Source: a virus
Virus record (IMG/VR): IMGVR_UViG_3300025383_001098
Strand: one strand, 5' to 3'
DNA: 64,000 nucleotides
Shown: one piece after another, positions 1-64,000 of the stretch
Layout of the letters: each line of letters begins with the position of its first letter
Numbering within the stretch: position 1 is the first letter of the stretch
Notes under the pieces: generated by a model
What the model saw: the letters and a program-made list of their open reading frames with translations, nothing else
What the model was told of the DNA's origin: nothing
Databases searched by the model: none
Position numbers and translations under genes: made by a program

Positions 1-2
1 AT

Positions 3-1037
3 TCTGACTGGAAGGCATATCGCCAAGGCTGTATGTTCCTTGAAGGTTTGGGCATACCATATAGACTAACTGTTAATCTTGACGAATATCTATCCACTCC
101 GGCCGACATTAAATTGGCCATTTCTAACAGTAGATTTGGTAAATTTTTTAGTACAATACACTACCAAGAATTTGTTAATACTGTAAACAATATCGCCGCC
201 CAAAGTGATGCTGTTGTTTTAATCGAAAGCGAACTGCATCAAGAATCTTGTTTTTATTCACGGTGTAGATCAAATGTTCATTGGGTTATTCCCGGTATTG
301 TAAATACCAAACTTGACAATCAATTTTTCAGCGGCGCCTGGTTAGAAAGAACCAGAGACTTGTACAGACAACTGCCCGACAAATTAAGTCAACTCGATCC
401 TTTGTCTGTTAAACCAAAATACTTTGATGCTTTATTGGGAATGGTAAAACCGCATAGAACCTTTGTTTTTAATTCTGTTGGCGAACATAGACTCGCAGAC
501 AAAATTATAGAGACTTATAGTGCAGCAAAACAAGATTTTTTGTACGAATCTGGCACGGTTCGTGCTGATAATAACCCCGATACTACACAGAATATTGTCT
601 ACGAAGGCATAGACACAACCATAAGCCAGGTTATTCCCATTGGTATCTATAACCAAACAGCCTATACCATTGTAACCGAAACTGACACGGATAATGAATT
701 TAGTTTTTTTACCGAAAAAATAGCCAAACCATTAATAGCACGTAGGCTATTTGTAGTATTTTCGGGACAGCATTATCTACAAAATTTACGCAGTTTAGGT
801 TTTAAAACATTTGATGGTATTATCGATGAAACCTATGACACTATTGAAAATGCGGAACATCGTTTTATATCTGCTTTTCAACAGGTAAAACGATTGTGTG
901 AAATGAACCAGTCTGAAGTACTTGCCCAAATCAACGAAATAGTAAATCACAATCATCAGATGATTATGAACGGCGAGTGGGGCAATATGGTACGACAGTA
1001 TCCTGCTGATGTTGTCAAAAACTTGACAAATAAATAA
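3..1037 (+). CDS. GT-B (GT10-like) glycosyltransferase-like protein, paralogue 1; probably 5'-truncated by the window edge
   Basis: Frame is open from position 3. C-terminal motif ET..FFTEKIAKP...RRLF....GFKTFDGIIDETYD is shared with the ORFs at 16436 and 25023. Confidence 0.55.
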   Translation, partial: SDWKAYRQGCMFLEGLGIPYRLTVNLDEYLSTPADIKLAISNSRFGKFFSTIHYQEFVNTVNNIAAQSDAVVLIESELHQESCFYSRCRSNVHWVIPGIVNTKLDNQFFSGAWLERTRDLYRQLPDKLSQLDPLSVKPKYFDALLGMVKPHRTFVFNSVGEHRLADKIIETYSAAKQDFLYESGTVRADNNPDTTQNIVYEGIDTTISQVIPIGIYNQTAYTIVTETDTDNEFSFFTEKIAKPLIARRLFVVFSGQHYLQNLRSLGFKTFDGIIDETYDTIENAEHRFISAFQQVKRLCEMNQSEVLAQINEIVNHNHQMIMNGEWGNMVRQYPADVVKNLTNK

Positions 1038-1051
1038 AAACCCATTATAAT
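1023..1051 (+). promoter_or_regulatory. sigma70-type promoter
   Basis: TTGACA-17nt-TATAAT just upstream of ATG 1058. Confidence 0.7.
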
Positions 1052-1057
1052 ACAAGC

Positions 1058-1591
1058 ATGGATATAATGCTTGATTTAGAATCGTTAGGAACACGCCCAG
1101 ATTGTGTAATATTAACTTTGGGTGCTGTTAAATTTGATCCCTTTGAATTAGGGAAAGAACCGGGCCCGGGGCTATATCTACGAATAGACGTAGATGAACA
1201 AACCGCGATTGGGCGTAATATCCAAGACGACACTTTAAACTGGTGGATGAATCAAGCCGAGGATGTACGCGAAGAAGCCTTTGGTACAGAAGATCGTGTT
1301 AGTTTATCTACTATGTATCAAGAACTTAATCGCTTTTTAGTAGGTGCCAATAATATCTGGGCGCAAGGTCCAGTATTTGATATTGCTATTTTAGAAAACA
1401 TTTATCGTCAACAGGGCTGGCCAACCCCATGGCAGTTCTGGCAGATACGTGACTCACGTACACTATTTGGTGTACACGGAGATCCACGTGAAAAAGGCAA
1501 AGCTGGATTACATAATGCTTTAGAAGATTGTGTTAGCCAAGCAGTTGCAGTTCAAAAAGTCTATAATAAACTGGGTTTAACTAAAACCTAA
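1058..1591 (+). CDS. DEDDh 3'-5' exonuclease (DexA/DUF5051-like)
   Basis: Motifs DLESLG, WAQG..FD, RDSRT and HNALED. Confidence 0.85.
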   Translation: MDIMLDLESLGTRPDCVILTLGAVKFDPFELGKEPGPGLYLRIDVDEQTAIGRNIQDDTLNWWMNQAEDVREEAFGTEDRVSLSTMYQELNRFLVGANNIWAQGPVFDIAILENIYRQQGWPTPWQFWQIRDSRTLFGVHGDPREKGKAGLHNALEDCVSQAVAVQKVYNKLGLTKT

Positions 1592-1701
1592 CTCTAAGAG
1601 AAAACACACACTTAAATTTCTTTCGGATCCTGTTAAATACTAATAGGAGCTGGAATCTACACGATTCTGCTACCAATAATAATAATTAAAAAAGGTAGAA
1701 G

Positions 1702-2184
1702 ATGCGTTGTTTCAACAAGATTATTCTAATCATAATCGCCGGGTGGGCAAGTAGTACCTACGCCACTCCGATAAACGACTTTCAATTTAAAAGCCCAAGT
1801 TTAAACGGATCTGGATATGGCGCTTTCCAACTTGGCTTGGAAAACGAGCAATATACACGTCAGCAAGCCGTTGCGGCACAACTCAAAGCCGATGCTGTAG
1901 CAGCAGCTGCGGCAGCACAAAACACTCCCTTACAACAATTTCTAACTAACTTAGAGTCGCGTATCTACGCACAAATATCTCAAAACGTAGCTACAAGTAT
2001 GTTCAGTACCCCGGGACAAGTTCAGCCCGGTAGCATTGCCTTTGGCGCTGGAAATATAACTTGGGGACAGATTATCATGCCCGGCGGAGGCCAGGGAATA
2101 CAATTACACGTGTTTGATGGTATGAATATGACTACTATCAACGTGCCAATGGGCCAATTTACACCAGGCGGGGGCGGGCAATAA
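1702..2184 (+). CDS. csgF: CsgF-like curli assembly protein
   Basis: Signal peptide; FQFKSPSLNG resembles the CsgF F.F.NP.FGG N-terminus; LQQFLTNLESRIYAQIS helix; translationally coupled to csgG. Confidence 0.75.
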   Translation: MRCFNKIILIIIAGWASSTYATPINDFQFKSPSLNGSGYGAFQLGLENEQYTRQQAVAAQLKADAVAAAAAAQNTPLQQFLTNLESRIYAQISQNVATSMFSTPGQVQPGSIAFGAGNITWGQIIMPGGGQGIQLHVFDGMNMTTINVPMGQFTPGGGGQ

Positions 2185-3488
2185 TGAAACGCTTATTAAT
2201 TTTATCCGCCTTGGTTGCTCTATTGTCTGGTTGTGCTGTTAGCCAGAAAGTGGGCCTCCTGGAAGAAAAACCAAAACTAATGAAACAGGAAATGGTCAAA
2301 GAACTTGATTCTGTTCCTCCTCCTCGTAACGGTAGATTAACTGTGGCGGTGTATAGTTTTGCTGATAAAACAGGACAACGTAAAGCAACCCCGGGAGTGG
2401 CAAGTTTTTCAACAGCAGTTACACAAGGTGGTGACGCATTGTTGATACGTGCTTTACAAGATGTTGGACGTGGCACTTGGTTTGACGTAGTTGAGCGCGG
2501 CGGATTAGATAATTTAACCAAAGAACGACTAATCATTACACAGATGCGACAGGCCTACGAAGGCAACAACGCACAAAAATTAATGCCTTTACAATTTGCC
2601 GGTATCTTAATTGAAGGCGGAATCATTGGATATGATTCAGGATTAGAATCTGGTGGTACAGGTTATAACTTCTTGGGCATTGGTCCCACAACACAATACA
2701 GCAAAGATGTAATCACAATCAGCCTACGTGCTGTAAGTGTAAACACAGGTAAGATATTAGCCACAGTAGCAGTTACAAAAACAGTTTATTCTACAGCAGA
2801 TGCTATTGCTATCTTTAAGAGTGTAGATCCAGGCGGAAGTATAAATGATTTAGTTAAACAAATTGGTGCGCCAAACACAGGAAGTCAAAGTTCTGTTGCT
2901 GCCATATTTCAATTTGAATCTGGTCTAACAGTCAACGAAGCAACTACTATTGCACTTAAGGCCGCTGTTGAAAGTAGTGTAGTTGAATTAATTAAAGAAG
3001 GCGAGCGTAAAGGGATATGGGAATATAAGTTTCCAATGACCCCAGACAAATCATGGTGGGATCTCAGCCGAGACGAAACAAAACCAGTGGCGGAAGTTAA
3101 AAAAGAAGAACCAAAAACACAGCCAGTGGTAGAAGTTAAAAAAGAAGAGCCAACAGTTGCACCAATTGGTCTAAAGAAAACAACCTTGGCTGATGCTACC
3201 AGAGTCTACTCTACCAAGTCAAATTTAAATGGGCCAAGTTACGGACCATATTTAATATATCCTAAGGATACAGTAGTACAGGTAGCACCAACAGAGTTTA
3301 ATGATGTTGTAGAAATAACAACCCCTAACGGTAAACGCGGTTATGTTAAATCTGCACAAATTAAAGAAGAAGTAGTTGTGCCAAAAACATCACCTAAATT
3401 GACTACGGAAGCAGTAATTCCGTTGAGTCAATCAAATAAGGCAGATGTTCCGGCAGATGTATCAGCAAAAGAAGGAGTATTAAAATAG
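2184..3488 (+). CDS. csgG: CsgG curli secretion channel lipoprotein with C-terminal PEK linker and SH3b-like domain
   Basis: Lipobox LSGC; VAVYSFADKTGQRK, FSTAVTQG, WFDVVERGGLDNLTKER and EGGIIGYD motifs. Confidence 0.92.
   Translation: MKRLLILSALVALLSGCAVSQKVGLLEEKPKLMKQEMVKELDSVPPPRNGRLTVAVYSFADKTGQRKATPGVASFSTAVTQGGDALLIRALQDVGRGTWFDVVERGGLDNLTKERLIITQMRQAYEGNNAQKLMPLQFAGILIEGGIIGYDSGLESGGTGYNFLGIGPTTQYSKDVITISLRAVSVNTGKILATVAVTKTVYSTADAIAIFKSVDPGGSINDLVKQIGAPNTGSQSSVAAIFQFESGLTVNEATTIALKAAVESSVVELIKEGERKGIWEYKFPMTPDKSWWDLSRDETKPVAEVKKEEPKTQPVVEVKKEEPTVAPIGLKKTTLADATRVYSTKSNLNGPSYGPYLIYPKDTVVQVAPTEFNDVVEITTPNGKRGYVKSAQIKEEVVVPKTSPKLTTEAVIPLSQSNKADVPADVSAKEGVLK
3083..3152 (+). repeat. Tandem intragenic repeat (PVAEVKKEEP / PVVEVKKEEP) in the CsgG linker
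   Basis: ccagtggcggaagttaaaaaagaagaacca and ccagtggtagaagttaaaaaagaagagcca. Confidence 0.8.
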
Positions 3489-3551
3489 GAGCAATACCGA
3501 TGGAGTAGTAGGAGCCATAGGACAAGGCCATAGGCCAAAGGAAAAAAGAAA

Positions 3552-4478
3552 ATGAAATATAGACTGGCAAGAATAATAACAATAATGCTTGGTCTTGTGT
3601 GTACAGGTGTTTATGCTGCTGATAACAGCATTTACATTAATCAAACAGGTAGCAATTCGACAATTAACATGACCCAGAATGGTGCGAGTAACGTTGTCGA
3701 GGGCATTCAGACAACCGGCTCGGGCCCAACCACGCCCGCAGTAATTACAGGTAATAATAACACAGTCAACGTAAGTCAAGTTGGTTCTGGCAATACTCTA
3801 CAGTTAGGTGTACAAACTGGTATAGCCAATAGTGGACAAAATACGGGTTCGGGATCAGGTAATAACTTTACCTACAACGTGACCGGTGACAATGCCACAG
3901 CCGTTATTAATAGTAATAATACAGGCACAGCAGGAGCGAGCTTGAGTAATAATGTTACTGTGAACCAAAGCGGTGATAATTCCAACTTGAATGTTAACCT
4001 ATTAGGGTCAAATAATAACTTTACAGCAACAACCAGCGGTGGTGCAAGCAATAGTGTAGTAGCTACTATCAAAGGCACCGGTACTAATGATACTATTAGT
4101 ATGACTGGCGGAGCAAGTAATAGTATGACTTTGAATCAAGGTGTAAACACTAACGTGGTAACAGGTACAAATGTAAACGTATCAAGTGTTGGTAGTAATA
4201 ACACTTATACATTAAACCAAGATGGTGGTACTAATGGTAACTCAATTACCATTGGTGGATATAATGCCACTGGTACAAACGTAAGTGGATCAGCAGTTGG
4301 CAATGGTAATACCTATACCGTGACACAGTCAGGTAGTTATGATAATACCTTGGTACTTGGTGTAACTGGTGGTAGCAATACCTTCGGCATTACACAAACA
4401 GCAACAGGCGGTAATAATGTAACTAACATTCAATCGAATGGTAGTAGCAACTCATGGACAATACACCAAACACGCTAA
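3552..4478 (+). CDS. Curlin-like beta-solenoid secreted protein (CsgA/B-like)
   Basis: Signal peptide; Asn/Gly/Thr/Ser-rich with repeated N-x-hydrophobic-x-hydrophobic-x-Q-x-G-x-x-N units; follows csgG. Confidence 0.75.
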   Translation: MKYRLARIITIMLGLVCTGVYAADNSIYINQTGSNSTINMTQNGASNVVEGIQTTGSGPTTPAVITGNNNTVNVSQVGSGNTLQLGVQTGIANSGQNTGSGSGNNFTYNVTGDNATAVINSNNTGTAGASLSNNVTVNQSGDNSNLNVNLLGSNNNFTATTSGGASNSVVATIKGTGTNDTISMTGGASNSMTLNQGVNTNVVTGTNVNVSSVGSNNTYTLNQDGGTNGNSITIGGYNATGTNVSGSAVGNGNTYTVTQSGSYDNTLVLGVTGGSNTFGITQTATGGNNVTNIQSNGSSNSWTIHQTR

Positions 4479-4479
4479 T

Positions 4480-4650
4480 ATGGATAGACGTTTTTTGGAA
4501 ATAATGTATCAACAGTGGAGTCAGGGCATGACAGACTATGCTCACCGCTGGATAGATTTTGTGGAAATGGCTGCAAAGGTTAATGGAACCACAGCCGATC
4601 AAATAATGAAAGAGTTACAGAAATGCCATTGGTTTATAAAGGGAGACTGA
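4480..4650 (+). CDS. Small hypothetical protein
   Basis: ATG follows the previous stop directly; 56 aa inside the operon. Confidence 0.45.
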   Translation: MDRRFLEIMYQQWSQGMTDYAHRWIDFVEMAAKVNGTTADQIMKELQKCHWFIKGD

Positions 4651-5780
4651 TATGGACGGGACTACTATGCGTACTCTTAGGGAGTATATCCACGAACTCC
4701 GACGCCGCGATCGGGACCATAACGGAACAGGTCAATACCCCTCCTTCGATACAACGGTCGAAGACGACTCTAACTGGGACCAAGGGGACCGGGGTGGAGA
4801 TGCAGGACAGCATCAACACAACAAAGGGTAAGGTTGGTATTGTATTTGCTGATGATACTAAGGTACAGGTAAATGAAAATTCTAAGCTGGTCATTGATGA
4901 GTTCGTATATGATCCAAAAAATAAAGACGCTGGTAAGCTGGCTCTTAACATGGCTTCTGGGACTGTTAGATATGCTTCTGGGGCAATCGCCCACAACAAT
5001 CCTAATAAGGTCGCTATCAATACTCCTACTGCTACTGTGGCTGTTAGAGGCACTGATTTTACTGCCACGGTCGACGAATTAGGCGAATCAACTGTAATTT
5101 TATTACCATCATGTCCACGCAAAGACATGATGCCGGACGAAATAGAACGCCTGTGCAAGACTGGAAAGATAGATGTCATCAACGATGCCGGCACAGTCAC
5201 CCTGGACCAACCATTCCAAGGCACCAAGGTAACAGCACGTAACGTACCTCCAACTCGTCCTGCTGTACTACGCCTAAATGAAGATGGCATCAGCAACATC
5301 TTGATCCTTGCACCTCCCCAGGAAATCAAAAACGCTCTACGCCAACGTGAAGAAGAAAAGCAAATGGCGGTGTCAGCACTCAGCCAAAACTTCCTACAGG
5401 GTGTTGACCTTGGTAGCGTACTTGCTGCACAAAACGCTACCTTTATGAGTAACGCATTACAACGTAACTTCTTAGATCAAGACTTTTTAGCAAACATATT
5501 AACATTATTGAATGAACAGTTGGCACAGGAATTTGGTAACTTATTAGCACCAAAGACCAATGGTATATTGCCAGACTACAAAGCCAGCACTGGTGTGGTA
5601 GCTACAGTTGATCCTATTAATGTTACATTATGTCGAACAGATTCTGGTAATAATACAAGTTGTATTATGACGCCACATGGACAGAATTCAACTGTTACAC
5701 AAACACAAAGCGAAAACGTTGCCATTAAAAATCGTATTAATCAAGGTGGCAACACTATTATAAACATAAAGCAGAACTAA
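4623..5780 (+). CDS. FecR-domain secreted/periplasmic protein with curlin-like C-terminal tail
   Basis: Signal peptide; D.I.T..G...I.FADDT...V.ENS.L.ID and INTPTATVAVRGTDF FecR motifs; ends NRINQGGNTIINIKQN. Confidence 0.85.
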   Translation: MPLVYKGRLIWTGLLCVLLGSISTNSDAAIGTITEQVNTPPSIQRSKTTLTGTKGTGVEMQDSINTTKGKVGIVFADDTKVQVNENSKLVIDEFVYDPKNKDAGKLALNMASGTVRYASGAIAHNNPNKVAINTPTATVAVRGTDFTATVDELGESTVILLPSCPRKDMMPDEIERLCKTGKIDVINDAGTVTLDQPFQGTKVTARNVPPTRPAVLRLNEDGISNILILAPPQEIKNALRQREEEKQMAVSALSQNFLQGVDLGSVLAAQNATFMSNALQRNFLDQDFLANILTLLNEQLAQEFGNLLAPKTNGILPDYKASTGVVATVDPINVTLCRTDSGNNTSCIMTPHGQNSTVTQTQSENVAIKNRINQGGNTIINIKQN

Positions 5781-7255
5781 TGAAACGCATATTAATTATA
5801 TTCTTTCTGCTAATCACAATTGGTCTTGGTGTTCACAGTCAAGACGTAGATGCCAGCGGAGTAGCCGGATGGAACTATACCACCTACTATGGTGGCGGAG
5901 CAAGTCCAAGTATTACCAACAGAACTGTAGATACTACAGGTGTAACCACATCAATCAACTACAACTGGGGCGGCGGATTAGTATTAGATAGTGGTTTATA
6001 TGACGGAGTTATCATACACTTTCAAGGATACTTGCGAGCACCTATCACAGGTACCTATCAATTTGGAGTGGCCAGCGATGATGGCAATCAGCTGACTATC
6101 AACAATACTGTGATAACAGCCTGTTGGTGCGAACAAGGTACTACATTTAGATCGGGCAGTATCTATCTCACAGCCGGACAAATAGTACCAGCGGATATTT
6201 GGTATTATGAAAACGGTGGAGGTGCCGCTGTACAGTTTTATTGGTATACCAATGGATCGTGGCAAATAGTACCTACATCAATGATGGCCACGTCAGCCAG
6301 CTACTGGGGACCAAGTATAACTGGCACAGGCACCGGAACAGTTACTACAACAAGTACAAGTGGATCAATCACATCAACATATAGCCAACCAGTGACCATT
6401 ACGTATTACAGTGACGGAACACAAACTACTGCCAACAACGGAGTAGCCACATTGATCAGTACCACTGATACTGGTGGGTCGTTGACTATCACCGCTACAC
6501 AACAACAAATGGTCAACACCGTTGCGTCAAGAATGCCCGGCTTAGGTGATAACAGCATCTACATAACGCAGACTGGTAATAGCGATACAATTAACATTAC
6601 ACAAAAAGGCGCCGGAAATAAAATAGATGGTGCCACAAGTACAGCCAATGGGCCAGGGTACACTACAGCCGCTCCTATTACTGGAGGCGGGAATCACATT
6701 ACGGTGCGGCAACAATCAAACAACAATTTGATTGATCTTGCGGCTTTAGGTGGTAATAATACCCTTAATTTAAATCAAGGTACAGATGCTAACGGAAACT
6801 CAACTGGCTTAGACACCGGCGGACACTATCAATTTGACTATGTTAATGGTGCAGGTAACACGCTGACTGTAGTACAAGAAAACACCGGCCTTAATGCTGG
6901 ACAATTTAGTAGCGTGGCCATAGTTGGAAACTTAAACACCGTAGGGATTACACAAACTGGCACAGCTCGTAATCAGTTGTTTGCTACAGTATCAGGCAAT
7001 AGTAACTCAATAACTACAAGCCAAACAGGAACCAGTGCAGGTTATATTAACATTAATGCAACTGGTAATGGTAACTCTGCGGTAGTGAATCAATCAAACA
7101 CTGGAGCCAGTGGCACTAATAATGCTTCGATAACATTAATCAATAATGGATCTCCGGCCAGTGTAAATTTAACACAAACTGGTGGACAGAATTATTCAGT
7201 AACACAATCATGCGCCACTGCCTGTGGAACTGTAACAGTAAGACAAGGAAATTAA
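5780..7255 (+). CDS. PA14 domain plus curlin-like repeat protein
   Basis: PA14 motifs INYNWG, GYL.AP.TGTY.F...SDDG, YYENGGGA; C-terminal half has Q-x-G-x-x-N repeats. Confidence 0.8.
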   Translation: MKRILIIFFLLITIGLGVHSQDVDASGVAGWNYTTYYGGGASPSITNRTVDTTGVTTSINYNWGGGLVLDSGLYDGVIIHFQGYLRAPITGTYQFGVASDDGNQLTINNTVITACWCEQGTTFRSGSIYLTAGQIVPADIWYYENGGGAAVQFYWYTNGSWQIVPTSMMATSASYWGPSITGTGTGTVTTTSTSGSITSTYSQPVTITYYSDGTQTTANNGVATLISTTDTGGSLTITATQQQMVNTVASRMPGLGDNSIYITQTGNSDTINITQKGAGNKIDGATSTANGPGYTTAAPITGGGNHITVRQQSNNNLIDLAALGGNNTLNLNQGTDANGNSTGLDTGGHYQFDYVNGAGNTLTVVQENTGLNAGQFSSVAIVGNLNTVGITQTGTARNQLFATVSGNSNSITTSQTGTSAGYININATGNGNSAVVNQSNTGASGTNNASITLINNGSPASVNLTQTGGQNYSVTQSCATACGTVTVRQGN

Positions 7256-7260
7256 TTAAT

Positions 7261-7449
7261 ATGATATCATTTAAAATGAGTAAATGGGTACGCTTAGATG
7301 AAGCAGATGACATTAGTCTATACGTACAAAAAATTGGTGGCTACTACGAAGTACACAGACATGACATTGAATTCTATGTACCAGTTGAATACAGAGATTT
7401 TATGTTAATTAAATATCCGTTGTTAGACGAGGTGGCTTATGTTTATTAA
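7261..7449 (+). CDS. Hypothetical protein
   Basis: ATG at 7261 after the previous stop; overlaps the next gene. Confidence 0.55.
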   Translation: MISFKMSKWVRLDEADDISLYVQKIGGYYEVHRHDIEFYVPVEYRDFMLIKYPLLDEVAYVY

Positions 7450-7633
7450 ACTATTGGTACAAATTGCTGGCGGACTATTTGGATTCTTTGTTGCCTATCT
7501 AATGTATCGTATTGTCGAACGACCATACGAACGTAGCACAGAGGAAGCTCGAATCAAGTACGAAGCAGAGATGGCAGAAATACGCCGACGGAAAGAACAA
7601 CTGCATCGCAATAAAAAGTCAATTTTTAATTGA
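7439..7633 (+). CDS. Small membrane protein
   Basis: N-terminal TM helix followed by a charged helix. Confidence 0.55.
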   Translation: MFIKLLVQIAGGLFGFFVAYLMYRIVERPYERSTEEARIKYEAEMAEIRRRKEQLHRNKKSIFN

Positions 7634-7687
7634 TAAATAAAAGTGCGGGCACAAGATAAGGTGTCGCTGGAATCCGTAACCAGTGCT

Positions 7688-7713
7688 AAAGGACCGAAAG
7701 GTCCTTTTTCTTT
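7688..7713 (+). terminator. Rho-independent terminator
   Basis: aaaggacc-gaaa-ggtccttt plus T tract. Confidence 0.85.
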
Positions 7714-7787
7714 GTCACAATTTTCTGGTTGACACGTAATAAATACTATGTTACAGTTATATTACAGTAACCGGAAAGGAGTAAGCT

Positions 7788-7946
7788 ATGAAACAAAGCA
7801 AATTAGTGCGTAAAGTGTATCAGGCTTGCTTCGACCACGATGCCGAGAAACAGCTGGAACTTCGCAAGAAGGAATACGCTAAAATCTTGAAACACAAGGC
7901 CGAAGGCAAACCATTTGACACAAAATGGACAGTAGTACAGATTTAA
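7788..7946 (+). CDS. Small basic hypothetical protein (52 aa)
   Basis: aggag SD, ATG 7788, open to TAA 7946; below the ORF-track length cutoff. Confidence 0.6.
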
Positions 7947-7959
7947 CAAAATTGTAATA
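7941..7959 (+). promoter_or_regulatory. Candidate degenerate Pho box
   Basis: tttaaca / tgtaata half-sites at 11-bp spacing upstream of the plcP-like gene. Confidence 0.3.
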
Positions 7960-7991
7960 CTTCAACTACCCATTGGGCGGTAAATACGTAT

Positions 7992-8768
7992 ATGGAACGT
8001 ACTTACCGCTCAATTTTTGTATCCGACATACACTTTGGCACCAGAGACTGTAAGGCCGACGAACTCAATAATTTTCTTAAACACAACACTTGTGAGACTC
8101 TTTACTTAGTAGGCGACATCATTGACGCTTGGAAGATTCAACAAAACAAGTGGCGGTGGAAACAGAGCCATACCAATGCTATCAGACGTATATTAGGTCA
8201 CGCCAAACGTGGAACTCGAGTAGTGTATATAGCTGGCAACCATGACGAATTCCTTCGTCCACTGATACCATATGGTATGGGATTTGGTCGCGTGGAAATA
8301 GTAAATCAAACAGAACACACAGGCGTAGATGGTCGGACATACTTAGTTACACACGGAGATTTGTTTGACGGCATTACACGATTAGCACCGTGGCTAAGTT
8401 TCTTAGGTGATAAATTATATGATTTTGTGCTTGATCTTAATAGTCGTTTTAATTGGCTACGACATCGTCTGGGCTTTGGTTATTGGAGTCTGTCTAAGTT
8501 TCTTAAACATAGGGTCAAAAAGGCCGCCGACTTCATGTTCCAGTTCGAACGAAACTTAGCTGCTTATTGTAAGAAGCGTGGGTTTGATGGTGTTATATGT
8601 GGACATATACATCACGCTGAAATCAAAGAAATTGATGGTGTTGCGTATATGAATGACGGAGATTGGGTCGAGTCAATGACAGCCTTAGTTGAACATCATG
8701 ATGGCCGGTGGGAGATAGTAACCTGGACTCGAGCAAATGACCAAGACAATATTAGTAATAACAGATAA
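7992..8768 (+). CDS. plcP: PlcP-type (LpxH-like) metallophosphoesterase / phospholipase C
   Basis: SDIHFG, LVGDIID.W, RVVYIAGNHDEFLR, HGDLFD, CGHIH and YMNDGDWVES; coupled to a GT4 gene as in plcP-agt loci. Confidence 0.75.
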   Translation: MERTYRSIFVSDIHFGTRDCKADELNNFLKHNTCETLYLVGDIIDAWKIQQNKWRWKQSHTNAIRRILGHAKRGTRVVYIAGNHDEFLRPLIPYGMGFGRVEIVNQTEHTGVDGRTYLVTHGDLFDGITRLAPWLSFLGDKLYDFVLDLNSRFNWLRHRLGFGYWSLSKFLKHRVKKAADFMFQFERNLAAYCKKRGFDGVICGHIHHAEIKEIDGVAYMNDGDWVESMTALVEHHDGRWEIVTWTRANDQDNISNNR

Positions 8769-9735
8769 TGTTCCAGACCAAATCAATGGAGTGGTCACAA
8801 CTTTCAAGAACTTGGAAGATTGTGCTCGCAGTGACGGGTATCGTGTTGTTTATTGTGATCCCGGGCAGTTCCCTAATTTTGCTTGCCCTGGCTATCCTGA
8901 AGTTCGCCTCTGTTGGCCGCACGGTATCAGTAAAAAAATTAAAGCGATACAGCCAGATTTTATACACATCGCTACGGAAGGGCCTGTAGGCCTATTTGCA
9001 AGGTGGTGGTGTGAGCGCAATCATATTCCTTATAATACTTCTTATCATACTGATTTCCCCGAGTTCTTAAAGACAATGTATGGGGTACCTAAGTCGTTGA
9101 CCTATTGGTACTTGCGTTGGTTTCATAAGAACAGTCATCGAGTATTAGTTACTACAAAGACCATAGAAGCGGATTTAGCCTCGCACGGTTTTACAAATAT
9201 GGTTATATGGACTCGTGGTGTTCGCAGAGACATAGAGCCCAGCGTTCCTTGGTGCGAAAATCGTTCAAAACCAATGTTACTTAATGTAGGTCGTGTCAGC
9301 GCCGAAAAAGGTCTATCAAATTTAGTAGAATTTGACCCAACCGAATATACCGTGGTTGTTGTAGGTGAAGGTCCATATATGAGTCGTGCCAGAGAGCTAC
9401 TACCTGATGCCAAATTTGTAGGATATAAATCTGGGCAAGAATTGGTAGATTATTACAATCAAGCAGATGTATTTGTTTTCCCCAGCCAAGCAGATACGTT
9501 TGGATTAGTTATTATAGAAGCAATGGCACAGGGTTGTCCTGTAGCAGCATTTCCTGTACAAGGTCCTATAGATATCATAGAACAAGGTGTAAATGGTTAC
9601 ATGGATTGGGATTTGGAATTGGCAGTTAAACAATGTTTGACATTAGATAGAGATCAAGTTAAAATATCAAGTGAGCGTTGGACTTGGTCCGAATGCTGGC
9701 GTATATTTCGAGAAAATTTAGCAGAAATCAAGTAG
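8737..9735 (+). CDS. GT4 glycosyltransferase (Agt-like diacylglycerol glycosyltransferase)
   Basis: TD..PDQINGVV, IHIATEGPVG, SYHTDFPE, VGRVSAEKG and DTFGLVIIEAMAQG motifs. Confidence 0.85.
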   Translation: MTKTILVITDNVPDQINGVVTTFKNLEDCARSDGYRVVYCDPGQFPNFACPGYPEVRLCWPHGISKKIKAIQPDFIHIATEGPVGLFARWWCERNHIPYNTSYHTDFPEFLKTMYGVPKSLTYWYLRWFHKNSHRVLVTTKTIEADLASHGFTNMVIWTRGVRRDIEPSVPWCENRSKPMLLNVGRVSAEKGLSNLVEFDPTEYTVVVVGEGPYMSRARELLPDAKFVGYKSGQELVDYYNQADVFVFPSQADTFGLVIIEAMAQGCPVAAFPVQGPIDIIEQGVNGYMDWDLELAVKQCLTLDRDQVKISSERWTWSECWRIFRENLAEIK

Positions 9736-9749
9736 TAAAAGGAAGTAAC

Positions 9750-9902
9750 ATGTTTGTATTAGAATACCTGGCGATAGGTTTTATAACAGTCTTTGGGTGG
9801 AATTCAGGACAGGCAGTTTGGGATAAGTATGTAGACATACCCCAGGCAGAACAGTCTCAAAAGTCAACCGGTAGTAAGAATGACACAAGAAGCAAAATCT
9901 AA
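9750..9902 (+). CDS. Small membrane protein
   Basis: aagga SD before ATG 9750; hydrophobic N-terminus. Confidence 0.45.
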   Translation: MFVLEYLAIGFITVFGWNSGQAVWDKYVDIPQAEQSQKSTGSKNDTRSKI

Positions 9903-9998
9903 AACGTGGTTAGACAAGTTTGAAAGAGTAGTAGATAACATACTGCGTATACTATGGTTGATATTATTAATTGGATGGATAGTTAATAATCATCAATT

Positions 9999-10646
9999 AT
10001 GAAAACCATTGCCTTATTCATAGCCGATCCCAAATGCTCAGTACAAAGTGCAAACGGTATCATGCAAGCACTGGGAAATAATTTCCGTTACAAGATATTC
10101 AGTAAAAATGCCTTAGAGGACAGTTTCTTTGATTCTGTTGATCTAATTGTGGTACCCGGCGGCTTTGGCGATGCTGATAGTTTTGATACCCTGTTCAAAT
10201 ATAATAAAACCCGTGTTAAAGAATTTATAAAAAGTGGTGGCCAGTACCTGGGAATTTGTATGGGTGCGTATTGGGCAGGCCAACATTACTTTGATATATT
10301 AGACCAAGTGGATGTTGTGCAGTACATAACACACCCCAGTACTTGTACACGTAGGCCACACGCTAAAAATATTGCCACTGAGTGGTACGGTGGGCACTAT
10401 CAAGACATGTTCTTTTACGATGGGCCTACCTTTGTCGGGCCAGGCAATTATCGTACTATAGCCACATACGCCACAACTGGGTTGCCCATGGCCATACAGC
10501 AAGGCAACATAGCGTTAATTGGGTGCCATCCCGAAAGCGAGCAATTTTGGTATGACAATTATAGCTGGATGAAAGGCAAATACCATAACGGCCAACATCA
10601 CGAAATATTAAAGGACTTTGTAGAAGAACTCATAATAAATACTTGA
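9999..10646 (+). CDS. BPL_N / class I glutamine amidotransferase-like protein
   Basis: VPGG, YLGICMGAY nucleophile elbow and HPE triad motif. Confidence 0.8.
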   Translation: MKTIALFIADPKCSVQSANGIMQALGNNFRYKIFSKNALEDSFFDSVDLIVVPGGFGDADSFDTLFKYNKTRVKEFIKSGGQYLGICMGAYWAGQHYFDILDQVDVVQYITHPSTCTRRPHAKNIATEWYGGHYQDMFFYDGPTFVGPGNYRTIATYATTGLPMAIQQGNIALIGCHPESEQFWYDNYSWMKGKYHNGQHHEILKDFVEELIINT

Positions 10647-12697
10647 TGTTCAAAAAAATATTAACCAGTCCATGGACGGCATTATTAACATTAGCACTTG
10701 TTCTAAGTATAAGAATTGCAGATCCTACATTTATAGAAAGCGTAAGACTACGTTATTTTGATACTTTAGTAACAAGTCGAGCACCAGAAACAATTGGTGT
10801 AAGTGTAGTAAACATTGATGAAAAAGCCCTGGAAAAATATGGGCAATTCCCTTTTTCAAGAGACATATATGGAAAAATTATTAGCGATTTGTACCGTCGC
10901 AATGCGGGCCTTGTTGTATTTAATATTCTCACTCCTGATCGTGATCGCCTTGGTCGAGATGCGGATTATATAGCCTCACTACGCCAATACCCAACGATCC
11001 TGCCCAGTGTAGGTAGCACACAAACTCGTAACACGCCGAGAGCACCGGGATCAGTAGTAATTGGTCCATACGGCTTAGATACATTTGTAACATACCCTGG
11101 ACTTATTGCCAACATACCCGGTGTTGAATCGGCAGCTGCAGGTGTTGGTATTACTAACACACTTCCTGAAGTTGATGGAGTCGTACGTCGTATGCCGTTG
11201 GTGGTTGCCTATAATGGCAAACTATATCCAAGCCTGGCAATGGAAACACTTCGTGTTGCTGGTGCAGACTCAACTGTACAGATCAAGGTAAATGAGAATG
11301 GCGTTGAGAAAATGCGTATTCCCAAGTTTGGTCCTGTTACTACAGATAGTTTATCACGAATCTGGATTGACTGGTCATTGGTTCCAGAACATTATAGTTT
11401 AACTGATTTACCTCAAGATTTTGATGGTGATATAGTTATTGTTGGAGTATCAGCGCAGGGACTTGCTAATCCTGTTGCTACAAGTCGAGGCGAAATATTG
11501 CCACAAGATTTACAAGCAAGTGTACTGGGTACTGTAATTGCCAATCGAGATCGACCTGTTATTACCAGACCTGATTGGGCCGAAGGCGGAGAAGTAATTC
11601 TGTTAGCTGTTATTGGTGTTCTATTAATCTTTTTGTCAAGGTGGACTTATGTTGGACTTCTTAGTGCAGTTGTTATTATTGGTGGTAGTATTCCCCTTTC
11701 TAATTATTTGTATTCGGCTAATGCTTGGCTTGTCGACATTACTGGTTTGGTTGGTGGGCTTGTTCTTGTTGCTCTCCATGTTTACGGGGTCAAATTTGTA
11801 AGTGAGTTCTTACAAAAGCAAGCAATTAAGAAACAGTTTGCTGGCTATTGCAGTAAAGAAGTAGTAGAGATGCTACAAAAAGATCCAGACCTAATCAAGC
11901 GTGGTGTACGTAAAGACGTGTCAGTTATGTTCTCAGACTTGCGTGGGTTTACACCTATTGGTGAACACTATGGTGATGATGTTGCTGGCTTAGGCAAGTA
12001 CATGAACGGCTACATGGATGCTATCAGTCAACCTATGTTAGACAACAAAGGTATGATTATTAAGTATGTAGGTGACGCATCGATGCACATACACGGTGCT
12101 CCTATTGAAGACCCTAACCATGCTCATACTATCGTTAAAGTTGGTTTAGAGATGTTAGATGCGGTAGACGAGTATACCAAGATTATGGAAGCACAGGGCC
12201 TGCCTCCTGCCGCAATGGGTTGGGGCTGTAACTCAGGTATTGGCTTTATTGGTGAGATGGGGTCAACTGACCGTCACAGCTATGACATCTTAGGCGACAT
12301 GGTAAGCACAGCCGCACGTTTAGAAGCTCGTTGTAAGGCTTATGGTGTGCTATGTATCATCGGTGCTGAAACTTACAATCGTACTAAAGACGACTTTTTC
12401 TACTTGTTGTTAGATAACTTACAGCCTAAAGGTAAAACTGTAGCTGACTTGATTTATACAGCACTACGTACACGTGGTGTTGATTACACAAAAGATCGAG
12501 AGCAACACGAAGCGATGCATGCCTTATATCGAGCTAAAAAGTTTGATGAAGCAGCCGCAATGTGTAAAAAGTTAGTGGGAAATTTTGGTGGGCAAATGGA
12601 TAAGTATTACAAGATCTGGATCGAACGTTGTGAGTTTATGAAACAACAAGATTTACCAGACAATTGGAATGGCGAATTCATAGCTCACGAAAAATGA
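10646..12697 (+). CDS. CHASE2-domain class III adenylate/guanylate cyclase
   Basis: N-terminal TM; CHASE2 motifs VNIDEKAL..YGQFP..R and DGVVRRMP; 3 TM helices; FSDLRGFT, IKYVGD and GD.V..AARLE. Confidence 0.92.
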   Translation: MFKKILTSPWTALLTLALVLSIRIADPTFIESVRLRYFDTLVTSRAPETIGVSVVNIDEKALEKYGQFPFSRDIYGKIISDLYRRNAGLVVFNILTPDRDRLGRDADYIASLRQYPTILPSVGSTQTRNTPRAPGSVVIGPYGLDTFVTYPGLIANIPGVESAAAGVGITNTLPEVDGVVRRMPLVVAYNGKLYPSLAMETLRVAGADSTVQIKVNENGVEKMRIPKFGPVTTDSLSRIWIDWSLVPEHYSLTDLPQDFDGDIVIVGVSAQGLANPVATSRGEILPQDLQASVLGTVIANRDRPVITRPDWAEGGEVILLAVIGVLLIFLSRWTYVGLLSAVVIIGGSIPLSNYLYSANAWLVDITGLVGGLVLVALHVYGVKFVSEFLQKQAIKKQFAGYCSKEVVEMLQKDPDLIKRGVRKDVSVMFSDLRGFTPIGEHYGDDVAGLGKYMNGYMDAISQPMLDNKGMIIKYVGDASMHIHGAPIEDPNHAHTIVKVGLEMLDAVDEYTKIMEAQGLPPAAMGWGCNSGIGFIGEMGSTDRHSYDILGDMVSTAARLEARCKAYGVLCIIGAETYNRTKDDFFYLLLDNLQPKGKTVADLIYTALRTRGVDYTKDREQHEAMHALYRAKKFDEAAAMCKKLVGNFGGQMDKYYKIWIERCEFMKQQDLPDNWNGEFIAHEK

Positions 12698-12810
12698 TCA
12701 TTGATAAGTTAATTGACACGTATGTATGGTGGTTTTTGCAGATATATTTTTTGCCATATCGTTTGCCCGAGTACGGCACAGAAGTAGACAAGTGGGTTAG
12801 TACGTTCAGT

Positions 12811-13524
12811 CTAAACGGTGTCAAGAGCTCGAACCTTTGCAAGCCCGAAGCGTCTAAGTAGTTGTATATACGTCCAACCTAAATCCCACTCCCACGGTTT
12901 CATTGATAATTTAGCACTGGCAGGATCTGCATGGTGATTGTTGTGTAGTTCTTCGCCGCCAATAAAGAATGCCCAGGGTACAATGTTAGTTGAGTAGTCA
13001 TTGGTCTTAGTATTGCGATAACCCCACCAATGCCCGAAGCCGTTAATAACACCTGCGGCCCATAAGGGAATCCAAATCATTTGCCATAGCCAAGGCAACC
13101 AACCCCAAGCCCAGCCAAATATAGCAGAATTAATAAAAAACATTAACACAATGCCTGCAAAGTTAAATGGTGTGTAGATATGCTTTTCAACCCAATCATC
13201 GGGTGTACCTACTCCGTACTGTTCAACCATTTGACGATCTTTAGCGGCATCGGCATAGTAAAATGCACCACCTAAGAATATTTGCCAGATACCGTATACA
13301 CGTGGGCTATGAGGATCACCTTCTCCGTCGGTAAATCTGTGATGTTTACGATGTATAGCCACCCATTGCTTGGTAACCATACCAGTTGTTAACCACAACC
13401 AAAAACGCATAAAGTGTTCTATATAAGGATGAAATGTAACTGAACGATGTGCTTGACTACGATGTAAGTAAAGGGTAACGCAGGCAATGGTGATGTGAGT
13501 CATCACCAGGATGTATATTAACAT
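12811..13524 (-). CDS. Membrane fatty acid (delta-9 acyl-lipid/CoA) desaturase
   Basis: His boxes HRSQAH, HRKHH and ELHNNHH. Confidence 0.9.
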   Translation of the reverse strand: MLIYILVMTHITIACVTLYLHRSQAHRSVTFHPYIEHFMRFWLWLTTGMVTKQWVAIHRKHHRFTDGEGDPHSPRVYGIWQIFLGGAFYYADAAKDRQMVEQYGVGTPDDWVEKHIYTPFNFAGIVLMFFINSAIFGWAWGWLPWLWQMIWIPLWAAGVINGFGHWWGYRNTKTNDYSTNIVPWAFFIGGEELHNNHHADPASAKLSMKPWEWDLGWTYIQLLRRFGLAKVRALDTV

Positions 13525-13530
13525 TGCGAA

Positions 13531-13749
13531 TTAAGCGTAGCTGTCTGATTGAGCAACTACGATAGGTTCTGGATTAACAGATTGTACAGAGTGTACTAAT
13601 TGATTATGTTCGTTATAGATTTTAGCGGCATGGTGATCGCCATTGTTAACGAATTCCATTGCTTCGGCTAAACTATCAAATGCTGCAGCAATAGTGTCTA
13701 ACTGACCATTAACCCATTTATGTAATTTTACTCTATGTTTTTTAGACAT
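13531..13749 (-). CDS. Hypothetical protein
   Basis: aagga SD before MSKKHRV; upstream TAAATA. Confidence 0.6.
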   Translation of the reverse strand: MSKKHRVKLHKWVNGQLDTIAAAFDSLAEAMEFVNNGDHHAAKIYNEHNQLVHSVQSVNPEPIVVAQSDSYA

Positions 13750-13762
13750 GATTATTATCCTT

Positions 13763-14815
13763 TTAAGTAAAGTATTTAGCCCAAGTTTTGCGTGTTGCAT
13801 CGGTGTAAGCTGTTAAACTCCATTGATTGGATTTGACATTTATACGGGGCCAATTATAGGATAATTCTAATTTTCGAGCAATATCTGCACTACTATTAGG
13901 ATCTGCACAGAACCCATGTACTGCCCAGGGAATTTCTTCTGCTGTGCCAATAAGCGGAACACCTTGACTAATAATGTCAGCACCTACAATATTAAATGTC
14001 TCACTAAAACTTACCTGCATGCCTATGTCCATTTGTCCGCATAATTCTAAGAACTGCTCACGTGGAGTCCACTGATGATTAACAAGTTCGTGTCCATGAT
14101 CTGAAATCTGCTGGAATAGGCCTTTTAGATTGTTTAATGCTGGACCGCCTTGCATTTCAATGCGTCCTGCGTTAACGTGAAATCGTAATCGTTTACCAAT
14201 TTTCTCAGCAAATTCCATAGCACCAAATGCCTGTAGTAAATGATTTTTAAGTGGGCGTACTGCACCAAAGCAACCAATATCTACCCAATCTTTATTGCGG
14301 TTGAATTTTTTTGTTTTATATTCTTGTGGATAAAAGTTAGGAAGATATATTACACGCTCTTCGGTTGTTTTATCATCCCACTGATTTAAGTGTTGTAAGT
14401 ATAACCGTGTCTCACGTAACATACGTGGTGCATTACAGGCAATAACAATGTTGTCAAAACGACTATAATCGCCCAACCAATCCATTGCGTTACCTTCACC
14501 GGCCATGAATGGCATTTCTGAGTGTAGGCGAATAATCCAGGTTACTCCAGGATGTAATCGTTGTAATACTGTAAATTTACTTGGAACTACCCAAAGTGCC
14601 TCAATGATACAATGTGTGGGCTTATGAGCAGTTACTAAACGGTCGATGCAATTATTATCAATGGCAACTTCTAAAACGCTGTCAATATTTGATTCTGTTA
14701 ACATATTGTTAACAAAGCTGGCAGAATTAAATAGGCCTGTTGATAAGCCTATGTGAGAATGCAAGACTGCTTGATAGTCTTCTCGACGTTTTAGAATGAA
14801 TAATACTTTGGACAC
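13763..14815 (-). CDS. GT4-like glycosyltransferase
   Basis: FGAVRPLKN and SFSETFNIVGAD....GVP motifs. Confidence 0.65.
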   Translation of the reverse strand: MSKVLFILKRREDYQAVLHSHIGLSTGLFNSASFVNNMLTESNIDSVLEVAIDNNCIDRLVTAHKPTHCIIEALWVVPSKFTVLQRLHPGVTWIIRLHSEMPFMAGEGNAMDWLGDYSRFDNIVIACNAPRMLRETRLYLQHLNQWDDKTTEERVIYLPNFYPQEYKTKKFNRNKDWVDIGCFGAVRPLKNHLLQAFGAMEFAEKIGKRLRFHVNAGRIEMQGGPALNNLKGLFQQISDHGHELVNHQWTPREQFLELCGQMDIGMQVSFSETFNIVGADIISQGVPLIGTAEEIPWAVHGFCADPNSSADIARKLELSYNWPRINVKSNQWSLTAYTDATRKTWAKYFT

Positions 14816-14880
14816 AGGTCACCTTATTGATTTAACACATCTATTTATCAAAAAGTGATTTTTAAAATATTACAATTAGA

Positions 14881-15210
14881 TTAACCAGTGCCGCCTGATG
14901 CTTCTTGTTCGTCTGAAGTTGTAGTTTTGTCTACTTTGTTGATCTGTTTCTCGGCTTCAACACGTTCGTGTTCGATAGTTTTACCACGTAGATGTAAAAC
15001 TGTGTTGACCTTTTGATTTAAACGGATAAGATCGTTATCCAACATGCGGATACGATCAATAAGAGCAATAAGAACTGTATTGGCGTCAGAGATAACTGGC
15101 TTAACTTCTGTCGTGGCCCACTTCCAAACATAGTGGATAATGTAGCCCATGCCAACTGCCATAACAATCGGAAAGCCATACTTATTAACTAACTCTGCTA
15201 TATCGCCCAT
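14881..15210 (-). CDS. Single-TM coiled-coil protein (paralogue of 16116..16397)
   Basis: MGDI...G.P...A...GY TM helix followed by ALxxRxxxxxxDxIRxxxxV. Confidence 0.7.
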   Translation of the reverse strand: MGDIAELVNKYGFPIVMAVGMGYIIHYVWKWATTEVKPVISDANTVLIALIDRIRMLDNDLIRLNQKVNTVLHLRGKTIEHERVEAEKQINKVDKTTTSDEQEASGGTG

Positions 15211-15219
15211 AATTTATCC

Positions 15220-15810
15220 TTAGAACCAAAGCAATACACCTTGGCTACTTAATAGTACGCCAAGACCTGCTACTAAAAAGCTGGACCAGAACAGGCTCAT
15301 GCTAACAGCTAAGATACTTGCTGATAACAATACGATTGCCATTTGATATGCAGTTGACGCATAACCAATCCAAGGGCTACGCTTCTTAGCTTCGTCACGA
15401 TCGTGTTCTAACTTTTGTGCCTTGGCTAATAATTCTTTCTTGCCTTCGCCAGACTTAGGGTCACTTTCGTAACGTTCGATCTTGGCTGTCATTTCTGCTA
15501 CACGAGCCCGGTCGCCAGCTTTCTGTGCATCATACAATGATTGCTCTGCCAGCGATTGCTTAATCGACTTGGCCTGATAGAAACTGTAAACGTCGTTGGC
15601 TTTGATTGTATTGTTTAATACTGTAGAACTTAGAGAGCCGCCGTACCAAGCATTAACCGCAAGTAATAACGCAAACACGTTAATAACCATACCTGCTTTG
15701 TCTTTGATCTTTGCTTCACGTTCTGAACGTGAGCCCACCGGAGGCTTAGGTGCGTCGGGATCTTTTGGTGTTTTATTGATTAAGTTTAACACTGAGTCTA
15801 ATAATGCCAT
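15220..15810 (-). CDS. DUF4337-like membrane protein
   Basis: TM, ND.YSFYQAKSIKQ motif, coiled coil and two C-terminal TMs. Confidence 0.7.
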   Translation of the reverse strand: MALLDSVLNLINKTPKDPDAPKPPVGSRSEREAKIKDKAGMVINVFALLLAVNAWYGGSLSSTVLNNTIKANDVYSFYQAKSIKQSLAEQSLYDAQKAGDRARVAEMTAKIERYESDPKSGEGKKELLAKAQKLEHDRDEAKKRSPWIGYASTAYQMAIVLLSASILAVSMSLFWSSFLVAGLGVLLSSQGVLLWF

Positions 15811-15927
15811 TATAATATTACTCCTATAATAATTCCTATTGTAAACGCTATAAGCGCATACTTAATTAAGTCTTTGTCTGTCCAAATTTGTTGATCTAAG
15901 GGATATTTCCCTGGGTTCCATTTTAAA

Positions 15928-16116
15928 TTACTCATTGCCAAATCCTCTTGCAAATTTTTCAATTGGGTCTATTTTTTTAAGTAATCTTGTTCCGCTTTCG
16001 GTAATTACTAATTTAAACATATCCCCTTCTTTCCATCCCAGATTATTAACAGGAAGTTCGTCGTCTAATTTAAGATAGTTAGGGCATAAATCCCACTCGT
16101 AATCTAAATGCAACAT
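15928..16116 (-). CDS. AbrB/MazE-like small protein
   Basis: LGWKEGD.F.L motif. Confidence 0.45.
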   Translation of the reverse strand: MLHLDYEWDLCPNYLKLDDELPVNNLGWKEGDMFKLVITESGTRLLKKIDPIEKFARGFGNE

Positions 16117-16397
16117 TAATCTCTCCTTGCGTCGTTTTTGCCATCGGCACGACTAATACGTTCTACGTCTGGACGTAAACCAAGTGCGTTTGATACAACG
16201 GTATCGATACGGATTACATCATGGTTCATGGTTTTTACACGATTATCAAGTGCTGTGATAATACCGGCCATGCCTTTAATACTGCCCAGCACTCCGCCTA
16301 ATAGTAGTTTAATGGTAAGAAATATAAAGTATCCGCCTGCGAGTGCAGCGGCAACTGGCATACCAAGATCACCAATGATTTTGAAAATATCGCCCAT
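16116..16397 (-). CDS. Single-TM coiled-coil protein (paralogue of 14881..15210)
   Basis: aggag SD; ALDNRVKTMNHDVIRIDTVV. Confidence 0.7.
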   Translation of the reverse strand: MGDIFKIIGDLGMPVAAALAGGYFIFLTIKLLLGGVLGSIKGMAGIITALDNRVKTMNHDVIRIDTVVSNALGLRPDVERISRADGKNDARRD

Positions 16398-16435
16398 AAA
16401 AGCTCCTTGAAAATTCTTATTATTGTTTCAAGTAT

Positions 16436-17683
16436 TTATTGGGCAAGACGCTTTTTTACTTCCTCAAAGTGTGTGGGTGGCAGGTCAACTCGTTGATGAT
16501 GTCTACTGTGATTTCCAGGTATACGGCCGTGGTTAATTCTGTTTAATATACCCTCAAAATTATCAACTAATTCGTTAACAATAAGATCCTTAAATTTGCC
16601 ATAGAAATGTTGATGATTGTATTCTAAAATCTCTTTCATTTCAGAATGCATTTGTTTTAAAGCATCGGGCGACAACTCACATAAGCGTTGAATTTCTGCT
16701 GTAATTTTTTCTATGCGTATATAATGATCTGTTTCTTCGTCGTAACTTTCGTCAATCCACTGATCAAATGTACGAAACCCGTAGCTCTTTAAATAGGCAA
16801 GATTACCCGGAGCCGCCGCAAGTATAAAAGGACGACGTGCAACAATGGGCTTAAAAACTTTTTCAGTTAAATGTAACTTGGGCAAGAAATAAACAGTTTC
16901 AGTAACCACGTGCCAAAGTACGCTGGTTAACTCGTTAATGTCAACATTGGCACTCATTGAACCTGTAGGAGTATCGGTGTCAATTATTAGTGGACCGCTT
17001 AGTTGACTTAATGCTGATGTAATTTTTGCTCTTGCACGATCGTCCAGTGGCGTTGCTGGATCTTCAACAGAATCTTGCCACGTACCTAAATTATCGCTTA
17101 GGAACAGGCTAACCCGCCCATGTTTGATTAAATCTTGATTAATTAGATTGCTGACAAGATGTAAGCGATAGGAACGATATTTTGATATTAAATGATTGTA
17201 ACATATAAATACTTTATCAAATTGATCAAAGACCGTTGGGTTTACATATTGAAAATCTCTATACCAATCTAAAGCTGCAAACCCGTGAAAGAAATAATAC
17301 CAATTATAGTAATTATTTGATCGAATATACTCATCTAATAAGTCAGATTTTTCACTATTAGCCAATATCATAAATGCCCTGGGCCCAGTATAATCATCAA
17401 TAAAGGTAATTAGTTTATTATCTTTAGCAACTGCTTTAGTATACTCATAAAATGGTTCTTGATCAAAGAAATAGCAATGTAGAAGACTTTGTCTTATCAA
17501 TGGTATAGTGTGAAATGCAAATACTTCAGTTGATGAATTTTGTTTACCAACAGGATCGTTTGTATAAATTAATGTACTATCGTAAGTGCCAAAAGGATGA
17601 AATGCTACCGAACTTGCATTAAGAGGTAGCGGATCAATTAAATTATTGTGTATAATGTCGTAAAATCTATCTAAGGAAAACAT
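16436..17683 (-). CDS. GT10-like glycosyltransferase-like protein, paralogue 2
   Basis: VVTET...HLTEKVFKPIVARRPF....GFRTF..IDESYD. Confidence 0.55.
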   Translation of the reverse strand: MFSLDRFYDIIHNNLIDPLPLNASSVAFHPFGTYDSTLIYTNDPVGKQNSSTEVFAFHTIPLIRQSLLHCYFFDQEPFYEYTKAVAKDNKLITFIDDYTGPRAFMILANSEKSDLLDEYIRSNNYYNWYYFFHGFAALDWYRDFQYVNPTVFDQFDKVFICYNHLISKYRSYRLHLVSNLINQDLIKHGRVSLFLSDNLGTWQDSVEDPATPLDDRARAKITSALSQLSGPLIIDTDTPTGSMSANVDINELTSVLWHVVTETVYFLPKLHLTEKVFKPIVARRPFILAAAPGNLAYLKSYGFRTFDQWIDESYDEETDHYIRIEKITAEIQRLCELSPDALKQMHSEMKEILEYNHQHFYGKFKDLIVNELVDNFEGILNRINHGRIPGNHSRHHQRVDLPPTHFEEVKKRLAQ

Positions 17684-17686
17684 CGA

Positions 17687-18907
17687 ATGAACGTAGGCTT
17701 TATTGGAATTGGTAAATTAGGAATGGCTTGTGCTGAAACTATGGCAAGCAAACATAATGTAACTGGTTATGATATTTACCCTAAAACAAGTGACAAGATT
17801 AAAATTGCTACCACTTTAGAAGAAGCTGTAACAGGAAAAGAATTAATTTTTATTGCTGTAGAAACACCACACGATCCCATTTATGGCGGCGAACAACCAA
17901 TTACTCATTTAAAAAATAAAGACTTTGACTATACTGTAGTAAATCAAGTATTAGCAGATGTAAATCAATATGTAAATAAAGACCAACTTGTAGTATTAAT
18001 CTCCACAGTTCTCCCTGGCACTACACGGCGTGAATTGAAGACACACATTACCAACGCTCGTTTCATTTACAATCCTTACCTCATCGCAATGGGATCAGTT
18101 GAATGGGACATGGTTAACCCAGAGATGGTTATCATTGGTACAGAAGATGGTAGCGAAACAGGCGATGCGAAATTGCTGACCGACTTCTATAAAACATTAA
18201 TGGAAAACAATCCACGTTACGTAGTGGGCACGTGGGACGAAGCGGAATGTATTAAAGTATTTTACAACACATTTATTTCAGCAAAGATAGGTCTCGTTAA
18301 TATGATACAGGATGTTGCTGTTCGGCAAGGCAACATCAATGTAGACGTAGTAACCTCAGCATTAGCACAGAGCACAATGCGTATTATGGGACCAAAGTAT
18401 ATGACAGCAGGAATGGGAGATGCAGGGCCATGTCATCCTCGTGATAACATTGCCTTGCGTTACCTTGCAGAAAACTTAGATTTGGGTTATGACATCTTTG
18501 ATACTATCATGAAAGCACGTGAAATTCAAGCAAAGAACATGGCACGTTTTATCTACGACAACAGAGAAGGTATGCCAGTGTATATTCATGGCAAAGCCTA
18601 CAAGCCCGATGTAGCATACTTAGAAGGTAGCTACAGTTTGTTAGTAGGCTACTACCTAAAGGAAATGGGCATTGATCCCGTCTACATTGATCCTTTAACA
18701 GAAGAATCAAATCCAAGGACTATTAAAGGTTGTGTGTTATTGGCACATAATAAAAAAGTTACCTATGGATATGCGGGAGTTAGTGAAACACAAGAATTAT
18801 ATTGTACATTAGAACCTTATAGTATTGTAATAGACCCGTGGAGAACTTACACAACACCTAACCAATATATAAAAGTAATCCATTATGGCAACACGCGAGT
18901 ACAATAA
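17687..18907 (+). CDS. UDP-glucose/GDP-mannose dehydrogenase family protein
   Basis: GIGKLG Rossmann motif, STVLPGT, K...N.F and G.C.P.D catalytic motif. Confidence 0.9.
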   Translation: MNVGFIGIGKLGMACAETMASKHNVTGYDIYPKTSDKIKIATTLEEAVTGKELIFIAVETPHDPIYGGEQPITHLKNKDFDYTVVNQVLADVNQYVNKDQLVVLISTVLPGTTRRELKTHITNARFIYNPYLIAMGSVEWDMVNPEMVIIGTEDGSETGDAKLLTDFYKTLMENNPRYVVGTWDEAECIKVFYNTFISAKIGLVNMIQDVAVRQGNINVDVVTSALAQSTMRIMGPKYMTAGMGDAGPCHPRDNIALRYLAENLDLGYDIFDTIMKAREIQAKNMARFIYDNREGMPVYIHGKAYKPDVAYLEGSYSLLVGYYLKEMGIDPVYIDPLTEESNPRTIKGCVLLAHNKKVTYGYAGVSETQELYCTLEPYSIVIDPWRTYTTPNQYIKVIHYGNTRVQ

Positions 18908-19403
18908 ATTTTTCATTACTCCTTTCTGGACCGACAGTTACAAAACACTTGATTACACACGTGAGGATTTTAATGATCCCGAATCTGTAGCTCGTTGGTT
19001 AGCCGAAGGATATGAAAATAATTTTGTTGGGGATATGTGCGATATGCGTAGTCCACAACCAGTCTGGAATGACCGTGTCATTCGTACATTTCAACGTTTT
19101 GGGTGGAAGGACATTGGCACCAGCTACTATCGTATGATGCCGGGCACCGTGCTACCCACACACTCAGATCTTTATAAAAAGTATATAGATCTTTTCAATC
19201 TGCAGGGGCTTGAAACTACAATTAGACGTGCTATTATATTTTTAGAAGACTGGGCTCCGGGACATTTAAGCGAAGTTGCTGGAGATGTACTAACAGAATG
19301 GCAAGCTGGCACAGTAATTGAATGGCCCTACAATACTCCTCACATGGCTGGTAATCGAGGTACAGTTCCCAGATATACTCTACAGGTCACAGGACACTTA
19401 TGA
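18885..19403 (+). CDS. 2OG-Fe(II) oxygenase-like protein
   Basis: PGTVLPTHSD...PHMAGN.G..PRYTLQV (HxD...H...R). Confidence 0.7.
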   Translation: MATREYNKFFITPFWTDSYKTLDYTREDFNDPESVARWLAEGYENNFVGDMCDMRSPQPVWNDRVIRTFQRFGWKDIGTSYYRMMPGTVLPTHSDLYKKYIDLFNLQGLETTIRRAIIFLEDWAPGHLSEVAGDVLTEWQAGTVIEWPYNTPHMAGNRGTVPRYTLQVTGHL

Positions 19404-20314
19404 TCAGCACCTATAATGAGTGGGATCCTCTAAAACGTGTAGTAGTAGGCATAGCCGATTATGCAAATTGGCCAACCAACGATCCAGTATTTGCTCTGGA
19501 AAGTGAAAAAACACTTTGGAAAGAAACTCCAGTTCCCAGCGGCCCGGTGCCACAGCATATTATCGATGAAGCCAATATAGATTTAAACATTTTAGCATCG
19601 ACTCTGGAAAGAATGAACATTGATGTTTGGCGCCCTGGTGTGATGAATTTCCAAGAAATTGGCGGTATGTATAACTATTGCCCACGCGATAGACTGTTAA
19701 TCTATGGAGATACAGTAGTAGATACTGCTATGATGTATCCTTGTAGAAATGTTGAAAGCGAAGCATTGTTTCACGTTACAAGTGTTGCTCGAGATGTAAT
19801 TTACATGCCCAGGAACGAAGGCATGATTCTTGATGCAGCTAACGTATGTAGACTAAATGATACTTGGCTATATCTTGAATCACCATCGGGTAACCGCCAG
19901 GCTTATAATTGGCTACGTGAACAATTCCCCGATGTTAAAATAGAATTATGTAATTTTTACAGTGGTGTACACATTGACAGTACCATAGTTCCTTTACGCG
20001 AAGGATTAGTCATGTTAAACGCCAGCAGGGTCAATGACAGTAATTGCCCCCGGGTGTTTAAATCCTGGGAGAAGATCTATGTTGAAGATGTAGTTCCCCA
20101 GAATTTTTATCAATATCCCTATGCAAGTAAATGGATTGCAATGAACATGTTGGTTGTAGATCCTAATACTGTTATTGTAGATGCTGCACAATCTGCTCTT
20201 ATAAAACTGTTACTCAAACACAAATTTGAAGTAATTCCTCTCAGTCTCAGACACAGTAGAACCTTAGGTGGCGGTTTCCATTGTGTGACATTAGATTTAG
20301 AACGCCGAATTTAA
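19400..20314 (+). CDS. Amidinotransferase (glycine / inosamine-phosphate StrB1-like)
   Basis: NEWDPL..VVVG, CPRD, DAAN, HIDST and GGGFHCVTLD. Confidence 0.9.
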   Translation: MISTYNEWDPLKRVVVGIADYANWPTNDPVFALESEKTLWKETPVPSGPVPQHIIDEANIDLNILASTLERMNIDVWRPGVMNFQEIGGMYNYCPRDRLLIYGDTVVDTAMMYPCRNVESEALFHVTSVARDVIYMPRNEGMILDAANVCRLNDTWLYLESPSGNRQAYNWLREQFPDVKIELCNFYSGVHIDSTIVPLREGLVMLNASRVNDSNCPRVFKSWEKIYVEDVVPQNFYQYPYASKWIAMNMLVVDPNTVIVDAAQSALIKLLLKHKFEVIPLSLRHSRTLGGGFHCVTLDLERRI

Positions 20315-20346
20315 TAAATATTTTACAATTAAATAGGGTTTATTGA

Positions 20347-21084
20347 ATGCCGACGTTTTCTAAGATATCTGATGCTAATCTATTAGCTTTTAAAAACAAT
20401 TCTCGACAAGCAGAAGTCGTAGCAAAAAAACAAGAAATACTTGACAGTATCTCTGCCTCTCATAATATAACTCCGACATCAGCATTATTTGTTGGATTTA
20501 GCAGTTTTGTACTTGCTGATTTTGCTGAAAAAATTTATATAACCAAAATTGGCACAGATGTGCAAGATTACTTAAAAAGTCAGAACATTGACTTTGAATA
20601 CATTTCTGACGCCGATTTAGAAAAATACCATAAAGCATTTCAAGTAGTTGTTGCTGTTGATGAATACTTTACCTATGCCACGGATGATCAGGATCAAAAA
20701 GATACTGTGGCAGAAATTTGTGACCTCGCCCAGGATCTTGTCATAACTACATTAAGAGACTATAAAAATCAAGACTACAAAGATCGAGAATTTAGCCAAC
20801 CAAGTTTGGTTAGAAACGATAAAGATAGTTTGATATTTTTGGAAAGTCATGTGTGGAATCCAAAAGATCGCGCTCAGTGGGACAGCATAATTTATGCTAT
20901 ATCACAGGCCACTAACGGTTTAACTACATTTGGTAAGTTTGATAGACATACTATGTATTTTAAACAGTTGGCTAATTTCAGTGCTACAGCAGGCGCCACA
21001 GACTTTTTAGTTCATAAAAACTTAATGTATAAGGGACTGGTCAAGAAAAATTACGAACACGTAATTACTATTAAATTCGATTAA
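20347..21084 (+). CDS. Hypothetical protein, possibly a degenerate class I methyltransferase fold
   Basis: Long ORF in operon; weak motif-I-like ALFVGFS. Confidence 0.4.
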   Translation: MPTFSKISDANLLAFKNNSRQAEVVAKKQEILDSISASHNITPTSALFVGFSSFVLADFAEKIYITKIGTDVQDYLKSQNIDFEYISDADLEKYHKAFQVVVAVDEYFTYATDDQDQKDTVAEICDLAQDLVITTLRDYKNQDYKDREFSQPSLVRNDKDSLIFLESHVWNPKDRAQWDSIIYAISQATNGLTTFGKFDRHTMYFKQLANFSATAGATDFLVHKNLMYKGLVKKNYEHVITIKFD

Positions 21085-21095
21085 AATGGTATTCA

Positions 21096-22328
21096 ATGGC
21101 ACTCAATGAAAGTTTTGGAAACTTAGTAGACGACATAACAAAACAGATTTTAGAACAAGTACAGAGTCAGGTACAAGGTTCGATCTCTGATGTTATCACA
21201 CGTCGTATAAATGAGTTACTTACCCCAGAGGTAATTAACACAATCATTACCTCGCAGGTTACTCAACAGATTACAAATTTTCAGCCAGACTTAACTCAAT
21301 TTGAACAAAGAATCATTGAAGCTGGCGATAGAATTATCAACACAATTAATACAGATTCGACCAACAAGATTAATGAACTTATTGTTAATAAAATCAACGG
21401 TATTAATTTAGAAGAGTTGGCAAGAACTTTTTTAGATAACAATTTAAATTCTACAGGAAAACATTTAGCATTAGTAGACAATGCTATTCCCGGCCGGGCA
21501 ATTAACACAGCAACATTAAAAATCACCGGAGACAATATTGATGGTGGCACGGTTGCTAACTTTGCCAGTACCGGCATTGATGATAAAGCAACTACTTGTC
21601 AGCTAACAATAATGGATGCTGGTACAGTATTTGAAAATACATTATATGCTCCACGAGTTGAAATCAAAGGCAACGCTCTCATTGATGGCGATTTAATTAT
21701 CACTGGTGAAATTCCTAAGAGTAGTCAAACTTATCAAAATATTATTGCTGACGTTAGTACTATTGCTGAAGCCACTCACGATCGTATACTAACAAGATTA
21801 CAAACAGAAAGTTTAGATGTTGCTCGTTTAACTCTGGGCCAAGTTCCAGTAATTGAAGGAAATACTCTGTCTGGCGTGATCCTTAACAGCAGACTTCAAA
21901 CAGTCGGTCAATTAAAAGATTTACAGACACAAGGTGAAACTTTACTAAGCGAAACGTTATATACATCAAATCGTCGTGTTGGGGTTAACACCATGGATCC
22001 TACAACTGCCTTGAGTATTTGGGATGAAGAAATTGAAATAGGCATTGGCAAACAAAGTTCAAATACAGCACAGCTCGGAACCCCAAGAGAGCAGAGTCTG
22101 GTGTTAAGTAGTAACAAACAAAAAAACATTACACTGACCGCAGACGGAACCGCCGTAATACCAAAACTACAAATTGGTAATATGGCATTTTCCAGTGCAG
22201 CAACTCCTCCCAGTTATAATGCTCCTAAGGGCACAGTGGTCTTTAATGAAAATCCAAGCCTTGGTGGTCCATTAGGATGGGTATCACTTGGTGATGCACG
22301 TTGGGCTAATTTTGGTATTATAGATTAA
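21096..22328 (+). CDS. Putative virion structural or fibre-like protein
   Basis: Coiled-coil N-terminus; S.L.TVG.L..L and RRVGVNT..P motifs; G.V.FN..P..G...GWV C-terminus typical of phage fibres. Confidence 0.5.
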   Translation: MALNESFGNLVDDITKQILEQVQSQVQGSISDVITRRINELLTPEVINTIITSQVTQQITNFQPDLTQFEQRIIEAGDRIINTINTDSTNKINELIVNKINGINLEELARTFLDNNLNSTGKHLALVDNAIPGRAINTATLKITGDNIDGGTVANFASTGIDDKATTCQLTIMDAGTVFENTLYAPRVEIKGNALIDGDLIITGEIPKSSQTYQNIIADVSTIAEATHDRILTRLQTESLDVARLTLGQVPVIEGNTLSGVILNSRLQTVGQLKDLQTQGETLLSETLYTSNRRVGVNTMDPTTALSIWDEEIEIGIGKQSSNTAQLGTPREQSLVLSSNKQKNITLTADGTAVIPKLQIGNMAFSSAATPPSYNAPKGTVVFNENPSLGGPLGWVSLGDARWANFGIID

Positions 22329-22331
22329 TCA

Positions 22332-23642
22332 ATGTTAAAAGATTCTTTTTGTTCCAGTCCCTGGTTCCACCTCCGCCTTACTTACGATGGTAGTTTTGAA
22401 GAATGCCGCTGGTATAAAAAACAAGATGCCGCATCAGTCAACTTAGCATCAACCTCTATAATGGAATTTTACAATCATGATCGTATGCGTCAGTTGCGTA
22501 CAGACTTGCTTGATGGTAAAAAGCCTGCTGGGTGTTCTACTTGCTACTACGAAGATAGTTTTAACAAACTAAGTGGCCGTCGTAGACAGCTATTAAAAAG
22601 CGGAATTACTGATAAAGATTTTGCTCTTACCGCTCGTAGTAGTCCGCACTATGATAAATTTGTTGATACTTACGACAATGATGGTATTGGTTATTATTAT
22701 CCAACTGATTTACAAATAGATCTTGGCAACACCTGTAATAGTGCCTGCATCATGTGCGATCCGTTTGCCAGCAGTCGCCTACAGCAAGAATACAAAAAAT
22801 TACATCGTATTAATAGTCAATTATTTGTTGAGCCAACTGACTATAAATCTTGGACACAAGATCCTGCAATATTAGAAAAATTTGTCAATGAGCTAACAGC
22901 CATTCCGGACATTAAGTACATACATTTTTTAGGAGGCGAGACTCTATATGATCCTGCATTCTATATAATCTGTGAGCGTCTAATTGAAGTTGGCCTGTCC
23001 AAGGAAATTATTGTTGGAACAACTACCAACGGAACAATATATGATGATCGGTTGGAATATCTAATAAAACAATTCAAAGAGTTTCACTTGGGTATCAGCA
23101 TAGAATCTGTTACAGCGTTAAATGATTACATTAGATATCCGGGGAAGATAGACAATATATTAGCCAATACAGACAAGTTTTTGGAACTAAGAAACAACTC
23201 AAGTCTTTACGTTTCTCTAAGAATAACACCAAACATTTTTACTATCAACGAAATAGATCAATTGTTTGAGTACATGATTGAAAAAAATGTCATTGCTGAA
23301 AGTTGTAATATATTATTTAAGCCCGAGTCATTGCGTATAGAGCTACTGCCAGACAATATACGTATGTCGATTACAACTAAATTAAAAAATTTAATTGAAA
23401 AATATAATTTATCCAAAACAGATCAGGTCAATGTTCGTCGTAGAGATCTGATACCCGATGTTATTGCCAATGTTGTATTAGATTATTATAATTTTATCAC
23501 TACCTACACAGTTCCTGATAATGCAGAAGAACTTAGATATCAATTAGTAGATTTTTTAAAAGCATTTGAACTTAGTAGAAACAACTCGATATTAGATTAT
23601 GCACCCGACTATGAACAATTTCTCCGACATTACGGATATTAA
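22332..23642 (+). CDS. Radical SAM protein with N-terminal twitch/SPASM-like Cys cluster
   Basis: CNSACIMC, LGGET; N-terminal C..PW...C and C..C. Confidence 0.88.
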   Translation: MLKDSFCSSPWFHLRLTYDGSFEECRWYKKQDAASVNLASTSIMEFYNHDRMRQLRTDLLDGKKPAGCSTCYYEDSFNKLSGRRRQLLKSGITDKDFALTARSSPHYDKFVDTYDNDGIGYYYPTDLQIDLGNTCNSACIMCDPFASSRLQQEYKKLHRINSQLFVEPTDYKSWTQDPAILEKFVNELTAIPDIKYIHFLGGETLYDPAFYIICERLIEVGLSKEIIVGTTTNGTIYDDRLEYLIKQFKEFHLGISIESVTALNDYIRYPGKIDNILANTDKFLELRNNSSLYVSLRITPNIFTINEIDQLFEYMIEKNVIAESCNILFKPESLRIELLPDNIRMSITTKLKNLIEKYNLSKTDQVNVRRRDLIPDVIANVVLDYYNFITTYTVPDNAEELRYQLVDFLKAFELSRNNSILDYAPDYEQFLRHYGY

Positions 23643-23982
23643 TCCCGACCAACAATTACGTGTTCGTCTGGACATAGTTACTCACGGATCTGTACACTAT
23701 AGGCTCCGTCTCAATGGGCATTTAATTTTAGACAATACTGCAGAATTGTATTTGAATTTGTTTGCACCAATACACTTACAATGTACAATTATAGATGCTG
23801 TTGGGGATTCGGCATTAGAAATCAAAAATTTATCTGTAAATAACTTAGAAGTTCTGCCACGTTATATGCATTGGGCCTCAGAACCCACTTTATGGTTAAC
23901 CAAAAATGAGTGGCTGTTCAGTGTTCGAGAACCATTTTATCCTTGGTATCACAAAATTTCTGGACAAGGTTTTATCGCTTGA
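23611..23982 (+). CDS. Hypothetical protein
   Basis: Overlaps the end of the radical SAM gene. Confidence 0.55.
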   Translation: MNNFSDITDINPDQQLRVRLDIVTHGSVHYRLRLNGHLILDNTAELYLNLFAPIHLQCTIIDAVGDSALEIKNLSVNNLEVLPRYMHWASEPTLWLTKNEWLFSVREPFYPWYHKISGQGFIA

Positions 23983-24007
23983 CCATAAAATAATATACTG
24001 CTATAAT
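23979..24007 (+). promoter_or_regulatory. Early sigma70-type promoter
   Basis: TTGACC-17-TATAAT with extended TG. Confidence 0.75.
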
Positions 24008-24013
24008 AGCGGT

Positions 24014-25084
24014 ATGACTACATTTACTACTCCACGTATCGGCTTTGCCTGCAAATGGATTGATCGTCCAGACCAAACCGAAGGCATCAAATCTACCGAC
24101 CCCGCTCGTAAATACAATACAGGTACCACTACTGTGGCCTGGTTAAACCGTCAGACACGGGCGATAGCGGAGCAGAAGTTATGGGATTTAATGGTACAAA
24201 ACATCGAGGCAACAAGACTCTTAGTGGAGCGAGTCAGTGAACTCCCAGAGTCTCTACGCATGGTGCGTCTTAGCAGTGATATTCTTCCTTGCTATACCCA
24301 TGGGGACTTTTCTGGTTATTGGATGGAACCTTCTGTTGTTTCATACGCCGAAACCCACTTTAAGAGAGTGGGAGATATTGCTCGGGCTAACGGCGTTCGC
24401 CTTAGTTTCCACCCTGGGCAGTTTACTGTTCTTGCATCAAGTAATCCTGGGATAGTCAATCGTTCAATAGAGGAGTTTGAATATCATGCAACTATGGCAC
24501 GTTGGATGGGTTTCGGAGCCCAATTCCAAGATTGTAAGATTAACGTACACATCTCAGGCCGTGAAGGGCCTGAAGGCATTAGACGTGCCTACAACCGATT
24601 GTCACCTGAAGCTCGTAACTGCATTACCATCGAAAACGAAGAAAACGCCTGGGGGTTAAATGATTGTCTTACCATTTCTGATCTTGTACCTATTGTGCTC
24701 GATATTCATCATCACTGGATACGTGAGGGAGAATACATCCTACCTGGAGACGACCGTGTTAAACGAGTTATTGATAGTTGGCGTGGTGTTCGTCCTACTT
24801 GCCATTATAGCGTTAGTCGCGAAGACGTACTTGTTGGACATGATACATCCAGGTTACCTGAGCATAAGGCACTTCTGGTAGAAGGTTACAAGAAACAGAG
24901 CCTACGTGCTCACAGTGACTTTTATTGGAATCGTGCAGTTAACGAGTGGGCAATGAGTTTTAATCAAGACTTTGATATCATGTGCGAAAGCAAAGGTAAG
25001 AATTTAGCCAGCTTTGCTTTTGCTAAAAGTAAGACGCAAACGCAGGACGAAAATACTGATCGTACCATGCTGTTGACAGCATAA
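24014..25084 (+). CDS. uvsE: UV damage endonuclease UvsE/UVDE
   Basis: RIGFAC, RLSSD, RLSFHPGQFTVL, IENEE, LDIHHH and AHSD motifs; start reassigned to MTTFTT after the promoter. Confidence 0.92.
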   Translation: MTTFTTPRIGFACKWIDRPDQTEGIKSTDPARKYNTGTTTVAWLNRQTRAIAEQKLWDLMVQNIEATRLLVERVSELPESLRMVRLSSDILPCYTHGDFSGYWMEPSVVSYAETHFKRVGDIARANGVRLSFHPGQFTVLASSNPGIVNRSIEEFEYHATMARWMGFGAQFQDCKINVHISGREGPEGIRRAYNRLSPEARNCITIENEENAWGLNDCLTISDLVPIVLDIHHHWIREGEYILPGDDRVKRVIDSWRGVRPTCHYSVSREDVLVGHDTSRLPEHKALLVEGYKKQSLRAHSDFYWNRAVNEWAMSFNQDFDIMCESKGKNLASFAFAKSKTQTQDENTDRTMLLTA

Positions 25085-26087
25085 GATTTCGATTATGCTC
25101 AACAATTGGTTTCACCTTTTCCAAAATCTCCGCCTGTGGTTGTTGCTCCAACAATTTCACTTGGTCCATAGCCAGGCTACACCGTTTTTCAAAGTCAGAC
25201 ATACTGTCATAACTTTCGTCAATGATGCCGTCAAAGGTTTTAAAGCCTAAATTGCGTAGATTTTGTAACGCACCTTGTCCGCTTAGACAAACAAATAATC
25301 TACTGCCCAGAATGGGTTTGACTGTTTTTTCTGTATAGAAACTATAATGGTTGCTATGATTAGTTTCTGCTATTAAAGTGTAGGCAGTTTGATTGTACAC
25401 GCTTAGTGGTATGATTTGACTTATGCTCATGCGATAGCCATAGTACTTGAATTGTTCAACGGTCCACTCAACCGGTCGATCTCTCTCAAGTCCTTCATCT
25501 TCCCAGACCCACTTATCGGGATCGTCGAAGTTGTTATTGTTAATCTGACCAAGATAACGTACAATATTTTTGGCAGGGTCTAATCTCGCAAATGCAAAAT
25601 CTCTGTGATTTTTCTTTCGACCAAGTAATGCGTCAAAGAAGTAGGGTTTAACGGCATAAGGATTGAGAACATCGAGTGTTTCTGGACGCACAAAACGATA
25701 AAAGTGTACTGTGGTAGTAAACCAATCATAGAATTTATGCACAGGACTGTGATCTAAATCAAAATTAAAATCGCCGCAGATAAAATAACTTACTCGAGGA
25801 TGGTCGTGCCGTTGGACTATTTCAATAGTCCGATCGTGCAATTCACTCATGAGAATAAGAACATGGTCCGCAAACCCTGTTAAATCTGTAATTTCATTAT
25901 CAAATTCAGACCTAATGGGATAGGGCATTTGTAAGCAGGCAATTTTGTATGCGTGTTTACTGTTTCGAAAAGGTTCTAAATTATTGTAGACCGTGAATCC
26001 CGAAAGGCCACATCTTGTGAAATGGAAATGAAAAAGGGCGTTTGTATTTTCAGGTACAAACACCCCTACATCAGTTTTTTGCATCAA
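25023..26087 (-). CDS. GT10-like glycosyltransferase-like protein, paralogue 3
   Basis: KP.YFDALLG..K.HR, ISQ.IP...YNQTAYT...ET and F.TEK..KP motifs, close to the 33..1037 protein. Confidence 0.6.
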   Translation of the reverse strand: MMQKTDVGVFVPENTNALFHFHFTRCGLSGFTVYNNLEPFRNSKHAYKIACLQMPYPIRSEFDNEITDLTGFADHVLILMSELHDRTIEIVQRHDHPRVSYFICGDFNFDLDHSPVHKFYDWFTTTVHFYRFVRPETLDVLNPYAVKPYFFDALLGRKKNHRDFAFARLDPAKNIVRYLGQINNNNFDDPDKWVWEDEGLERDRPVEWTVEQFKYYGYRMSISQIIPLSVYNQTAYTLIAETNHSNHYSFYTEKTVKPILGSRLFVCLSGQGALQNLRNLGFKTFDGIIDESYDSMSDFEKRCSLAMDQVKLLEQQPQAEILEKVKPIVEHNRNLMLSTAWYDQYFRPAFASYF

Positions 26088-26333
26088 TTACTTAGTGGCT
26101 TTTTTTGCCTTGGTAGATGCTTTTTTAGCGGCTGGTTTTTTAGCAGCTTGTGTTGTGGCTTTTTTAACTGTTGGTTTTTTAGCAACCTTAGCTACTTCAG
26201 CTACTGCAACCTTGACTTCAGCAACTTCTTCTTTAACGGCTTCAACTACTGTTTCTTTTTTGCTGAATGCTTTGATTAAAGTCCAAGCAACTACGGCTAC
26301 AAGTGCAATACCTACGATTAATGTAAAATCCAT
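26088..26333 (-). CDS. Membrane-anchored Lys/Ala-rich histone H1-like protein
   Basis: aggag SD, MDFTLIV TM helix, then AAKKPAAKK repeats. Confidence 0.7.
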   Translation of the reverse strand: MDFTLIVGIALVAVVAWTLIKAFSKKETVVEAVKEEVAEVKVAVAEVAKVAKKPTVKKATTQAAKKPAAKKASTKAKKATK

Positions 26334-26406
26334 TTTAACTCTCCTGTTTGAATAGATAATATTATTTAGTGATGGCTCGACCCTGAAAACTTTTTCTCCG
26401 AAAAGG

Positions 26407-26435
26407 TTGCAAAATGTTGCGTTGCACAATATAAT
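26407..26435 (+). promoter_or_regulatory. sigma70 promoter whose spacer holds a TTGC-N-TTGCA (PhaR-like) box
   Basis: TTGCAA-aatgttgcgttgcacaa-TATAAT. Confidence 0.5.
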
Positions 26436-26515
26436 CATAAATAAATGTAGCAGTACGTAAGATGCTGAATAGTTCGGGTCTTGCGATAACATTTCGCTTA
26501 ATAAAGGAAAATAAA

Positions 26516-26755
26516 ATGTTCAATTTTAAATCAGTAGTAGACCAAGTAGCAACAGCAACAAAAACACCTTTGACCTACGTTGAAGACAAGAATTTGCGTT
26601 CCAGCTTAGAAGCCGTAGTTGATGCTCAAGCTAAATTTGTAAAAACATTATTTGACACTAACTTAGATTTGTCTAAGCAAGTAGTTGAAAAGGCTAAAGA
26701 ATATGATTATTCTAAGCCATTTGCTGAATTAGCATCAGAGTTATTAGCTAAGTAA
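26516..26755 (+). CDS. Phasin-like amphipathic helical protein
   Basis: aagga SD; about 79 aa, helical, no Cys/Trp/His; VDAQAKFVK; monocistronic with its own terminator. Confidence 0.45.
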   Translation: MFNFKSVVDQVATATKTPLTYVEDKNLRSSLEAVVDAQAKFVKTLFDTNLDLSKQVVEKAKEYDYSKPFAELASELLAK

Positions 26756-26772
26756 TCTTAGTTTTAACTATC

Positions 26773-26800
26773 AAAGGGCCTTAATGGCCCTTTCTTTTTT
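26773..26800 (+). terminator. Rho-independent terminator
   Basis: aaagggcc-ttaat-ggcccttt plus T tract. Confidence 0.8.
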
Positions 26801-26855
26801 GCCTTAATTGAATAAATACTATAAATAACTGTATGCCCCATAGGAGACAAATTTC

Positions 26856-27188
26856 ATGGCAATCCAAAAGACAATAGTATACTCATGCCCAACCGGTGAT
26901 TTTGCAGATAGCAAAGCCGCAATGGACGCATTCCATGCAGCAAGTTGCAGAGGTGATGCAGATGCAATCGCCGCATCTCGTGCAATTAGCCAAAGATATT
27001 TCACAACACCTGTAGTAATGACCTGGAGCGATTCTACAAAAACACTTACAATCGTTCAAGAGTTTGCCGATGAAGCTTCTGCAACAGCGTACTATGCAGA
27101 ATACTCAGCTCATTTAGCTTCGATTACAGGCGGTGGTGACATTACCGATAATAAATTTATCATTATTAGCCCTACACAACCGGTTTAA
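26856..27188 (+). CDS. Hypothetical late protein
   Basis: TATAAATA at 26820, aggag SD, own terminator. Confidence 0.7.
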   Translation: MAIQKTIVYSCPTGDFADSKAAMDAFHAASCRGDADAIAASRAISQRYFTTPVVMTWSDSTKTLTIVQEFADEASATAYYAEYSAHLASITGGGDITDNKFIIISPTQPV

Positions 27189-27216
27189 TACACCTGTTGT
27201 AAAAAGACAACATCAC

Positions 27217-27245
27217 AAAGCCCCATATTATGGGGCTTTTTCTTT
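27217..27245 (+). terminator. Rho-independent terminator
   Basis: aaagccccata-t-tatggggcttt plus T tract. Confidence 0.8.
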
Positions 27246-27248
27246 GAG

Positions 27249-27277
27249 TTGACCTATAATTCTGTTCCTGCTATACT
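27249..27277 (+). promoter_or_regulatory. Early promoter
   Basis: TTGACC-17-TATACT with extended TG. Confidence 0.7.
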
Positions 27278-27309
27278 TAATCTAAGTTAAACAAAGTAGG
27301 ATAACAAAA

Positions 27310-27717
27310 ATGAACTTAATATCTTTCACTACAGTAGAAGAAGGTAGTAGCAGTATCAATATGGCTAACTACCGTTATTTGGGAGATAGAATCAATATAT
27401 TAGGCGCCAGACTTGATGCCGCAAGAGATGCACTGGCCAGGTCCGAAACCGCTTGGACCAAGCAATATTGGACACAGGTTATTGAACGTTTAACATTCCA
27501 ATGGCGCAATTTGCCTGCACTACACGACGGAAATGCACAGGTTAGTTTAACCCCACGCTGGACTGTTGACTATAATTTTTACGAACGAGATGACGGTGTT
27601 GGACATACCGACTGGGTGGATCGATTTATTGGTTCAGCGTCTTGGGGTCTTGAAACTCGAATGAACGAAAGTTGGAATCGAGCCCGCGAAGCACGTTTGG
27701 CCCGAGCACAATATTAA
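27310..27717 (+). CDS. Hypothetical protein
   Basis: ORF with SD downstream of the promoter. Confidence 0.65.
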   Translation: MNLISFTTVEEGSSSINMANYRYLGDRINILGARLDAARDALARSETAWTKQYWTQVIERLTFQWRNLPALHDGNAQVSLTPRWTVDYNFYERDDGVGHTDWVDRFIGSASWGLETRMNESWNRAREARLARAQY

Positions 27718-27741
27718 TTTTTTAACCTGTAAGGAGAAGTC

Positions 27742-27894
27742 ATGAGTCGTTTAGAAGCAATGGCCACAGAGGCTGTATTTCAACTGCAATTTAATACCCG
27801 CGATGCTGTTCGTTATGTTCAACGTAATGCTCAAGTTGACTATACCACTGCCCAACAGGCCATTAAACAAGTTGTAACATTCCACCGCCGCTGA
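27742..27894 (+). CDS. Small hypothetical protein (50 aa)
   Basis: aaggag SD; open frame. Confidence 0.6.
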   Translation: MSRLEAMATEAVFQLQFNTRDAVRYVQRNAQVDYTTAQQAIKQVVTFHRR

Positions 27895-27895
27895 T

Positions 27896-28150
27896 ATGCT
27901 CTGCGCCATAATTGGATTTTTAACTTCGCCGGCGGTTTGTGCAATGCCAGAAATGCTAACATCGCCCAGACCCCCGTATGAAGTTACATTTACTATGTAT
28001 GGTCCTGATCCCGACTGTTACAATCGAGATCGGCATATCAGATATCTAACCAAATTGAAAAACCAACCTGTACAGGGCGATGACGACAAAGAAAGTTATG
28101 ATAGTGCCATCGATCAATATGTACGCAGACTACAATACTATTGCCGATGA
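27896..28150 (+). CDS. Small secreted Cys-containing protein
   Basis: Signal-like N-terminus; DC..R.....L. Confidence 0.55.
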   Translation: MLCAIIGFLTSPAVCAMPEMLTSPRPPYEVTFTMYGPDPDCYNRDRHIRYLTKLKNQPVQGDDDKESYDSAIDQYVRRLQYYCR

Positions 28151-28536
28151 AAACTATTAAAGTTCTTGCTGTTATCTTGTTAGCCATGCCCGTGCTGTCG
28201 CAGGCCGAATTGTTACATAGCCCAAAAACAGAAGTCATGGATTTTCAAGATTTGAATTACTATAGAACCGACTGTAGTCACCGAACCGAGCAGTTGGCCT
28301 TTTTAAAAAACCAATTGGACAATGTACCATTTTGGGAGAAGCGAAGTAAAGCAGTTATTAATTACTATATTCGTTTTATCAAGGCCAGTTGTCCAGAGCC
28401 AGAACCGGCTAAATTTGCCAACTGTCTTTCGGTCCGAGAACAATTTGGAGAAAACTCCAGTCAAGCAACAGTATGTAGATCTCCAAATTTTAAAGGCCCT
28501 GTTATTAATCGTTGGGAAAATGAAATTGACAATTAA
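28147..28536 (+). CDS. Secreted Cys-containing protein
   Basis: Signal peptide MKTIKVLAVILLAMPVLSQA; 4 Cys. Confidence 0.65.
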   Translation: MKTIKVLAVILLAMPVLSQAELLHSPKTEVMDFQDLNYYRTDCSHRTEQLAFLKNQLDNVPFWEKRSKAVINYYIRFIKASCPEPEPAKFANCLSVREQFGENSSQATVCRSPNFKGPVINRWENEIDN

Positions 28537-28587
28537 TTCAGGTTGTGTTATAGTAGTAAGTATGTTAACCAAAGTAAGAGGTGTAAA

Positions 28588-29316
28588 ATGAAGAAGTTAG
28601 TGTTTGTAGTAGCAGTAACGTCCTTGTTAGCCGCTTGTGGCAGTACGCCCAAGTTATCGCAATCGGACGAACGTGATGTTAAACGCATGGAAGCCAGTTT
28701 TAAAACTATTCCAGATTGGTTTACTGACGTTCCTAAAAACGATGGCTCGGCTATCTATGCTGTGGGTGATGGTGTTAGTTCCAGTGCAAGTGGTGCCATT
28801 GGCAATGCTCGTGCCAATGCCTTTGAAGGCATTTGCCAAACAGCCGGGGGCAAGGTACGAAGCCAAACCAAAGTATTCCGTACAGACACAGAAAAAAATA
28901 GCAACAGCATTACCACAACCGCTATTCGTAACTTCTGCCCAGACGTTGATGTTACTGGTGCCGCAGTTGTTCGACAATCTGTAGTACAAGAAGGCTCCAG
29001 AATCCGTGCTTATGTTTTGGTACAGTTGCCATTGGGTGATAATAATGTTTTAGCTCGTACAAAACACCAAGACCGTATGGAGGAAAACCTTATTCAAAAC
29101 CGTGATCGCGAATTCCGCGAATTGGATAATTTAGTAGATCCAAAAACTCAAGCACAGCCAGTGCAAAAGGGACCAGAAGTAAGTGTGGTTAATCCCAACG
29201 GTACTACATCTACTTTGAATTTAATGCCTGTGGAAAACGAAGAGTATAAAGCTCGACGTGCAGAAGCACTTAAAAAGCCCGGTGCTGTAGTAGGACAAGT
29301 TACAGTCAATAACTAA
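28588..29316 (+). CDS. LPP20-like lipoprotein
   Basis: Lipobox LAAC; P.WF...P...IYAVG.G.S...A...A...A; own promoter TTGACA..TATAGT. Confidence 0.75.
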   Translation: MKKLVFVVAVTSLLAACGSTPKLSQSDERDVKRMEASFKTIPDWFTDVPKNDGSAIYAVGDGVSSSASGAIGNARANAFEGICQTAGGKVRSQTKVFRTDTEKNSNSITTTAIRNFCPDVDVTGAAVVRQSVVQEGSRIRAYVLVQLPLGDNNVLARTKHQDRMEENLIQNRDREFRELDNLVDPKTQAQPVQKGPEVSVVNPNGTTSTLNLMPVENEEYKARRAEALKKPGAVVGQVTVNN

Positions 29317-29392
29317 GCCGTTAATGATTGAATAAAGTAGTAGTTAATGCTCTTGCGAGGTATATTATAAATACCTTAGCGAGGGCATTTTC

Positions 29393-29875
29393 ATGGCAAG
29401 ACACAATCCCATACGTTATATTATGGAAGCACCGCTTCCAAGCAAAACATACCAACGACGACTTCAATACCGCCCAAGTTACAAAGACATCAACTACGCA
29501 TACAACAAACTCAATTTTTATCTATTTGATAATCGTCTACGCAAACCATATATAGAACAAGGTACACGCAGACAGACCTGGGGCTATTGCCAGTGGGAAG
29601 ATGAACTACAAGATACAGGTAGTTATTGCCATATCAAATTAATGGATAAATGGTTTTGCCCGCAGTGGTTTTGGAATACTCTGGCACACGAAATGGTACA
29701 TCAATGGCAATGGGACATTGGCCGTTTTGAAGGCTACAGAGTAGATACATCAAGTGGTAGTCATGGCAGAAGTTTCTTCCTATGGCGCGATAGATTTGCC
29801 CATTATGGACTTAGTCTAAAAACAGCACATGGAATGAAGCGTTGGCTAAAACATCAAACTTTTTCTAAATGTTAA
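29393..29875 (+). CDS. SprT-like zinc metalloprotease
   Basis: N..LF...L, TLAHEMVH.WQ and HG..F; TATAAATA at 29366. Confidence 0.8.
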   Translation: MARHNPIRYIMEAPLPSKTYQRRLQYRPSYKDINYAYNKLNFYLFDNRLRKPYIEQGTRRQTWGYCQWEDELQDTGSYCHIKLMDKWFCPQWFWNTLAHEMVHQWQWDIGRFEGYRVDTSSGSHGRSFFLWRDRFAHYGLSLKTAHGMKRWLKHQTFSKC

Positions 29876-29971
29876 TCTCGTAATAAAACTTTAATATTTT
29901 GTATTGCATTGCATGATAAATATCTAAGTAGAAACACTAATATGGTTTTTACTTAGAATAGGAGTCACACA

Positions 29972-30139
29972 ATGACACAATTATTAGAAAAACTTACAGA
30001 GTTTTTTAGCGTAAACGAGCAATCACAATTAGAGCAATTTATCAATAGCAAACAGCCAACTAATGCAGCAGAAGTTGAGTACTGGACAAAACAGTACGAA
30101 AACAACAACGAAGGCCTGTACTGGAGCCGTGGACTATGA
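29972..30139 (+). CDS. DUF3563-like small protein (55 aa)
   Basis: aggag SD; LLEKL..FF.....LE.F......A.VEY...YE; upstream TTGC-N-TTGCA box. Confidence 0.5.
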   Translation: MTQLLEKLTEFFSVNEQSQLEQFINSKQPTNAAEVEYWTKQYENNNEGLYWSRGL

Positions 30140-30228
30140 AACAATTTTTAAATGACATTTACGAAGCTATCAAAGCAGTACAACAGGCACGTGCCGAAGC
30201 AATGGTTAAAGGCCAATACTGGTATTAA
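30136..30228 (+). CDS. 30-aa peptide
   Basis: ATGA overlap with the previous stop; ends just before the GNAT start. Confidence 0.45.
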   Translation: MKQFLNDIYEAIKAVQQARAEAMVKGQYWY

Positions 30229-30229
30229 T

Positions 30230-30784
30230 ATGATAGTTACTCAATTCCTGCCATTTAAACAATTTCCTGACTATGGGACTTGGTTAAAAAGCCAGGATGC
30301 AGAAACACGCCAACTTTATTTTGGTATGGCAGCAACAGACTATGTAGTTGACAGTTTGGTCAGTAGAATTATCGCCGATCCTTCAGATCACTATATTTTA
30401 GTAGCACTTAAAAAAGATCAATGGGTCGGAACAATACATATTGCTGTAAACGGGTCAAGTGTTGAATTTGGCATTATTGTTGATCAACAGTATCGTGGAC
30501 AAGGCATTGGTAATCAATTAATTGAAGAAGCCATACTATGGGCTCGCAATCGTGGATATCAAGAGCTATTCATGCATTGTATCACATCAAATACCACCAT
30601 ACGACACCTGTGCAACAAACACGGACTACGGTCACGTAATATGTTAGGCGAAACAGAAGTCAACATGCCCTTAGATCTACCAAATTGGGTTACAATTAGC
30701 AAGGAAGTTGTTGCACGTCAACGCAGTTTCTTTCATTTATATCTGCAAAACACTACAAAATTCTACGAAGAAATATACGGCTAA
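30230..30784 (+). CDS. GNAT family acetyltransferase
   Basis: EFGIIV...YRGQGIG..L.....WARNRG; start reassigned to MIVTQF. Confidence 0.85.
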   Translation: MIVTQFLPFKQFPDYGTWLKSQDAETRQLYFGMAATDYVVDSLVSRIIADPSDHYILVALKKDQWVGTIHIAVNGSSVEFGIIVDQQYRGQGIGNQLIEEAILWARNRGYQELFMHCITSNTTIRHLCNKHGLRSRNMLGETEVNMPLDLPNWVTISKEVVARQRSFFHLYLQNTTKFYEEIYG

Positions 30785-30813
30785 GCTAAGTTCATAGCAA
30801 TAAATATATTACT

Positions 30814-31773
30814 ATGAAATTTTTTGAAATAGCCAACGGCCTTGAAAGTCGTCCAATTGTCTATGTAGACATGGATGGTGTTTTAGCTGATTTCTTTGGT
30901 CCTATTGCTCAACATCACGGTGTAAAAACCTGGCGCGATGCACGTCGTCAACGTAGAGCTAACCAAAGCAAAATTGATAAAATTGCAAAAAAGCCAGGAT
31001 ATTTCCTACACCTAAAACCCTTGCCCAATGCCGGTCGATTAATACACGGTGTTCTTAAACTTGCAAATCGATACAGTATTTTAAGTAGTCCATTGTTAAG
31101 TGAAGTAGAACAAAGTAGCCGTGAAAAATCTGAGTGGTTACAAAAACATCTCAAAAGCAATCCACCACGTGCTGTATTATTTGATCATGAAAAGTTCAAA
31201 TATGCCAAGCAGGCCGATGGCACGCCTAACATTCTAATTGACGACTATGATACTAACATACACCTATGGGAAGCCAATGGTGGCATTGGAATTTTATACC
31301 GAGATGAAGATTGTGCAACTGCACTAAAACAATTACAGGCTGCACTACATGGCCGATTTACTCGTACGTTCAAAGAACCCCTGGCAGTTTTACAAAAAGA
31401 AATAGAACAGACCAACGAAGACTCTGACATTAAAGAACGTCTCTATACAAATCAACAGGTATTAAAATATGTAAAGGGTATTCATAAAGAATATCATTTA
31501 GATGATCCAATTTTAGATCACAAGACCTGGATATTAAAAATGGTTCCCACTGAAGAACTTAGTAGTCCAGAAAAATACGATCAAGATGATCGTTATCGCA
31601 GAGTTATTGATCTTGATTGGGATCATATCAAGAACATTACAAAACACGACATTTTTAACCGACCCGTTGTAGCCGATGATCAAGGCTGGGTGCTGGATGG
31701 AAATCACCGTGTTACAGCAGCCCGGGCAAAAGGTATAGAATCTATTCCGGCTTTTGTCCCCTACCATAAATAA
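30814..31773 (+). CDS. HAD 5'(3')-nucleotidase fused to a ParB/Srx-like domain
   Basis: VDMDGVLADF and ILIDD motifs; C-terminal VLDGNHRVTAA. Confidence 0.8.
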   Translation: MKFFEIANGLESRPIVYVDMDGVLADFFGPIAQHHGVKTWRDARRQRRANQSKIDKIAKKPGYFLHLKPLPNAGRLIHGVLKLANRYSILSSPLLSEVEQSSREKSEWLQKHLKSNPPRAVLFDHEKFKYAKQADGTPNILIDDYDTNIHLWEANGGIGILYRDEDCATALKQLQAALHGRFTRTFKEPLAVLQKEIEQTNEDSDIKERLYTNQQVLKYVKGIHKEYHLDDPILDHKTWILKMVPTEELSSPEKYDQDDRYRRVIDLDWDHIKNITKHDIFNRPVVADDQGWVLDGNHRVTAARAKGIESIPAFVPYHK

Positions 31774-31793
31774 ATCATAACAGGAGATTTTCA

Positions 31794-32627
31794 ATGAAAA
31801 AATTAATCACGGTTGTTGCCCTGGCCCTTGTTGCTTTAACCAGCACTCAAGTGTTTGCATGGAATCAACGCCAGCCAAATCCAGTAGCACAATGCCAAGT
31901 ACACGCACCATATGGATTGCCAAATGTACAAGGTAATATCCAACCAATTTGCCGCGAAGCATATTTGGTAGGTTACGATGCTCCAGCAAAACTACCACGT
32001 TTTGTTATGTGGACATTAACACCAGGACATGCATTAGGTTGCGTAGCTCGTTCAAACGCTTTCGTAGCAGATGCTTCAGTTCCTAACGGTGCTGTTCCAG
32101 GTGACTACGCAGGTACAGGTTACGACAAAGGACATATGGCTCCAGACGGTGACCAATCATGGGATCAACAGGTTGAATATGAATCATTCTTGATGACCAA
32201 CATGAGTCCACAAGCCGGCTCATTAAACCGCGGTATTTGGAAGCTATTAGAAACTTCGGTGCGTGGTTGGGCATTCCAAGGCGGTCACAACTTTAACATT
32301 GTAAGTGGCGGCATTTACTCACAAGGTGATAAAGTAATTGGTAAGGGCGTTGTAGTTCCACACGCTTTTTACAAGATTGTTATTGATGAAAACACAGGAC
32401 AATATGCAGGCTGGATGTTCCCACACACAGCACCATATCCTAACTTGGGCAACGATTTAACCAAGTTCCGTATGCCAGTAGCACAGATCATGCAACAAGC
32501 TGGTGTTGCTTTTGTTATTCCAAAAGGTGCAACAGAACTACAACCGGGTAAAGAATGGCCTGTAGATTTTGGTGCATTAACCAACGCTAAACGCAAACTC
32601 TGCGGTGCTAATGCTTCTGTAGACTAA
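31794..32627 (+). CDS. Secreted DNA/RNA non-specific endonuclease (NucA/EndoG family)
   Basis: Signal peptide; YDKGHMAP, F.MTNMSPQ...NRG.W..LE and VP.AFYK. Confidence 0.92.
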   Translation: MKKLITVVALALVALTSTQVFAWNQRQPNPVAQCQVHAPYGLPNVQGNIQPICREAYLVGYDAPAKLPRFVMWTLTPGHALGCVARSNAFVADASVPNGAVPGDYAGTGYDKGHMAPDGDQSWDQQVEYESFLMTNMSPQAGSLNRGIWKLLETSVRGWAFQGGHNFNIVSGGIYSQGDKVIGKGVVVPHAFYKIVIDENTGQYAGWMFPHTAPYPNLGNDLTKFRMPVAQIMQQAGVAFVIPKGATELQPGKEWPVDFGALTNAKRKLCGANASVD

Positions 32628-32688
32628 TCAACTAAGTCTACGATAAATAATAGGGTAAACAACATTTACCCTATTTTTTTGACATTTT

Positions 32689-35514
32689 ATGCGTTTATCT
32701 GAAATTAGAACCCTATTAGAACAACAACTTGATGAGCTCAAGATGAGCCCTTCGAGTCTTAATACTTTTGCTCACAGTGATGCGGCCAAAGGTATTATGG
32801 CAGGGTTTGAAGCAGAATTAGTGTTTACCGGCATAGGTGGCGAACCTGAATATGACGAAGATCCCGAACCCGACTACGATGCCGATGAACGTTGCCGTAG
32901 CATAGATGATGTTATAAACTTCTTTGAATACGATGAGTACGGCTACGGTACCAGTGGCCGTGAGTTAGAACGACTACGAGATGATTTAGACGAAAAGTAC
33001 ATGGAATGGATGGATGAAAAGATGTACGACGACTGGCGAGACCAGCGTGATGATCTAATTAAAGAAAAGTGGTTAGAAGAACGTCCATGGGAAGAGCGTA
33101 TACACGCTGCTCTGGTAGATGGCTTAGATCTATCCGACGAAGAAGCCGACGCTGTTGAAGAACTACACAGTCGTATGGAGAGAAAAGAAATACGCGGCTC
33201 AGAAATGACCGAAGAGCAGTTAGAGATGATTACTCATTATAGCGAAGCTCGTGGCATTGCCGAGGATGTACTCAATGAGGATGTTGAACAAACACTAAAC
33301 AACGAAGATGGCTTTTACGACGAAGTGTTAGATGAGTTCCGTAGTGACTTTTATATGGATGATGACAGCAGTTTCTTTGATGATGTTGGCCTACGGTGGA
33401 TGAGTGACGTTGCTAACGAATTTAATCTAATGTGGCCGGTTATTACCTATACTGGTAGTAGCAATGAAGGCGGTTGGAATCAAGATGAAGCCGAACGCTT
33501 GGCCGATGACTTACATGAGCGTATGGGCGTTAAGACTAAAGTGTCTGGCGGATATCACTCAGCTACTCGGGATGACGAAACTTGGATTTTTGAACCAGAC
33601 TCAAGTTTAGACTCAGACGATTCAGAAAACATGGCTATGGAGATTGTTAGTCCGCCAATGCCACTGGAACAATGTCTGAAGTTCATGGAAGACTTCTTTA
33701 CCTGGGCTGAGGACAATGGCGCATACGCTAACAGTTCAACTGGTTTCCATATGGGAGTTAGTTTGCCGCATAGAGGCGGCGATGTTGACTATGTTAAGTT
33801 GGCCTTATTCTTAGGCGATGAATATGTGTTAAAAGATTTTGGTCGCTCAAGTAATCACTTCTGCGAAGCTGCAATGAAAAAGATCCGCCAACGTGTTAAA
33901 GGCAACGATGAAGCCATTGGCGGTGCATTAGAATTGATGCGTAGTAACTTATTAGAGTTAGCGCAAAAAGCTCTCGAGATCAACAATCATGGGTTTGGCA
34001 AGTATACCAGTATCAATCCCAAGGGCGGAGTAGACTCTACACAGCCACACAAACAACGTGGCGCCAAGTATATTGAATTCCGTTCAGCTGGTGGTAGCAA
34101 CTACTTCGAAGACATTGATAAATTAAAGAATACCCTGCTACGTTATGCACAAGCAATGGTAGTAGCCGGAGATCCTGCTGCATATCGTAACGAATATTAC
34201 AAGAAGTTATACAAATTAATAGCGCCAACTGGCGACTCGGCATTAAATTTATTTGCTCAGTTTGCCACTGGCGAAATATCAAGTACAGAACTTAAAAAGG
34301 CCTGGGCCGACAAACAGTTAGAAAAAGAGCCAACAGGCAATTGGGTCTTATACGATGCCAACGGCAAACGTGTAGAAGGTCAAACCTATAACGGGTATAC
34401 CAAAAGCGAAGCTTGGGAACGTGCTCATAAAAAGATCAGTCCCGGCGGTAGTATGGAAGGCTTCCAGAAAGAATACCGGTTATTGCCATCAAACTCTGAA
34501 ACCGGAGATTGGGAAGTCTACGACGTCAACACTGGTGAGACTTTAGAAGTCTTACGTGGATACGAAACACGCGGTCGTGCTGCCGATGCAGTTTATGACA
34601 AATACGCTGGACAAGGTATTGGATTTAACTTACGCCCAGTAGAGTCCGATGAGCCAGAACCTGAACTGACCAAACGTGAGCGCCTTGCTAAAAACATTAA
34701 AGCGGCTCCCCCAGAAGAAATTAAAAACTGGCGAGTTTACGATACTAAGACTGGCGAAGTACACTACGAACAAGAAGGTCGTAAGAGTAGCTTAGTACAG
34801 ATAATGCGTAAGTTTGAACGCGACAACAAATTACCACAAGGTCGTCTTGCTATTCAAGAGTTACCTAAAGATCCTGATAAACAAAAACAAGACTGGGACG
34901 TTGTTTACACACCAACAGGTCGTGTAATTGATAACATACTCAAAGTTGACAAGGTTGAAGCACAACGATTATTAAAACAAGTAGCCACGCTACATGACTT
35001 TGAAAACGCCGACAATTTAGAAATTAGACCAAAAGCATCTAACGATTCAGCTAATGGGGTACAAGACACCAATGTTAATGTAGAACAAAACTTTGCCACA
35101 CCACCAAGAGGCTTTTTAACACAGCCTCCTGCAACTGGCGACTACTACGAAGTTAAGTCCGGTGATAGAGTTTATGGATATGTAACAACGCAAACTGCTA
35201 CCGACAATACCAGAAGTGTTCCAATTGAAGTTAAAACGTATATCAATCAATTAACTGGACGTGATGACGCACATTTAGTGTACCGTGCGGGAAATACTCA
35301 ACCAGCAAATGCTAATGAAAGCATTAAGGTAACCCCAGTACAACCAACACGTCAAGATCCAATGCGTACCAAATACGGAACAGTACCGCGTAAAGACGAT
35401 CCTGCTCCTGCAACTCAACTGCCTGTTGCCAAGAAAGAAATAAGCAAAGGTCAGTTAGATGCAATGATCAAACAGATACAAATAGCAAGAAAATTAGGTG
35501 ACAGTAAGCAATGA
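32689..35514 (+). CDS. Large amidoligase (COOH-NH2 ligase type 2) domain protein
   Basis: GFEAE, D.SL, EIVSPP, NSSTGFH, KY.SIN and IEFR motifs; acidic insertion; repeated W.VYD..TGE modules. Confidence 0.78.
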   Translation: MRLSEIRTLLEQQLDELKMSPSSLNTFAHSDAAKGIMAGFEAELVFTGIGGEPEYDEDPEPDYDADERCRSIDDVINFFEYDEYGYGTSGRELERLRDDLDEKYMEWMDEKMYDDWRDQRDDLIKEKWLEERPWEERIHAALVDGLDLSDEEADAVEELHSRMERKEIRGSEMTEEQLEMITHYSEARGIAEDVLNEDVEQTLNNEDGFYDEVLDEFRSDFYMDDDSSFFDDVGLRWMSDVANEFNLMWPVITYTGSSNEGGWNQDEAERLADDLHERMGVKTKVSGGYHSATRDDETWIFEPDSSLDSDDSENMAMEIVSPPMPLEQCLKFMEDFFTWAEDNGAYANSSTGFHMGVSLPHRGGDVDYVKLALFLGDEYVLKDFGRSSNHFCEAAMKKIRQRVKGNDEAIGGALELMRSNLLELAQKALEINNHGFGKYTSINPKGGVDSTQPHKQRGAKYIEFRSAGGSNYFEDIDKLKNTLLRYAQAMVVAGDPAAYRNEYYKKLYKLIAPTGDSALNLFAQFATGEISSTELKKAWADKQLEKEPTGNWVLYDANGKRVEGQTYNGYTKSEAWERAHKKISPGGSMEGFQKEYRLLPSNSETGDWEVYDVNTGETLEVLRGYETRGRAADAVYDKYAGQGIGFNLRPVESDEPEPELTKRERLAKNIKAAPPEEIKNWRVYDTKTGEVHYEQEGRKSSLVQIMRKFERDNKLPQGRLAIQELPKDPDKQKQDWDVVYTPTGRVIDNILKVDKVEAQRLLKQVATLHDFENADNLEIRPKASNDSANGVQDTNVNVEQNFATPPRGFLTQPPATGDYYEVKSGDRVYGYVTTQTATDNTRSVPIEVKTYINQLTGRDDAHLVYRAGNTQPANANESIKVTPVQPTRQDPMRTKYGTVPRKDDPAPATQLPVAKKEISKGQLDAMIKQIQIARKLGDSKQ

Positions 35515-36218
35515 GAGCTCGCGACTTTGTTAAAAATAATGTAGCCTACCACAATAGGTTAAATCCTATTGCCTGGGACGGCACCGAGTTGCGTACTGAA
35601 GTTCGCGAACGTCTATTAGAAATTGCTCAAGTGTTTGAACAATATTTAGAAATTCCCGGATTCAAAGTACATGACATTGTGTTAACCGGAAGCCTGGCCA
35701 ATTTTAATTATACCAAGTACAGTGATTTTGACCTACACGTTGTTACCGACTATCAAGAGTTACAATGTGATGACGTAGCCGAAGCATTGTATCGTGCTAA
35801 AAAAGAAATTTGGAACAACCAGCACGACATCACAATCCGCGGACATGAAGTAGAGTTATATATTGAAGATACTGCCAAGCCTCCTGTGTCAGCTGGTATG
35901 TATAGTCTACTCAATAATCAATGGATCAAAGAACCCAGTTACGATCCTCCTTCGGTTGACGATTCTGCGGTAAACGCTAAAGTAGCTGATCTTATTAAAC
36001 AAATTACTTCGGCAATTGAAACAGCTGATGATCCACAAGATTTAAAACGCATCAAGGACAAGTTACGCAATATGCGTCGATCGGGGTTAGACAGTGAAGG
36101 CGAATTTGGTGTAGAAAATTTAGCATTTAAAATCCTACGTAACCAGGGCTATCTTGATCGACTAAATGACGCATATCTAAATCAACAAGATCAAGCATTA
36201 AGTTTAGAATCTCACTAA
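35511..36218 (+). CDS. Pol-beta superfamily nucleotidyltransferase
   Basis: TGSLAN.NY..YSDFDLH and VELY motifs. Confidence 0.8.
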   Translation: MRARDFVKNNVAYHNRLNPIAWDGTELRTEVRERLLEIAQVFEQYLEIPGFKVHDIVLTGSLANFNYTKYSDFDLHVVTDYQELQCDDVAEALYRAKKEIWNNQHDITIRGHEVELYIEDTAKPPVSAGMYSLLNNQWIKEPSYDPPSVDDSAVNAKVADLIKQITSAIETADDPQDLKRIKDKLRNMRRSGLDSEGEFGVENLAFKILRNQGYLDRLNDAYLNQQDQALSLESH

Positions 36219-36242
36219 GTTAGTACTCACTAACCTACCAAA

Positions 36243-36271
36243 GACCCTACTAACAGTAGGGTTTTTCTTTT
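36243..36271 (+). terminator. Rho-independent terminator
   Basis: accctact-aac-agtagggt plus T tract. Confidence 0.8.
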
Positions 36272-36273
36272 GG

Positions 36274-36302
36274 TTGACCATAAAATCCCATTTTGTTATA
36301 AT
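36274..36302 (+). promoter_or_regulatory. Early promoter
   Basis: TTGACC-17-TATAAT. Confidence 0.8.
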
Positions 36303-36332
36303 ATAGTTTGTAAATTACAAATGGAGCATTCT

Positions 36333-36662
36333 ATGTTAGAAAAAGAATTAGAAACTAAATCAGCTGGTTATTATGCCTATGCCGCTTCACGTGATGCTTC
36401 AATGAAATCTTTAATTGCCAGTACTCACTATACTGAAGCAGAAAAAATAACAGCCGAACGAGTTAAACTTGGACTTGAACATGTTTATTCTGCTCGTGGT
36501 GTTTATATTACATATCGTAAAAAATTCATCAGTATTAAACTGGATCAGCCTCGTGTTCGTGATCGTGTTAATTTACGTTTACTTGAAGAGGAATATGCAT
36601 CTAAGGGTTATGTTAAGGCATCAACTGAACAGGGTATTACATACCGTATTCCAAAATTATGA
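36333..36662 (+). CDS. Hypothetical early protein
   Basis: ggag SD before ATG 36333. Confidence 0.65.
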   Translation: MLEKELETKSAGYYAYAASRDASMKSLIASTHYTEAEKITAERVKLGLEHVYSARGVYITYRKKFISIKLDQPRVRDRVNLRLLEEEYASKGYVKASTEQGITYRIPKL

Positions 36663-37132
36663 TATTGGTATTGTTACTGCTAACCTCTGCTTGGATGTTC
36701 TTTTATCTCAAGAATAGCGAAACATTTTGGATCGTGGCCTGGCCCGGTACTGTCATGCACGAAACCCTACACTGGACTGTTGGCAAAGTCATGGGTGGTA
36801 ATCCAACCAAAATCAGTGTATTGCCAGAAAAAGATTCAAGAATAATTGGCTATGTGAACTTTGCCAACATTACCTGGTTTAATTGTGTTCCAATCAGTAT
36901 GGCACCAATGTTGGGCGTACCGGTTGCTTGGTTGCTGTTTCATTATTTGCAACCCATCGATTTTACCTGGATCGGTGCTGTAAAATTCTGGGTTATTTCG
37001 GCTACTTTGGCATCCAGCTGGCCCAGCTCTGTAGACTTTAAATTAAGTGCCAGACACCCCGAAGGATGGCTATTTTGGGGCGGTTTAGCGGTGTTGTTTT
37101 TAGGCAACAAATATTATCACTTTTTTGGTTGA
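36659..37132 (+). CDS. M50-like membrane metalloprotease
   Basis: PGTVMHETLH, multiple TMs, S.AP and PS..D. Confidence 0.7.
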   Translation: MILVLLLLTSAWMFFYLKNSETFWIVAWPGTVMHETLHWTVGKVMGGNPTKISVLPEKDSRIIGYVNFANITWFNCVPISMAPMLGVPVAWLLFHYLQPIDFTWIGAVKFWVISATLASSWPSSVDFKLSARHPEGWLFWGGLAVLFLGNKYYHFFG

Positions 37133-37183
37133 CCCATAATTCGGTATTTGCTATAATATTACATATAGTTAGAAATTAGGAGC
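37127..37183 (+). repeat. 57-bp early promoter-leader-RBS cassette, copy 1
   Basis: Identical to 47476..47532. Confidence 0.92.
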
Positions 37184-37187
37184 CGAA

Positions 37188-37400
37188 ATGTTTGAAACTT
37201 GTGTAGATCAATTAGTTAAGGTAACACTTACTAATGAGCCTGTAAAATGCCAGTGGTTCAATGGTACCTTGTTTGTTTGCACCATTACTGAAACCCAAGC
37301 TCGTCAGGTATTTCATCGTTTGAGCGAAAGTTTGGGTCTGGGCAAGGTTCAAATCAATGCCATTGGCGACACCGGCGAATATGCCTTTGATTTTGTTTAA
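37188..37400 (+). CDS. Hypothetical early protein
   Basis: Strong promoter and aggag SD. Confidence 0.7.
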   Translation: MFETCVDQLVKVTLTNEPVKCQWFNGTLFVCTITETQARQVFHRLSESLGLGKVQINAIGDTGEYAFDFV

Positions 37401-37409
37401 GGAGCGGAT

Positions 37410-37685
37410 ATGATTAACATTGTTGACATTCGTAGTGCTATTGTAGCAGGTCAGTTTACCAATGCTGAATTAGATACTATTACCCAGGCAATTACTTTTG
37501 CCCGTACTCAGATAGCTCGCAAGAATACCTGTGTATTCCGTAAAGGTGACTCTGTCAAGTTTACATCAAACCGCAATGGTCAAGTTTACCAAGGTACAGT
37601 AGACAAGGTTAATATCAAGAACATTTTGGTCCGTACCCACGTTGGTGTGTATCGCGTACCTGCTAATATGTTGGAGAGTGTATAA
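37410..37685 (+). CDS. Hypothetical protein with KOW/SH3-like C-terminus
   Basis: KGDSVKF....G....G.V.KVN.K...V. Confidence 0.65.
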   Translation: MINIVDIRSAIVAGQFTNAELDTITQAITFARTQIARKNTCVFRKGDSVKFTSNRNGQVYQGTVDKVNIKNILVRTHVGVYRVPANMLESV

Positions 37686-38158
37686 TGGGAACTCGTTCAA
37701 GTATTGCTGTCAAACACGGCACTCGTATCAAGGCAGTCTACTGCCACTGGGATGGTTATTTGGACCACAACGGACGCATCTTATTGGCTTTTTATGACTC
37801 AACTAAGGCCAATAATTTAGTAGCATTAGGCAACATCAGTTCCTTGGGTGCTGACATTGGTTCGAAGCATTCGTTTGATCAAACCACAGAAGAACGAAAC
37901 TATTTCAACCTTGGTCCAACCAGTGTCAGTTCGGAAACAACTTTTTATGGTCGCGATCGCGGTGAACTCAACCAAGAGTTTCGATCCTTTGCCAGTGAAG
38001 AGGAATGGATTAGCCACATGGATGGATCTGGGTGTGAATACTTCTATCTAATGGATTCTGGAGTTTGGTATGTCAGTGAGTACGGTCGAGATCTGGTACC
38101 ACTACACGAAGCAATCGAAGAATCGGATCTCGCAACCAAAGTAGAAATCAAGGAGTAA
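37685..38158 (+). CDS. Conserved phage protein (YCHWDGY type)
   Basis: MGTRS.I...YCHWDGY...G..L. Confidence 0.7.
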   Translation: MGTRSSIAVKHGTRIKAVYCHWDGYLDHNGRILLAFYDSTKANNLVALGNISSLGADIGSKHSFDQTTEERNYFNLGPTSVSSETTFYGRDRGELNQEFRSFASEEEWISHMDGSGCEYFYLMDSGVWYVSEYGRDLVPLHEAIEESDLATKVEIKE

Positions 38159-38160
38159 TC

Positions 38161-38286
38161 ATGCAACTAATTATTGGAATCATTTTGGGTATTATTATTG
38201 CTACCATTGGCGTACAAGGCGTGGCCAATATTGCTCAAACGGGTGTAACCAAAATTCAAGCTGTGGCTAAAGAAGCTGCCAAGTAA
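38161..38286 (+). CDS. Small membrane peptide (41 aa)
   Basis: aggag SD; hydrophobic N-terminus. Confidence 0.55.
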   Translation: MQLIIGIILGIIIATIGVQGVANIAQTGVTKIQAVAKEAAK

Positions 38287-38413
38287 TTTTGGTAAAAGAA
38301 TTTCATATTTTAGGTTGACTCTAAATTCGAATCAGTCTATAATATGAAATATGTTGGAGTGTGTCCAGCATTATTTAACTGTAGTTTTTAACTTAAAAAT
38401 GGAGTGTTTTAAA

Positions 38414-38755
38414 ATGGATAAGCAATTTAAAGTTGGTGGTGTTTCTAAGACTAAGGGTCAATACAAGGTGCGTTTTGCAACTGATATGACTCGTGTTAAA
38501 ATCTTGGCTAAGACTGATAGCGATATCAATCTTATGGAATTGCCAAAAGCAATGACCAAGCCAGAGTTGGTAACTTTCTTGAAGTCTACTGACTTGTATG
38601 CTAATGCTGACTATCGTGCTGCTATTGATGCCGCTGATACTAAGTACAACGGTGTTGGTGTTGTTAAAGCATCTGGTGCTAAGGTTAAGGCTTCTAAGCC
38701 TTCCTTGGAAGCAATCAAGGCTCGTGCCGCTTCTAAAGAAGCTGTAGCAGAGTAA
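38414..38755 (+). CDS. Basic hypothetical protein, probably highly expressed
   Basis: Promoter TTGACT..TATAAT at about 38315-38343; ggag SD; strongly biased codons. Confidence 0.7.
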   Translation: MDKQFKVGGVSKTKGQYKVRFATDMTRVKILAKTDSDINLMELPKAMTKPELVTFLKSTDLYANADYRAAIDAADTKYNGVGVVKASGAKVKASKPSLEAIKARAASKEAVAE

Positions 38756-38782
38756 TAATACTGCTGGGGGATAAAACCCCCA

Positions 38783-38945
38783 GCAATATTGGTAAGTGTT
38801 TGAGACGTAAAGAGGGTATCGTTTGTGGACGCACAGACTCATGAAGGATAGGGCCATCTTACCCTTCTGATAAAACCGTGTCAATGGCTAAGGACTGGAA
38901 GCACCGGACTCCAAAATTCGACTCTCAAACATTTTCCAATATTGT
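38783..38945 (+). ncRNA. Candidate structured ncRNA A
   Basis: 23-bp closing stem (one mismatch, two G-U pairs) enclosing several hairpins; intergenic. Confidence 0.55.
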
Positions 38946-39054
38946 ATAGGAGTTATTATGCCTAAAATTTTGTTAAAAGAATTACCATACTATGTTGTTT
39001 GGCGCATTAAACAGATATTAAAACAACTCAAACTTCAAACTAAATAGTTTTACC

Positions 39055-39234
39055 ATGGATAAGAAAAAGCCAGTTTCTGGATACTACTACTCCGAAAAGG
39101 AGTGGGCAAGGTTGGGGTGTGGCGCACTACCACCAGAACGTGATCGTGATCGCGAACATGCTAAAAATCATCAAGAAGCAGCCGCACGTGGTAATCCAAA
39201 AATTGATGGCAATATTGTAAAAGGATACAATTAA
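39055..39234 (+). CDS. Small hypothetical protein (59 aa)
   Basis: Open frame MDKKKPVSGYYY; upstream TAAATA. Confidence 0.5.
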   Translation: MDKKKPVSGYYYSEKEWARLGCGALPPERDRDREHAKNHQEAAARGNPKIDGNIVKGYN

Positions 39235-39329
39235 ATGTTTACCGCTTTTGCAGTATTGTTGATAGGAAGTGTATTAATTTACATTATGATTGAAGTCAAA
39301 GACTGGATCGACAACGATCAGCAATAAGT

Positions 39330-39442
39330 AAACTTTCTGAGTAGCTACAATGGAACACCGAAATACTTGTCAATGTCGACCATGAACAAGGACCGGCCAT
39401 GAAGAGCAGGGCTATCGCGGATTCAAGCGCCACAGAGAGTTT
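39330..39442 (+). ncRNA. Candidate structured ncRNA B
   Basis: aaactttctg/cagagagttt closing stem with nested pairings. Confidence 0.4.
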
Positions 39443-39447
39443 TCTTA

Positions 39448-39770
39448 TTGTTGTAATTCCTTTGTAGTGAAGGCATTGTGGACCCGGGTTCGATTCCCGG
39501 CATCTCCACCAGAAAGTGTATTAGCCACTTAATACATAAATGCGGAGTCGTACCGGTACACCTTCCGCGGGTTAGCATAAGGTTCGAAACTTATGTGTTA
39601 ATACACTTTCTAATGGGGATGACAAGGTTTCGACATGGTGAGATAGCGAACAAGGCAACACGAGAGGTCAACTCGTAAAAAGCAAAAAAACGTAAACGCA
39701 AACGACGAACAGTTCGCATTAGCGGCCTAAACACCGCTTAGGGCAGGAAATGCCTCGTAACAGAAACAAC
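39448..39770 (+). ncRNA. ssrA: Circularly permuted (two-piece) tmRNA; tag ANDEQFALAA
   Basis: T-arm and acceptor 3' end ...ccgggttcgattcccggcatctccACCA (ends 39511) lies upstream of the canonical 5' end GGGGATG (39615). 7-bp acceptor stem with G3-U; tag ORF 39698..39730. Confidence 0.93.
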
Positions 39771-39794
39771 CAGCCCCTTCGGGGGCTCCACTTT
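39771..39794 (+). terminator. Hairpin ending the tmRNA transcript
   Basis: agcccc-ttcgg-ggggct; weak T tract. Confidence 0.55.
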
Positions 39795-39803
39795 ACAATT
39801 TCA

Positions 39804-40937
39804 ATGATCCACTATCAAGTCAACAATAAACAGATTTACAATCCGTATCTTGCTTACTACGAAAGTTTTCAGAGTGGAAAGCCTGTACAGTTTTATTGTC
39901 ACGATGCAGAATATGATCAGCTGGATTGGACTCAAGAACCTGCAGAATCGTTTGAAACGTTAATGGATCAACACGCACACCGTCTGCGTGACCGATATGA
40001 AAGATTAATTTTAGCCTGGTCGGGTGGCACTGATAGTCATACTATATATAATGTTTTCAAACGCAATGGTATACATATTGACGAAATTCTGTACAAAATT
40101 GATACCAGTCTTTGGCGTACAACAAATGGTCAGTTAATCCAAGACCCCACCGATCACTTGAATTGGTTAAAGGCAAATCACTGGGATCCAACTACTCGTA
40201 TCACCAGTTATGATGAGTATACCACGGATCTTAAAGGCATAGATATTCGCAATGACGAATGGATTTTTCAAAATCGCGGAGATCTTGGAAAATATTTTGC
40301 TGTAGGCACTGGCGGTGAAGCCACTAAGTTTTTATGCGAACGTAATCATGCCGGGCATCATTGGGGACTTGTAGTTGGGTACGAAAAGCCTTTTGTTTTC
40401 AAACGCAACGGGTCATGGTATTCAAGACAAAGTGATGTTTTATTAAATAGTGTGTTGGGTCAGCCCAACGTTGAATCTTTTTTCCTGGAGCCAATGCTAC
40501 ATTTAAAACAAAGTCACCTGGCCAAACGAGTACTGAAACGATTTCAAAATATTGAAAATTCAGAAAACTATGCTACTGTAGTTAACCCAAACGGATTCCC
40601 GGGCGGATATAAAATATGGGCTTCGCTATTAGGCCGGCATGATGAGTTGTCCGACGGAATAAGTATCAATGGAAAATTTATTATAACTCATATGAAAGAA
40701 TTTGCAATAGATTCATCTGTTAATATTGGTGATTTGAATAACCATTATGCCGACCCTTCTCTGTTGGGCAGATTGAAAAAGGATAATAAAATTGCTGTAA
40801 ACTATGTTAAAGGCCTGTATAATCTTGCAAGCGAACATAGATTTTATGAATTTTTAAATGAAAATTTTTTAGCAGAACCAGGGAAAGTGTTTAAATTAAA
40901 AACAACCTGGTCTAAGGAATACAATCTTGGGGAATAA
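39804..40937 (+). CDS. PP-loop (adenine nucleotide alpha-hydrolase) ATP pyrophosphatase, paralogue 1
   Basis: DW..EP......L....A..LRD.Y..L.L..SGGTDS; start reassigned downstream of the tmRNA. Confidence 0.75.
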   Translation: MIHYQVNNKQIYNPYLAYYESFQSGKPVQFYCHDAEYDQLDWTQEPAESFETLMDQHAHRLRDRYERLILAWSGGTDSHTIYNVFKRNGIHIDEILYKIDTSLWRTTNGQLIQDPTDHLNWLKANHWDPTTRITSYDEYTTDLKGIDIRNDEWIFQNRGDLGKYFAVGTGGEATKFLCERNHAGHHWGLVVGYEKPFVFKRNGSWYSRQSDVLLNSVLGQPNVESFFLEPMLHLKQSHLAKRVLKRFQNIENSENYATVVNPNGFPGGYKIWASLLGRHDELSDGISINGKFIITHMKEFAIDSSVNIGDLNNHYADPSLLGRLKKDNKIAVNYVKGLYNLASEHRFYEFLNENFLAEPGKVFKLKTTWSKEYNLGE

Positions 40938-41907
40938 AGTGACACGATCAATCTTATCAGTTGTAATATTTTTACTCAGCAGTATTGCAGTAGCTTCACC
41001 AGTGTTCAATGCCAAAGGTGAAAATATTGAAATTATAGTTCCATACGCTGTAGGTGGTGGTACCAGTAATCACGCACACTTGGTAGCCGAAATGTTTAGT
41101 GACTATGGGTGGCCAACTGTGGTTATAAATCGCCCAGGCGGCGATGCTGTAATTGGAGCAAATGCGGCAGCACGGGCACAACCTAATGGACGTACCTTAA
41201 TGGTTGCAGCCACCAGTGCAATGTCAGCCAATGTTGCATTTGGTGCTACTGGCATGGAATACAACGAGCACAGTTTTGTACCAGTTAGTCTTTTAAATCA
41301 ATTTGGCATGGTACTGGCTGTTCCTGCCGATAGTCCAATTAAAAACTATGAACAATTTAAATTTTATATACGGGCTAACCCAGAAAAATTTAATATTGGA
41401 TTTCATAATGGCCCGTTGAGTAATATTTTTTATGAGTGGGCCCGCGAAGAAAACCTTCCTCGCCCTAACATTGTTATCTACAAAGGATCGGCTCCAATGG
41501 ATACTGACCTGGTTGGTGGGCATATTCCTTTTATATGGGATAACTATACTGCGCCATTGATTCCGTTAATTGAAAGTGGTCGGGTTAGAGTAATAGCCAC
41601 AATGGATTCGGTATCGCTGTCTGCAATTCAACGTATACAGCCCAATGTTGATGTTGCTGATGTTAGTCGACAACATCCTGATTTACGTTTTGGAGTTTAT
41701 TACGGATTATTTGCTCCAGCCGGAACTCCACCACAAGTTGTGGCCGAAATGAATCGCGTAATAAATCAAAGTGCAAAAACCAGCAAATTCCAAAAAGAAA
41801 TTGTGACCATGGGTATTAAAAACATCGGGGGTCGCCCAGAGGTATTGGGCAATTTACAACAGCGTGACATACAGACATTAAAAAAATTACCAAAAGAAAA
41901 TCGTTAA
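40927..41907 (+). CDS. tctC: TctC/Bug tripartite tricarboxylate transporter solute-binding protein
   Basis: Signal peptide; IIVPYAVGGG, NRPGG...IG, YKGSAP...DLVGGH and GLFAPAGTP. Confidence 0.88.
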   Translation: MGNKVTRSILSVVIFLLSSIAVASPVFNAKGENIEIIVPYAVGGGTSNHAHLVAEMFSDYGWPTVVINRPGGDAVIGANAAARAQPNGRTLMVAATSAMSANVAFGATGMEYNEHSFVPVSLLNQFGMVLAVPADSPIKNYEQFKFYIRANPEKFNIGFHNGPLSNIFYEWAREENLPRPNIVIYKGSAPMDTDLVGGHIPFIWDNYTAPLIPLIESGRVRVIATMDSVSLSAIQRIQPNVDVADVSRQHPDLRFGVYYGLFAPAGTPPQVVAEMNRVINQSAKTSKFQKEIVTMGIKNIGGRPEVLGNLQQRDIQTLKKLPKENR

Positions 41908-42621
41908 ATGAAACAATGGTATGAATACCAGCTGGCAAATCAAGTGGCTCAACCTGAGTTAAATCAGCTTGATTATTTGCCAGTGGCTAATTTATCTCAC
42001 TTGTGCCCGTTGCTGGAGCCGTTAAAAAATCTCAAAGATAAATCGTATTTCAGAAATTTTTGGAAAGATGCAAATTATGCCGAGCTGGCTGCACTCAACA
42101 CCGGTGGAGCAGTATCTGAACAGCAGATCTCAGACTGGTTGTTTAACGATCCCGAAACCAAAGAATCTTCGGAAAATACCGGTATCAATTATATAGAAGT
42201 ACCTGACGGTATCAGAGCTCTTGTAATTGATGATATTGCTCAGCTGGTACAGGCATCACCAGAAGAAATAACTTTAGTAGTCAATTTGCAATTACCCGGT
42301 CAATATCTTTCCATGCACGTTGACCGCCTCAAATACGAAGAAAACGGTCTACGTCGTACTGACGATACCAATACTCCCTACAAGCGATTGCTCATGTTCA
42401 TGGATGACTGGCAACATGGGCAGGCCTTCCAGATTGGCGATAACTTTTTAAAATGGCGGGCCGGTGATGTTTACCAATGGTCATCAGAAAACGTGTATCA
42501 CGGCAGTTCAAACTTTGGATTCTACGATCGCTATGTACTAAGGATCGATGTTAATTATCCACATGAATGGCGCACGGATGCACAAAAGAATCAAAATAAT
42601 ATAACCCGAGAACAACTATGA
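41908..42621 (+). CDS. 2OG-Fe(II) oxygenase-like protein
   Basis: PGQYLSMHVD...DDWQHGQ...W.AGD...HGSSN.G...R; similar to 18885..19403. Confidence 0.7.
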   Translation: MKQWYEYQLANQVAQPELNQLDYLPVANLSHLCPLLEPLKNLKDKSYFRNFWKDANYAELAALNTGGAVSEQQISDWLFNDPETKESSENTGINYIEVPDGIRALVIDDIAQLVQASPEEITLVVNLQLPGQYLSMHVDRLKYEENGLRRTDDTNTPYKRLLMFMDDWQHGQAFQIGDNFLKWRAGDVYQWSSENVYHGSSNFGFYDRYVLRIDVNYPHEWRTDAQKNQNNITREQL

Positions 42622-43580
42622 AAAAATACTTATTAGTGGCCTTGGCCATACTGTCATGTTCTGCCTATGCTTGGCAACCTGATAAAAATACCCCCATTAC
42701 AGTAATCACCGGTTACCCAGCAGGATCCAGTAACGAAATTATCTTTAGAAAATTAGCAACCGTTGTTACAGCCAATACTGGAGTAAATTTTATTGTTAAA
42801 CCTAAACCCGGTGTTGACGGAATCATTGCAATGAATGAATTGTATGATTCAAAACACGATGGATATTCTGTTGCCGTTCCAAGCATACCAACATTGTTTG
42901 TTGTTAATGATATTTCAAATAAAAATCTTAAGAAATACTCTTGGGATAGTTTTGCCACACCTATTGTAATAGGACAAACTCCTCTCGCAGTTATTGCCAG
43001 TGCAAAAAATCCTGTGACAAATTTTAAACAGTTAACGGATCTTTTAAAAACAACCACACAACCTATTAACATAGGACAAGCCGGCGGCACAATACGTGTA
43101 GCATATGAATATTTGATGCACGAAACCAATGGCAATAAAAAAATGGTCAAAGACATTGGCTACAAAAGTTTTCCGCCAGAGATTGCCGACGTGGTTGGGG
43201 GACAAATTGATTTTGGTATTACTACATTAAGTAGTGTTTATCAAATAGCAAAAGACGGACGAGTACGAATTCTTGCCATTACCGAAGAATCTTCTAACTC
43301 GACTGAGTTTCCAAAAACCTATACCACGCTACCCAACTATAAATTTTCTACCGGATACTTGTTGGCTTTACCGCCTAAAACTGATCTTGAAATTCAGCAA
43401 TGGTATTCAAGAGAATTTATTCGTGCCATGCGAGATCCTGAATTTCAGCAGTGGGCAACAGATAATTTGATAACTACAGATATTAACTTAACATCAGACA
43501 TTGCTGTAAAAGCATTTGGAGCACAGATGCGTAAAAAACTGTCTCGAGTTATGACAGAACTAAGAAAAGGAGAAAACTAA
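42618..43580 (+). CDS. tctC: TctC/Bug solute-binding protein, divergent
   Basis: Signal peptide; YPAGSS, KPGVDG.IA, DGYS, YK......DVVGGQID and G.VRILA. Confidence 0.82.
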   Translation: MKKYLLVALAILSCSAYAWQPDKNTPITVITGYPAGSSNEIIFRKLATVVTANTGVNFIVKPKPGVDGIIAMNELYDSKHDGYSVAVPSIPTLFVVNDISNKNLKKYSWDSFATPIVIGQTPLAVIASAKNPVTNFKQLTDLLKTTTQPINIGQAGGTIRVAYEYLMHETNGNKKMVKDIGYKSFPPEIADVVGGQIDFGITTLSSVYQIAKDGRVRILAITEESSNSTEFPKTYTTLPNYKFSTGYLLALPPKTDLEIQQWYSREFIRAMRDPEFQQWATDNLITTDINLTSDIAVKAFGAQMRKKLSRVMTELRKGEN

Positions 43581-44152
43581 TGTGGCCGTACTATAAACTT
43601 TTACCCGATTTACCGAGACCTCCGCAGAAATTTTTTGATGAGGTGGAAGTAGACGTTAATAATTTGCCAAACCAAACTGACATGCATGAAATCAGATATA
43701 GGAATGTTACTCGCGGTAACGAAAAGTTCCTTGCCAGTCCTGCGGTTCGTGTTCCAACAACACCAGAATTTGCACAATGGTTTAAAGAAAACATTGCACC
43801 TAACCCCAAGGATGTTAGTATTAACTACAGACATTGTAACAGTGACACTGGTGGGATTCATACCGACACCACAAGAGAATACAGATTAGCATACAATATA
43901 CTTGACGGTGGTCCCAACTGTGGTGTTATCTATTATCAACAGCACGGGTATCCTTTGATGCGTGAACTTGCAATACAGCACTTAACCTATCACGATGTAA
44001 CTCCAGTGCATAAATTAGTTGGTCCAAACAATGTTTGGTTTTTAATGGATACAAGAATTCTGCACAGTTGCGAAGGAATTGAAAGTCCTCGAGTACAGTT
44101 TGACATTAGCTTTGACACAGAAAGTGTTCCTCAAGAGTGGTTGGTTGACTAA
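43580..44152 (+). CDS. Cupin / 2OG-Fe(II) oxygenase-like protein
   Basis: IHTD..R...L.Y....GG and W...DT...HS.E....R. Confidence 0.6.
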   Translation: MWPYYKLLPDLPRPPQKFFDEVEVDVNNLPNQTDMHEIRYRNVTRGNEKFLASPAVRVPTTPEFAQWFKENIAPNPKDVSINYRHCNSDTGGIHTDTTREYRLAYNILDGGPNCGVIYYQQHGYPLMRELAIQHLTYHDVTPVHKLVGPNNVWFLMDTRILHSCEGIESPRVQFDISFDTESVPQEWLVD

Positions 44153-45405
44153 TGTTTCATCCCTATAGCGACAAAAATAAATTTGGCTACTATACTGTAG
44201 GCAATGTCAATACCTATAGGAAACTTGAAGCGATCGAAATAGGTCGCAAAACCAATCAGCCTGTTAGGTGGAATTTTAATAATGAAGTGTTTTCATCTGT
44301 TGATTGGTCTAAAGAACCCGAAGCAAATCTGTTAGAATTGTATCGTCGGCGAGCACAACAAATTCGAGATTCCTACGACTATGTTGTTGTTATGCTAAGT
44401 GGCGGTGCTGACAGTACTGCCATGCTCAAGAGTTTCTTAGACAACGGTATATACCCTGATGAAATTTTAAGTGCTCACGAACTCAATGGGGCCAAAGATC
44501 CGAATTGGTATTTAACCGGAGAAGTTATAAATTCAGCAATACCTTGGGTACAAAAATATTTAGACACGGGAATTCCTACACGCTATCGAGTGGTAGACAC
44601 ATCAGAGTGGCAATATAACTCTTTGAATAATTTAACAGTCGGAGCAAGAGATGATTCATATTATAATTTTAATAATGTGCATAATCTTGGCATGCTCGGA
44701 CGCTTTAGATTTAGAGAAAACATAGAAGACTATCGCAAGATCATCGACTCCGGGTGCCGTTTGTGTCTTGTTTGGGGAGAACAAAAACCCCGTATATCCT
44801 ATGACCGAACACGTCAATGTCATAAATTTTCATTTAGAGAAGCCAGCCTTGACGCTTATGTTGGTCCAATATATCAAGAAGTAGACCAGCCGGGCTACTT
44901 TGATGAATTGTTTTTTTCAAGCCCAAACATGCCGGAGATTGTAATAAAACAAGCATACGAGTGTTTAAAGTATCTTAGGAATCCCGAACTATTCCCCGAT
45001 ATTATTAAAGATCAATCAACCTTTCCACGAATAATAAACAATCAAACGCCAGGCCTTGGGTTGACCCCAAACGCTGTAGAATTCAAGGTATGGCATCCAT
45101 GGCATAGTAGTGTAGAGACTGTAAAAAAGATTCAAAGTTTTTGTTTAACCAAGGACGGATTACATTCAATAATATATCCTCATATAGAGCCTATTACTTA
45201 CGATCAATTAAAAGGACCAAGATCCGTCGTATACCCCAGAGATGGTTGGTTAGTAAATGCCAATCCAGAAGCAGCTAAAAAATGGTTCCAGGGCTATTAT
45301 TCTAATGTAGTTGGATTACGCTTAGAACAACATCCAACTACACAAGCTCTTGATGTCATGGGCGGAGAATGGTACCTGAGAAATGATTATTATTTGCCAT
45401 TTTAA
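44152..45405 (+). CDS. PP-loop ATP pyrophosphatase, paralogue 2
   Basis: DWSKEP...L.ELY..RAQQIRD.YDY.....SGGADS. Confidence 0.75.
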   Translation: MFHPYSDKNKFGYYTVGNVNTYRKLEAIEIGRKTNQPVRWNFNNEVFSSVDWSKEPEANLLELYRRRAQQIRDSYDYVVVMLSGGADSTAMLKSFLDNGIYPDEILSAHELNGAKDPNWYLTGEVINSAIPWVQKYLDTGIPTRYRVVDTSEWQYNSLNNLTVGARDDSYYNFNNVHNLGMLGRFRFRENIEDYRKIIDSGCRLCLVWGEQKPRISYDRTRQCHKFSFREASLDAYVGPIYQEVDQPGYFDELFFSSPNMPEIVIKQAYECLKYLRNPELFPDIIKDQSTFPRIINNQTPGLGLTPNAVEFKVWHPWHSSVETVKKIQSFCLTKDGLHSIIYPHIEPITYDQLKGPRSVVYPRDGWLVNANPEAAKKWFQGYYSNVVGLRLEQHPTTQALDVMGGEWYLRNDYYLPF

Positions 45406-45487
45406 AAAAAGTTGTCAACTTTCTTGCGACCTTGTGCGTTATATATGTACACAGTGAAAATTGTGTATAACCTAAAAGGAAATTAAA

Positions 45488-45670
45488 ATGAAACAACTTA
45501 TCGCAATCGTAGCATCAGTATTTGCATTATCAGCAATGGCTCAAACAGCACCAGTGGCACCAACTGCACCGGCTAAGGTAGAGAAGAAAGAAGTTGCCAA
45601 GCCTGCAAAAAGCGTACCCGCTAAAAAAGAAGCACCTAAAGCTGACACGAAGGCACCTACCACTAAGTAA
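45488..45670 (+). CDS. Secreted low-complexity Ala/Lys/Pro peptide
   Basis: Signal peptide; acid-shock-protein-like composition. Confidence 0.65.
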   Translation: MKQLIAIVASVFALSAMAQTAPVAPTAPAKVEKKEVAKPAKSVPAKKEAPKADTKAPTTK

Positions 45671-45831
45671 TCACGACGATGACATTATTGTCGATGACGA
45701 TCAGCCCTTAGGGCGAAATCGGTGGAGTCAACAGTTTGGAAAGATTGTTCATGAAAATCGAGAAGAACTGTCAGATTACATACGTGTAAGGTTATTTTTA
45801 GCAAGGGTTAAAGCTCTTCAAAAATACGAAG

Positions 45832-45860
45832 AAGTCTGGGGATAAACTCCAGACTTTTTT
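45832..45860 (+). terminator. Rho-independent terminator
   Basis: aagtctgggg-ataaa-ctccagactt plus T tract. Confidence 0.75.
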
Positions 45861-45981
45861 ATTTGCCCAAAAAGATTGATTTTTTATTATAATAGTATAT
45901 AATGACTACTAATAGAGCATAAGTAAAAGTATATCATTGCTCTAACAAAGTAGTCTAACTAATTGCTCTAAAGGATATAAA

Positions 45982-46338
45982 ATGGCTGGTGTTTTTCAAT
46001 GTTTGAACTGTGGTAGAGATAACCCTGTAAAAGGCGCAAATTATACCAACAAGTATTGTAATAATTTTTGCCAACAACAGCATCGTCGTACTCTGTTAGC
46101 AGAAAAACGTATTGCGGAATGGCAGTCAGGTTGCGGACTATACGTGTGGAAAGAAGTTCCAGACTATATTCAAGACTTCCTAATTCAAGAGCGCGGTCAT
46201 AAGTGCGAAACGTGTGGCATTACAGAATGGCAGGGCGAACCAGCTCCGCTGACCGTAACACAACGAGACAGTGATCCTTATAACAACAAAGAGGATAACT
46301 TAGAAGTGATTTGCTATAACTGCAAGTCACAAAAATAA
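45982..46338 (+). CDS. Zn-binding HNH-fold protein with degenerate active site
   Basis: C..C, C...C, C..CG..EW.G....L and NN...NL...C.NC; catalytic His residues absent. Confidence 0.7.
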   Translation: MAGVFQCLNCGRDNPVKGANYTNKYCNNFCQQQHRRTLLAEKRIAEWQSGCGLYVWKEVPDYIQDFLIQERGHKCETCGITEWQGEPAPLTVTQRDSDPYNNKEDNLEVICYNCKSQK

Positions 46339-46365
46339 TTTCATATTAACTTAAGGAGATGTAAC

Positions 46366-46905
46366 ATGAAAACAATCGGTGATAAATTAGAACATTTTGC
46401 AGTAACAGGCGTTAAGCCAGGTCAACCAGAAGATGCTTTCTTCACAATTGACGAAACAAGCTTCGAAGGTAAATGGAAGGTAATCGTATTCTATCCTAAG
46501 GACTTTACATTTGTATGTCCTACAGAAATTGTAGCATACGACCGACTAAATCAAGACTTTGAAGATCGTGATGCAGTCCTGCTAACTGGTTCAACAGACA
46601 ATGAGTTCTGCAAACTGGCATGGCAAACGGCACACGCAGATTTGAAGAAAATCACTCACAATCAGTTTGCCGATACACAGCGTGGTGAGTTGAGTTTAGC
46701 AGAGCAGTTGGGTGTATTCTATGCTCCAGCAGGTGCGGCACTTCGTGCTACATTCATTGTAGATCCAGACAACACAATCCAACACGTTACTGTAAACAAC
46801 TTGGACGTAGGTCGTAGCCCAGAAGAAACTCTACGTATTTTAGATGCTCTTCAAACTGGCGAACTATGTGCTTGTAATCGTACAGTAGGCGGAGAAACAC
46901 TATAA
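46366..46905 (+). CDS. ahpC: Peroxiredoxin AhpC
   Basis: FYPKDFTFVCPTE, RATFIVD and GELC. Confidence 0.95.
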   Translation: MKTIGDKLEHFAVTGVKPGQPEDAFFTIDETSFEGKWKVIVFYPKDFTFVCPTEIVAYDRLNQDFEDRDAVLLTGSTDNEFCKLAWQTAHADLKKITHNQFADTQRGELSLAEQLGVFYAPAGAALRATFIVDPDNTIQHVTVNNLDVGRSPEETLRILDALQTGELCACNRTVGGETL

Positions 46906-47411
46906 TGGCATTCAACGACACTATCAAAGGTGCGTTGCCGGACTACGCAAAGGACACCAAGTTAAATCTTGATGCGGTCCTATTGCGTAGTACATTGGAT
47001 GCAGATGTGGCTATGGGGTGTGCTGTGGCTGCATTGGCCGCAACCGGCAACGGTAAAGTACTAAGTATCTTGTTAGCAGATGCGCCAGTACACGCAGAGT
47101 CAGCGATGACTGCCGCAAGTATCATGGCACAGAACAATGTATGGTATCCATATGTTGAAATGGCTGATGACGAAAGCCTAAAAGGCCTTCCAGCTCAGTT
47201 ACGCATGAATGCTATTGCTAATCATGGCGGCACAACTAAGAGCAACTTTGAAGCATTTAGTTTGGCCGCAAGTATTGTTGGCAAGTGTCACTTCTGCGTT
47301 AAGGCGCACTACGAAACACTCAAGGCGGAAGGCTATACTGTAGAAAACCTACGCGATATTGGGCGAATTGCTGCAGTAATGAATTCAGTGGCAAAAGTAC
47401 TGAATAGCTAA
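46905..47411 (+). CDS. ahpD: Alkyl hydroperoxidase AhpD
   Basis: LPDYAKD.KLNL, AA..MA.NN..Y and C..C..AH. Confidence 0.93.
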   Translation: MAFNDTIKGALPDYAKDTKLNLDAVLLRSTLDADVAMGCAVAALAATGNGKVLSILLADAPVHAESAMTAASIMAQNNVWYPYVEMADDESLKGLPAQLRMNAIANHGGTTKSNFEAFSLAASIVGKCHFCVKAHYETLKAEGYTVENLRDIGRIAAVMNSVAKVLNS

Positions 47412-47434
47412 TCTGTTGTATTTTCGCAACACTA

Positions 47435-47460
47435 AAAAGCCCCGTGTTTGGGGCTTTTTT
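47435..47460 (+). terminator. Rho-independent terminator
   Basis: aaaaagcccc-gtgttt-ggggcttttt. Confidence 0.8.
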
Positions 47461-47475
47461 ACGGGGTTTTATTTC

Positions 47476-47532
47476 GGTTGACCCATAATTCGGTATTTGC
47501 TATAATATTACATATAGTTAGAAATTAGGAGC
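47476..47532 (+). repeat. 57-bp early promoter-leader-RBS cassette, copy 2
   Basis: Identical to 37127..37183. Confidence 0.92.
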
Positions 47533-47536
47533 TAAA

Positions 47537-47845
47537 ATGAAATTAGAAATTGGAAACAGTATTACTTGGGTTAGTGCCGCTGGTAAATTGCATGGTACAA
47601 TTAAGAACATTGTTTTGGCTAAAAACGCCGCCGATAAAGTTGTGCCTTGGATTGATATTGTCTATGGCGATAACCGTGGTACTCGTTTATGTGCTACCGA
47701 CAGCAATCTCAAAATGATGAAGGTTGCCTACGATACCGAGGAAATGGTTGAGCGTGTCAATTTGATGACTGGCAAAAAATATATGGAAAAGAAAGGCACT
47801 CCTTTGTTTATGTCGCCAAGTTCGGAAACTTATTGGTCAATGTAA
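47537..47845 (+). CDS. Hypothetical early protein
   Basis: Ends with the phage-typical NLMTGK...E...TP...SPSSETYWSM. Confidence 0.7.
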   Translation: MKLEIGNSITWVSAAGKLHGTIKNIVLAKNAADKVVPWIDIVYGDNRGTRLCATDSNLKMMKVAYDTEEMVERVNLMTGKKYMEKKGTPLFMSPSSETYWSM

Positions 47846-47851
47846 GATTTT

Positions 47852-47909
47852 GGTTGACCCAAAATTCATCTTTTGCTATAATATTACATATAGTTAAACT
47901 TTAGGAGCT
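47852..47909 (+). promoter_or_regulatory. Early promoter cassette, diverged copy 3
   Basis: ggttgaccca.aattc....tttgctataatattacatatagtta.a..ttaggagc. Confidence 0.85.
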
Positions 47910-47913
47910 CGCA

Positions 47914-48264
47914 ATGACAACAGAAATTAATAACATCATTCAAGTAAACACTATCGTAAACGAAGCTAAACAGGCCGCTCGCGAAGCCGCTGAAAAGTTC
48001 TTCCAAGAAAAATTAGGTGGTAAAGATCAGTACTCATGTGGTTTTGCCTGGGTTGATATCTACGGTGTCAAAGGCAATACTCGATTGGGCAAAGCATTCA
48101 AGGCCGCTGGTATTCGCAAGTCTTATACTGGCAGTTATCAAATTTGGAATCCAGCAGGCTTAGGTGTACAGAACATTGACACCCTTGAAGCAGGTGCAGA
48201 AGCGGCTGCCAAGGTTTTTGAGAAGTATGGTTTCCGTGCATACGCAGGATCACGTTTAGACTAA
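47914..48264 (+). CDS. Conserved phage protein (CGFAWV type)
   Basis: CGFAWV...Q.....EAGA.A.A...G......SRLD. Confidence 0.7.
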   Translation: MTTEINNIIQVNTIVNEAKQAAREAAEKFFQEKLGGKDQYSCGFAWVDIYGVKGNTRLGKAFKAAGIRKSYTGSYQIWNPAGLGVQNIDTLEAGAEAAAKVFEKYGFRAYAGSRLD

Positions 48265-48265
48265 T

Positions 48266-48616
48266 ATGAAGTTATTTGTAGAAACAACCAAGTGGGCTGG
48301 TGACTTTCCTAACCATGCATACTATCTAAGCGACGACAAGAGCAAGATGTATGCATACGTTAAGGAAAATACTCAAGAGGTCATTACGTTCAAAAAGCCC
48401 TATCGATTTGATGCACGTCATCGTACCTTTTTGGTAGTACCCAAAAACGTGTTTGGTTATACCAAACCCGAAGAGGACAAAAAGGTTGAATCCTGGGAAG
48501 TTGAGGGTTCTAAAGGCACAAAATATCTTGTAGAGAAAATAGAAGGTGTGTTAAAATGTAGTTGTCCGGGATTCACATATCGTGGAGACTGTAGACATAT
48601 TAAAGAGGTAAAATAA
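48266..48616 (+). CDS. SWIM zinc-finger protein
   Basis: GSKG..Y.V......CSCPGF..R..C.HI. Confidence 0.75.
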   Translation: MKLFVETTKWAGDFPNHAYYLSDDKSKMYAYVKENTQEVITFKKPYRFDARHRTFLVVPKNVFGYTKPEEDKKVESWEVEGSKGTKYLVEKIEGVLKCSCPGFTYRGDCRHIKEVK

Positions 48617-48831
48617 TGGAAAAACTTTGGGTTTCGTTTGGTGCATTACTGGCTATTGTAGGTTTGGTGATAGCACTTGGTCTTATTACCAGCTTTCCTG
48701 TCATGTTGCTATGGAACGGCTGTTTAGTAGATGCTGTAGCGGGCATACGTGAAATTACCTGGCTACAGGCCTGGGGATTGACAGTACTGTGTGGCATCTT
48801 GTTTAAAACTACAGTAACAACCAAAGACTAA
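48616..48831 (+). CDS. Small two-TM membrane protein
   Basis: LWN...ITWLQAWGL..L..ILF. Confidence 0.65.
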   Translation: MEKLWVSFGALLAIVGLVIALGLITSFPVMLLWNGCLVDAVAGIREITWLQAWGLTVLCGILFKTTVTTKD

Positions 48832-48840
48832 GGAGCGTCT

Positions 48841-49476
48841 ATGCCAAATTGGTGCGGTAATACCTTAACATTAACTCACAGTGATCCTGAGATGATTCGG
48901 CGTGCCAAGGCCGCTTTTGCCAATGGTGAGTTTCTCAATGAGTTTGTTCCTGTGCCCAAGGACCTGCAGATTGTAGCAGGCACCGTTGGTGATCCAGACG
49001 AGCAAGCTCGCCTTGAAGCACAAGAAAAGTACAATCGTGCTACACATGGTTATGCCAATTGGTATGACTTCTGTGTTAATGAGTGGGGTACTAAGTGGGA
49101 CGTGGGCGATGGCAACGGAATTCAGACCTGGGATGATCACGAACTTGTTGTTTACTTTGACTCGGCTTGGTCGCCACCTATTCGAGCTTATGAAAAATTA
49201 GAAGACCTGGGTTTTACAGTTTACGCTACTTACTACGAACCTGGAATGTCCTATGCTGGCATTTATGACGAACACGGTGATACCTACTATGATCTGTCGG
49301 ACATGGATTCAGGAGATGTACAACAGCAGTTGCCACAGGAACTTGATGACGCATTTGGTATTTCGGAGTCAATGGCCGAGTACGAAGCTGAAAACGAAGA
49401 CGAAGTTACCACCTGGTATAAAGAGGGTGTAGAAGAAACAGGTCTTACACCGCACGAAAAACCCAATGCTAAATGA
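48841..49476 (+). CDS. DUF1281/YubB (Api92-like) ferredoxin-fold protein
   Basis: MPNWC.N, WYD....WGTKW, FDSAWSPP and YYEPG. Confidence 0.75.
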   Translation: MPNWCGNTLTLTHSDPEMIRRAKAAFANGEFLNEFVPVPKDLQIVAGTVGDPDEQARLEAQEKYNRATHGYANWYDFCVNEWGTKWDVGDGNGIQTWDDHELVVYFDSAWSPPIRAYEKLEDLGFTVYATYYEPGMSYAGIYDEHGDTYYDLSDMDSGDVQQQLPQELDDAFGISESMAEYEAENEDEVTTWYKEGVEETGLTPHEKPNAK

Positions 49477-49648
49477 TATTTGTTGGGTGCCTTTTGTAGG
49501 ATTTGCTTTAGCCATGTTGCTATTTTTTGGATTTTTTGTTACAATGTTTATAGCAGGTATTATAGATCTGTACCATGAGCGTAAGAATCGGGTATGGAAT
49601 GAATTGAAACGTAACCCGAACGACATACGTCGACCAGCAGCAAAGTAA
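49466..49648 (+). CDS. Small membrane protein
   Basis: TM helix; within operon. Confidence 0.5.
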   Translation: MLNDICWVPFVGFALAMLLFFGFFVTMFIAGIIDLYHERKNRVWNELKRNPNDIRRPAAK

Positions 49649-49655
49649 GGAAAAT

Positions 49656-50972
49656 ATGTTAAAACCTTGGGAAGTAATTAGAGAATTAGAAACAGATAAT
49701 AGTCGCTTGTTCAAAGAGGCTGTGATTCTTCGTGAAGCCACAGCAGGCAACGATGAATTTTTTCGAGGTATTCGTTATGCTTTGGATTCAATGATTACCT
49801 TTGGTGTTCGACAAGTTGAAGAAAAGACTGGTGTTGGTCGAGGATTAAATCCCGATACGTTTTGGCGTACTGTTGAGCAGTTAGCACGTCGCGAACTCAC
49901 AGGCACAGCCGCACAAGTTGCTATTAATCATATGCGTATGAATGCACAAGAAGAAGAATGGAATGGATGGTACCGCCGTATTCTTATCAAAGACCTACGC
50001 TGTGGAGTTAGTGAAAAGACTGTTAATAAACAAGTAGAAAAAGTCAATGACCAGTACATTGTGCCGGTGTTTAGTTGCCAGCTGGCCCACGATAGTGCTA
50101 ATCATGAAACAAAGGTTAGTGGTAAAAAACTTATTGAAGTTAAATTAGATGGTGTTCGTGTTATTACTATTGTCTATCCGAGTGGTCATGTAGACCAGTA
50201 CAGTCGTAACGGAAAAGAACTGGTAAATTTTCCGCATATAGTAAAACAATTTGTTAAACACGCCAAACTATTACGTGAGCCCATGGTGTTCGATGGCGAA
50301 GTTATGTCAAGCAGTTTTCAAGACTTAATGAAACAGGTGCATCGTAAAAGTGATGTTGAAAGTTCAGATGCTGTATTAAACTTGTTTGACATGATTACTT
50401 TAGATGAATTTAGAGCTGGTGCAAGCGTAGTCAACCAAGCGACTCGTAGTCAACGACTCAGTGGGTGGTTGACTCCTCTCAAAGAGCACATGCCTAATGT
50501 TACCATGGTTGGACAAGAATTAGTAGACTTAGGAACCGACGAAGGACAAGCACGTTTTCGAGAAATTAATAGTCAGGCAGTTGCTGGTGGCTATGAAGGT
50601 ATCATGATTAAGGATCCAGCAGCTGGTTATGAATGTAAGCGTAGTGTTGCTTGGTTAAAACTCAAACCCTTTATTGAAGTTAGTTTAACAGTAGTAGCAT
50701 TAGAAGAAGGTACAGGAAAAAATGCAGGAAAACTTGGTGCTTTGGTGTGCGAAGGCAACGATGATGGTAAATTTATTCGGGTCAACGTTGGTAGTGGCCT
50801 TACAGATGCCCTTCGTGAAGATATATGGTCTGACCAAACGGCTGTTATGGGACAGGTGGTTGAGATCCGAGCAGATGCGGCGACTCGGAATCAAGATAGC
50901 GAGGACACGTATTCCCTCCGGTTCCCTCGCTTTTTACGCTTCCGCGGATTCGAAGCTGGTACAAAGATTTAA
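49656..50972 (+). CDS. ATP-dependent DNA ligase
   Basis: EVKLDGVR, SRNGK, FDGE, EGIMIK, WLKLK, VGSG and SLRFPRF. Confidence 0.95.
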   Translation: MLKPWEVIRELETDNSRLFKEAVILREATAGNDEFFRGIRYALDSMITFGVRQVEEKTGVGRGLNPDTFWRTVEQLARRELTGTAAQVAINHMRMNAQEEEWNGWYRRILIKDLRCGVSEKTVNKQVEKVNDQYIVPVFSCQLAHDSANHETKVSGKKLIEVKLDGVRVITIVYPSGHVDQYSRNGKELVNFPHIVKQFVKHAKLLREPMVFDGEVMSSSFQDLMKQVHRKSDVESSDAVLNLFDMITLDEFRAGASVVNQATRSQRLSGWLTPLKEHMPNVTMVGQELVDLGTDEGQARFREINSQAVAGGYEGIMIKDPAAGYECKRSVAWLKLKPFIEVSLTVVALEEGTGKNAGKLGALVCEGNDDGKFIRVNVGSGLTDALREDIWSDQTAVMGQVVEIRADAATRNQDSEDTYSLRFPRFLRFRGFEAGTKI

Positions 50973-50982
50973 GGAGATGTCA

Positions 50983-51213
50983 ATGACCGAAGAGGATATT
51001 AAAAATGTAATGTATGGTAGCATCAGAGAATTGATGCGTAACCGCAAATATTATTATTCGGGTTACCATAGTCATTTTACCGAAGAAGGTAAAGCAGTAA
51101 TTAATGATATGTTAGACATGTACGGAGAAAAGATTCAATCGGCAGTTAAAACCGAAGACGAACAACGTGCCAAAGACATGGTGTTTAACTCACTCAAACA
51201 GGAAACAAAATGA
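50983..51213 (+). CDS. Hypothetical protein
   Basis: aaggag SD after the ligase stop. Confidence 0.6.
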   Translation: MTEEDIKNVMYGSIRELMRNRKYYYSGYHSHFTEEGKAVINDMLDMYGEKIQSAVKTEDEQRAKDMVFNSLKQETK

Positions 51214-51425
51214 CCCAAAAATTTGAAATAGATTGGGACACAGCCGATCGTATTACAGCACAGGCCCTGCGTAGCCATTATGCTATGACTAAAGAATCTT
51301 TAGAAAAACATTTGGCAGATCCTGACAATAACTGGATGCACGTAGAAGATGTAGGCCGTTACACAAAGTTAATTCGATCAATGAAAGACGTATTGGAATA
51401 TTATGGCGAAACAAACCTGGACTAA
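51210..51425 (+). CDS. Hypothetical protein
   Basis: ATGA coupling. Confidence 0.6.
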   Translation: MTQKFEIDWDTADRITAQALRSHYAMTKESLEKHLADPDNNWMHVEDVGRYTKLIRSMKDVLEYYGETNLD

Positions 51426-51579
51426 AACTGTCGAAGTAGATCCTGATACCGGTGACTACTATATTGACGTTAAGGAAGCCTGCGAACATTTAGGATGGCA
51501 GGCCGGCGATGTTGTTGAGTGGACCGATAACAAAGATGGTACTTGGACCATAACGAAAAAAGAAATTCAAAAAGATTGA
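51403..51579 (+). CDS. AbrB/SpoVT-like small protein (58 aa)
   Basis: V..D..TGD.....LGW..GD...W.D..DG.W.I.K. Confidence 0.6.
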   Translation: MAKQTWTKTVEVDPDTGDYYIDVKEACEHLGWQAGDVVEWTDNKDGTWTITKKEIQKD

Positions 51580-51626
51580 CACAGTAGTTAAACTATCATA
51601 TAATGAACAAATAAACGGGTGAAATT

Positions 51627-52961
51627 ATGGCAAATACCAAACCAGAAGTAACAGCAGAAGAACTAATTGAAATTATCAAATTCACACCTCGCACTTACAA
51701 GATTAGTATGTGGGGCTATGGTGGCGAAAAAGTCATGGGCACAGTACCTCGAGACTCTTGGGACTACTGTATGGAACACCAAGTTGACTTGTCGGACATT
51801 GCCTGGTCGGACGAAGATACTGTTAGAGATGACATGGGACTTGACCCAGAACGGTTACCATTTCCTCCTGGATCCTGGTACGAGTGTGATGATTTAGCAC
51901 ATGTTAATGGTGTAAGTCGCACAGCAGGTACACTACAGATTGAAGATGAAAATGATGAAGTAGTATACGAAAGATCATTAGATGACATTACAGGTTCTGC
52001 AGATGACGAACCCGAATGGTGTTGCAATGACGAAGTTTGGATCGGTCAAGAAGAAGCAGGCAAGGTTGTATTTGTTGGATCCAGTAACGAAAAAGGCACA
52101 TTCTTTGAAGGTGAAATTGAACTCACACAACCGTTTGATATTACTAAATTAACACTTAGCTACGATGAAGTAGATGGTGAAGAAATCGTCAACGGAGTTC
52201 AATATGATGGTGAAGACATTGACAACTGGGGTGGTAGTACTGATGGTAAGAGTTCAGACTTTACCATGGCCCTGGTTGGCGAAGATGGTGAATGGGAACG
52301 TTACGAGCCAGAAGATAAAGATTGGGGTCATCCCGAATATGGCACAAGCCCAGAGTCCTGGGAACGGACTGTGGACTTCGACTTTGCTAAACAAAAGCCT
52401 ACGATTCCTGGATACTACAATGCTACTTGGAGCCACTTTGGTACTACTTACGGTAGCTTATATTGGGACGGCGAAAACTTTGGCGAGTGGGAATACGGTA
52501 AGTTCAATGCTATCAGTGGTGTAAAAACTTGGTCAGGGTTTAACTGGGATACCAGTTCGTGGGCCAATCGTCCGCCAGAGCCACCTGATGTTATTTGTGA
52601 CAACAAAAAGTGTGGCTGGGTAGGTGCAAGTTCAGATCGAGTTACAGATGATGAATTTAATGATCATTGCCCTGAGTGTAATGGTACAGAATTTTCGTGG
52701 ATTGACTACGACGCTAATACTAAAGTGGGTCGTAAGAATCGTGAAAAGTATTGCCGCACTCATGGCGATGTTGCAGACTTAGAAGCCGCACTGGAAGAAC
52801 TTAAAGCGGAATTCGAAGCACTCTGTGAAGAAGAACCTGAAGCACAATGTGAGTGTGTACAATGTTCATGGAAGGGTTTCATTGAAGACTTAGCCTACCC
52901 AGATGATGGTAAAGGTGATGGTGTGTGTCCTGCTTGTGGTGAACCAGTAGAGTTGTTGTGA
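51627..52961 (+). CDS. Acidic protein with C-terminal Zn ribbons
   Basis: Two C(x)nC.W.G ... CP.C modules; promoter TTGACA-17-TATAAT at 51576. Confidence 0.65.
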   Translation: MANTKPEVTAEELIEIIKFTPRTYKISMWGYGGEKVMGTVPRDSWDYCMEHQVDLSDIAWSDEDTVRDDMGLDPERLPFPPGSWYECDDLAHVNGVSRTAGTLQIEDENDEVVYERSLDDITGSADDEPEWCCNDEVWIGQEEAGKVVFVGSSNEKGTFFEGEIELTQPFDITKLTLSYDEVDGEEIVNGVQYDGEDIDNWGGSTDGKSSDFTMALVGEDGEWERYEPEDKDWGHPEYGTSPESWERTVDFDFAKQKPTIPGYYNATWSHFGTTYGSLYWDGENFGEWEYGKFNAISGVKTWSGFNWDTSSWANRPPEPPDVICDNKKCGWVGASSDRVTDDEFNDHCPECNGTEFSWIDYDANTKVGRKNREKYCRTHGDVADLEAALEELKAEFEALCEEEPEAQCECVQCSWKGFIEDLAYPDDGKGDGVCPACGEPVELL

Positions 52962-53140
52962 CAGCACTGGCTGTAACTAATTGGTTTAATCGTAGATACA
53001 AGCCACGATACGATGGCTTGTACGAAGTACGTACCGAGCATTGGCCATGGCCATTCTTTTGTGAATGGAACCAGACTCACAAATGGAACTCACCGGTGAA
53101 AATCAAACAGTGGCGTGGGTTAGCAAAGGAATCAAAATGA
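52958..53140 (+). CDS. Small Trp-rich phage protein
   Basis: W.....KP...G.YE...WRGL. Confidence 0.55.
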   Translation: MTALAVTNWFNRRYKPRYDGLYEVRTEHWPWPFFCEWNQTHKWNSPVKIKQWRGLAKESK

Positions 53141-53322
53141 AAGATAAATTGATTTTTGTATCAGTATTTTTGTCTATTGCAGTAATGTCGACTATTTTTG
53201 CTTTGGTATTGCCCAAGCATGGTGAAGTAGTGTATAATTGTAGCATCGCAGAAATTAGCCCCGACATTCCGGTTGAGGTTAAAGAACAATGTCGTAAACT
53301 TAGAATGGAACAGGTAAAATAA
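53137..53322 (+). CDS. Small membrane protein
   Basis: TM plus YNCSIAEISPD.P..VK..CR. Confidence 0.6.
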   Translation: MKDKLIFVSVFLSIAVMSTIFALVLPKHGEVVYNCSIAEISPDIPVEVKEQCRKLRMEQVK

Positions 53323-53483
53323 TGGGATATGATCCACGTGCAGTAAAAGTACCAAAGTCGGTTAAACGATTAGCCGCAACAATCACAGATAAAAGTCAGC
53401 GTCGTAGTCTTATTAAAAGCTATGCCAATGCTATCCGTGTAAATCAAAGCTATCGCCCAAGCAAGGCCACTAAAGCTGAGTAA
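53322..53483 (+). CDS. Small basic protein
   Basis: TAATG coupling on both sides. Confidence 0.55.
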   Translation: MGYDPRAVKVPKSVKRLAATITDKSQRRSLIKSYANAIRVNQSYRPSKATKAE

Positions 53484-54085
53484 TGGGCCGTGTATTTGAA
53501 CGTGCCGAAGCTTACTTAGATCAACTTGTTCCCTATGGAGAATTTGTTGAAATAGGCACCAGTCGCAATGGCGATGATGGCAGTACTCGTACTATTTCCC
53601 AATGGCCAAGCCACTCACACTTATTCACAGTGGATATAGATCCCGCAAACTGTGAATTGGTCCAAGGCTGGAATTTGCCCAACACCACAGTGATCAATTC
53701 TACTGGCGAAGATTATCTCCGTCATAGAATTTATGGTATGCGTCCCATTACACTCTTGTATTTGGATAACTTTGATTGGGATTGGCATCCAGAACACACA
53801 GAAAGTTTCGTTCAAGAACAACAACAACGATACCAAGAACTTGGTCTTACTATGACCAATGTCAACAGCCAAGCGGCGCATTTACAACAGATGATATGGG
53901 CATTACCCCATATGGCAGAAACATCACTTGTGATCTGCGACGATACATGGTATAATAAATGGTGGGGACACTACAGTGGCAAAAGTGGTGCTGTAGTTCC
54001 TTACTTGATATCACAAGGGTTTCAAGTTCTTTATACCGAAGAACAACCCGTTTATGGAACCATCTTAGGAAGAAACATCAAATGA
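53483..54085 (+). CDS. Class I SAM-dependent methyltransferase
   Basis: VEIGTSR, TVDID, LLYLD and ICDDT. Confidence 0.75.
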   Translation: MGRVFERAEAYLDQLVPYGEFVEIGTSRNGDDGSTRTISQWPSHSHLFTVDIDPANCELVQGWNLPNTTVINSTGEDYLRHRIYGMRPITLLYLDNFDWDWHPEHTESFVQEQQQRYQELGLTMTNVNSQAAHLQQMIWALPHMAETSLVICDDTWYNKWWGHYSGKSGAVVPYLISQGFQVLYTEEQPVYGTILGRNIK

Positions 54086-54357
54086 ACATTACAGAATTAG
54101 CTACAGCAGAAGAACGTAACCAGTATCTACGCAACTTACTCTGGACAAATGATTGCGAAATTACTTTTACCAAAGTCAACGGCGAGTTGCGTACCATGCC
54201 TTGTACACTAAGAGCCGAAGCCATGCCCAAGCGTGAAGCAGATACTCTACACGAAACTCGTTTGTATAAACCCGAAACTCTCAGCGTGTTCTGCTTAGAT
54301 AAAAACGAGTGGCGTAGTTTTCGTGTTATGAATGTAACTGAGGTTCGCGTGTTGTAG
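54082..54357 (+). CDS. WYL_2-type SH3/Sm-like barrel protein
   Basis: FTKVNGE.R.M.CTL...D...WRSFR. Confidence 0.75.
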   Translation: MNITELATAEERNQYLRNLLWTNDCEITFTKVNGELRTMPCTLRAEAMPKREADTLHETRLYKPETLSVFCLDKNEWRSFRVMNVTEVRVL

Positions 54358-54358
54358 T

Positions 54359-54736
54359 ATGGAATACGATATGTATCAAGACATGCAGGACTCAACTTGG
54401 TTCAAACATAAAGTCCGAACCAGTGATAGCTATGCCCAAAACTTATATGCCGCATTGTGCAATATGCAATGGCAAAAGTTAGATGTAATGCCGATACTTA
54501 AAGATGAGTATTGGCATTGTAGTTGGCGTAGTGCTGGCGGTATTGTTGCTGACCTGCGATGCGAGGGCGACTATATGGATTGGTATTGTAGTGGTATACA
54601 GGATTTTGGCACTGATGAAGCCGATCCCAGATTCAATGGTGGCGGGCATGTGGCCGAAGGCCATGTGACCGAGGAGATCAAGCATGACCTTGGTTTGCTT
54701 GGATGGAAACCCGTGCCATATGAAAAGGACGAATAG
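54359..54736 (+). CDS. Hypothetical protein (paralogue of 55169..55543)
   Basis: YAQNLYAALCN...WR.A...Y.DWYCSG...VTEEI..D....GW. Confidence 0.7.
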   Translation: MEYDMYQDMQDSTWFKHKVRTSDSYAQNLYAALCNMQWQKLDVMPILKDEYWHCSWRSAGGIVADLRCEGDYMDWYCSGIQDFGTDEADPRFNGGGHVAEGHVTEEIKHDLGLLGWKPVPYEKDE

Positions 54737-54832
54737 TCAACTGAAATGGTTAAACTAATCGTTGCAATATTCCAAAAGTTAGTGCATAATAACATCAGCT
54801 GACAAATTTCAGCAAATATTAAGGAGAATTAA

Positions 54833-55099
54833 ATGTTTAATTTAGAAACTAAAACTGGTAAGGCTTTTAAAGCATTGGTACTCGAAGGTCAAACTTTGAC
54901 TGCCTCAGAAGCACGTAAGCGTTTTGGCATTGGCAATTTAAGTGCTGAAGTATCACGTATCCGTCAAAGCGGTTTTGCTATCCATGCAAATGGTCGTAAA
55001 GCTGGCAATGGCGTTCATGTTACTGAGTATGTACATGGCAAGCCAAGCCGTAAGGTAATTGCTGCTGGTTACAAAGCATTGGCAGCTGGCTTAGTTTAA
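54833..55099 (+). CDS. Winged-HTH DNA-binding protein
   Basis: G..LT..EA..RFGI.N..A.VS.IR..G..I. Confidence 0.7.
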   Translation: MFNLETKTGKAFKALVLEGQTLTASEARKRFGIGNLSAEVSRIRQSGFAIHANGRKAGNGVHVTEYVHGKPSRKVIAAGYKALAAGLV

Positions 55100-55168
55100 T
55101 CTAAACCAGTCTTACCCAAAAGCACCGTTCGCGGTGCTTTTTTCTTGGTTGTAGTAAATATGTAATAT

Positions 55169-55543
55169 ATGCCAAGAAAAGTGTTTAATTTAGAACGCGA
55201 TTTACGCAGTACGGATTGGATTATTTCAAAAGTCCGTGCCCATGAGATCTACGCTCAAAATTTATACGCCGCACTATGTAACAATGCCTATGCTCCAAGC
55301 GATGTTTGGGGTTTACTAAGCAATATTACCTGGGACTGTACTTGGCGATATGCGGCTACCTTGGTCTCGGACATTCGCGAAGACGAAAGCTACATAGATT
55401 GGTACTGTTCAGGTACCGGTTTTAAAGGTACAGACTTTACTGGTTTTGTAGAAGAAAGTTATGTTACCGAAGAAATAGAAAAGGATTTCAACACTATTGG
55501 ATGGTTGCTAACAACCAGAAGATATTACGAGTTTCCGGGTTAA
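55169..55543 (+). CDS. Hypothetical protein (paralogue of 54359..54736)
   Basis: Same motif set as 54359..54736. Confidence 0.7.
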   Translation: MPRKVFNLERDLRSTDWIISKVRAHEIYAQNLYAALCNNAYAPSDVWGLLSNITWDCTWRYAATLVSDIREDESYIDWYCSGTGFKGTDFTGFVEESYVTEEIEKDFNTIGWLLTTRRYYEFPG

Positions 55544-55747
55544 CTATGGATTATAGTAGCCGTTAACGAAATAATTTTTTTATTTCGTCTGGGCTAAATA
55601 AATTTGTAGTTCAAATTATTGACATATATATTTTAGTATGTTAATATCAACCAGTAATTAACACATTACTAACTTTACGAAAATAACATTGAAGATAGTA
55701 TGATACTATCGAATATGCGAAAATAACATTTAAAAAGGAATTAAACA

Positions 55748-56926
55748 ATGAAGAAGTTATTACTTGCTCTTGGCTTAACCATGTCTATTGGTTTCGCGCA
55801 AGCTCAATCAAATGTTACCGTATACGGTATCTTGGACGTAGGATATGTTGGTAGTAGTCAACAACTTACTTCCACAGCAGGACAAGCCGCTACTAAAACC
55901 ACAATCAATCAGTTTGGTCAATCAGCAGAACAAACTTCACGCTTTGGTTTTAAAGGCAACGAAGACCTTGGTGGTGGCACCAGTGCGTTCTTTACAACTG
56001 AGTTTCAGTTATATCCAGAAGACAATAATCTCTCTGGTAGTACAAATTCAGGTTTGTTGAACCGTCAAACTTTTGTTGGACTTAAACAAACAGGCATTGG
56101 CTCTTTTGCTGTTGGCCGTCAATATACTCCATTGTTTAATGCTGCGGCAGTGACAAGTCCTGGTGGATACAACAACGTTGTTGGTGACGTAGTTTATCTG
56201 GCCAGTGGTTCAGGTGCTGCAGGTACAAGTACAGCAACAACTATCACAGGTCAAGAAAACGGTCTTGGTTTTACCAACCGTGCTAACAATGCTATTACAT
56301 TCCAAACAGATACTTTCAAAGGTTTTTCTGCTAACGGTATGTATCAGCTAAACAACAAGAACACAACACAGACTGGTGCAGCCGCTGGTGGCGAAACTAA
56401 TCAATATGGTTATGGCTTGGCAGTTACTTATGTCTACGACAAATTGTTAATCAATGCCGCTAAACAATCATTCACACAATACACAACAGGTACAGCTGCA
56501 TCATTCACTGATGTGAATACTGCTTCTTTTGTAAGTATCAAAGACAGTCAAAACTATGCTGGTGCTACTTATGACTTTGGTATTTTAAAAGCCTATGCTC
56601 AATATGTTAGCCGTACTTTAACATCTACTTTAGATGGTAGTCAGTTTGGTAAACGTACAGCACAACAAATTGGTGTTCGTGGTTACTTTACACCAAAGAT
56701 TGAAGGCTGGGCAAGCGTTGGTAACGGTAAATGGGACCAATACGGTTCAAATGCTGGTAGCGTTCCATTCACAGCTTATCAACTTGGTACTAACTACTGG
56801 TTAAGCAAGCGTACTAACTTGTATGCAATCTTTGGTAGTACACAATCGTCTGGCAATGCAGCAACTACTGCTGGTGCAGACAGTTCAAAAGATATGTATG
56901 CCGTAGGTATGCGTCATACTTTCTAA
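55748..56926 (+). CDS. Betaproteobacterial-type trimeric outer-membrane porin
   Basis: AQAQSNVTVYGILD, SRFGFKG.EDLGGG, RQ.FVGL, LSKRT.LY and C-terminal GMRHTF. Confidence 0.93.
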   Translation: MKKLLLALGLTMSIGFAQAQSNVTVYGILDVGYVGSSQQLTSTAGQAATKTTINQFGQSAEQTSRFGFKGNEDLGGGTSAFFTTEFQLYPEDNNLSGSTNSGLLNRQTFVGLKQTGIGSFAVGRQYTPLFNAAAVTSPGGYNNVVGDVVYLASGSGAAGTSTATTITGQENGLGFTNRANNAITFQTDTFKGFSANGMYQLNNKNTTQTGAAAGGETNQYGYGLAVTYVYDKLLINAAKQSFTQYTTGTAASFTDVNTASFVSIKDSQNYAGATYDFGILKAYAQYVSRTLTSTLDGSQFGKRTAQQIGVRGYFTPKIEGWASVGNGKWDQYGSNAGSVPFTAYQLGTNYWLSKRTNLYAIFGSTQSSGNAATTAGADSSKDMYAVGMRHTF

Positions 56927-56946
56927 TTTAATTTAGATTAAACACT

Positions 56947-56970
56947 AAACCCACTTAGGTGGGTTTTTTG
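56947..56970 (+). terminator. Rho-independent terminator
   Basis: aaacccac-ttag-gtgggttt plus T tract. Confidence 0.8.
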
Positions 56971-57005
56971 TTGACTTTGTTTTTTCAAGAGTTTATAATC
57001 ATTGA

Positions 57006-57437
57006 ATGTCATATATTCCCACAACTTTTCCTGCAAACGTAACAGTACCAAACGGCGGAACCAGTCATTCATTATACGGTGCCGTCCCACCAACTGGTAA
57101 CGTAACCCTAACTGCCGGTACAGGTGTTACAAATTGGGCTACTACCGCCAGTTACAATTACAATACTGCCATAGCCGAACTTGGTGACAAAGGCGGGTCG
57201 GGTAAACTCATACTCAAAGGACCAGATGCCGATATTGAAATGAATGGTAAAAGTTTAGGCGAAGCTATAACAGCAATCGAAGAAGCATTACTAATTCCGG
57301 GCAGACTGAATCGAAATACCGAACTTGAAAAGGAATTTGCTGATCTTAAAGCCTTGGGCGAACAATATGTAGCAATGGAAAAGAAGTATCAAGAACAAAA
57401 ACGGGTATGGGACATACTCAAAAAGCAAGACCAGTAA
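57006..57437 (+). CDS. Hypothetical protein
   Basis: G.DADI..NG.SL......IE..L plus coiled coil. Confidence 0.65.
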   Translation: MSYIPTTFPANVTVPNGGTSHSLYGAVPPTGNVTLTAGTGVTNWATTASYNYNTAIAELGDKGGSGKLILKGPDADIEMNGKSLGEAITAIEEALLIPGRLNRNTELEKEFADLKALGEQYVAMEKKYQEQKRVWDILKKQDQ

Positions 57438-57461
57438 TTGCTTTTCGTGCTATAATAGTCT

Positions 57462-57677
57462 ATGGACTCTAAATCAAATTGCGTAGTACTTAATACATTT
57501 CACCTTAAACCTAATCAAATTGAAAACATCATACACTGGTGTAATCAACATTTTGGATCAGATAAATGGAACTTTATAACAAACTTCCCCAGTTACCATT
57601 GGAGGTTCTATTTACCCGACTCGCGATCAGAAACATTATTTAGATTAAAATGGAGTGGAAATGCCAATAACAATTAG
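57462..57677 (+). CDS. Mini-protein family member 1
   Basis: WC..HFG...F......TLFRLKW. Confidence 0.65.
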   Translation: MDSKSNCVVLNTFHLKPNQIENIIHWCNQHFGSDKWNFITNFPSYHWRFYLPDSRSETLFRLKWSGNANNN

Positions 57678-57915
57678 AGTAGATTGGGACACCAAGCGAA
57701 GTACAGGTCAAGAGTGGAATGAACTATTAGCCTGGACCGTTGAAACCTATGGCTTGCCCGGGGAACGTGTTAGTTTTCATCCCACACATGATTGGATGGA
57801 CTTTACATTTGATGATGAAAAAGATGCTCTTATGTTTCAGCTAAAAACAGGCGGACACCAACGTACCAAACAAGAATACACAATAGAATTTGTAAACGGG
57901 ATAATCAATGGTTAG
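57661..57915 (+). CDS. Mini-protein family member 2
   Basis: W.VETYG...FTFDDEKDALMFQLK. Confidence 0.65.
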   Translation: MPITIRVDWDTKRSTGQEWNELLAWTVETYGLPGERVSFHPTHDWMDFTFDDEKDALMFQLKTGGHQRTKQEYTIEFVNGIING

Positions 57916-58186
57916 AGAAGGTATATTGGTTAAAGAAATACTCATGGGCGACTGTGATGATCCTTACCTGTATGCGGCTTTTCCTATACACGAATGGGAA
58001 AAGACTGAAGAGTGTGCCTACATTAAAAAAAATTTAGACGAAGGCGACGAACTTGTATTTTTTGTCGACAATGATACATCACATTGGGGTTTTATAGTTC
58101 GCATATATGCCCCTTTAAAAGGCGAAGCTCTGACATTTTATCGTTTGAAGTATATGGGAGTAAATCAACATGTACGTATGGGATGA
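57908..58186 (+). CDS. Mini-protein family member 3
   Basis: C-terminal LTFYRLKY. Confidence 0.6.
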   Translation: MVREGILVKEILMGDCDDPYLYAAFPIHEWEKTEECAYIKKNLDEGDELVFFVDNDTSHWGFIVRIYAPLKGEALTFYRLKYMGVNQHVRMG

Positions 58187-58427
58187 GGAGAGTCGCAAAA
58201 AGTTTGAGCCAACGCAGGACATGCTCAGTCGATGCCATCGAGTCTTAATCGGCGATCCTGCGTTTCGTATGTGGCAAATGAAACGTTGGTGTCGCGAACA
58301 AGATTTAAGTTTGTTATGGTCCGAGATAATAGAAACAGCCGATGTTAGTATAGAGTTTGATCACGTGGCGGCCTTTTACTTTATCGATGCTAAGGATGCT
58401 ACTTTGTTTAGTTTAAAATATCGATGA
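58170..58427 (+). CDS. Mini-protein family member 4
   Basis: WC...FYFIDAKDATLFSLKY. Confidence 0.65.
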   Translation: MYVWDEESRKKFEPTQDMLSRCHRVLIGDPAFRMWQMKRWCREQDLSLLWSEIIETADVSIEFDHVAAFYFIDAKDATLFSLKYR

Positions 58428-58648
58428 CAAAAGTTGAATTATGGCCGCCGCCTGCTTGGACAGAAGTTATAATTCTGTGGAAGGATATTACAGAAGGGCC
58501 ACGCTATCCAATTAAAGAGATACTTGAATGGCTCAGTAGTCATCCAGGTGGCCGATATCATGTACACGGATATAAAAGTACTGAAGGGTTTGCTTTTAGA
58601 TTTGAAAGCGAAAATGATGCAACATTATTTAGATTGAGATGGGAATGA
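58424..58648 (+). CDS. Mini-protein family member 5
   Basis: WL...FRFESENDATLFRLRW. Confidence 0.65.
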   Translation: MTKVELWPPPAWTEVIILWKDITEGPRYPIKEILEWLSSHPGGRYHVHGYKSTEGFAFRFESENDATLFRLRWE

Positions 58649-58917
58649 TAGATTACTATTACGAAATTCGGCCTGATGTGACAGTATTTGGTTGTAGTGT
58701 ACGCTACCTTGCACGTTACGAGTTTCATCCTGGTGAAGCAAGTCGCGGTGAATTTAAGTTGCACGACGAAGCTCTAAGGAATAGTCATCGTGTATGGATG
58801 CAAAATCGCAATGGCACATTTTTAGTACAAGAGCGTGGCAGAGATGTACTACGGCCTATTGCTGAACGAGAGTTTGCCTGGATTAAACTACAAGCTCGGG
58901 ACATTGAACAGTTATGA
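58645..58917 (+). CDS. Hypothetical protein
   Basis: Coupled ORF. Confidence 0.55.
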   Translation: MIDYYYEIRPDVTVFGCSVRYLARYEFHPGEASRGEFKLHDEALRNSHRVWMQNRNGTFLVQERGRDVLRPIAEREFAWIKLQARDIEQL

Positions 58918-59156
58918 ATCCCTATCAGTATCGGATAACCCGGGAGCAATACGAAGAGTTTCTTAAGGACTTGGTGTGGACACGTCTTAAGGCGCCCGAC
59001 TACCGTTTTGGACAAGCATTCCTTAACTACTTTCCCGAGATCAGTAAGATTATGCGTGAAGATGGAGACCTGGGCACCCAAAGTGAATATGTATTGTACA
59101 ATGAAGAATGGGAACCAACGGCACGTATGCGATGTGAGCAGTGGGTGGAGAAATGA
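58914..59156 (+). CDS. Hypothetical protein
   Basis: R.GQAF.N.F motif. Confidence 0.6.
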   Translation: MNPYQYRITREQYEEFLKDLVWTRLKAPDYRFGQAFLNYFPEISKIMREDGDLGTQSEYVLYNEEWEPTARMRCEQWVEK

Positions 59157-59392
59157 CTGTAGCTTATAAAGTAGCCGCTGGTTTCGCTGGTAAACGCAGA
59201 AGTGCCAGCTCACGATTTGAGGAGCCGGTAAAGAATCCTTGGGAGCCATATCAGCTAAAGATATTTCCTAAAAAAATTAATGATCGTTGGTATGCGCCAG
59301 GAGACATGGTCTATCGTCGATTTGTATCCAGTCCCGGTGGTGGTTACTGGCAGTATGGTGACGATTTTGACTATTTAAAGTGGCGCTCGTGA
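59153..59392 (+). CDS. Hypothetical protein
   Basis: Coupled ORF. Confidence 0.5.
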   Translation: MTVAYKVAAGFAGKRRSASSRFEEPVKNPWEPYQLKIFPKKINDRWYAPGDMVYRRFVSSPGGGYWQYGDDFDYLKWRS

Positions 59393-59595
59393 TCAATTGG
59401 TCTTGGTTAATTGCTCGTTTTATTTCGGCCCTGGGATCATGGTTAGATGCCAGCAACCTAAGAAATCGTGTATATAAACTTGAACAAGAGAAGGAAATCA
59501 TGTATACTGCATTAGAGGATGTACGACGCATGGACCCAGAAGGGCGCATTGGCTGGTATGCCAAATCAGTATTGGATAATATAGATGGGAAATAA
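59389..59595 (+). CDS. Hypothetical protein
   Basis: Coupled ORF. Confidence 0.5.
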   Translation: MINWSWLIARFISALGSWLDASNLRNRVYKLEQEKEIMYTALEDVRRMDPEGRIGWYAKSVLDNIDGK

Positions 59596-60001
59596 ACAAT
59601 TACTAATCGGAGTTACATTTATAGCAATCTCACTGGCCTTTGGCTTGGGAGGATTTGCCTATACTGTCGGAACTCCAGACGATGCAGGGCCCGGGTTCTT
59701 TCCCTTGGTAGTCAGCGTGTCGTTGGGACTTCTTGGCGTATGTTCAGTTATTAAAAGTTTTTTTAACAGAGACACAGTAACATTAAAATTAAGAAACCTT
59801 GCAATAATTACCGCTTCATTATTGGCCTTTGCTGTTGCAACAGAATATATTAACATTGTTGTTGGTATTGTATTGTTGGTAATTACATCATCGTTTGCCA
59901 GTGAAAAATATTCAATAAAAAATGTTGTATTGATTTCTGCAGGATTAGTTGTAGTTGCATATCTATTTAAATATCTTTTAGGGCTAAATTTACCACTATG
60001 A
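59585..60001 (+). CDS. tctB: TctB small membrane subunit
   Basis: G....GPGFFP, 4 TMs, ends LGLNLP; precedes tctA. Confidence 0.85.
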   Translation: MGNKQLLIGVTFIAISLAFGLGGFAYTVGTPDDAGPGFFPLVVSVSLGLLGVCSVIKSFFNRDTVTLKLRNLAIITASLLAFAVATEYINIVVGIVLLVITSSFASEKYSIKNVVLISAGLVVVAYLFKYLLGLNLPL

Positions 60002-61497
60002 TAGACACACTAAATTATCTTGTAATGGGATTTGGCCATGCCCTTACTGTTCAAAATTTACTTTATTGCGCCATTGGGTGTTTCATCGGAACGTTAATAG
60101 GGCTACTACCTGGTCTTGGACCAATTTCTACTATTAGCCTATTATTGCCACTGACTTATACCATGCCCACTACAGGTGCTCTCATTATGCTTGCCGGCAT
60201 TTACTATGGCGCACAGTATGGAGATAGCGTCAGTGCTATTACTATGAAGATTCCCCACGCATCAAGCATAGTTGCCTGTATAGATGGATATCAAATGCAT
60301 CTCAATGGGCAAACAGGCCTGGCTTTGTTTACTGCCGGTGTTAGTAGTTTTATAGGCGGGACAGTTGCTGCTGTAGTAATTGTATTTTTTGCACCTGTAT
60401 TGGGAGAAATGTCATTCTTATTTGGCCCAAATGAATACTGTATGCTGATGCTGTTGGGCTTTGTCTGCGTTAGTTTGATTACCACAGGAAGTCTGCTTAA
60501 TGGACTTGGTATGGTGTCTATAGGAATATTAGTCGGCATGGTTGGTACAGATGTCAACAGTGGTGTGACTCGTTACGCCATGGGCTTACCATTCTTAATG
60601 GACGGAATAGGAATCATCAGCGTAGCAATAGGTAGCTTTGGCCTGGCTGAAATAATTAAAAATTTAGACAATCGAGATGAACGTACACCCTTTACAGGCA
60701 ATATCAAATTGATTCCAACCTGGGCAGAGTTTAAACGTATCATACCTTCGGCATTGCGTGGTAGCGTTGTTGGTAGTTTCTTGGGATTATTACCTGGAGG
60801 TGGCCCGACTATTGCTCAGTACGGTGCTTATGCTGTAGACAAAAAGTTTAGTCGATATCGAGATGAAATGGGCAAGGGTGCAATAGAAGGAGTTGCCGGA
60901 CAGGCCGCTGCAGATGAAGCCGCAGCTCGTACAAGTTTTATTCCTTTATTATCAATTGGCATTCCTGAAAATGCTGTTATGGCCTTGATGTTAGGTGCGT
61001 TAATGATCAAAGGCATCACACCAGGTCCGCAGATGATTACCAAACACTCAGAAGTGTTTTGGGGTCTGATTGCTTCCATGTGGATTGGCAATGTGTTCTT
61101 GTTGATATTAAACGTGCCACTGGTCAAATACTGGTTAAGTATTTTTAAGATTCCTTATAGTGTACTTTTTCCTTGTATTTTATTCTTTTGTTGCTTAGGT
61201 ACATTCAGTGGCAATAACAATATCAGCGACATCTATACTACGGCTATATTTGGTATCATGGGCTATTGGTTTTTAAAATTGGGACTTGAAGCGGCTCCGC
61301 TGATGTTGGGCTATATTTTAGGACCCATGCTGGAAGAACACTTTAGACGTGCTATGATGATCAGCAGGGGTAGCTTCAGCCCGTTTTGGGAACGCCCAAT
61401 TAGCTGTACTATGTTGATTTTAATAGGATTTTTTATTGTTTATAGCCTATATTCCTGGTTGACCAATAAAGGAAGAAGTGCTATAATAAAAGTGTAG
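59998..61497 (+). CDS. tctA: TctA large membrane subunit
   Basis: GTLIGLLPGLG and GSFLGLLPGGG signatures, IYYGAQYG and IPLLSIGIP. Confidence 0.95.
   Translation: MIDTLNYLVMGFGHALTVQNLLYCAIGCFIGTLIGLLPGLGPISTISLLLPLTYTMPTTGALIMLAGIYYGAQYGDSVSAITMKIPHASSIVACIDGYQMHLNGQTGLALFTAGVSSFIGGTVAAVVIVFFAPVLGEMSFLFGPNEYCMLMLLGFVCVSLITTGSLLNGLGMVSIGILVGMVGTDVNSGVTRYAMGLPFLMDGIGIISVAIGSFGLAEIIKNLDNRDERTPFTGNIKLIPTWAEFKRIIPSALRGSVVGSFLGLLPGGGPTIAQYGAYAVDKKFSRYRDEMGKGAIEGVAGQAAADEAAARTSFIPLLSIGIPENAVMALMLGALMIKGITPGPQMITKHSEVFWGLIASMWIGNVFLLILNVPLVKYWLSIFKIPYSVLFPCILFFCCLGTFSGNNNISDIYTTAIFGIMGYWFLKLGLEAAPLMLGYILGPMLEEHFRRAMMISRGSFSPFWERPISCTMLILIGFFIVYSLYSWLTNKGRSAIIKV
61459..61487 (+). promoter_or_regulatory. 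Early promoter
   Basis: TTGACC-17-TATAAT inside the tctA 3' end. Confidence 0.7.
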
Positions 61498-61529
61498 TAA
61501 AAGATTAACTTAACTTCGGAAAGTAAAAT

Positions 61530-61778
61530 ATGGTAAAATTAAATAAGTATGTAGTAAAAGCAACAATTCAAACTGCGGCATTCTTTGCTGTAGCGGTTAC
61601 AATATCATCCGTGACCGCTTTGATATTAGAATATCTTCAACCCACAGGAACCCAAATTTTGGGAACCTTGGCTATTGTGGCCATGTTGTTTTGCATCTAT
61701 AATATGATCAAAATACAAGCTGGTATTTTAGAATCACGAGACAAATTAAATAAACAAATCGACAAAGTAGTAAAATGA
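61530..61778 (+). CDS. Two-TM membrane protein
   Basis: Two hydrophobic helices. Confidence 0.6.
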   Translation: MVKLNKYVVKATIQTAAFFAVAVTISSVTALILEYLQPTGTQILGTLAIVAMLFCIYNMIKIQAGILESRDKLNKQIDKVVK

Positions 61779-62446
61779 AAATCTATATCTCTAACTATCG
61801 CAATCATTGGCTGTCACCCTATACAATCCTAAAGACTGTATGTTTTTGGGAACGGGACGAGGACGTATTTTACAACCACGAAGATAAACCCGGACACAAA
61901 TATGATCGCTGGGTTGAACTTTTAGATCCCGTCTGTGGTGCATTACGCAAGTTTCTTGACCTTGTACACCCCAGGATTAACTATATTAAAATTGATCGTT
62001 ATGACACTTGGTCAATGGATCATACACTAAGTCCCATTATCTTGCCTATGCTTCGACAGTTGCGTGATACCAAACACGGTGCTCCGCATGTCGATGACGA
62101 AGATGTTCCAGACTTGCTAAAGTCCACTTCAGCACCGCCCAAAGAAAATGATTGGGACACAGATGACAATTGGTTTAAGCGTTGGGATTATGTACTCAAC
62201 GAAATGATCTTTGCATTTGAACATAAGGTAGACGATTCGTGGGAAGATGCATTCCGTACAGGTAAAATGAGTCACAAAACAGTTGCCTGTGAATGGGACG
62301 AGAACGGTAAAGCTACGATGTACCAGTGGGAAGAACTACCGGACCATACTTACAAATATGACTATGATGGTGCTAACAAAGTACACGAACGTATTCAAAA
62401 CGGCTTTTGCTTGTTTGGAAAATATTATCAAAACTTGTGGGATTAA
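61775..62446 (+). CDS. Conserved phage hypothetical protein
   Basis: DTWSMD.TL..II.PML..L....HG.P...W...L.EMI.AF...GF.LFGKYY..LWD. Confidence 0.7.
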   Translation: MKIYISNYRNHWLSPYTILKTVCFWERDEDVFYNHEDKPGHKYDRWVELLDPVCGALRKFLDLVHPRINYIKIDRYDTWSMDHTLSPIILPMLRQLRDTKHGAPHVDDEDVPDLLKSTSAPPKENDWDTDDNWFKRWDYVLNEMIFAFEHKVDDSWEDAFRTGKMSHKTVACEWDENGKATMYQWEELPDHTYKYDYDGANKVHERIQNGFCLFGKYYQNLWD

Positions 62447-62448
62447 CA

Positions 62449-63279
62449 ATGCGTATTAACTTAATGTCAGACTTGCATCTTGAATTTGCGGACCTTACAT
62501 TGCCCGGCGGTGATGTACTAATCTTGTCTGGTGACTTATGCGAAGCTAAAAATATTAAAAAAGAACTTTACAATCGAGATATGGTTTTACTTGAGCACGA
62601 ACAACAAGATCGTAGACCGGATCGCTGGTTCCGTTTCTTAGAAGAAGAGTGTAGCAAGTACCGAGAAGTCGTTTATGTAATGGGCAACCATGAACACTAT
62701 GGCTTTCAGTTTCAGAAAACCTATGCCCATATTGCCAGTCAGTTGCCCGACAATGTACACCTGTTGGAAAATCAAACTTATACAGTCGAGGATGTGACCT
62801 TTGTAGGTGCTACCTTATGGACTGATATGAACAAGCAGGATCCCTTGACTATGTATCATATGCAACAGGCAATGAATGATTATCGTCAAGTTACCATGTT
62901 TAACGAAGCCAAATCAGTTTACCATCGTTTGACTCCAGAACGTACTGTAGAGGATCATTACCGATCTAAAAACTTTATTCGCGAAACAGTAGAAAATAAG
63001 TTTGATCAAAAGTTTGTTGTTGTTACACACCATGCACCCAGCAAGGCCAGCGTCAAGCCACGCTATGCCGATGATCATTTAATGAATGGCGCCTACAGTT
63101 CAGACCTAAGCGAATTTATTTTGGCTAACCCGCAGATCAAAGCATGGACTCACGGGCACACGCACGATCTGTTTGATTACATGGTTGGATCAACACGTAT
63201 TATGTGTAACCCACGTGGTTATAAATATTATGAGGAACGTGCCGAAGAATTTGACCCCAGCTTTGGATTTGATATTTAA
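62449..63279 (+). CDS. Calcineurin-like metallophosphoesterase
   Basis: SDLHLEF, GD, GNHE, THHAP, HGHTH and NPRGY. Confidence 0.9.
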   Translation: MRINLMSDLHLEFADLTLPGGDVLILSGDLCEAKNIKKELYNRDMVLLEHEQQDRRPDRWFRFLEEECSKYREVVYVMGNHEHYGFQFQKTYAHIASQLPDNVHLLENQTYTVEDVTFVGATLWTDMNKQDPLTMYHMQQAMNDYRQVTMFNEAKSVYHRLTPERTVEDHYRSKNFIRETVENKFDQKFVVVTHHAPSKASVKPRYADDHLMNGAYSSDLSEFILANPQIKAWTHGHTHDLFDYMVGSTRIMCNPRGYKYYEERAEEFDPSFGFDI

Positions 63280-64000
63280 TGACACAAGCTCATCTAACTA
63301 CGCGAGACAATTCAAAAATTCAAATTGAATTTCTTGATAATCCGTTTGTGGATGAGTTTGTTGCTCACCTTAAAATCATAAAAGATCTTTTTAAATTGTC
63401 CAGTCGCCCACAAACTATTCCTCCGGCGCATTGCCAGTCATGGGGGTCAACTCGAGTTGAACGATGCCAGCAAGACATTGTTGATGCTGTTAATAGATTA
63501 AACACCCTGGGATTGAAATTTCCTATTCCTGTAGAAGAAATAGTTTTTAAACAAGGTGAGTATGATAGTAGACAATTATTAAATCGTCTACACCGACATT
63601 TTACTACCAGTCATCGTAGTGTAAGTCATAATGAACCTGTTTACACCTGGCAGGATAATACTGATTTTACTTTTGAGTTAGATTTTTCACAAGTAGATGA
63701 ATTTACTCAACAAGTACACCGTATTAACACAGCCGTACACTCAATCGAACCTTTTTATGTTGGCGGCACCGATATTCGTGGCAATATGCGTATACGCAGA
63801 TTTCCTTATCATACCGAATATCAAGTCTTGTTTGACAGCTTTAGGCCAATAGACCCTGCTAACAATCCGCAGGACATTTATTTTCAAGATATCAAGCAAG
63901 AACACTATCAGTATGCTTCTGACAAGGTGGACTATGATGTTTGGCTACCTTTACATCAGATACAGGGCAAAAATTATTGGGTGTGCTATTTTGATGATGA
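63279..64000 (+). CDS. Hypothetical protein, runs off the window end
   Basis: TAATG coupling; frame MTQAHL...LLNRLHRHF appears open to the edge. Confidence 0.6.
   Translation, partial: MTQAHLTTRDNSKIQIEFLDNPFVDEFVAHLKIIKDLFKLSSRPQTIPPAHCQSWGSTRVERCQQDIVDAVNRLNTLGLKFPIPVEEIVFKQGEYDSRQLLNRLHRHFTTSHRSVSHNEPVYTWQDNTDFTFELDFSQVDEFTQQVHRINTAVHSIEPFYVGGTDIRGNMRIRRFPYHTEYQVLFDSFRPIDPANNPQDIYFQDIKQEHYQYASDKVDYDVWLPLHQIQGKNYWVCYFDD

Follow-up and report, generated by a model that had tools for sequence, protein, structure and literature searches.

Genes for CsgF and CsgG have been published from aquatic myophages, and in SAR11 pelagiphages they belong to a viral module, CsgF-CsgG-CsgA/B-FecR-CsgA/B-adenylate cyclase, whose fibre genes were identified and for which metatranscripts provide evidence of expression (Wittmers et al., 2022, PMC9599517). 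The viral type VIII secretion system (T8SS) of pelagiphages was also reported by Zaragoza-Solas et al. (2020, PMC7029224). Among isolates, the cassette is carried by Pelagibacter phage HTVC008M (gp014-019) and Methylophilales phage Melnitz (gp99-104), whose genes are labelled in GenBank as curlin proteins. The Melnitz paper itself stated that csgA and csgB are missing, and reported no clumping of Melnitz-infected cells (Buchholz et al., PMC9004378). In ocean viromes, an estimated ~0.1% of all viral proteins come from phage curli cassettes.

The locus described here was originally predicted to be a phage-encoded curli-like operon with curlin subunits of its own, on the premise that csgF and csgG were known from aquatic myophages but that their substrate was unclear. 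The first half of that premise stands, but the substrate question had been answered for pelagiphages (PMC9599517), and the claim of novelty falls with it, since the pelagiphage cassette had already been described together with its fibre genes (PMC9599517) and the isolates carry curlin labels in GenBank. Likewise, the suggested roles in aggregation, grazing resistance and blocking of superinfection repeat the 'sibling capture' and superinfection hypotheses already published for the phage cassette (PMC7029224, PMC9599517).

Organization and regulatory signals of the operon

We analysed a stretch of 64,000 nucleotides (the window) of IMGVR_UViG_3300025383_001098, a 127-kb record that, at ~35% completeness, covers part of a much larger phage genome. 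The record is a real phage, with tail-fibre, structural, RNR and ligase families found by family searches. A nucleotide search of the window against deposited phage records, a collection that possibly does not include the record itself, returned no match.

Positions 1702-7255, on the plus strand, encode csgF, csgG, a curlin, a small ORF, a FecR-domain protein and a PA14-curlin fusion, exactly the set of reading frames originally listed. These genes are as tightly coupled as had been claimed, with overlaps of 1 nt each between csgF and csgG and between the FecR and PA14 genes, and a largest gap of 63 nt. Inspection of the N-termini also agrees with the proposal that all of the large proteins carry export signals: each has a Sec or lipoprotein signal, with n, h and c regions ending in an A-x-A-like site in CsgF, the 308-aa curlin, the FecR protein and the PA14 protein.

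The first gene, csgF (1702-2184), encodes a 160-aa protein with a Sec signal that matches Pfam PF10614 at 38.9 bits (cut-off 25.8; E 1.2e-9) and has the conserved N-terminal motif F-x-F-K-S-P-x-x-N-G-x-G, the plug motif. A phmmer search of this protein against the PDB found no match; a profile built from 15 phage CsgFs did succeed, aligning to residues 3-53 of E. coli CsgF (6l7a_J, E 0.0057), which form the N-terminal plug region. The 434-aa product of csgG (2184-3488) matches PF03783 at 142 bits (cut-off 20.8; E 2.1e-41), aligns to E. coli CsgG with an E of 1.9e-42 and has the lipobox LLSGC that is also present in E. coli CsgG. Two of its three constriction residues differ from those of E. 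coli (Y51>T, N55>S), and F56 is kept. CsgG consists of a lipoprotein pore core (residues 1-285) and a lineage-specific tail of ~150 aa; weak leads for this tail (SH3_2 at E 0.16; SH3-like at 0.90 in the ESM Atlas) make an SH3-like domain possible. As originally noted, csgE and csgC are not recognisable: searches of the 127-kb record (~35% complete) with PF10627 and PF10610, at E values up to 1, gave none. Many curli operons outside the gammaproteobacteria likewise have no CsgE or CsgC/CsgH, and neither do the phage modules already described (PMC9599517).

A TAAATA box, a candidate phage promoter element, is present at 1634-1639 on the plus strand, ~65 nt 5' of csgF, and its position is conserved, with TAAATAC(T/A)A kept at the equivalent site in 13 of 19 related loci. 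This candidate element is not enriched in the window, which holds 50 TAAATA sites against 84.5 expected, and it is not a full T4 TATAAATA box. A T4-type late promoter reading is unproven because searches for Gp23 and for Melnitz gp32, gp33 and gp59 gave nothing: the former, a T4-like marker, yielded zero signal, but so did the controls, and the latter three had no tblastn match anywhere in the 127-kb record. Upstream, 5' of an exonuclease gene, a perfect sigma-70-type consensus (TTGACA-17-TATAAT, 12/12 matches; 1023-1051, plus strand) may serve as an early promoter that reads through into the operon. A terminator scan from this consensus to csgF found no strong candidate, its sole match being a weak 6-bp stem at 1357-1373 within the exonuclease gene. 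The first strong intrinsic-terminator-like hairpin 3' of the operon, an 8-bp stem followed by a T run, lies at 7688-7707 on the plus strand.

Several small ORFs accompany or neighbour the operon. The one between the curlin and FecR genes was rightly predicted, but the start giving 4438-4650 is less likely than the ATG at 4480, one base past the curlin stop, which yields a 56-aa cytoplasmic protein of no Pfam family (4480-4650, plus strand). This ORF is optional, being 36-93% conserved in some relatives and absent from three (L005, L008 and L010). Two further ORFs of 79 aa and 64 aa (7210-7633, plus strand), the second with a TM helix and both of no Pfam family, accompany the operon in close relatives (L004-L009 and L013). 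On the minus strand, a small single-TM/coiled-coil protein (14881-15210) and its paralogue (16116-16397) also belong to no Pfam family, so that their reading as YvrJ/holin-like proteins or kinases is unsupported. Homologues of both lie directly 5' of csgF in other phage contigs (L028-L033). These MAG contigs, which carry the whole cassette, were considered as a bacterial version of it and rejected, as they have other phage genes in common with the record.

Curlin substrates and conservation of the cassette

The gene at 3552-4478 (plus strand) encodes a 308-aa, all-repeat curlin of ~11 strand-arc-strand rungs, identified by profile, AF2 model and structural match, and a candidate for the major fibre subunit. 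The last gene of the operon (5780-7255, plus strand) encodes a 491-aa, lectin-headed curlin, in which a signal peptide is followed by a PA14/GLEYA domain (E 1.7e-14), a T/S-rich linker, curlin repeats (residues 257-491; curlin family HMM, E 6e-21) and a C-terminal C-x3-C. The two proteins share the motif originally pointed out, residues 24-47 of the former aligning to residues 257-280 of the latter from DNSIYI(N/T)QTG onwards, and BLASTP aligns them at 33% identity over 186 aa (E 4e-14). Both repeat regions have 11- and 23-residue periodicity (z ~4 vs shuffles). Within the family, conservation is highest in the first-repeat motif, where D24, N25, Y28, Q31 and G33 are invariant in 44 sequences. 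According to the curlin family HMM, the 127-kb record contains exactly two curlin homologues.

Taken singly, the two window curlins score 14.8 and 14.0 bits, short of the Pfam Curlin_rpt cut-off of 20.7; PF07012 is carried by most of their relatives. A profile of 44 relatives matches CsgA of P. korlensis (8c50, E 7.9e-26) and of E. coli (8enq, E 5.8e-6). The beta-solenoid fold anticipated for the 308-aa protein is recovered by an AF2 model (pLDDT 80) that is strand-turn-strand throughout, with 22 strands of 6-8 residues. VIA-align ranks CsgA (8c50_A) as the top match to this model (Z 24, 238 residues aligned, rmsd 8.6), followed at Z 16.8 by generic beta-helices, and a Foldseek search of the model against the PDB gave no significant match, only weak generic beta-helices with CsgA at rank 44. 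Fold by itself is weak evidence for a curlin, since high scores against the curlin fold are also reached by many unrelated beta-solenoids (PMC10192328). By profile and predicted fold together, both repeat proteins are true CsgA homologues, which upholds the central proposal of a curli-type operon supplied with curlin substrates of its own.

Among phage relatives, the head of the second curlin varies between PA14, F5/8 type C (discoidin) and other domains, all swappable and lectin-like. This modular lectin-curlin fusion, as read from sequence, points to glycan binding as a candidate function. The 150-aa PA14 domain of the window protein contains a C-x-C pair and would need to pass unfolded through CsgG.

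CsgG relatives are encoded on at least 590 IMG/VR contigs. A synteny survey of the 53 viral loci with enough flanking sequence supports the proposed operon: csgF and a curlin each occur in 52 of them, FecR is found in all and a CHASE2 cyclase in 47, and the order csgF-csgG-curlin-FecR-(second curlin) is kept in 52/53 further viral loci.

The FecR protein, the cyclase and the function of the cassette

The FecR-domain protein (385 aa; 4623-5780, plus strand; PF04773, E 1.1e-10) has a signal peptide and, by inspection, no anti-sigma N-terminal domain. Its family match exceeds the Pfam cut-off, as do those of CsgF, CsgG and the PA14 domain. Its helical middle is followed by a beta-strand tail ending in I-x-I-K-Q-N. 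Some 62 phage homologues conserve this tail, and 30 bacterial homologues lack it. The AF2 model of the protein, made from 11 sequences, is poor (pLDDT 48), and the ESM Atlas held no usable match to its C-terminal half. We considered the tail as a further curlin repeat but do not claim it as one, the first-repeat HMM giving at most 5.7 bits vs up to 3.6 for shuffles, a margin too small to be significant. Of 72 bacterial loci with FecR homologues, 29 have a CHASE2 protein nearby and none has csgG or csgF next to the FecR gene. In Burkholderia, an operon of LysM-FecR and CHASE2-kinase genes ('BiofilmReg') has been linked to biofilm control (PMC5192318).

The original prediction placed the system at 1634-7255. 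The operon itself is borne out, but this extent misses a partner, a 684-aa CHASE2 sensor with a class III nucleotidyl cyclase domain (10643-12697, plus strand; CHASE2 E 1e-35, Guanylate_cyc E 5e-14) whose counterparts occur in 47 of the 53 phage loci. The cyclase gene lies 3.4 kb downstream of the operon, behind genes for a phosphoesterase, a GT4 protein and a GATase-like protein, and its product is 44% identical to the Melnitz cyclase, which adjoins the Melnitz curli genes.

The locus is probably a complete fibre cassette of the curli type (type VIII), carried by the phage and acting in the Gram-negative cell that it infects. Sec would export all five proteins to the periplasm, and CsgG, capped by the N-terminal peptide of CsgF, would pass unfolded curlins across the outer membrane. 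The 308-aa subunits would stack into a two-sheet beta-solenoid amyloid fibre, which the lectin-headed subunit could join through the same first-repeat face (DNSIYIxQTG), making the fibre sticky for glycans. More speculatively, the FecR protein, whose bacterial counterparts pair with CHASE2 sensors, might tie cyclic-nucleotide synthesis to the condition of the fibre or envelope. The pay-off is likely an altered surface of the infected cell, through adhesion and aggregation or through shielding.

An abundance of other envelope-modifying genes in the region (GT4, desaturase, UDP-glucose dehydrogenase) would suit a receptor-masking coat in which the exported curlin-like proteins remain single beta-solenoids and never polymerise, as is common for scaffolds of this fold (PMC10192328). 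We consider such a coat improbable: the first repeat, with its invariant residues, is the most conserved motif and is common to both curlins, as expected of a stacking interface, and the proteins are homologous in sequence to CsgA, which polymerises. Two other readings centre on the pore. CsgG and CsgF have been proposed for Melnitz to form a gated pore that times lysis, the repeat proteins being accessory (Buchholz et al., 2022, PMC9004378), and both the altered CsgG constriction (Y51>T, N55>S) and the missing CsgE, the periplasmic gate, would fit. That proposal assumed no csgA or csgB, however, whereas curlins with signal peptides, homologous to CsgA, occur with the pore in 52 of 53 loci, and the CsgF plug motif is conserved. 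[quoted passage not shown] An ungated pore admitting cofactors or nutrients such as iron-siderophores and vitamins, with FecR as an iron-related regulator, has been suggested as well (PMC7029224, PMC9599517) and agrees with the failure to find CsgE in the 127-kb record. This explanation leaves two conserved curlins, their lectin heads and CsgF without a role, and a FecR protein with a signal peptide and no recognisable anti-sigma domain at its N-terminus is a poor candidate for the regulator; its chances appear very remote.

The remaining rival gives the fibre a role in sensing instead of adhesion. Here the lectin-tipped fibre and FecR would form an antenna for the CHASE2 cyclase, so that contact with a glycan, cell or particle alters cAMP or cGMP in the infected cell and modulates how the infection runs (its timing or lysis, for instance). 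FecR (53/53) and the cyclase (47/53) are as constant in phage loci as the curlins, bacterial FecR-CHASE2 pairs exist without curli genes (PMC5192318), and the C-terminal strand tail of the phage FecR proteins is specific to the cassette. Against this, the likeness of that tail to curlins is not significant, no physical FecR-CHASE2 contact is described for any system in the literature consulted, and the window cyclase stands outside the operon, 3.4 kb away behind other genes; on balance we judge a sensing role to be unlikely. The same elements could be assembled into a contact sensor, in which lectin-tipped curli bind glycans of neighbouring cells or particles, FecR docks by its curlin-like C-terminal strands and signals to the cyclase, and the phage would thereby gauge host density or attachment and set its infection programme accordingly. 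We put this scheme forward as a quite unlikely one, and retain the fibre cassette that remodels the infected-cell surface as the preferred reading.

Comparison with bacterial and phage systems

With the curli of E. coli and alphaproteobacteria, the phage cassette has in common the CsgG lipoprotein pore and the N-terminal motif of CsgF, and its curlins, like bacterial ones, have repeats of ~22-23 residues that form a strand-arc-strand solenoid. Unlike bacterial curli, it comes without CsgE, CsgC and CsgD, its CsgG constriction departs from that of E. coli at two of three residues, and its curlins are longer, with ~11 rungs vs 5. It is further set apart by its second curlin, which has a lectin-like head and ends in a Cys pair near the C-terminus, and by the FecR protein and CHASE2 cyclase, which belong to the phage cassette. 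Bacterial FecR (COG4254)-CHASE2 pairs resemble it in encoding an exported FecR-domain protein beside a CHASE2 membrane sensor. These pairs, however, have no csgG or csgF neighbours; they are LysM-FecR proteins with kinase outputs, or proteins of other lengths, and lack the C-terminal strand tail of the phage proteins.

The closest systems are those of HTVC008M and Melnitz, which have the same csgF-csgG-curlin-FecR-curlin order and a CHASE2 adenylate/guanylate cyclase, and to which the window CsgG, FecR and cyclase are 37-41% identical. Gp018 of HTVC008M combines PA14 with curlin repeats, as does the 491-aa protein, and the published pelagiphage cassette is likewise without csgE, csgC and csgD. 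The known picture is not fundamentally changed by the window, although the CsgA homology of its fibre subunits contradicts the claim, made for Melnitz, that csgA and csgB are missing. Cassettes of this kind are common in phages, and predict a surface structure on the infected cell that the known hosts are without.

Several features distinguish the window from the pelagiphages. Directly 5' of csgF, the latter carry one or two small 'HK' membrane proteins where the window has the exonuclease gene; the window homologues of these proteins are encoded on the opposite strand at a distance of 8-10 kb and have no kinase domain. The cyclase, which directly follows the cassette in the pelagiphage module, is displaced by three genes over 3.4 kb, CsgG has the extra tail of ~150 aa, and the optional 56-aa ORF is inserted between curlin and FecR. 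What is new beyond the cited cassette papers is the swappable heads, the phage-specific FecR tail, the CsgG tail and the displaced cyclase. Further, unlike the pelagiphage genomes, the record comes from a phage of much larger size, of which it covers only a part, and has no nucleotide match to a deposited phage. The window shows the cassette to occur also in a lineage of large-genome phages beyond the pelagiphages described so far.

Organization of the phage curli operon

The operon anatomy put forward in the original prediction is borne out by the six-frame ORF list and by Pfam, and the gene order matches that list exactly. csgF (1702-2184) and csgG (2184-3488) each score above the curated cut-off of their Pfam family and are followed by a 308-aa N/T/G/S-rich protein (3552-4478), a 385-aa protein above the FecR cut-off (4623-5780), and a 491-aa protein above the PA14/GLEYA cut-off (5780-7255). 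The genes are tightly coupled as described, overlapping or abutting with a sole sizeable gap of 63 nt. Export signals are also present: by inspection, CsgF, the 308-aa protein, FecR and the PA14 protein carry Sec-type N-termini, and CsgG carries a lipobox (LLSGC) identical to that of E. coli CsgG. Between the 308-aa protein and FecR lies a 56-aa cytoplasmic ORF (4480-4650) without a family match, which has a homologue of up to 93% identity in some close relatives and is cleanly missing from the related loci L005, L008 and L010. In one relative, FecR and the second curlin are separated by an inserted Gcw_chp family protein (PF09694, E 1e-21; L011:11168-11842).

E. coli CsgG aligns across the whole core of the phage protein; at the constriction, F56 is kept, Y51 is replaced by T and N55 by S. 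A C-terminal tail of ~150 aa, missing in many relatives, gives weak SH3-like hints. Phage CsgFs have in common the N-terminal motif F-x-F-K-S-P-x-F-x-G-x-G, and their profile aligns to the corresponding N-terminal region of E. coli CsgF. As predicted, neither CsgE nor CsgC was found in the 127-kb record.

The TAAATA box (1634) is kept upstream of csgF in 13/19 loci; the hexamer is not enriched overall. Because no T4 late-transcription genes were found in this fragment, we can at most infer that the box is a late promoter. An exact sigma-70 consensus promoter (TTGACA-17-TATAAT, 1023-1051) precedes an Rv2179c-like 3'-5' exonuclease gene (1058-1591) and could also feed the operon, after which the first strong terminator-like hairpin occurs at 7688-7707.

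The record, a 127-kb virus contig from IMG/VR, is judged ~35% complete and contains tail-fibre, structural, ribonucleotide reductase and ligase families; it is therefore a real phage and probably a very large one. The region is an island of envelope-modifying genes, among them a fatty-acid desaturase (12811-13524, minus), a DUF4337 membrane protein (15220-15810, minus), a UDP-glucose dehydrogenase (17687-18907, plus) and several glycosyltransferase-like genes. A metallophosphoesterase (258 aa) overlapping a GT4 glycosyltransferase (332 aa) occupies 7992-9735, and this pair recurs in the related loci L006 and L018. Two proteins with no Pfam family, at 33-1037 (plus) and 16436-17683 (minus), share by eye a similar C-terminal stretch (…GF(K/R)TFD…IDE(T/S)YD…) and are possibly paralogous sugar-modifying enzymes.

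Curlin identity of the two repeat proteins

Scored singly, both repeat proteins fall under the Pfam Curlin_rpt cut-off; on wider evidence, both are curlins. The 308-aa protein has >160 relatives at ~50% identity, most already annotated with PF07012 and several lying on 200-370 kb contigs labelled uncultured Caudovirales phage. A profile of 44 relatives matches two CsgA proteins of known structure, from P. korlensis (E 7.9e-26) and from E. coli (E 5.8e-6). The repeat regions of both proteins show 11- and 23-residue periodicity and align with each other (E 4e-14), the motif originally reported as shared being the start of this alignment. On the record, the curlin family HMM finds these two proteins and no others.

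The curlin fold consists of stacked strand-arc-strand repeats (Sleutel et al., PMC10192328). AlphaFold2, given the alignment of 44 relatives, modelled the 308-aa protein at pLDDT 80 with 22 short strands linked by turns of four residues. Foldseek returned weak generic beta-helix matches only; an exhaustive structural search placed CsgA (8c50) at the top, with Z 24 against 16.8 for the runner-up. Because unrelated solenoids can resemble the curlin fold, as Sleutel et al. caution (PMC10192328), curlin identity rests on the sequence profile more than on the fold. Together, the CsgA profile matches and the structural match give good support to the proposal that the phage encodes its own substrates.

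The second curlin is modular, with swappable heads. PA14 heads are carried by the 491-aa protein, by gp018 of the Pelagibacter phage HTVC008M and by roughly half of 290 database relatives. The related loci L022 and L023 have F5/8 type C heads, and no fewer than two other kinds of head exist. Of the headed curlins, 23/26 close with a Cys-x(n)-Cys motif and then one last strand, versus 18/90 of the plain ones.

A conserved cassette with FecR and a CHASE2 cyclase

A first scan recovered 23 viral loci with identical gene order, and a CsgG profile scan at least 590 confirmed viral contigs. Synteny across phages held among the 53 viral loci with enough flank for counting: relative to csgG, csgF lies upstream in 52, a curlin downstream in 52 (two curlins in 39) and FecR downstream in all 53, with a CHASE2 cyclase ≤7 kb away in 47. 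In the window, the CHASE2 and class III cyclase protein (10643-12697) lies behind the metallophosphoesterase, the GT4 glycosyltransferase and a GATase-like gene.

Phage FecR proteins have a uniform size (~345-400 aa), and all end in a strand-turn-strand tail closing with I-x-I-x-Q-N/K, which is missing from the 30 bacterial homologues compared. Its likeness to a curlin strand is a resemblance only: the curlin repeat HMM gives ≤5.7 bits versus 3.6 for shuffles. Among 16,201 FecR-domain matches, the cassette type (E ≤1e-30) accounts for 171 clusters at 50% identity.

CHASE2 proteins lie near bacterial FecR homologues in 29/72 loci, some in cellular Pelagibacter genomes, and csgG or csgF lies beside them in none of the 72. 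In Burkholderia, an operon of LysM-FecR and a CHASE2 kinase controls biofilm (PMC5192318). Judged against these pairs and this operon, the phage cassette resembles a combination of a curli module with a FecR-CHASE2 sensor pair. In Candidatus Pelagibacter (L035, L058-L064, L068), FecR-domain proteins (30-35% identical across the domain) are encoded a few kb from CHASE2 proteins in cellular SAR11 genomes; the clade that the published phages infect thus has relatives of the cassette's sensor half but not of its curli half.

Comparison with published viral cassettes

Two paralogous small single-TM/coiled-coil proteins (14881-15210 and 16116-16397, minus; 93-109 aa) lie away from csgF in the window; in L028-L033, their homologues immediately precede csgF. 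They are probably the counterparts of the 'histidine kinase' of Wittmers et al. (PMC9599517), which sits ahead of csgF in pelagiphages, yet they are too short for a kinase domain and match neither a kinase nor any other Pfam domain. We did not find this feature, the FecR tail, the bacterial FecR-CHASE2 pairing or the modular second curlin in the published descriptions of the viral cassette that were consulted (HTVC008M, Melnitz, pelagiphages); the terms 'PA14' and 'lectin' are absent from Wittmers et al. (2022).

The cassette itself is already known. Zaragoza-Solas et al. (2020, PMC7029224) described the gene cluster and put forward 'sibling capture'; Buchholz et al. (2022, PMC9004378) wrote that csgA and csgB are absent and suggested a pore for lysis. 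In podo- and myo-pelagiphages, CsgA/B, FecR and the cyclase were expressly identified by Wittmers et al. (2022), who showed that the module is transcribed, put its share of the viral proteins in the GOV2.0 ocean virome data set at ~0.1%, and considered superinfection defence as well as sibling capture and import (PMC9599517). By tblastn, the same genes are present in HTVC008M and the Methylophilales phage Melnitz, whose GenBank order is CsgF, CsgG, a curlin-associated protein, a FecR-type protein, a second repeat protein and an adenylate/guanylate cyclase; the window's system belongs to this published kind.

Follow-up and report, generated by a model that had tools for sequence, protein, structure and literature searches.

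A FecR-fold protein and a CHASE2 receptor cyclase within the curli region of a large uncultured phage: a candidate periplasmic sensor pair

By its sequence, the stretch analyzed here represents, in intact form, the viral type VIII secretion system (T8SS, or curli) region known from publications. To the published description of this block we add that the sensor domain of its cyclase is CHASE2, that the C-terminal domain of its FecR-fold protein, as delimited by a profile HMM, is found only where CsgG and CsgF are present, and that FecR-domain proteins are also paired with CHASE2 cyclases at 15 bacterial loci devoid of a T8SS. The best explanation, to which we give about an even chance of being correct, is that the FecR-fold protein and the CHASE2 cyclase would constitute a periplasmic sensor pair that is docked to the curli pore and controls cAMP; we infer the coupling between the proteins, the signal and the part played in infection.

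The window, that is, the whole stretch of 64,000 nucleotides that was analyzed, belongs to a 127-kb contig, an IMG/VR virus record, from a large, uncultured aquatic phage. CheckV estimates the completeness of the contig at 35%, and relatives are represented by contigs of 356-372 kb; searches for absent domains cover the whole 127-kb contig, which is only part of the genome. All of the genes described in an earlier note on this DNA are present in the sequence where that note placed them, its two weak points being the end of the FecR protein and a TAAATA box. The main features are as follows:

1634..1639, + strand: TAAATA motif TTAAATAC, 62 nt upstream of csgF; candidate T4-type late promoter element
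1702..2184, + strand: csgF; 160 aa, signal peptide; Pfam CsgF 38.9 bits; conserved across related loci
2184..3488, + strand: csgG lipoprotein; 434 aa, lipobox LSGC; Pfam CsgG 142 bits
3552..4478, + strand: curlin-like repeat protein; 308 aa, signal peptide, Gln/Asn/Gly-rich, eight x-phi-x-phi-x-Q strands
4623..5780, + strand: exported FecR-fold protein; 385 aa; Pfam FecR 42.2 bits, residues 64-158
5780..7255, + strand: protein with a PA14 lectin-like head and curlin repeats; 491 aa; Pfam PA14 54.3 bits
10646..12697 (start 10643/10646), + strand: CHASE2 class III adenylate-cyclase-like receptor; 683 aa; CHASE2 123.8 bits, Guanylate_cyc 52.7 bits

The five curli-region genes, with csgF and csgG adjacent, occupy positions 1702-7255 of the + strand. 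The phage CsgG scores 156.6 bits against the NCBIfam CsgG model, under the 505-bit equivalog cut-off; its core spans approximately residues 1-285 and is followed by a C-terminal extension of about 150 aa (window 3030-3488) with a weak SH3-like match (SH3_2, E 0.044). Curlin-repeat genes follow both csgG and the FecR gene. The first encodes the 308-aa protein, which is sub-threshold for Curlin_rpt (14.8 bits, E 0.028) and whose homologue by position in phages Melnitz and HTVC008M is annotated as “curlin associated repeat protein”. The second encodes the PA14 protein, whose C-terminal half matches Curlin_rpt in four stretches (22 bits), the only protein above the gathering score; this slot is variable among relatives, which carry discoidin domains or an autotransporter instead.

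The earlier note presented this arrangement as its best candidate for an undescribed system; however, a viral T8SS region with FecR and an adenylate cyclase was published by Wittmers et al. 2022 (PMC9599517), the viral curli region also appears in Zaragoza-Solas et al. 2020 (PMC7029224) and Buchholz et al. 2022 (PMC9004378), and GenBank annotates both FecR and the cyclase in Melnitz. The viral T8SS papers, including PMC9599517, interpret FecR as an iron regulator and do not mention CHASE2, and the published reading of the cyclase is that of a regulator (PMC9599517). In tblastn searches, the FecR protein is 36.5% identical to its Melnitz counterpart over 96% of the query and 40.2% identical to that of HTVC008M over 83% (E 2e-49 to 3e-55), while the cyclase is 44.3% identical to the Melnitz cyclase over 100% of the query (E 2e-171).

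Co-occurrence of FecR, CsgF/CsgG and the CHASE2 cyclase, which had been offered as a check on the proposed coupling, is nearly without exception from three anchors. Starting from FecR, a full-length cyclase is found in 58 of 59 loci with at least 8 kb downstream; starting from the cyclase, with at least 8 kb on both sides, FecR is present in 34/35 loci and CsgG in 35/35; and starting from CsgG, with at least 9.5 kb downstream, all 50 loci contain FecR and 48 contain the cyclase. These counts are not independent events, because related phages share ancestry. Of the viral relatives of the cyclase, more than 561 in number, the best 80 were surveyed, and cyclase loci without the module in the available flank were L108 (10 kb upstream), L113, L114, L117 and L097. 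A cellular contig assigned to Caulobacteraceae (L150) also has the complete module, with a SpdA/CpdA-like phosphodiesterase next to it.

In the cultured phages HTVC008M (NC_020484 gp014-gp019) and Melnitz (MZ577097 genes 99-104), the six genes are contiguous and form one tight operon, with 8-15 nt before the cyclase. Here, the distance from the operon end at 7255 to the cyclase ATG at 10646 is 3.39 kb, in agreement with the roughly 3.4 kb noted earlier, and the interval contains the following features:

7688..7707, + strand: intrinsic-terminator-like hairpin; 8-bp stem with four GC pairs and a T tract; ends the curli/FecR unit
7729..7757, + strand: sigma-70-like promoter match TTGACA-17-TACAGT, 10/12 with a TG extension, a consensus match only; start of the cargo
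7788..10646, + strand: inserted cargo block between operon and cyclase; small ORF, further genes and small membrane ORFs
7992-8768, + strand: LpxH/PlcP-like metallophosphoesterase (cargo; domain search)
8737-9735, + strand: GT4 glycosyltransferase (cargo; domain search)
9999-10646, + strand: GATase/BPL_N-like gene (cargo; domain search)

Neither HTVC008M nor Melnitz has the cargo genes at the matching place, nor do most relatives; in others they are variably present. Because the six genes form a tight operon in the cultured phages, we read the gap as an insertion of cargo that has a terminator and a promoter of its own; most likely it is this insertion, of about 3.4 kb, that placed the cyclase in a separate transcription unit. 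The TAAATA box that the earlier note placed in front of both the operon and the cyclase is a real motif, with 18 of its 50 copies lying no more than 80 nt ahead of the start of a gene on the same strand, where position alone would predict about 6%, and an extended form (A/T)ATAAATA, and it may function as a promoter element. Its role as the cyclase promoter is doubtful, however, because that copy ends 4 nt before the ATG, which itself shares nucleotides with the stop codon of the gene before it (TGATG).

The FecR-fold protein consists of a signal-peptide helix (residues 3-21), a beta domain (31-203), a helical linker (220-304) and a six-strand C-terminal domain (325-383). Its AF2 model (pLDDT 82) resembles the CCSSD of PupR (6ovk; Z 15.6, rmsd 2.6, 135 residues aligned) and BDI_1681 (4m0n; Z 14.7), the region matched being residues 59-226, with a sequence identity of just 12-16%. 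No hydrophobic segment of the protein passes the transmembrane scan, and it has no lipobox. Unlike a FecIRA-type anti-sigma FecR, it lacks both a cytoplasmic anti-sigma N-terminal domain and a transmembrane helix. The earlier observation that an ECF sigma factor and a TonB receptor are missing from the window extends to the whole 127-kb contig (a partial genome), where profile searches left Sigma70_r2 and TonB_dep_Rec unmatched; CsgE and cNMP-binding domains or receptors were likewise unmatched there, and neither the module nor the contig yielded a transcription factor.

The cyclase comprises a first transmembrane segment, a periplasmic CHASE2 domain (approximately residues 26-315), a transmembrane bundle (approximately 310-386), a catalytic domain (424-582) and a helical tail (approximately 586-683) that is common to its bacterial relatives; the Pfam CHASE2 match spans residues 17-326, and hydropathy places hydrophobic segments at 12-30 and 310-386. 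Its catalytic residues are D431, K473, D477, D547 and R558. Across 93 sequences, the metal-binding D431 and D477 are invariant, as are K473 and R558, whereas position 547 is Asp in 76 and Thr or Ser in 17, the adenine-type Lys/Asp pair being present here. Cyclase activity is not assured, because the transition-state Asn (GxxVNxAxR) is replaced by Ser in 76 of the 93, including Ser554 of this protein, and is retained in 17.

FecR-domain genes are known to adjoin CHASE2 sensors, both kinases and cyclases, in bacteria (PMC5192318, PMC9239204, PMC5498481), as the earlier note had stated, and our 15 loci bear this out: each encodes a FecR-domain protein and a CHASE2 cyclase with CsgG/CsgF absent, and 14 of the 15 cyclases carry the tail domain. 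Known pairs include the S. meliloti cyaD1 locus (PMC5498481), a Campylobacterota cluster of CHASE2 cyclase, PDE, FecR and TPR genes (PMC9239204) and the Burkholderia BiofilmReg LysM-FecR protein with a CHASE2 kinase (PMC5192318), and in Pelagibacter isolates a CHASE2-PP2C gene, a hypothetical gene and a FecR-domain gene stand in a row. Since FecR thus adjoins CHASE2 cyclases, kinases and phosphatases in bacteria without a T8SS, the FecR-CHASE2 link appears to be independent of curli.

CsgG and CsgF constitute the outer-membrane pore for export of curlin-repeat proteins. In the working that we propose, such a pore would, as known for these families, export the curlin-repeat proteins of the phage, while the FecR-fold protein would not leave the periplasm and would there partner the CHASE2 domain, a role suggested by the two-gene pairing being widespread in T8SS-less bacteria. 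Its T8SS-specific C-terminal beta domain, with a curlin-like last strand, might then attach it to the pore or to subunits on their way through, standing in for the missing CsgE, and the state of secretion, fibre or envelope would set cAMP synthesis in the infected cell. Counted in favour of docking were the restriction of the C-domain HMM to CsgG/CsgF loci (plus L148), the conserved terminal strand motif and the absence of CsgE. Counted against the explanation as a whole were the closer tracking of CsgG than of CHASE2 by FecR, Ser554, the weak profile match of the FecR C-domain to curlins, the few cyclase loci that show no module, the lack of a cNMP receptor on the contig and the transcriptional uncoupling of the cyclase in the window.

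A stronger proposition, in which the FecR-fold protein is a physical link from the curli pore or fibre made by the phage to the CHASE2 domain, is tentative and in our judgment rather unlikely. If it were true, the cAMP level of the infected cell would report fibre assembly or whatever the lectin-headed fibre touches; the module would be a virus-encoded trans-envelope sensory system and would provide the first mechanism for the widespread bacterial FecR-CHASE2 pairing. Neither a fibre input nor an output that times lysis or senses host density, as initially suggested, is supported by the analysis.

An unlikely but substantial alternative is that FecR serves only the T8SS, for instance in assembly, or in the periplasm as a chaperone or as a gate in place of CsgE, and that the cyclase is an independent envelope sensor that makes no contact with FecR and whose cAMP regulates expression of the module or host metabolism; the genes would then have no more than a pathway in common. 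The pattern of co-divergence is consistent with this view, as the FecR N-domain follows CsgG (rho 0.69) and its own C-domain (rho 0.77) and only weakly CHASE2 (rho 0.37) and the cyclase catalytic domain (rho 0.22). The weak FecR-CHASE2 correlation and 18 sequence pairs in which FecR is distant yet CHASE2 close suggest that cyclase alleles have been exchanged between modules. The FecR gene, moreover, always lies inside the curli operon between fibre genes, CsgE is unmatched on the contig, and the regulatory reading of the cyclase in PMC9599517 and its different transcription unit within the window point in the same direction. Opposed to it are the bacterial pairs that lack a T8SS and the lack of a transcription factor or cNMP-binding protein in the module or on the 127-kb contig. 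The FecR-cyclase coupling put forward in the earlier note is favoured by co-occurrence but weakened by the divergence pattern and by the position of the cyclase outside the operon.

Less probable still is that FecR leaves through CsgG and, by means of its curlin-like last strand, joins the fibre or its surface as a nucleator, a cap or a minor subunit; it would then be an extracellular head like PA14 instead of a relay in the periplasm. The Gly-rich turn and (I/V)-T-(I/V)-x-Q-N strand at the FecR C-terminus are conserved across the family and resemble the ends of both neighbouring curlins, as the earlier note had pointed out; the profile similarity is weak (hhalign probability 4.7%, P 0.008, with the extreme C-termini aligned). 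Other cargo of the system carries folded heads (PA14, discoidin domains), and FecR has a signal peptide with neither membrane anchor nor lipobox. On the other hand, the C-terminal domain is modelled by AF2 as a compact six-strand unit rather than a repeat run, the FecR fold of the beta domain serves in PupR and FecR for signalling in the periplasm, and the T8SS-less bacterial CHASE2 partners have this N-domain too. Searches with the fold of the C-terminal domain gave no clear relative. Matches to the C-domain HMM come only from loci that have CsgG/CsgF and from L148, where the upstream flank is missing; none of the 15 T8SS-less bacterial pairs gives one.

It is highly improbable that there is no functional coupling, the block being merely co-inherited from an alphaproteobacterium or FecR being an iron-citrate regulator: a single alphaproteobacterial origin with transfer between virus families as a unit has been described (PMC9599517), and shared phage ancestry makes the co-occurrence counts non-independent, but the linkage holds at FecR identities as low as 31-38% and through inversions (L122, L128, L136, L140), variable inserts and turnover of outer flanking genes, FecR has no cytoplasmic anti-sigma domain, the contig has neither ECF sigma factor nor TonB-dependent receptor, and the FecR/CHASE2 pairing recurs in unrelated bacterial phyla.

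Returning to the candidate sensor pair, its FecR component shares with the FecR/PupR anti-sigma factors a beta-rich periplasmic domain fold and the Pfam FecR match, but it has a cleavable signal peptide in place of a cytoplasmic anti-sigma domain and transmembrane helix, and the ECF sigma factor and TonB-dependent transducer of those systems are unmatched on the contig (a partial genome). Like the bacterial pairs, the phage encodes an exported FecR-domain protein beside a CHASE2 membrane sensor, and the phosphodiesterase type seen at L150 likewise occurs at the S. meliloti cyaD1 locus; the bacterial pairs differ in lacking CsgG, CsgF and curlins, and their FecR proteins are longer (429-931 aa) and without the phage C-terminal domain. 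With canonical E. coli curli (csgBAC-csgDEFG), the phage shares a CsgG lipoprotein pore, CsgF and secreted Gln/Asn/Gly-rich strand-turn-strand repeat proteins, but CsgE is unmatched on its contig, the operon proteins scanned include nothing like CsgC or CsgD, its fibre proteins bear lectin-type heads, and its conserved block includes a FecR-fold protein and a receptor cyclase. Compared with the viral T8SS region of HTVC008M and Melnitz, to whose proteins those of this phage are 31-45% identical, the block here differs in that a terminator, a promoter-like site and about 3 kb of cargo lie between operon and cyclase, CsgG is extended by a tail of 150 aa, PA14 forms the head of the second curlin, and the source phage looks much larger; in both, CsgE is missing, the order csgF, csgG, curlin, FecR, second curlin, cyclase is the same, and FecR and the cyclase are retained together.

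Five genes that abut or overlap one another, from csgF to a PA14 gene, form the curli (T8SS) part of the module; downstream of them lie two small ORFs and a terminator hairpin. The window is taken from an IMG/VR virus contig of 127 kb (CheckV completeness 35%), of which it represents the minus strand, and Pfam bears out the genes as the earlier note had read them:

Curli/FecR genes and the signals that follow them in the window
1702-2184, plus strand: CsgF (Pfam)
2184-3488, plus strand: CsgG (Pfam)
3552-4478, plus strand: 308-aa Gln/Asn/Gly repeat protein (listed with the Pfam-scanned genes)
4623-5780, plus strand: FecR-domain protein (Pfam)
5780-7255, plus strand: PA14 protein (Pfam), its C-terminal half above the Curlin_rpt threshold
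7688-7707, plus strand: clean terminator hairpin after the curli/FecR genes
7729-7757, plus strand: promoter-like site that opens a second unit

In the second unit a small ORF and an LpxH/PlcP-like metallophosphoesterase come first, then a GT4 glycosyltransferase with small membrane ORFs, and after these a GATase/BPL_N-like gene and the CHASE2 cyclase. The cyclase truly begins with the ATG at 10646; this codon overlaps the stop of the GATase-like gene (TGATG), and the cyclase is therefore translationally coupled to that gene. The earlier note had also pointed to a TAAATA box before the cyclase. The motif itself is real: although rarer overall than chance (50 copies versus 84.5 expected), it is enriched near gene starts, with 18 of the 50 copies lying at most 80 nt upstream of a same-strand start versus about 6% expected by position. 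Its extended form, (A/T)ATAAATA, resembles the T4 late promoter. The copy near the cyclase stops 4 nt short of the ATG and is therefore not taken as evidence of co-regulation with the curli operon. Motifs of the extended type at 7981-7986, 10636-10641, 30801-30806 and 55155-55160 end 4-8 nt before an ATG with no intervening Shine-Dalgarno, so that, if these are late promoters, their transcripts would be leaderless or nearly so.

The surroundings of these genes vary. Directly upstream of csgF lies an Rv2179c-like 3'-5' exoribonuclease (window 1058-1591, 122.7 bits), which recurs beside the module in some of the related loci fetched for comparison (e.g., L005, L011, L013, L020) and not in most. 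At its C-terminus the CsgG protein is extended by about 150 aa (window 3030-3488); in this stretch a Lys/Glu/Pro-rich linker is duplicated and an SH3-like match is weak (E 0.044). CsgG of relatives falls into a short (~270-320 aa) and a long (~380-444 aa) size class. The slot 3' of FecR holds a variable surface protein of 119-1098 aa, many long versions of which have no Pfam match; among the variants are PA14 plus curlin repeats (window 5780-7255), F5/8 type C (discoidin) domains (L105:6649-9945 and L070:7764-9680) and an autotransporter beta-domain (L091:7121-9172). Around the cyclase the cargo is lipid-related: the metallophosphoesterase and GT4 glycosyltransferase occupy window 7992-9735, a pair that recurs between curli operon and cyclase in L002, L067, L071, L074, L085 and L134, and a DesA-family desaturase on the minus strand (12811-13524) scores 378.6 bits, just below the 400-bit cut-off. 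The metallophosphoesterase (7992-8768) was considered as the cAMP phosphodiesterase of bacterial CHASE2 clusters and rejected, as its best NCBIfam matches are LpxH-type and include no CpdA-type model. The lack of an ECF sigma factor or TonB receptor, first remarked for the window, extends to the whole 127-kb contig, itself a partial genome, and the same contig encodes no cNMP-binding protein or CsgE.

The curli, FecR and cyclase genes do belong together, and the co-occurrence that the earlier note had named as a check was found from each of three anchors. Because the phages are related, the counts are not independent events: a full-length cyclase accompanied FecR in 58 of 59 loci (from 60 viral loci of 36-100% identity, counted over distinct sequences whose downstream flank reached 8 kb or more); FecR and CsgG accompanied the cyclase in 34/35 and 35/35 loci (from the best 80 of more than 561 viral relatives, counting those flanked by 8 kb or more on each side); and FecR and cyclase accompanied CsgG in 50/50 and 48/50 loci (those with at least 9.5 kb downstream). 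The exceptions are few. In L034, the one FecR-anchored case, the cyclase is split into ORFs of 333 and 365 aa; in L119, the one cyclase-anchored case, a tblastn match to FecR is present and an intact ORF is absent; and L230, one of the two CsgG-anchored cases, is the same contig as L111, with the cyclase just past the flank. Possible further exceptions have short flanks (L108, L113/L114/L117, L097). The block keeps the core order F-G-curlin-FecR-(second curlin)-cyclase, with minimal forms F-G-curlin-FecR-cyclase and, in L030, F-G-FecR-cyclase. The genes flanking the block vary from locus to locus, and linkage persists down to 31-38% FecR identity and across rearrangements; for instance, L122, L128, L136 and L140 have the module inverted relative to the cyclase with adjacency kept.

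The AF2 model of FecR (pLDDT 82) consists of a signal helix, a beta domain (31-203) that matches PupR and BDI_1681 with Z of about 15, a low-confidence helical linker and a six-strand C-terminal domain (325-383). An HMM of this last domain matched only loci bearing CsgG/CsgF and, in addition, L148, whose upstream flank is missing; it matched 0 of 15 FecR partners from loci without a T8SS, whose proteins are longer with different ends. Judging from these profile matches, this domain is a T8SS-specific part of the FecR protein. Its end had been described as curlin-like. Its terminal strand, (I/V)-T-(I/V)-x-Q-N, follows a Gly-rich turn; it is indeed conserved and resembles both curlin ends, but profile similarity to the curlins is weak (probability 4.7%). 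Folded alone, the domain reached pLDDT 88; Foldseek against the PDB returned nothing at E up to 0.001, and the best match of a wide VIA search was to Ig-like fragments, at Z 3.7. Neither curlin nor CsgA was seen among the fold matches, which does not establish that the folds differ. Separately, the FecR protein's first beta-sandwich (residues 27-124) aligns with RIN (5IX9; Z 7.1, rmsd 2.5, 73/76 residues), the periplasmic retention domain that plugs the outer-membrane pore of the RTX adhesin MpIBP, a likeness of middling score that may reflect a common fold alone.

Judged by its active-site residues, the CHASE2 cyclase resembles adenylate cyclases. Across 93 sequences the two metal Asp residues, Lys473 and Arg558 never vary; the window cyclase has the adenine-type Asp547, and in 76 of the 93 Ser takes the place of the transition-state Asn. 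The cyclase's C-terminal helical tail (residues ~571-683) has a homologue in a separate short ORF of ~95-160 aa that occurs in 33 loci, in many of them immediately 5' of csgF (e.g., L011:2583-2891, L023:7190-7591, L066:4773-5123, L108:2310-2669, L128:19560-19910); neither the window nor the rest of the 127-kb contig contains this ORF. Pfam gave only sub-threshold matches on the tail and on the short ORF, which may correspond to a short "histidine kinase" placed before csgF by Wittmers et al. (PMC9599517).

The pairing of FecR with CHASE2 is real, general and independent of curli. Scanning one prokaryote genome per species with the FecR alignment identified 15 loci in which a FecR-domain protein adjoins a CHASE2 cyclase and both CsgG and CsgF are missing, 14 of them with the tail domain on the cyclase. 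These loci derive from Myxococcota, Deltaproteobacteria, Planctomycetia, Spirochaetales, Elusimicrobia, Omnitrophota, Micavibrio and several alphaproteobacterial MAGs. They agree with the earlier note's statement that CHASE2 sensors often adjoin FecR proteins in bacteria, as do published pairs with a CHASE2 kinase in Burkholderia (PMC5192318), cyaD1 in S. meliloti (PMC5498481) and CHASE2 cyclases in Campylobacterota (PMC9239204); no mechanism for such pairs turned up in the literature consulted. In an isolate of Candidatus Pelagibacter (L172:6223-11341), a CHASE2-SpoIIE(PP2C) protein, a 538-aa protein without a Pfam match and a 500-aa FecR-domain protein stand in a row, as in L171, L174, L154 and L211; the host clade of phage HTVC008M therefore owns a FecR/CHASE2 system with a different output. 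A Caulobacteraceae MAG contig (L150), flanked by methylmalonyl-CoA mutase and acyl-CoA dehydrogenase, is a cellular carrier of the full module (5818-13127: SpdA/CpdA-like phosphodiesterase directly upstream of csgF, then csgG, two curlins, FecR and CHASE2 cyclase). Its phosphodiesterase is SpdA/CpdA-like, whereas the window enzyme is LpxH-type by NCBIfam.

Coupling between the two proteins was approached in two ways. Complex prediction of CHASE2 26-315 with FecR 29-240 (59-row alignment each) gave a score of 0.00 (mark 0.32), a result that speaks neither for nor against binding. Across the pairwise-distance matrices of 59 paired loci, FecR distances correlated with those of CsgG at rho 0.69, CHASE2 at 0.37, the catalytic domain at 0.22 and the tail at 0.15, values used only as a caveat because this mirror-tree measure cannot separate co-evolution from linkage decay. 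FecR tracks CsgG much better than any cyclase part, and cyclase alleles therefore appear to have been exchanged between modules. We infer that the fibre could signal through FecR to the cyclase, and any role in timing lysis would be equally conditional.

The earlier interpretation stands in that the genes belong together and the FecR-CHASE2 pairing is real, but not in calling the system undescribed. While Zaragoza-Solas 2020 (PMC7029224) and Buchholz 2022 (PMC9004378) discussed only csgF/csgG plus unnamed neighbours, Wittmers 2022 (PMC9599517) described the whole region, FecR and cyclase included, with an alphaproteobacterial origin, transfer between myo- and podoviruses, expression in metatranscriptomes, multigene selection and presence at all 65 GOV2.0 ocean stations. 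That study read FecR as an iron regulator and nowhere mentions CHASE2; recognizing CHASE2 as the cyclase's sensor and FecR as its usual bacterial partner replaces this reading with a testable hypothesis. The block is abundant in aquatic phages, on contigs as large as 372 kb in our analysis, and would give infected cells an outer-membrane secretion system missing in hosts such as SAR11. Since the cultured phages Melnitz and HTVC008M exist, it is also a tractable model for the FecR-CHASE2 pairing.

Megablast of window 1-12700 against deposited phages found no match, and HTVC008M (SAR11 host) and Melnitz (OM43 host) were reached only at the protein level. In both, the six genes make up a single tight operon in which a gap of 8-15 nt precedes the cyclase, and in GenBank the Melnitz genes already appear as "FecR domain protein" and "adenylate/guanylate cyclase catalytic domain." The window departs from the published cases in four respects: cargo displaces the cyclase, CsgG is extended by a tail, the second curlin bears a PA14 domain as its head, and its phage is probably far larger.

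Follow-up and report, generated by a model that had tools for sequence, protein, structure and literature searches.

Location and gene content of the locus

The window, that is, the whole 64,000-nt stretch of viral DNA that was analysed, corresponded to positions 20769–84768 (minus strand) of a 127,215-bp IMG/VR virus record (IMGVR_UViG_3300025383_001098). Because CheckV rated this record as about 35% complete, the genome was estimated at several hundred kb. Almost all genes of the window lay on one strand, and the GC content was uniform across it, at about 0.35–0.44. A circularly permuted two-piece tmRNA gene was located on the plus strand, about 39 kb from one end of the window and about 25 kb from the other, and the 127-kb record continued beyond both ends.

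Genes with PHROG matches were found on both sides of the tmRNA gene [phrog_36119 (E 6e-52), phrog_1987, phrog_35576 (E 2e-180), and the DNA ligase phrog_114]. The CHASE2-type cyclase encoded at 10643–12697 shared 44% identity over 99% of its length with that of Methylophilales phage Melnitz, and 35% identity with that of Pelagibacter phage HTVC008M. No tyrosine integrase was found in the 127-kb record. The T4-type capsid (PF07068) and portal (PF07230) models had no match in the record, but the controls were also silent, and this result was given no weight. DNA of the locus was present in freshwater and lake metagenome runs. Megablast analysis of positions 32000–47000 against 50,697 phage records revealed no near-identical genome, and a search through the neighbouring protein P0001 found no relatives among viral contigs. 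The tmRNA gene therefore belongs to the genome of a large aquatic phage rather than to the border between a prophage and its host.

Upstream of the tmRNA gene was a gene for a conserved 59-aa protein (39055–39234, plus strand). Tblastn showed this protein, at 59–68% identity, upstream of the tmRNA in other phages of the clade [L004/L138 (two loci of one contig), L010, L022, L105, and L117]; it had no Pfam match. The next gene downstream (39804–40937, plus strand) encoded a PP-loop ATPase-like protein with an SGGTDS motif. Its homologue in L104 began at the residue aligned with M19 of the long ORF. The start was placed at the ATG at 39804 and not at 39750, and the gene therefore does not overlap the tmRNA.

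Two further ORFs were considered spurious. The 66-aa ORF with a GTG start (39478–39678, plus strand) overlies the RNA gene and had already been dismissed in an earlier reading made from the sequence alone (hereafter the sequence-only reading). This judgement was upheld, as the ORF crosses the T arm, the intervening segment (IVS) and the 5' half, and the IVS was not conserved in L004. The 51-aa ORF (39423–39578, minus strand) spans the non-conserved IVS. Neither ORF matched a Pfam family.

Detection and extent of the tmRNA gene

ARAGORN called a permuted tmRNA at 39419–39821 with the tag ANDEQFALAA, and the call was repeated on the whole 127-kb record. In the Rfam searches, RF01850 (beta_tmRNA) matched 39380–39790 with 158.8 bits (gathering threshold 84, E 4.8e-49), covering model positions 1–331 of 331, and RF04321 (tmRNA_permuted) matched 39449–39730 with 145.1 bits (gathering threshold 47, E 1.3e-28), covering positions 1–213 of 213. 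Both matches were recovered again on the full IMG/VR record. The scores of these detectors are far above chance. The permuted order was present, with the CCA end (39511) upstream of G1 (39615) and of the tag (39698–39730).

The sequence-only reading had proposed a phage-encoded, circularly permuted two-piece tmRNA and had named ARAGORN and permuted covariance models as the means of checking it. The ARAGORN call, the two Rfam models above their gathering thresholds, and the phage context all confirmed this identification. The limits of the gene were revised. A 3' limit of 39770, as proposed earlier, leaves out the terminal UUCG hairpin (39772–39787), which is part of the beta model. On the 5' side, positions 1–49 of RF01850 and an 18-nt insert were aligned to 39380–39448 with few letters matching. 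From the RF01850 alignment, this region (39380–39448, plus strand) is a candidate leader, or an extension of the acceptor piece on its 5' side. In L004, the conserved 59-aa ORF ends only a few nucleotides upstream of the conserved core of the tmRNA, so that such a leader may not be needed. The acceptor piece would begin at some position between 39380 and 39447.

Structure of the predicted mature RNA

The core of the acceptor piece was located at 39449–39511 (from the sequence, Rfam, and the pair list) and the coding piece at 39615–39790 (from the sequence, ARAGORN, Rfam, and the pair list), both on the plus strand. The acceptor piece thus preceded the coding piece, as had been read from the letters, with ACCA ending at 39511 and GGGGAUG starting at 39615. 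The acceptor piece contained three helix-2 strands (39449–39453, 39459–39462, and 39474–39480), the T arm (39484–39500), and the acceptor 3' strand CAUCUCC (39501–39507), followed by the discriminator A39508 and the encoded CCA (39509–39511). The coding piece began with the acceptor 5' strand GGGGAUG (39615–39621), followed by the D-loop analogue (39622–39633), two helix-2 strands (39634–39640 and 39652–39660), and a hairpin (39661–39675). A second hairpin (39741–39755) was located downstream of the tag, and the terminal UUCG hairpin closed the model.

The two acceptor strands formed 7 pairs, with 39617 opposite 39505, and the G3-U alanine determinant that had been noted earlier was present. 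The helix-2 pairings of the sequence-only reading were also located in the sequence: inner helix 2 paired CAUUGUG (39474–39480) with CAUGGUG (39634–39640), and outer helix 2 paired UGUUG (39449–39453) and CCUU (39459–39462) with AAGGCAACA (39652–39660). The identity elements were intact, namely the 7-bp acceptor stem with G3.U70, the discriminator A within ACCA, the T loop, and the GGUUUCGAC D-loop analogue. A further helix-2 sub-helix (39465–39468 with 39646–39649) contained an A.G mismatch and was 51% paired across relatives.

The window structure was transferred to alignment A2 (MAFFT) of 36 phage genes. In these genes, 79.5% of the cells were paired, compared with 66.4% in shuffles, and none of the 500 shuffles equalled the observed value. 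The covariation score was 0.365, compared with 0.119 or less for slid structures, and both sides had changed in 44 of the 61 pairs. Outer helix 2 was 93.1% paired with both-side change in 5/5 pairs, the inner 7-bp helix 2 was 98.4% paired with both-side change in 6/7 pairs, and the T stem was 100% paired with both-side change in 2/5 pairs; the middle helix-2 sub-helices were weak (51–67% paired). The acceptor stem and the identity letters were invariant in the 36 genes, an invariance that is uninformative because the search pattern had fixed them.

At the hairpin of 39661–39675 and the terminal hairpin, A2 was out of register, with 29% and 44% of the cells paired, respectively. The support for the former hairpin is a reading of an 8-sequence clade alignment, which showed compensatory changes in it; compensatory changes were also present in the clade alignment at the hairpin downstream of the tag. 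The loop of the 39661–39675 hairpin had no obvious pairing partner by eye, and Rfam models a simple hairpin only at this place. In the mRNA-like part, compensatory change was found in every helix that could be aligned.

Tag reading frame

The tag frame called by ARAGORN (39698–39727, plus strand) began with the resume codon GCA at 39698 and was followed by the stop codon UAA (39728–39730). It comprised the Ala resume codon, the peptide ANDEQFALAA with its hydrophobic ...ALAA end, and the stop; the frame given in the sequence-only reading was thus intact over 39698–39730. Comparison of the window tag with that of L004 showed 4 differing codons, all of them synonymous, one being a change of stop codon. 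Position 8 was Leu in 22 of the 23 unique 10-codon phage tags, and 5 different codons encoded it there. The conserved Ala positions of the phage tags used 2–4 codons, and the Ala and Leu positions together used 2–5. These patterns argue for a frame that evolves like a translated peptide, under peptide-level selection.

The covarying helices and the synonymous change in the tag together argue for function. As judged from the sequence comparisons, the phage very probably carries a working, circularly permuted ssrA gene that belongs to the betaproteobacterial (RF01850) lineage.

Intervening segment

The IVS (39512–39614, 103 nt, plus strand) was delimited by folds and covariation and is expected to be removed. 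It was closed by a 14-bp helix (39512–39525 with 39597–39610), contained two inner hairpins (39542–39568 and 39575–39596), and ended in a 4-nt spacer, UAAU (39611–39614), before G1. The fold of 39505–39622 had a z of -3.44 relative to shuffled sequence. The closing helix was the best-covarying element of the gene, with both-side change in all 14 pairs and 84.6% of the cells paired in the 36 phage genes. The interior of the IVS could not be aligned even with that of the sister gene L004, and it was conserved in no relative found. The DNA contig of a co-occurring relative diverged from the window exactly after 39511, as would be expected of a hypervariable segment flanked by conserved mature parts.

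Cmscan analysis of 39510–39616 against Rfam gave no match at E<=10, and no credible ORF was found in the IVS of the window. A tRNA-like relic was considered, as a T-loop-like GGUUCGAAAC is present in the IVS, but was rejected on the same Rfam result (0 matches at E<=10) and because the ARAGORN run on the record yielded no tRNA gene.

The IVS ranged from 26 to 117 nt (median 71) in 63 viral loci and from 21 to 46 nt, with simple hairpins, in 27 named bacterial loci, a contrast partly biased by the gap ranges scanned. Since the bacterial pattern scan covered gaps of 20–50 nt, the contrast rests mainly on four strong bacterial genes, which a covariance model had detected with no length constraint and which had an IVS of about 24–42 nt. 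The sequence-only reading had called the phage gene a compact version; this description did not hold, as the mature parts are of bacterial beta-type size and the 103-nt IVS is about three times as long as the bacterial 21–46 nt.

In other phages, the same slot held different contents: a whole tRNA gene in L003, and, in L004/L020/L028 and L129/L130/L133/L135, short coding frames that are rich in Trp and have a ribosome-binding site. The phage IVS was always closed by a covarying helix that started right after the CCA and ended 4–5 nt before G1. A rather doubtful possibility is that the phage IVS serves as an expandable cargo slot, and that the IVS of the window is released by RNase P as a small RNA or sets the timing of tmRNA maturation. 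In the part of the literature that was available, systematically long, clamped and sometimes cargo-bearing phage IVSs were found only as single cases (PMC11915505). The expanded, helix-clamped IVS is the more interesting by-product of this analysis and the aspect worth further work.

Relatives and phylogenetic analysis

Exact-pattern scans of IMG/VR, which used the T-arm, acceptor and D-loop-analogue letters of the window gene, revealed permuted genes in 67 other contigs. The gap between the two pieces was 10–40 nt in 5 of them, 41–69 nt in 27, 70–100 nt in 28, and 101–131 nt in 7. Rfam typing assigned 21 of the 23 typed IMG/VR loci to the beta type, namely L138 (=L004), L139 (=L023), and 19 of the 20 loci of a further set; L131 reached the general model only, and L003 was of the cyano type. 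Several permuted genes were located on near-complete phage genomes of 159–350 kb (CheckV 94–100%).

A maximum-likelihood tree was constructed, with the IVS removed, from 82 distinct genes, of which 53 were viral and 28 bacterial, the remaining one being the window gene. The window gene was sister to L004 (support 99/97) within an all-viral clade of 9 rows (100/94). Chromosomal genes of Gallionellaceae and Zoogloeaceae formed clades of their own, and the backbone of the tree was unresolved. The closest viral genes were L004, with 75% identity over 346 nt, and L017, with 87% identity over 159 nt; the nearest named bacterial genes shared about 72% identity over 123 nt. The position in an all-viral clade therefore indicates no recent host capture. 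Judged from the tree and these identities, the tmRNA gene has long been part of phage genomes.

Phylogeny had been named in the sequence-only reading as one of the checks, and the gene had been taken there as either host-derived or an independent permutation. In the tree, the gene grouped with beta-type genes, inside the all-viral clade. An independent permutation was not borne out, as the betaproteobacterial model matched the gene over its full length and the gene aligned and grouped with bacterial beta-type genes.

When 151 genomes of the order of G001 were searched with a covariance model, 8 matches exceeded the cut-off. Four of these were strong permuted genes (138–166 bits), and the other four, at 47–51 bits, were standard tmRNAs according to ARAGORN. 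The tally of 151 includes G030 (locus L072), which is marked unpublished and enters that tally only. In Herbaspirillum and Stenotrophomonas genomes, a permuted copy was found beside a standard tmRNA.

Expression and proposed mechanism

No smpB gene was found in the record of the window, which is about 35% complete, so that the gene may be located elsewhere in the phage. Among five other tmRNA-bearing phage genomes (four with CheckV completeness of 94–100%, plus the complete Melnitz genome), none had smpB. With no phage smpB found, the RNA would therefore have to work with host SmpB.

Public RNA runs were represented by assembled contigs, none of which defined an RNA end. Among 24 runs, 6 were RNA runs with small shares; 3 RNA runs and 1 DNA run were compared. 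RNA run X19 contained one identical contig of 151 nt (39262–39412), located upstream of the mature pieces. Contigs of a relative, 90–95% alike, were present in RNA run X20, and one of them retained the relative's own 77-nt IVS; this contig may stem from a precursor before processing or from carried-over DNA. RNA run X21 had no matching contig, and no assembled contig of the 3 RNA runs lay over the window's own mature pieces.

A consensus promoter scan of 38600–40000 gave 6 promoter-like sites, compared with 2.8 expected. Directly upstream on the plus strand there were only two, both 9-of-12 matches, at 39203 and 39259. No T-rich terminator was found on the plus strand of 38600–40000; both terminator-like matches were on the minus strand. 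Because no convincing promoter or T-rich terminator flanks the tmRNA gene, it is possibly co-transcribed with its neighbours.

The following mechanism is proposed. A single precursor would be transcribed, possibly together with the neighbouring genes. Helix 2 and the 7-bp acceptor stem would hold the two halves together, a pairing shown by covariation, and the 103-nt IVS would fold back through its 14-bp closing helix, also shown by covariation, stacked beyond the acceptor stem. Host RNase P would then cut 5' of G39615, and the IVS tail left on the acceptor piece would be trimmed 3'-to-5' to the encoded CCA (39509–39511). Cleavage is logically required, since charging needs a free CCA end and not one enclosed in a longer transcript. 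Host alanyl-tRNA synthetase (AlaRS) would charge the RNA by reading G3.U70 and A73, and host SmpB would bring the charged RNA to stalled ribosomes; compatibility of the phage RNA with host SmpB and AlaRS is assumed here. Translation would resume at GCA 39698 and append ANDEQFALAA, which ends in the canonical ...ALAA of a degradation tag. The phage would benefit by keeping ribosomes free in infection, when broken or non-stop mRNAs accumulate or host tmRNA is limiting. The synonymous evolution of the tag and the lack of a phage smpB in the genomes searched make a testable model, in which a phage RNA works with a host protein.

Alternative explanations

The gene could in principle be the host's own chromosomal ssrA, present through a prophage with flanking host DNA or through mis-assembly. 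tmRNA genes are favoured integration sites (PMC11915505), and several short IMG/VR contigs with such genes could be of this kind. The permuted copies beside the standard tmRNA of Herbaspirillum and Stenotrophomonas show that such genes travel on integrated elements. The window gene, however, is separated from the two window ends by about 39 kb and 25 kb, in a window that is itself within a 127-kb record, and has phage-family genes on both sides, uniform composition around it, and no tyrosine integrase in the record. Its nearest relatives were all on viral contigs, including the genomes of 159–350 kb with CheckV completeness of 94–100%, and the closest named bacterial genes were only about 72% identical over 123 nt. 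A chromosomal ssrA is thus extremely improbable here, and this explanation is close to refuted.

Two other explanations accept a phage gene and differ in what it does. The RNA could be a non-working one, which would act as a decoy or inhibitor by soaking up host SmpB or AlaRS or by blocking trans-translation, similar to the RNA of phage DS6A. No smpB was found in the phages examined, so the phage RNA must compete for the host protein, and a DS6A-like molecule is reported to inhibit tmRNA (PMC4131195, PMC11915505). Against such a role, the full tag frame, the resume codon and the stop were all retained, all alignable helices of the mRNA-like part showed compensatory change, and the frame evolved synonymously with a conserved ...ALAA end, which would be needless for a pure decoy. 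We consider a non-working RNA highly unlikely. It is also unlikely, though less so, that the gene works but has its main value elsewhere, the IVS yielding a stable small RNA or the tmRNA replacing host tmRNA that a defence system has cleaved or shut off, an idea that goes back to the sequence-only reading. The length of the phage IVS (median 71 nt in the 63 viral loci and 103 nt here, against 21–46 nt in bacteria, a comparison partly biased by the gap ranges scanned) would agree with this, as would the covarying helix that always closes it, the better fold of the window IVS than of shuffled sequence (z -3.44), and the tRNA or short coding frame held by the same slot in other phages. On the other side, the interior of the window IVS was conserved in no relative found, matched no RNA family, and contained no credible ORF, and the link to defence systems is speculation. 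A functional tmRNA that rescues ribosomes together with host factors is therefore the reading that was retained.

Comparison with known tmRNAs

Two-piece tmRNA of Betaproteobacteria was reportedly described by Sharkady and Williams in 2004, as a 'third lineage'. The window gene and the betaproteobacterial tmRNA (RF01850) had the same gene order, break point and helices, shared the tag style ANDE.FA.AA, and were alignable throughout with the genes of Gallionellaceae, Zoogloeaceae, and others. The window gene differed in being phage-borne, in its identity of about 72% over 123 nt, and in its 103-nt IVS with two inner hairpins.

Two-piece tmRNAs of phages have been published, with the description of the Melnitz tmRNA by Buchholz et al. 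2022 (PMC9004378). According to that paper, 133 unique tmRNAs, 53 of them two-piece by ARAGORN, occur in 402 of 18,146 phage genomes, and permuted tmRNAs are present in 17 of 47 Melnitz-like contigs (PMC9004378). The tmRNA database of Hudson and Williams 2025 contains 79 bacteriophage sequences (PMC11915505). The novelty implied in the sequence-only reading was therefore overstated, as two-piece tmRNAs of phages are in print (PMC9004378) and GenBank already contains phage records in which beta-type ones are annotated. The beta-type phage tmRNA is an already known kind, and the supplementary tables of these two papers, Table S1 with the phages that have two-piece tmRNAs (PMC9004378) and Table S2 with the forms by taxon (PMC11915505), may already include beta-type phage genes or IVS lengths. 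What the window gene adds is a well-supported freshwater example of the beta type to the large aquatic phages that have their own ribosome-rescue RNA.

The tmRNAs of Melnitz and related pelagimyophages (PMC9004378) are phage-encoded and permuted and have a complete tag, as in the window gene. The Melnitz group consists of large T4-like aquatic myophages with a 'viral curli' block, and the cyclase of the window, at 44% identity to that of Melnitz, links the two. However, the Melnitz gene is of the alpha type (RF01849, 106.7 bits) and has a glutamine riboswitch (RF01739) downstream, whereas the window gene is of the beta type and had no riboswitch match at the gathering threshold. Related phages therefore hold tmRNAs of different bacterial lineages, and the tmRNA gene must therefore have been gained repeatedly or swapped. 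The gene may also be usable as a host-lineage marker.

Phage ssrA genes are also present in the Bxz1-group mycobacteriophages and in Bacillus phage G, which likewise depend on host factors but have the standard one-piece order (PMC4131195). The RNA of mycobacteriophage DS6A, described in the same source (PMC4131195), is phage-encoded and host-factor dependent as well, but has a tRNA-like domain only and no tag.

Distant blastn analysis of the gene matched only the 42-nt T-arm/acceptor block in 17 phage records, 16 of them of Stenotrophomonas phages, and several of these records annotate a tmRNA at that place. The Menderavirus phages of Stenotrophomonas [Marzo (MZ326868), Bhz51, Yut2, Yut3, and others] are cultured phages with beta-type permuted genes, and the Marzo gene matched RF01850 with 94.6 bits and RF04321 with 119 bits. 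The Menderavirus genes shared the 42-nt T-arm/acceptor block with the window at 90.5% identity, but their body and tag were distant from those of the window (ARAGORN tag VAANDDSYTVRIAA). In these phages, the gene is embedded between tRNA genes, has an IVS of 57–71 nt, and belongs to another viral clade (L015).

Short ORFs upstream of the tmRNA gene

An ORF of 59 aa was found at 39055-39234 (+) of the window, conserved directly 5' of the tmRNA gene. The tmRNA clade to which the window belongs included five further contigs with a copy of this ORF (59-68% identity), and each copy lay immediately 5' of the tmRNA gene. These contigs were L004 (the sister of the window's tmRNA gene in the tree; fetched a second time as L138), L010, L022, L105, and L117. 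Comparison of the 59-aa ORF with Pfam (39055-39234) gave no match. The ORF could be a partner of the tmRNA gene, or it could be merely syntenic with it. Between this ORF and the tmRNA, a hydrophobic ORF of 30 codons was recognized by eye at 39236-39328 (+), with its ATG at 39236. In a metatranscriptome library from a lake, one contig of 151 nt was identical to 39262-39412 of the window.

3' end of the tmRNA gene

The terminal UUCG hairpin of the window's tmRNA (39772-39787) had no T run behind it in the region 39772-39803, while its counterpart in L004 had one. The next gene began 17 nt after the hairpin, at 39804. A six-gene operon lies downstream, and the window's tmRNA may share a transcript with it.

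Intervening segments of the phage tmRNA genes

In several phage tmRNA genes, the intervening segment contained a ribosome-binding site of the AAGGA type, followed by a short frame that opened with ATG and was Trp-rich or hydrophobic. Such frames were found at the loci L004, L028, and L020; at L129, L133, L135, and L130; and at L012 and L027. The majority had no stop codon ahead of the RNase P site and ran into the 5' end of the tmRNA. The frames of L129 and L130 differed over 23 codons by 9 synonymous and 3 non-synonymous codon differences; this comparison of sequences suggests that the frame in these two intervening segments is really coding.

The intervening segment of L003, a locus on the viral contig IMGVR_UViG_3300026321_000236, was made up of a tRNA gene. 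The permuted tmRNA gene at this locus was of the cyano type (6894-7016; RF01851, 99.8 bits), and its 78-nt intervening segment consisted of a complete tRNA-Asn(GUU) gene (6920-6992 by ARAGORN; sequence and fold inspected). A tRNA within a tmRNA intervening sequence is described in PMC11915505 as a "unique feature" of one MAG; L003 would be a second case.

tRNA genes near phage tmRNAs and additional copies in bacteria

The jumbo phage IMGVR_UViG_3300045996_002337 (L023/L139; 349,660 bp, CheckV 97%) carried a permuted tmRNA of the beta type (110.9 bits). About 0.5 kb from it lay two tRNA genes, both with the anticodon CUA according to ARAGORN (amber suppressor-like, labelled tRNA-Pyl). ARAGORN analysis of the whole 127,215-bp record containing the window found zero tRNA genes.

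Herbaspirillum (genome G003; loci L036/L063) and Stenotrophomonas (G004; L046/L064) each had a beta-type permuted copy in addition to a one-piece tmRNA of the normal kind, which scored 213.5 bits in Herbaspirillum and 193.6 bits in Stenotrophomonas on RF00023. The tags of these permuted copies were unusual, for example ending in ...AYGT, and the additional copy is probably located on a prophage or genomic island in both. In the phylogenetic tree, the viral locus L112 grouped with the permuted copies of Stenotrophomonas.
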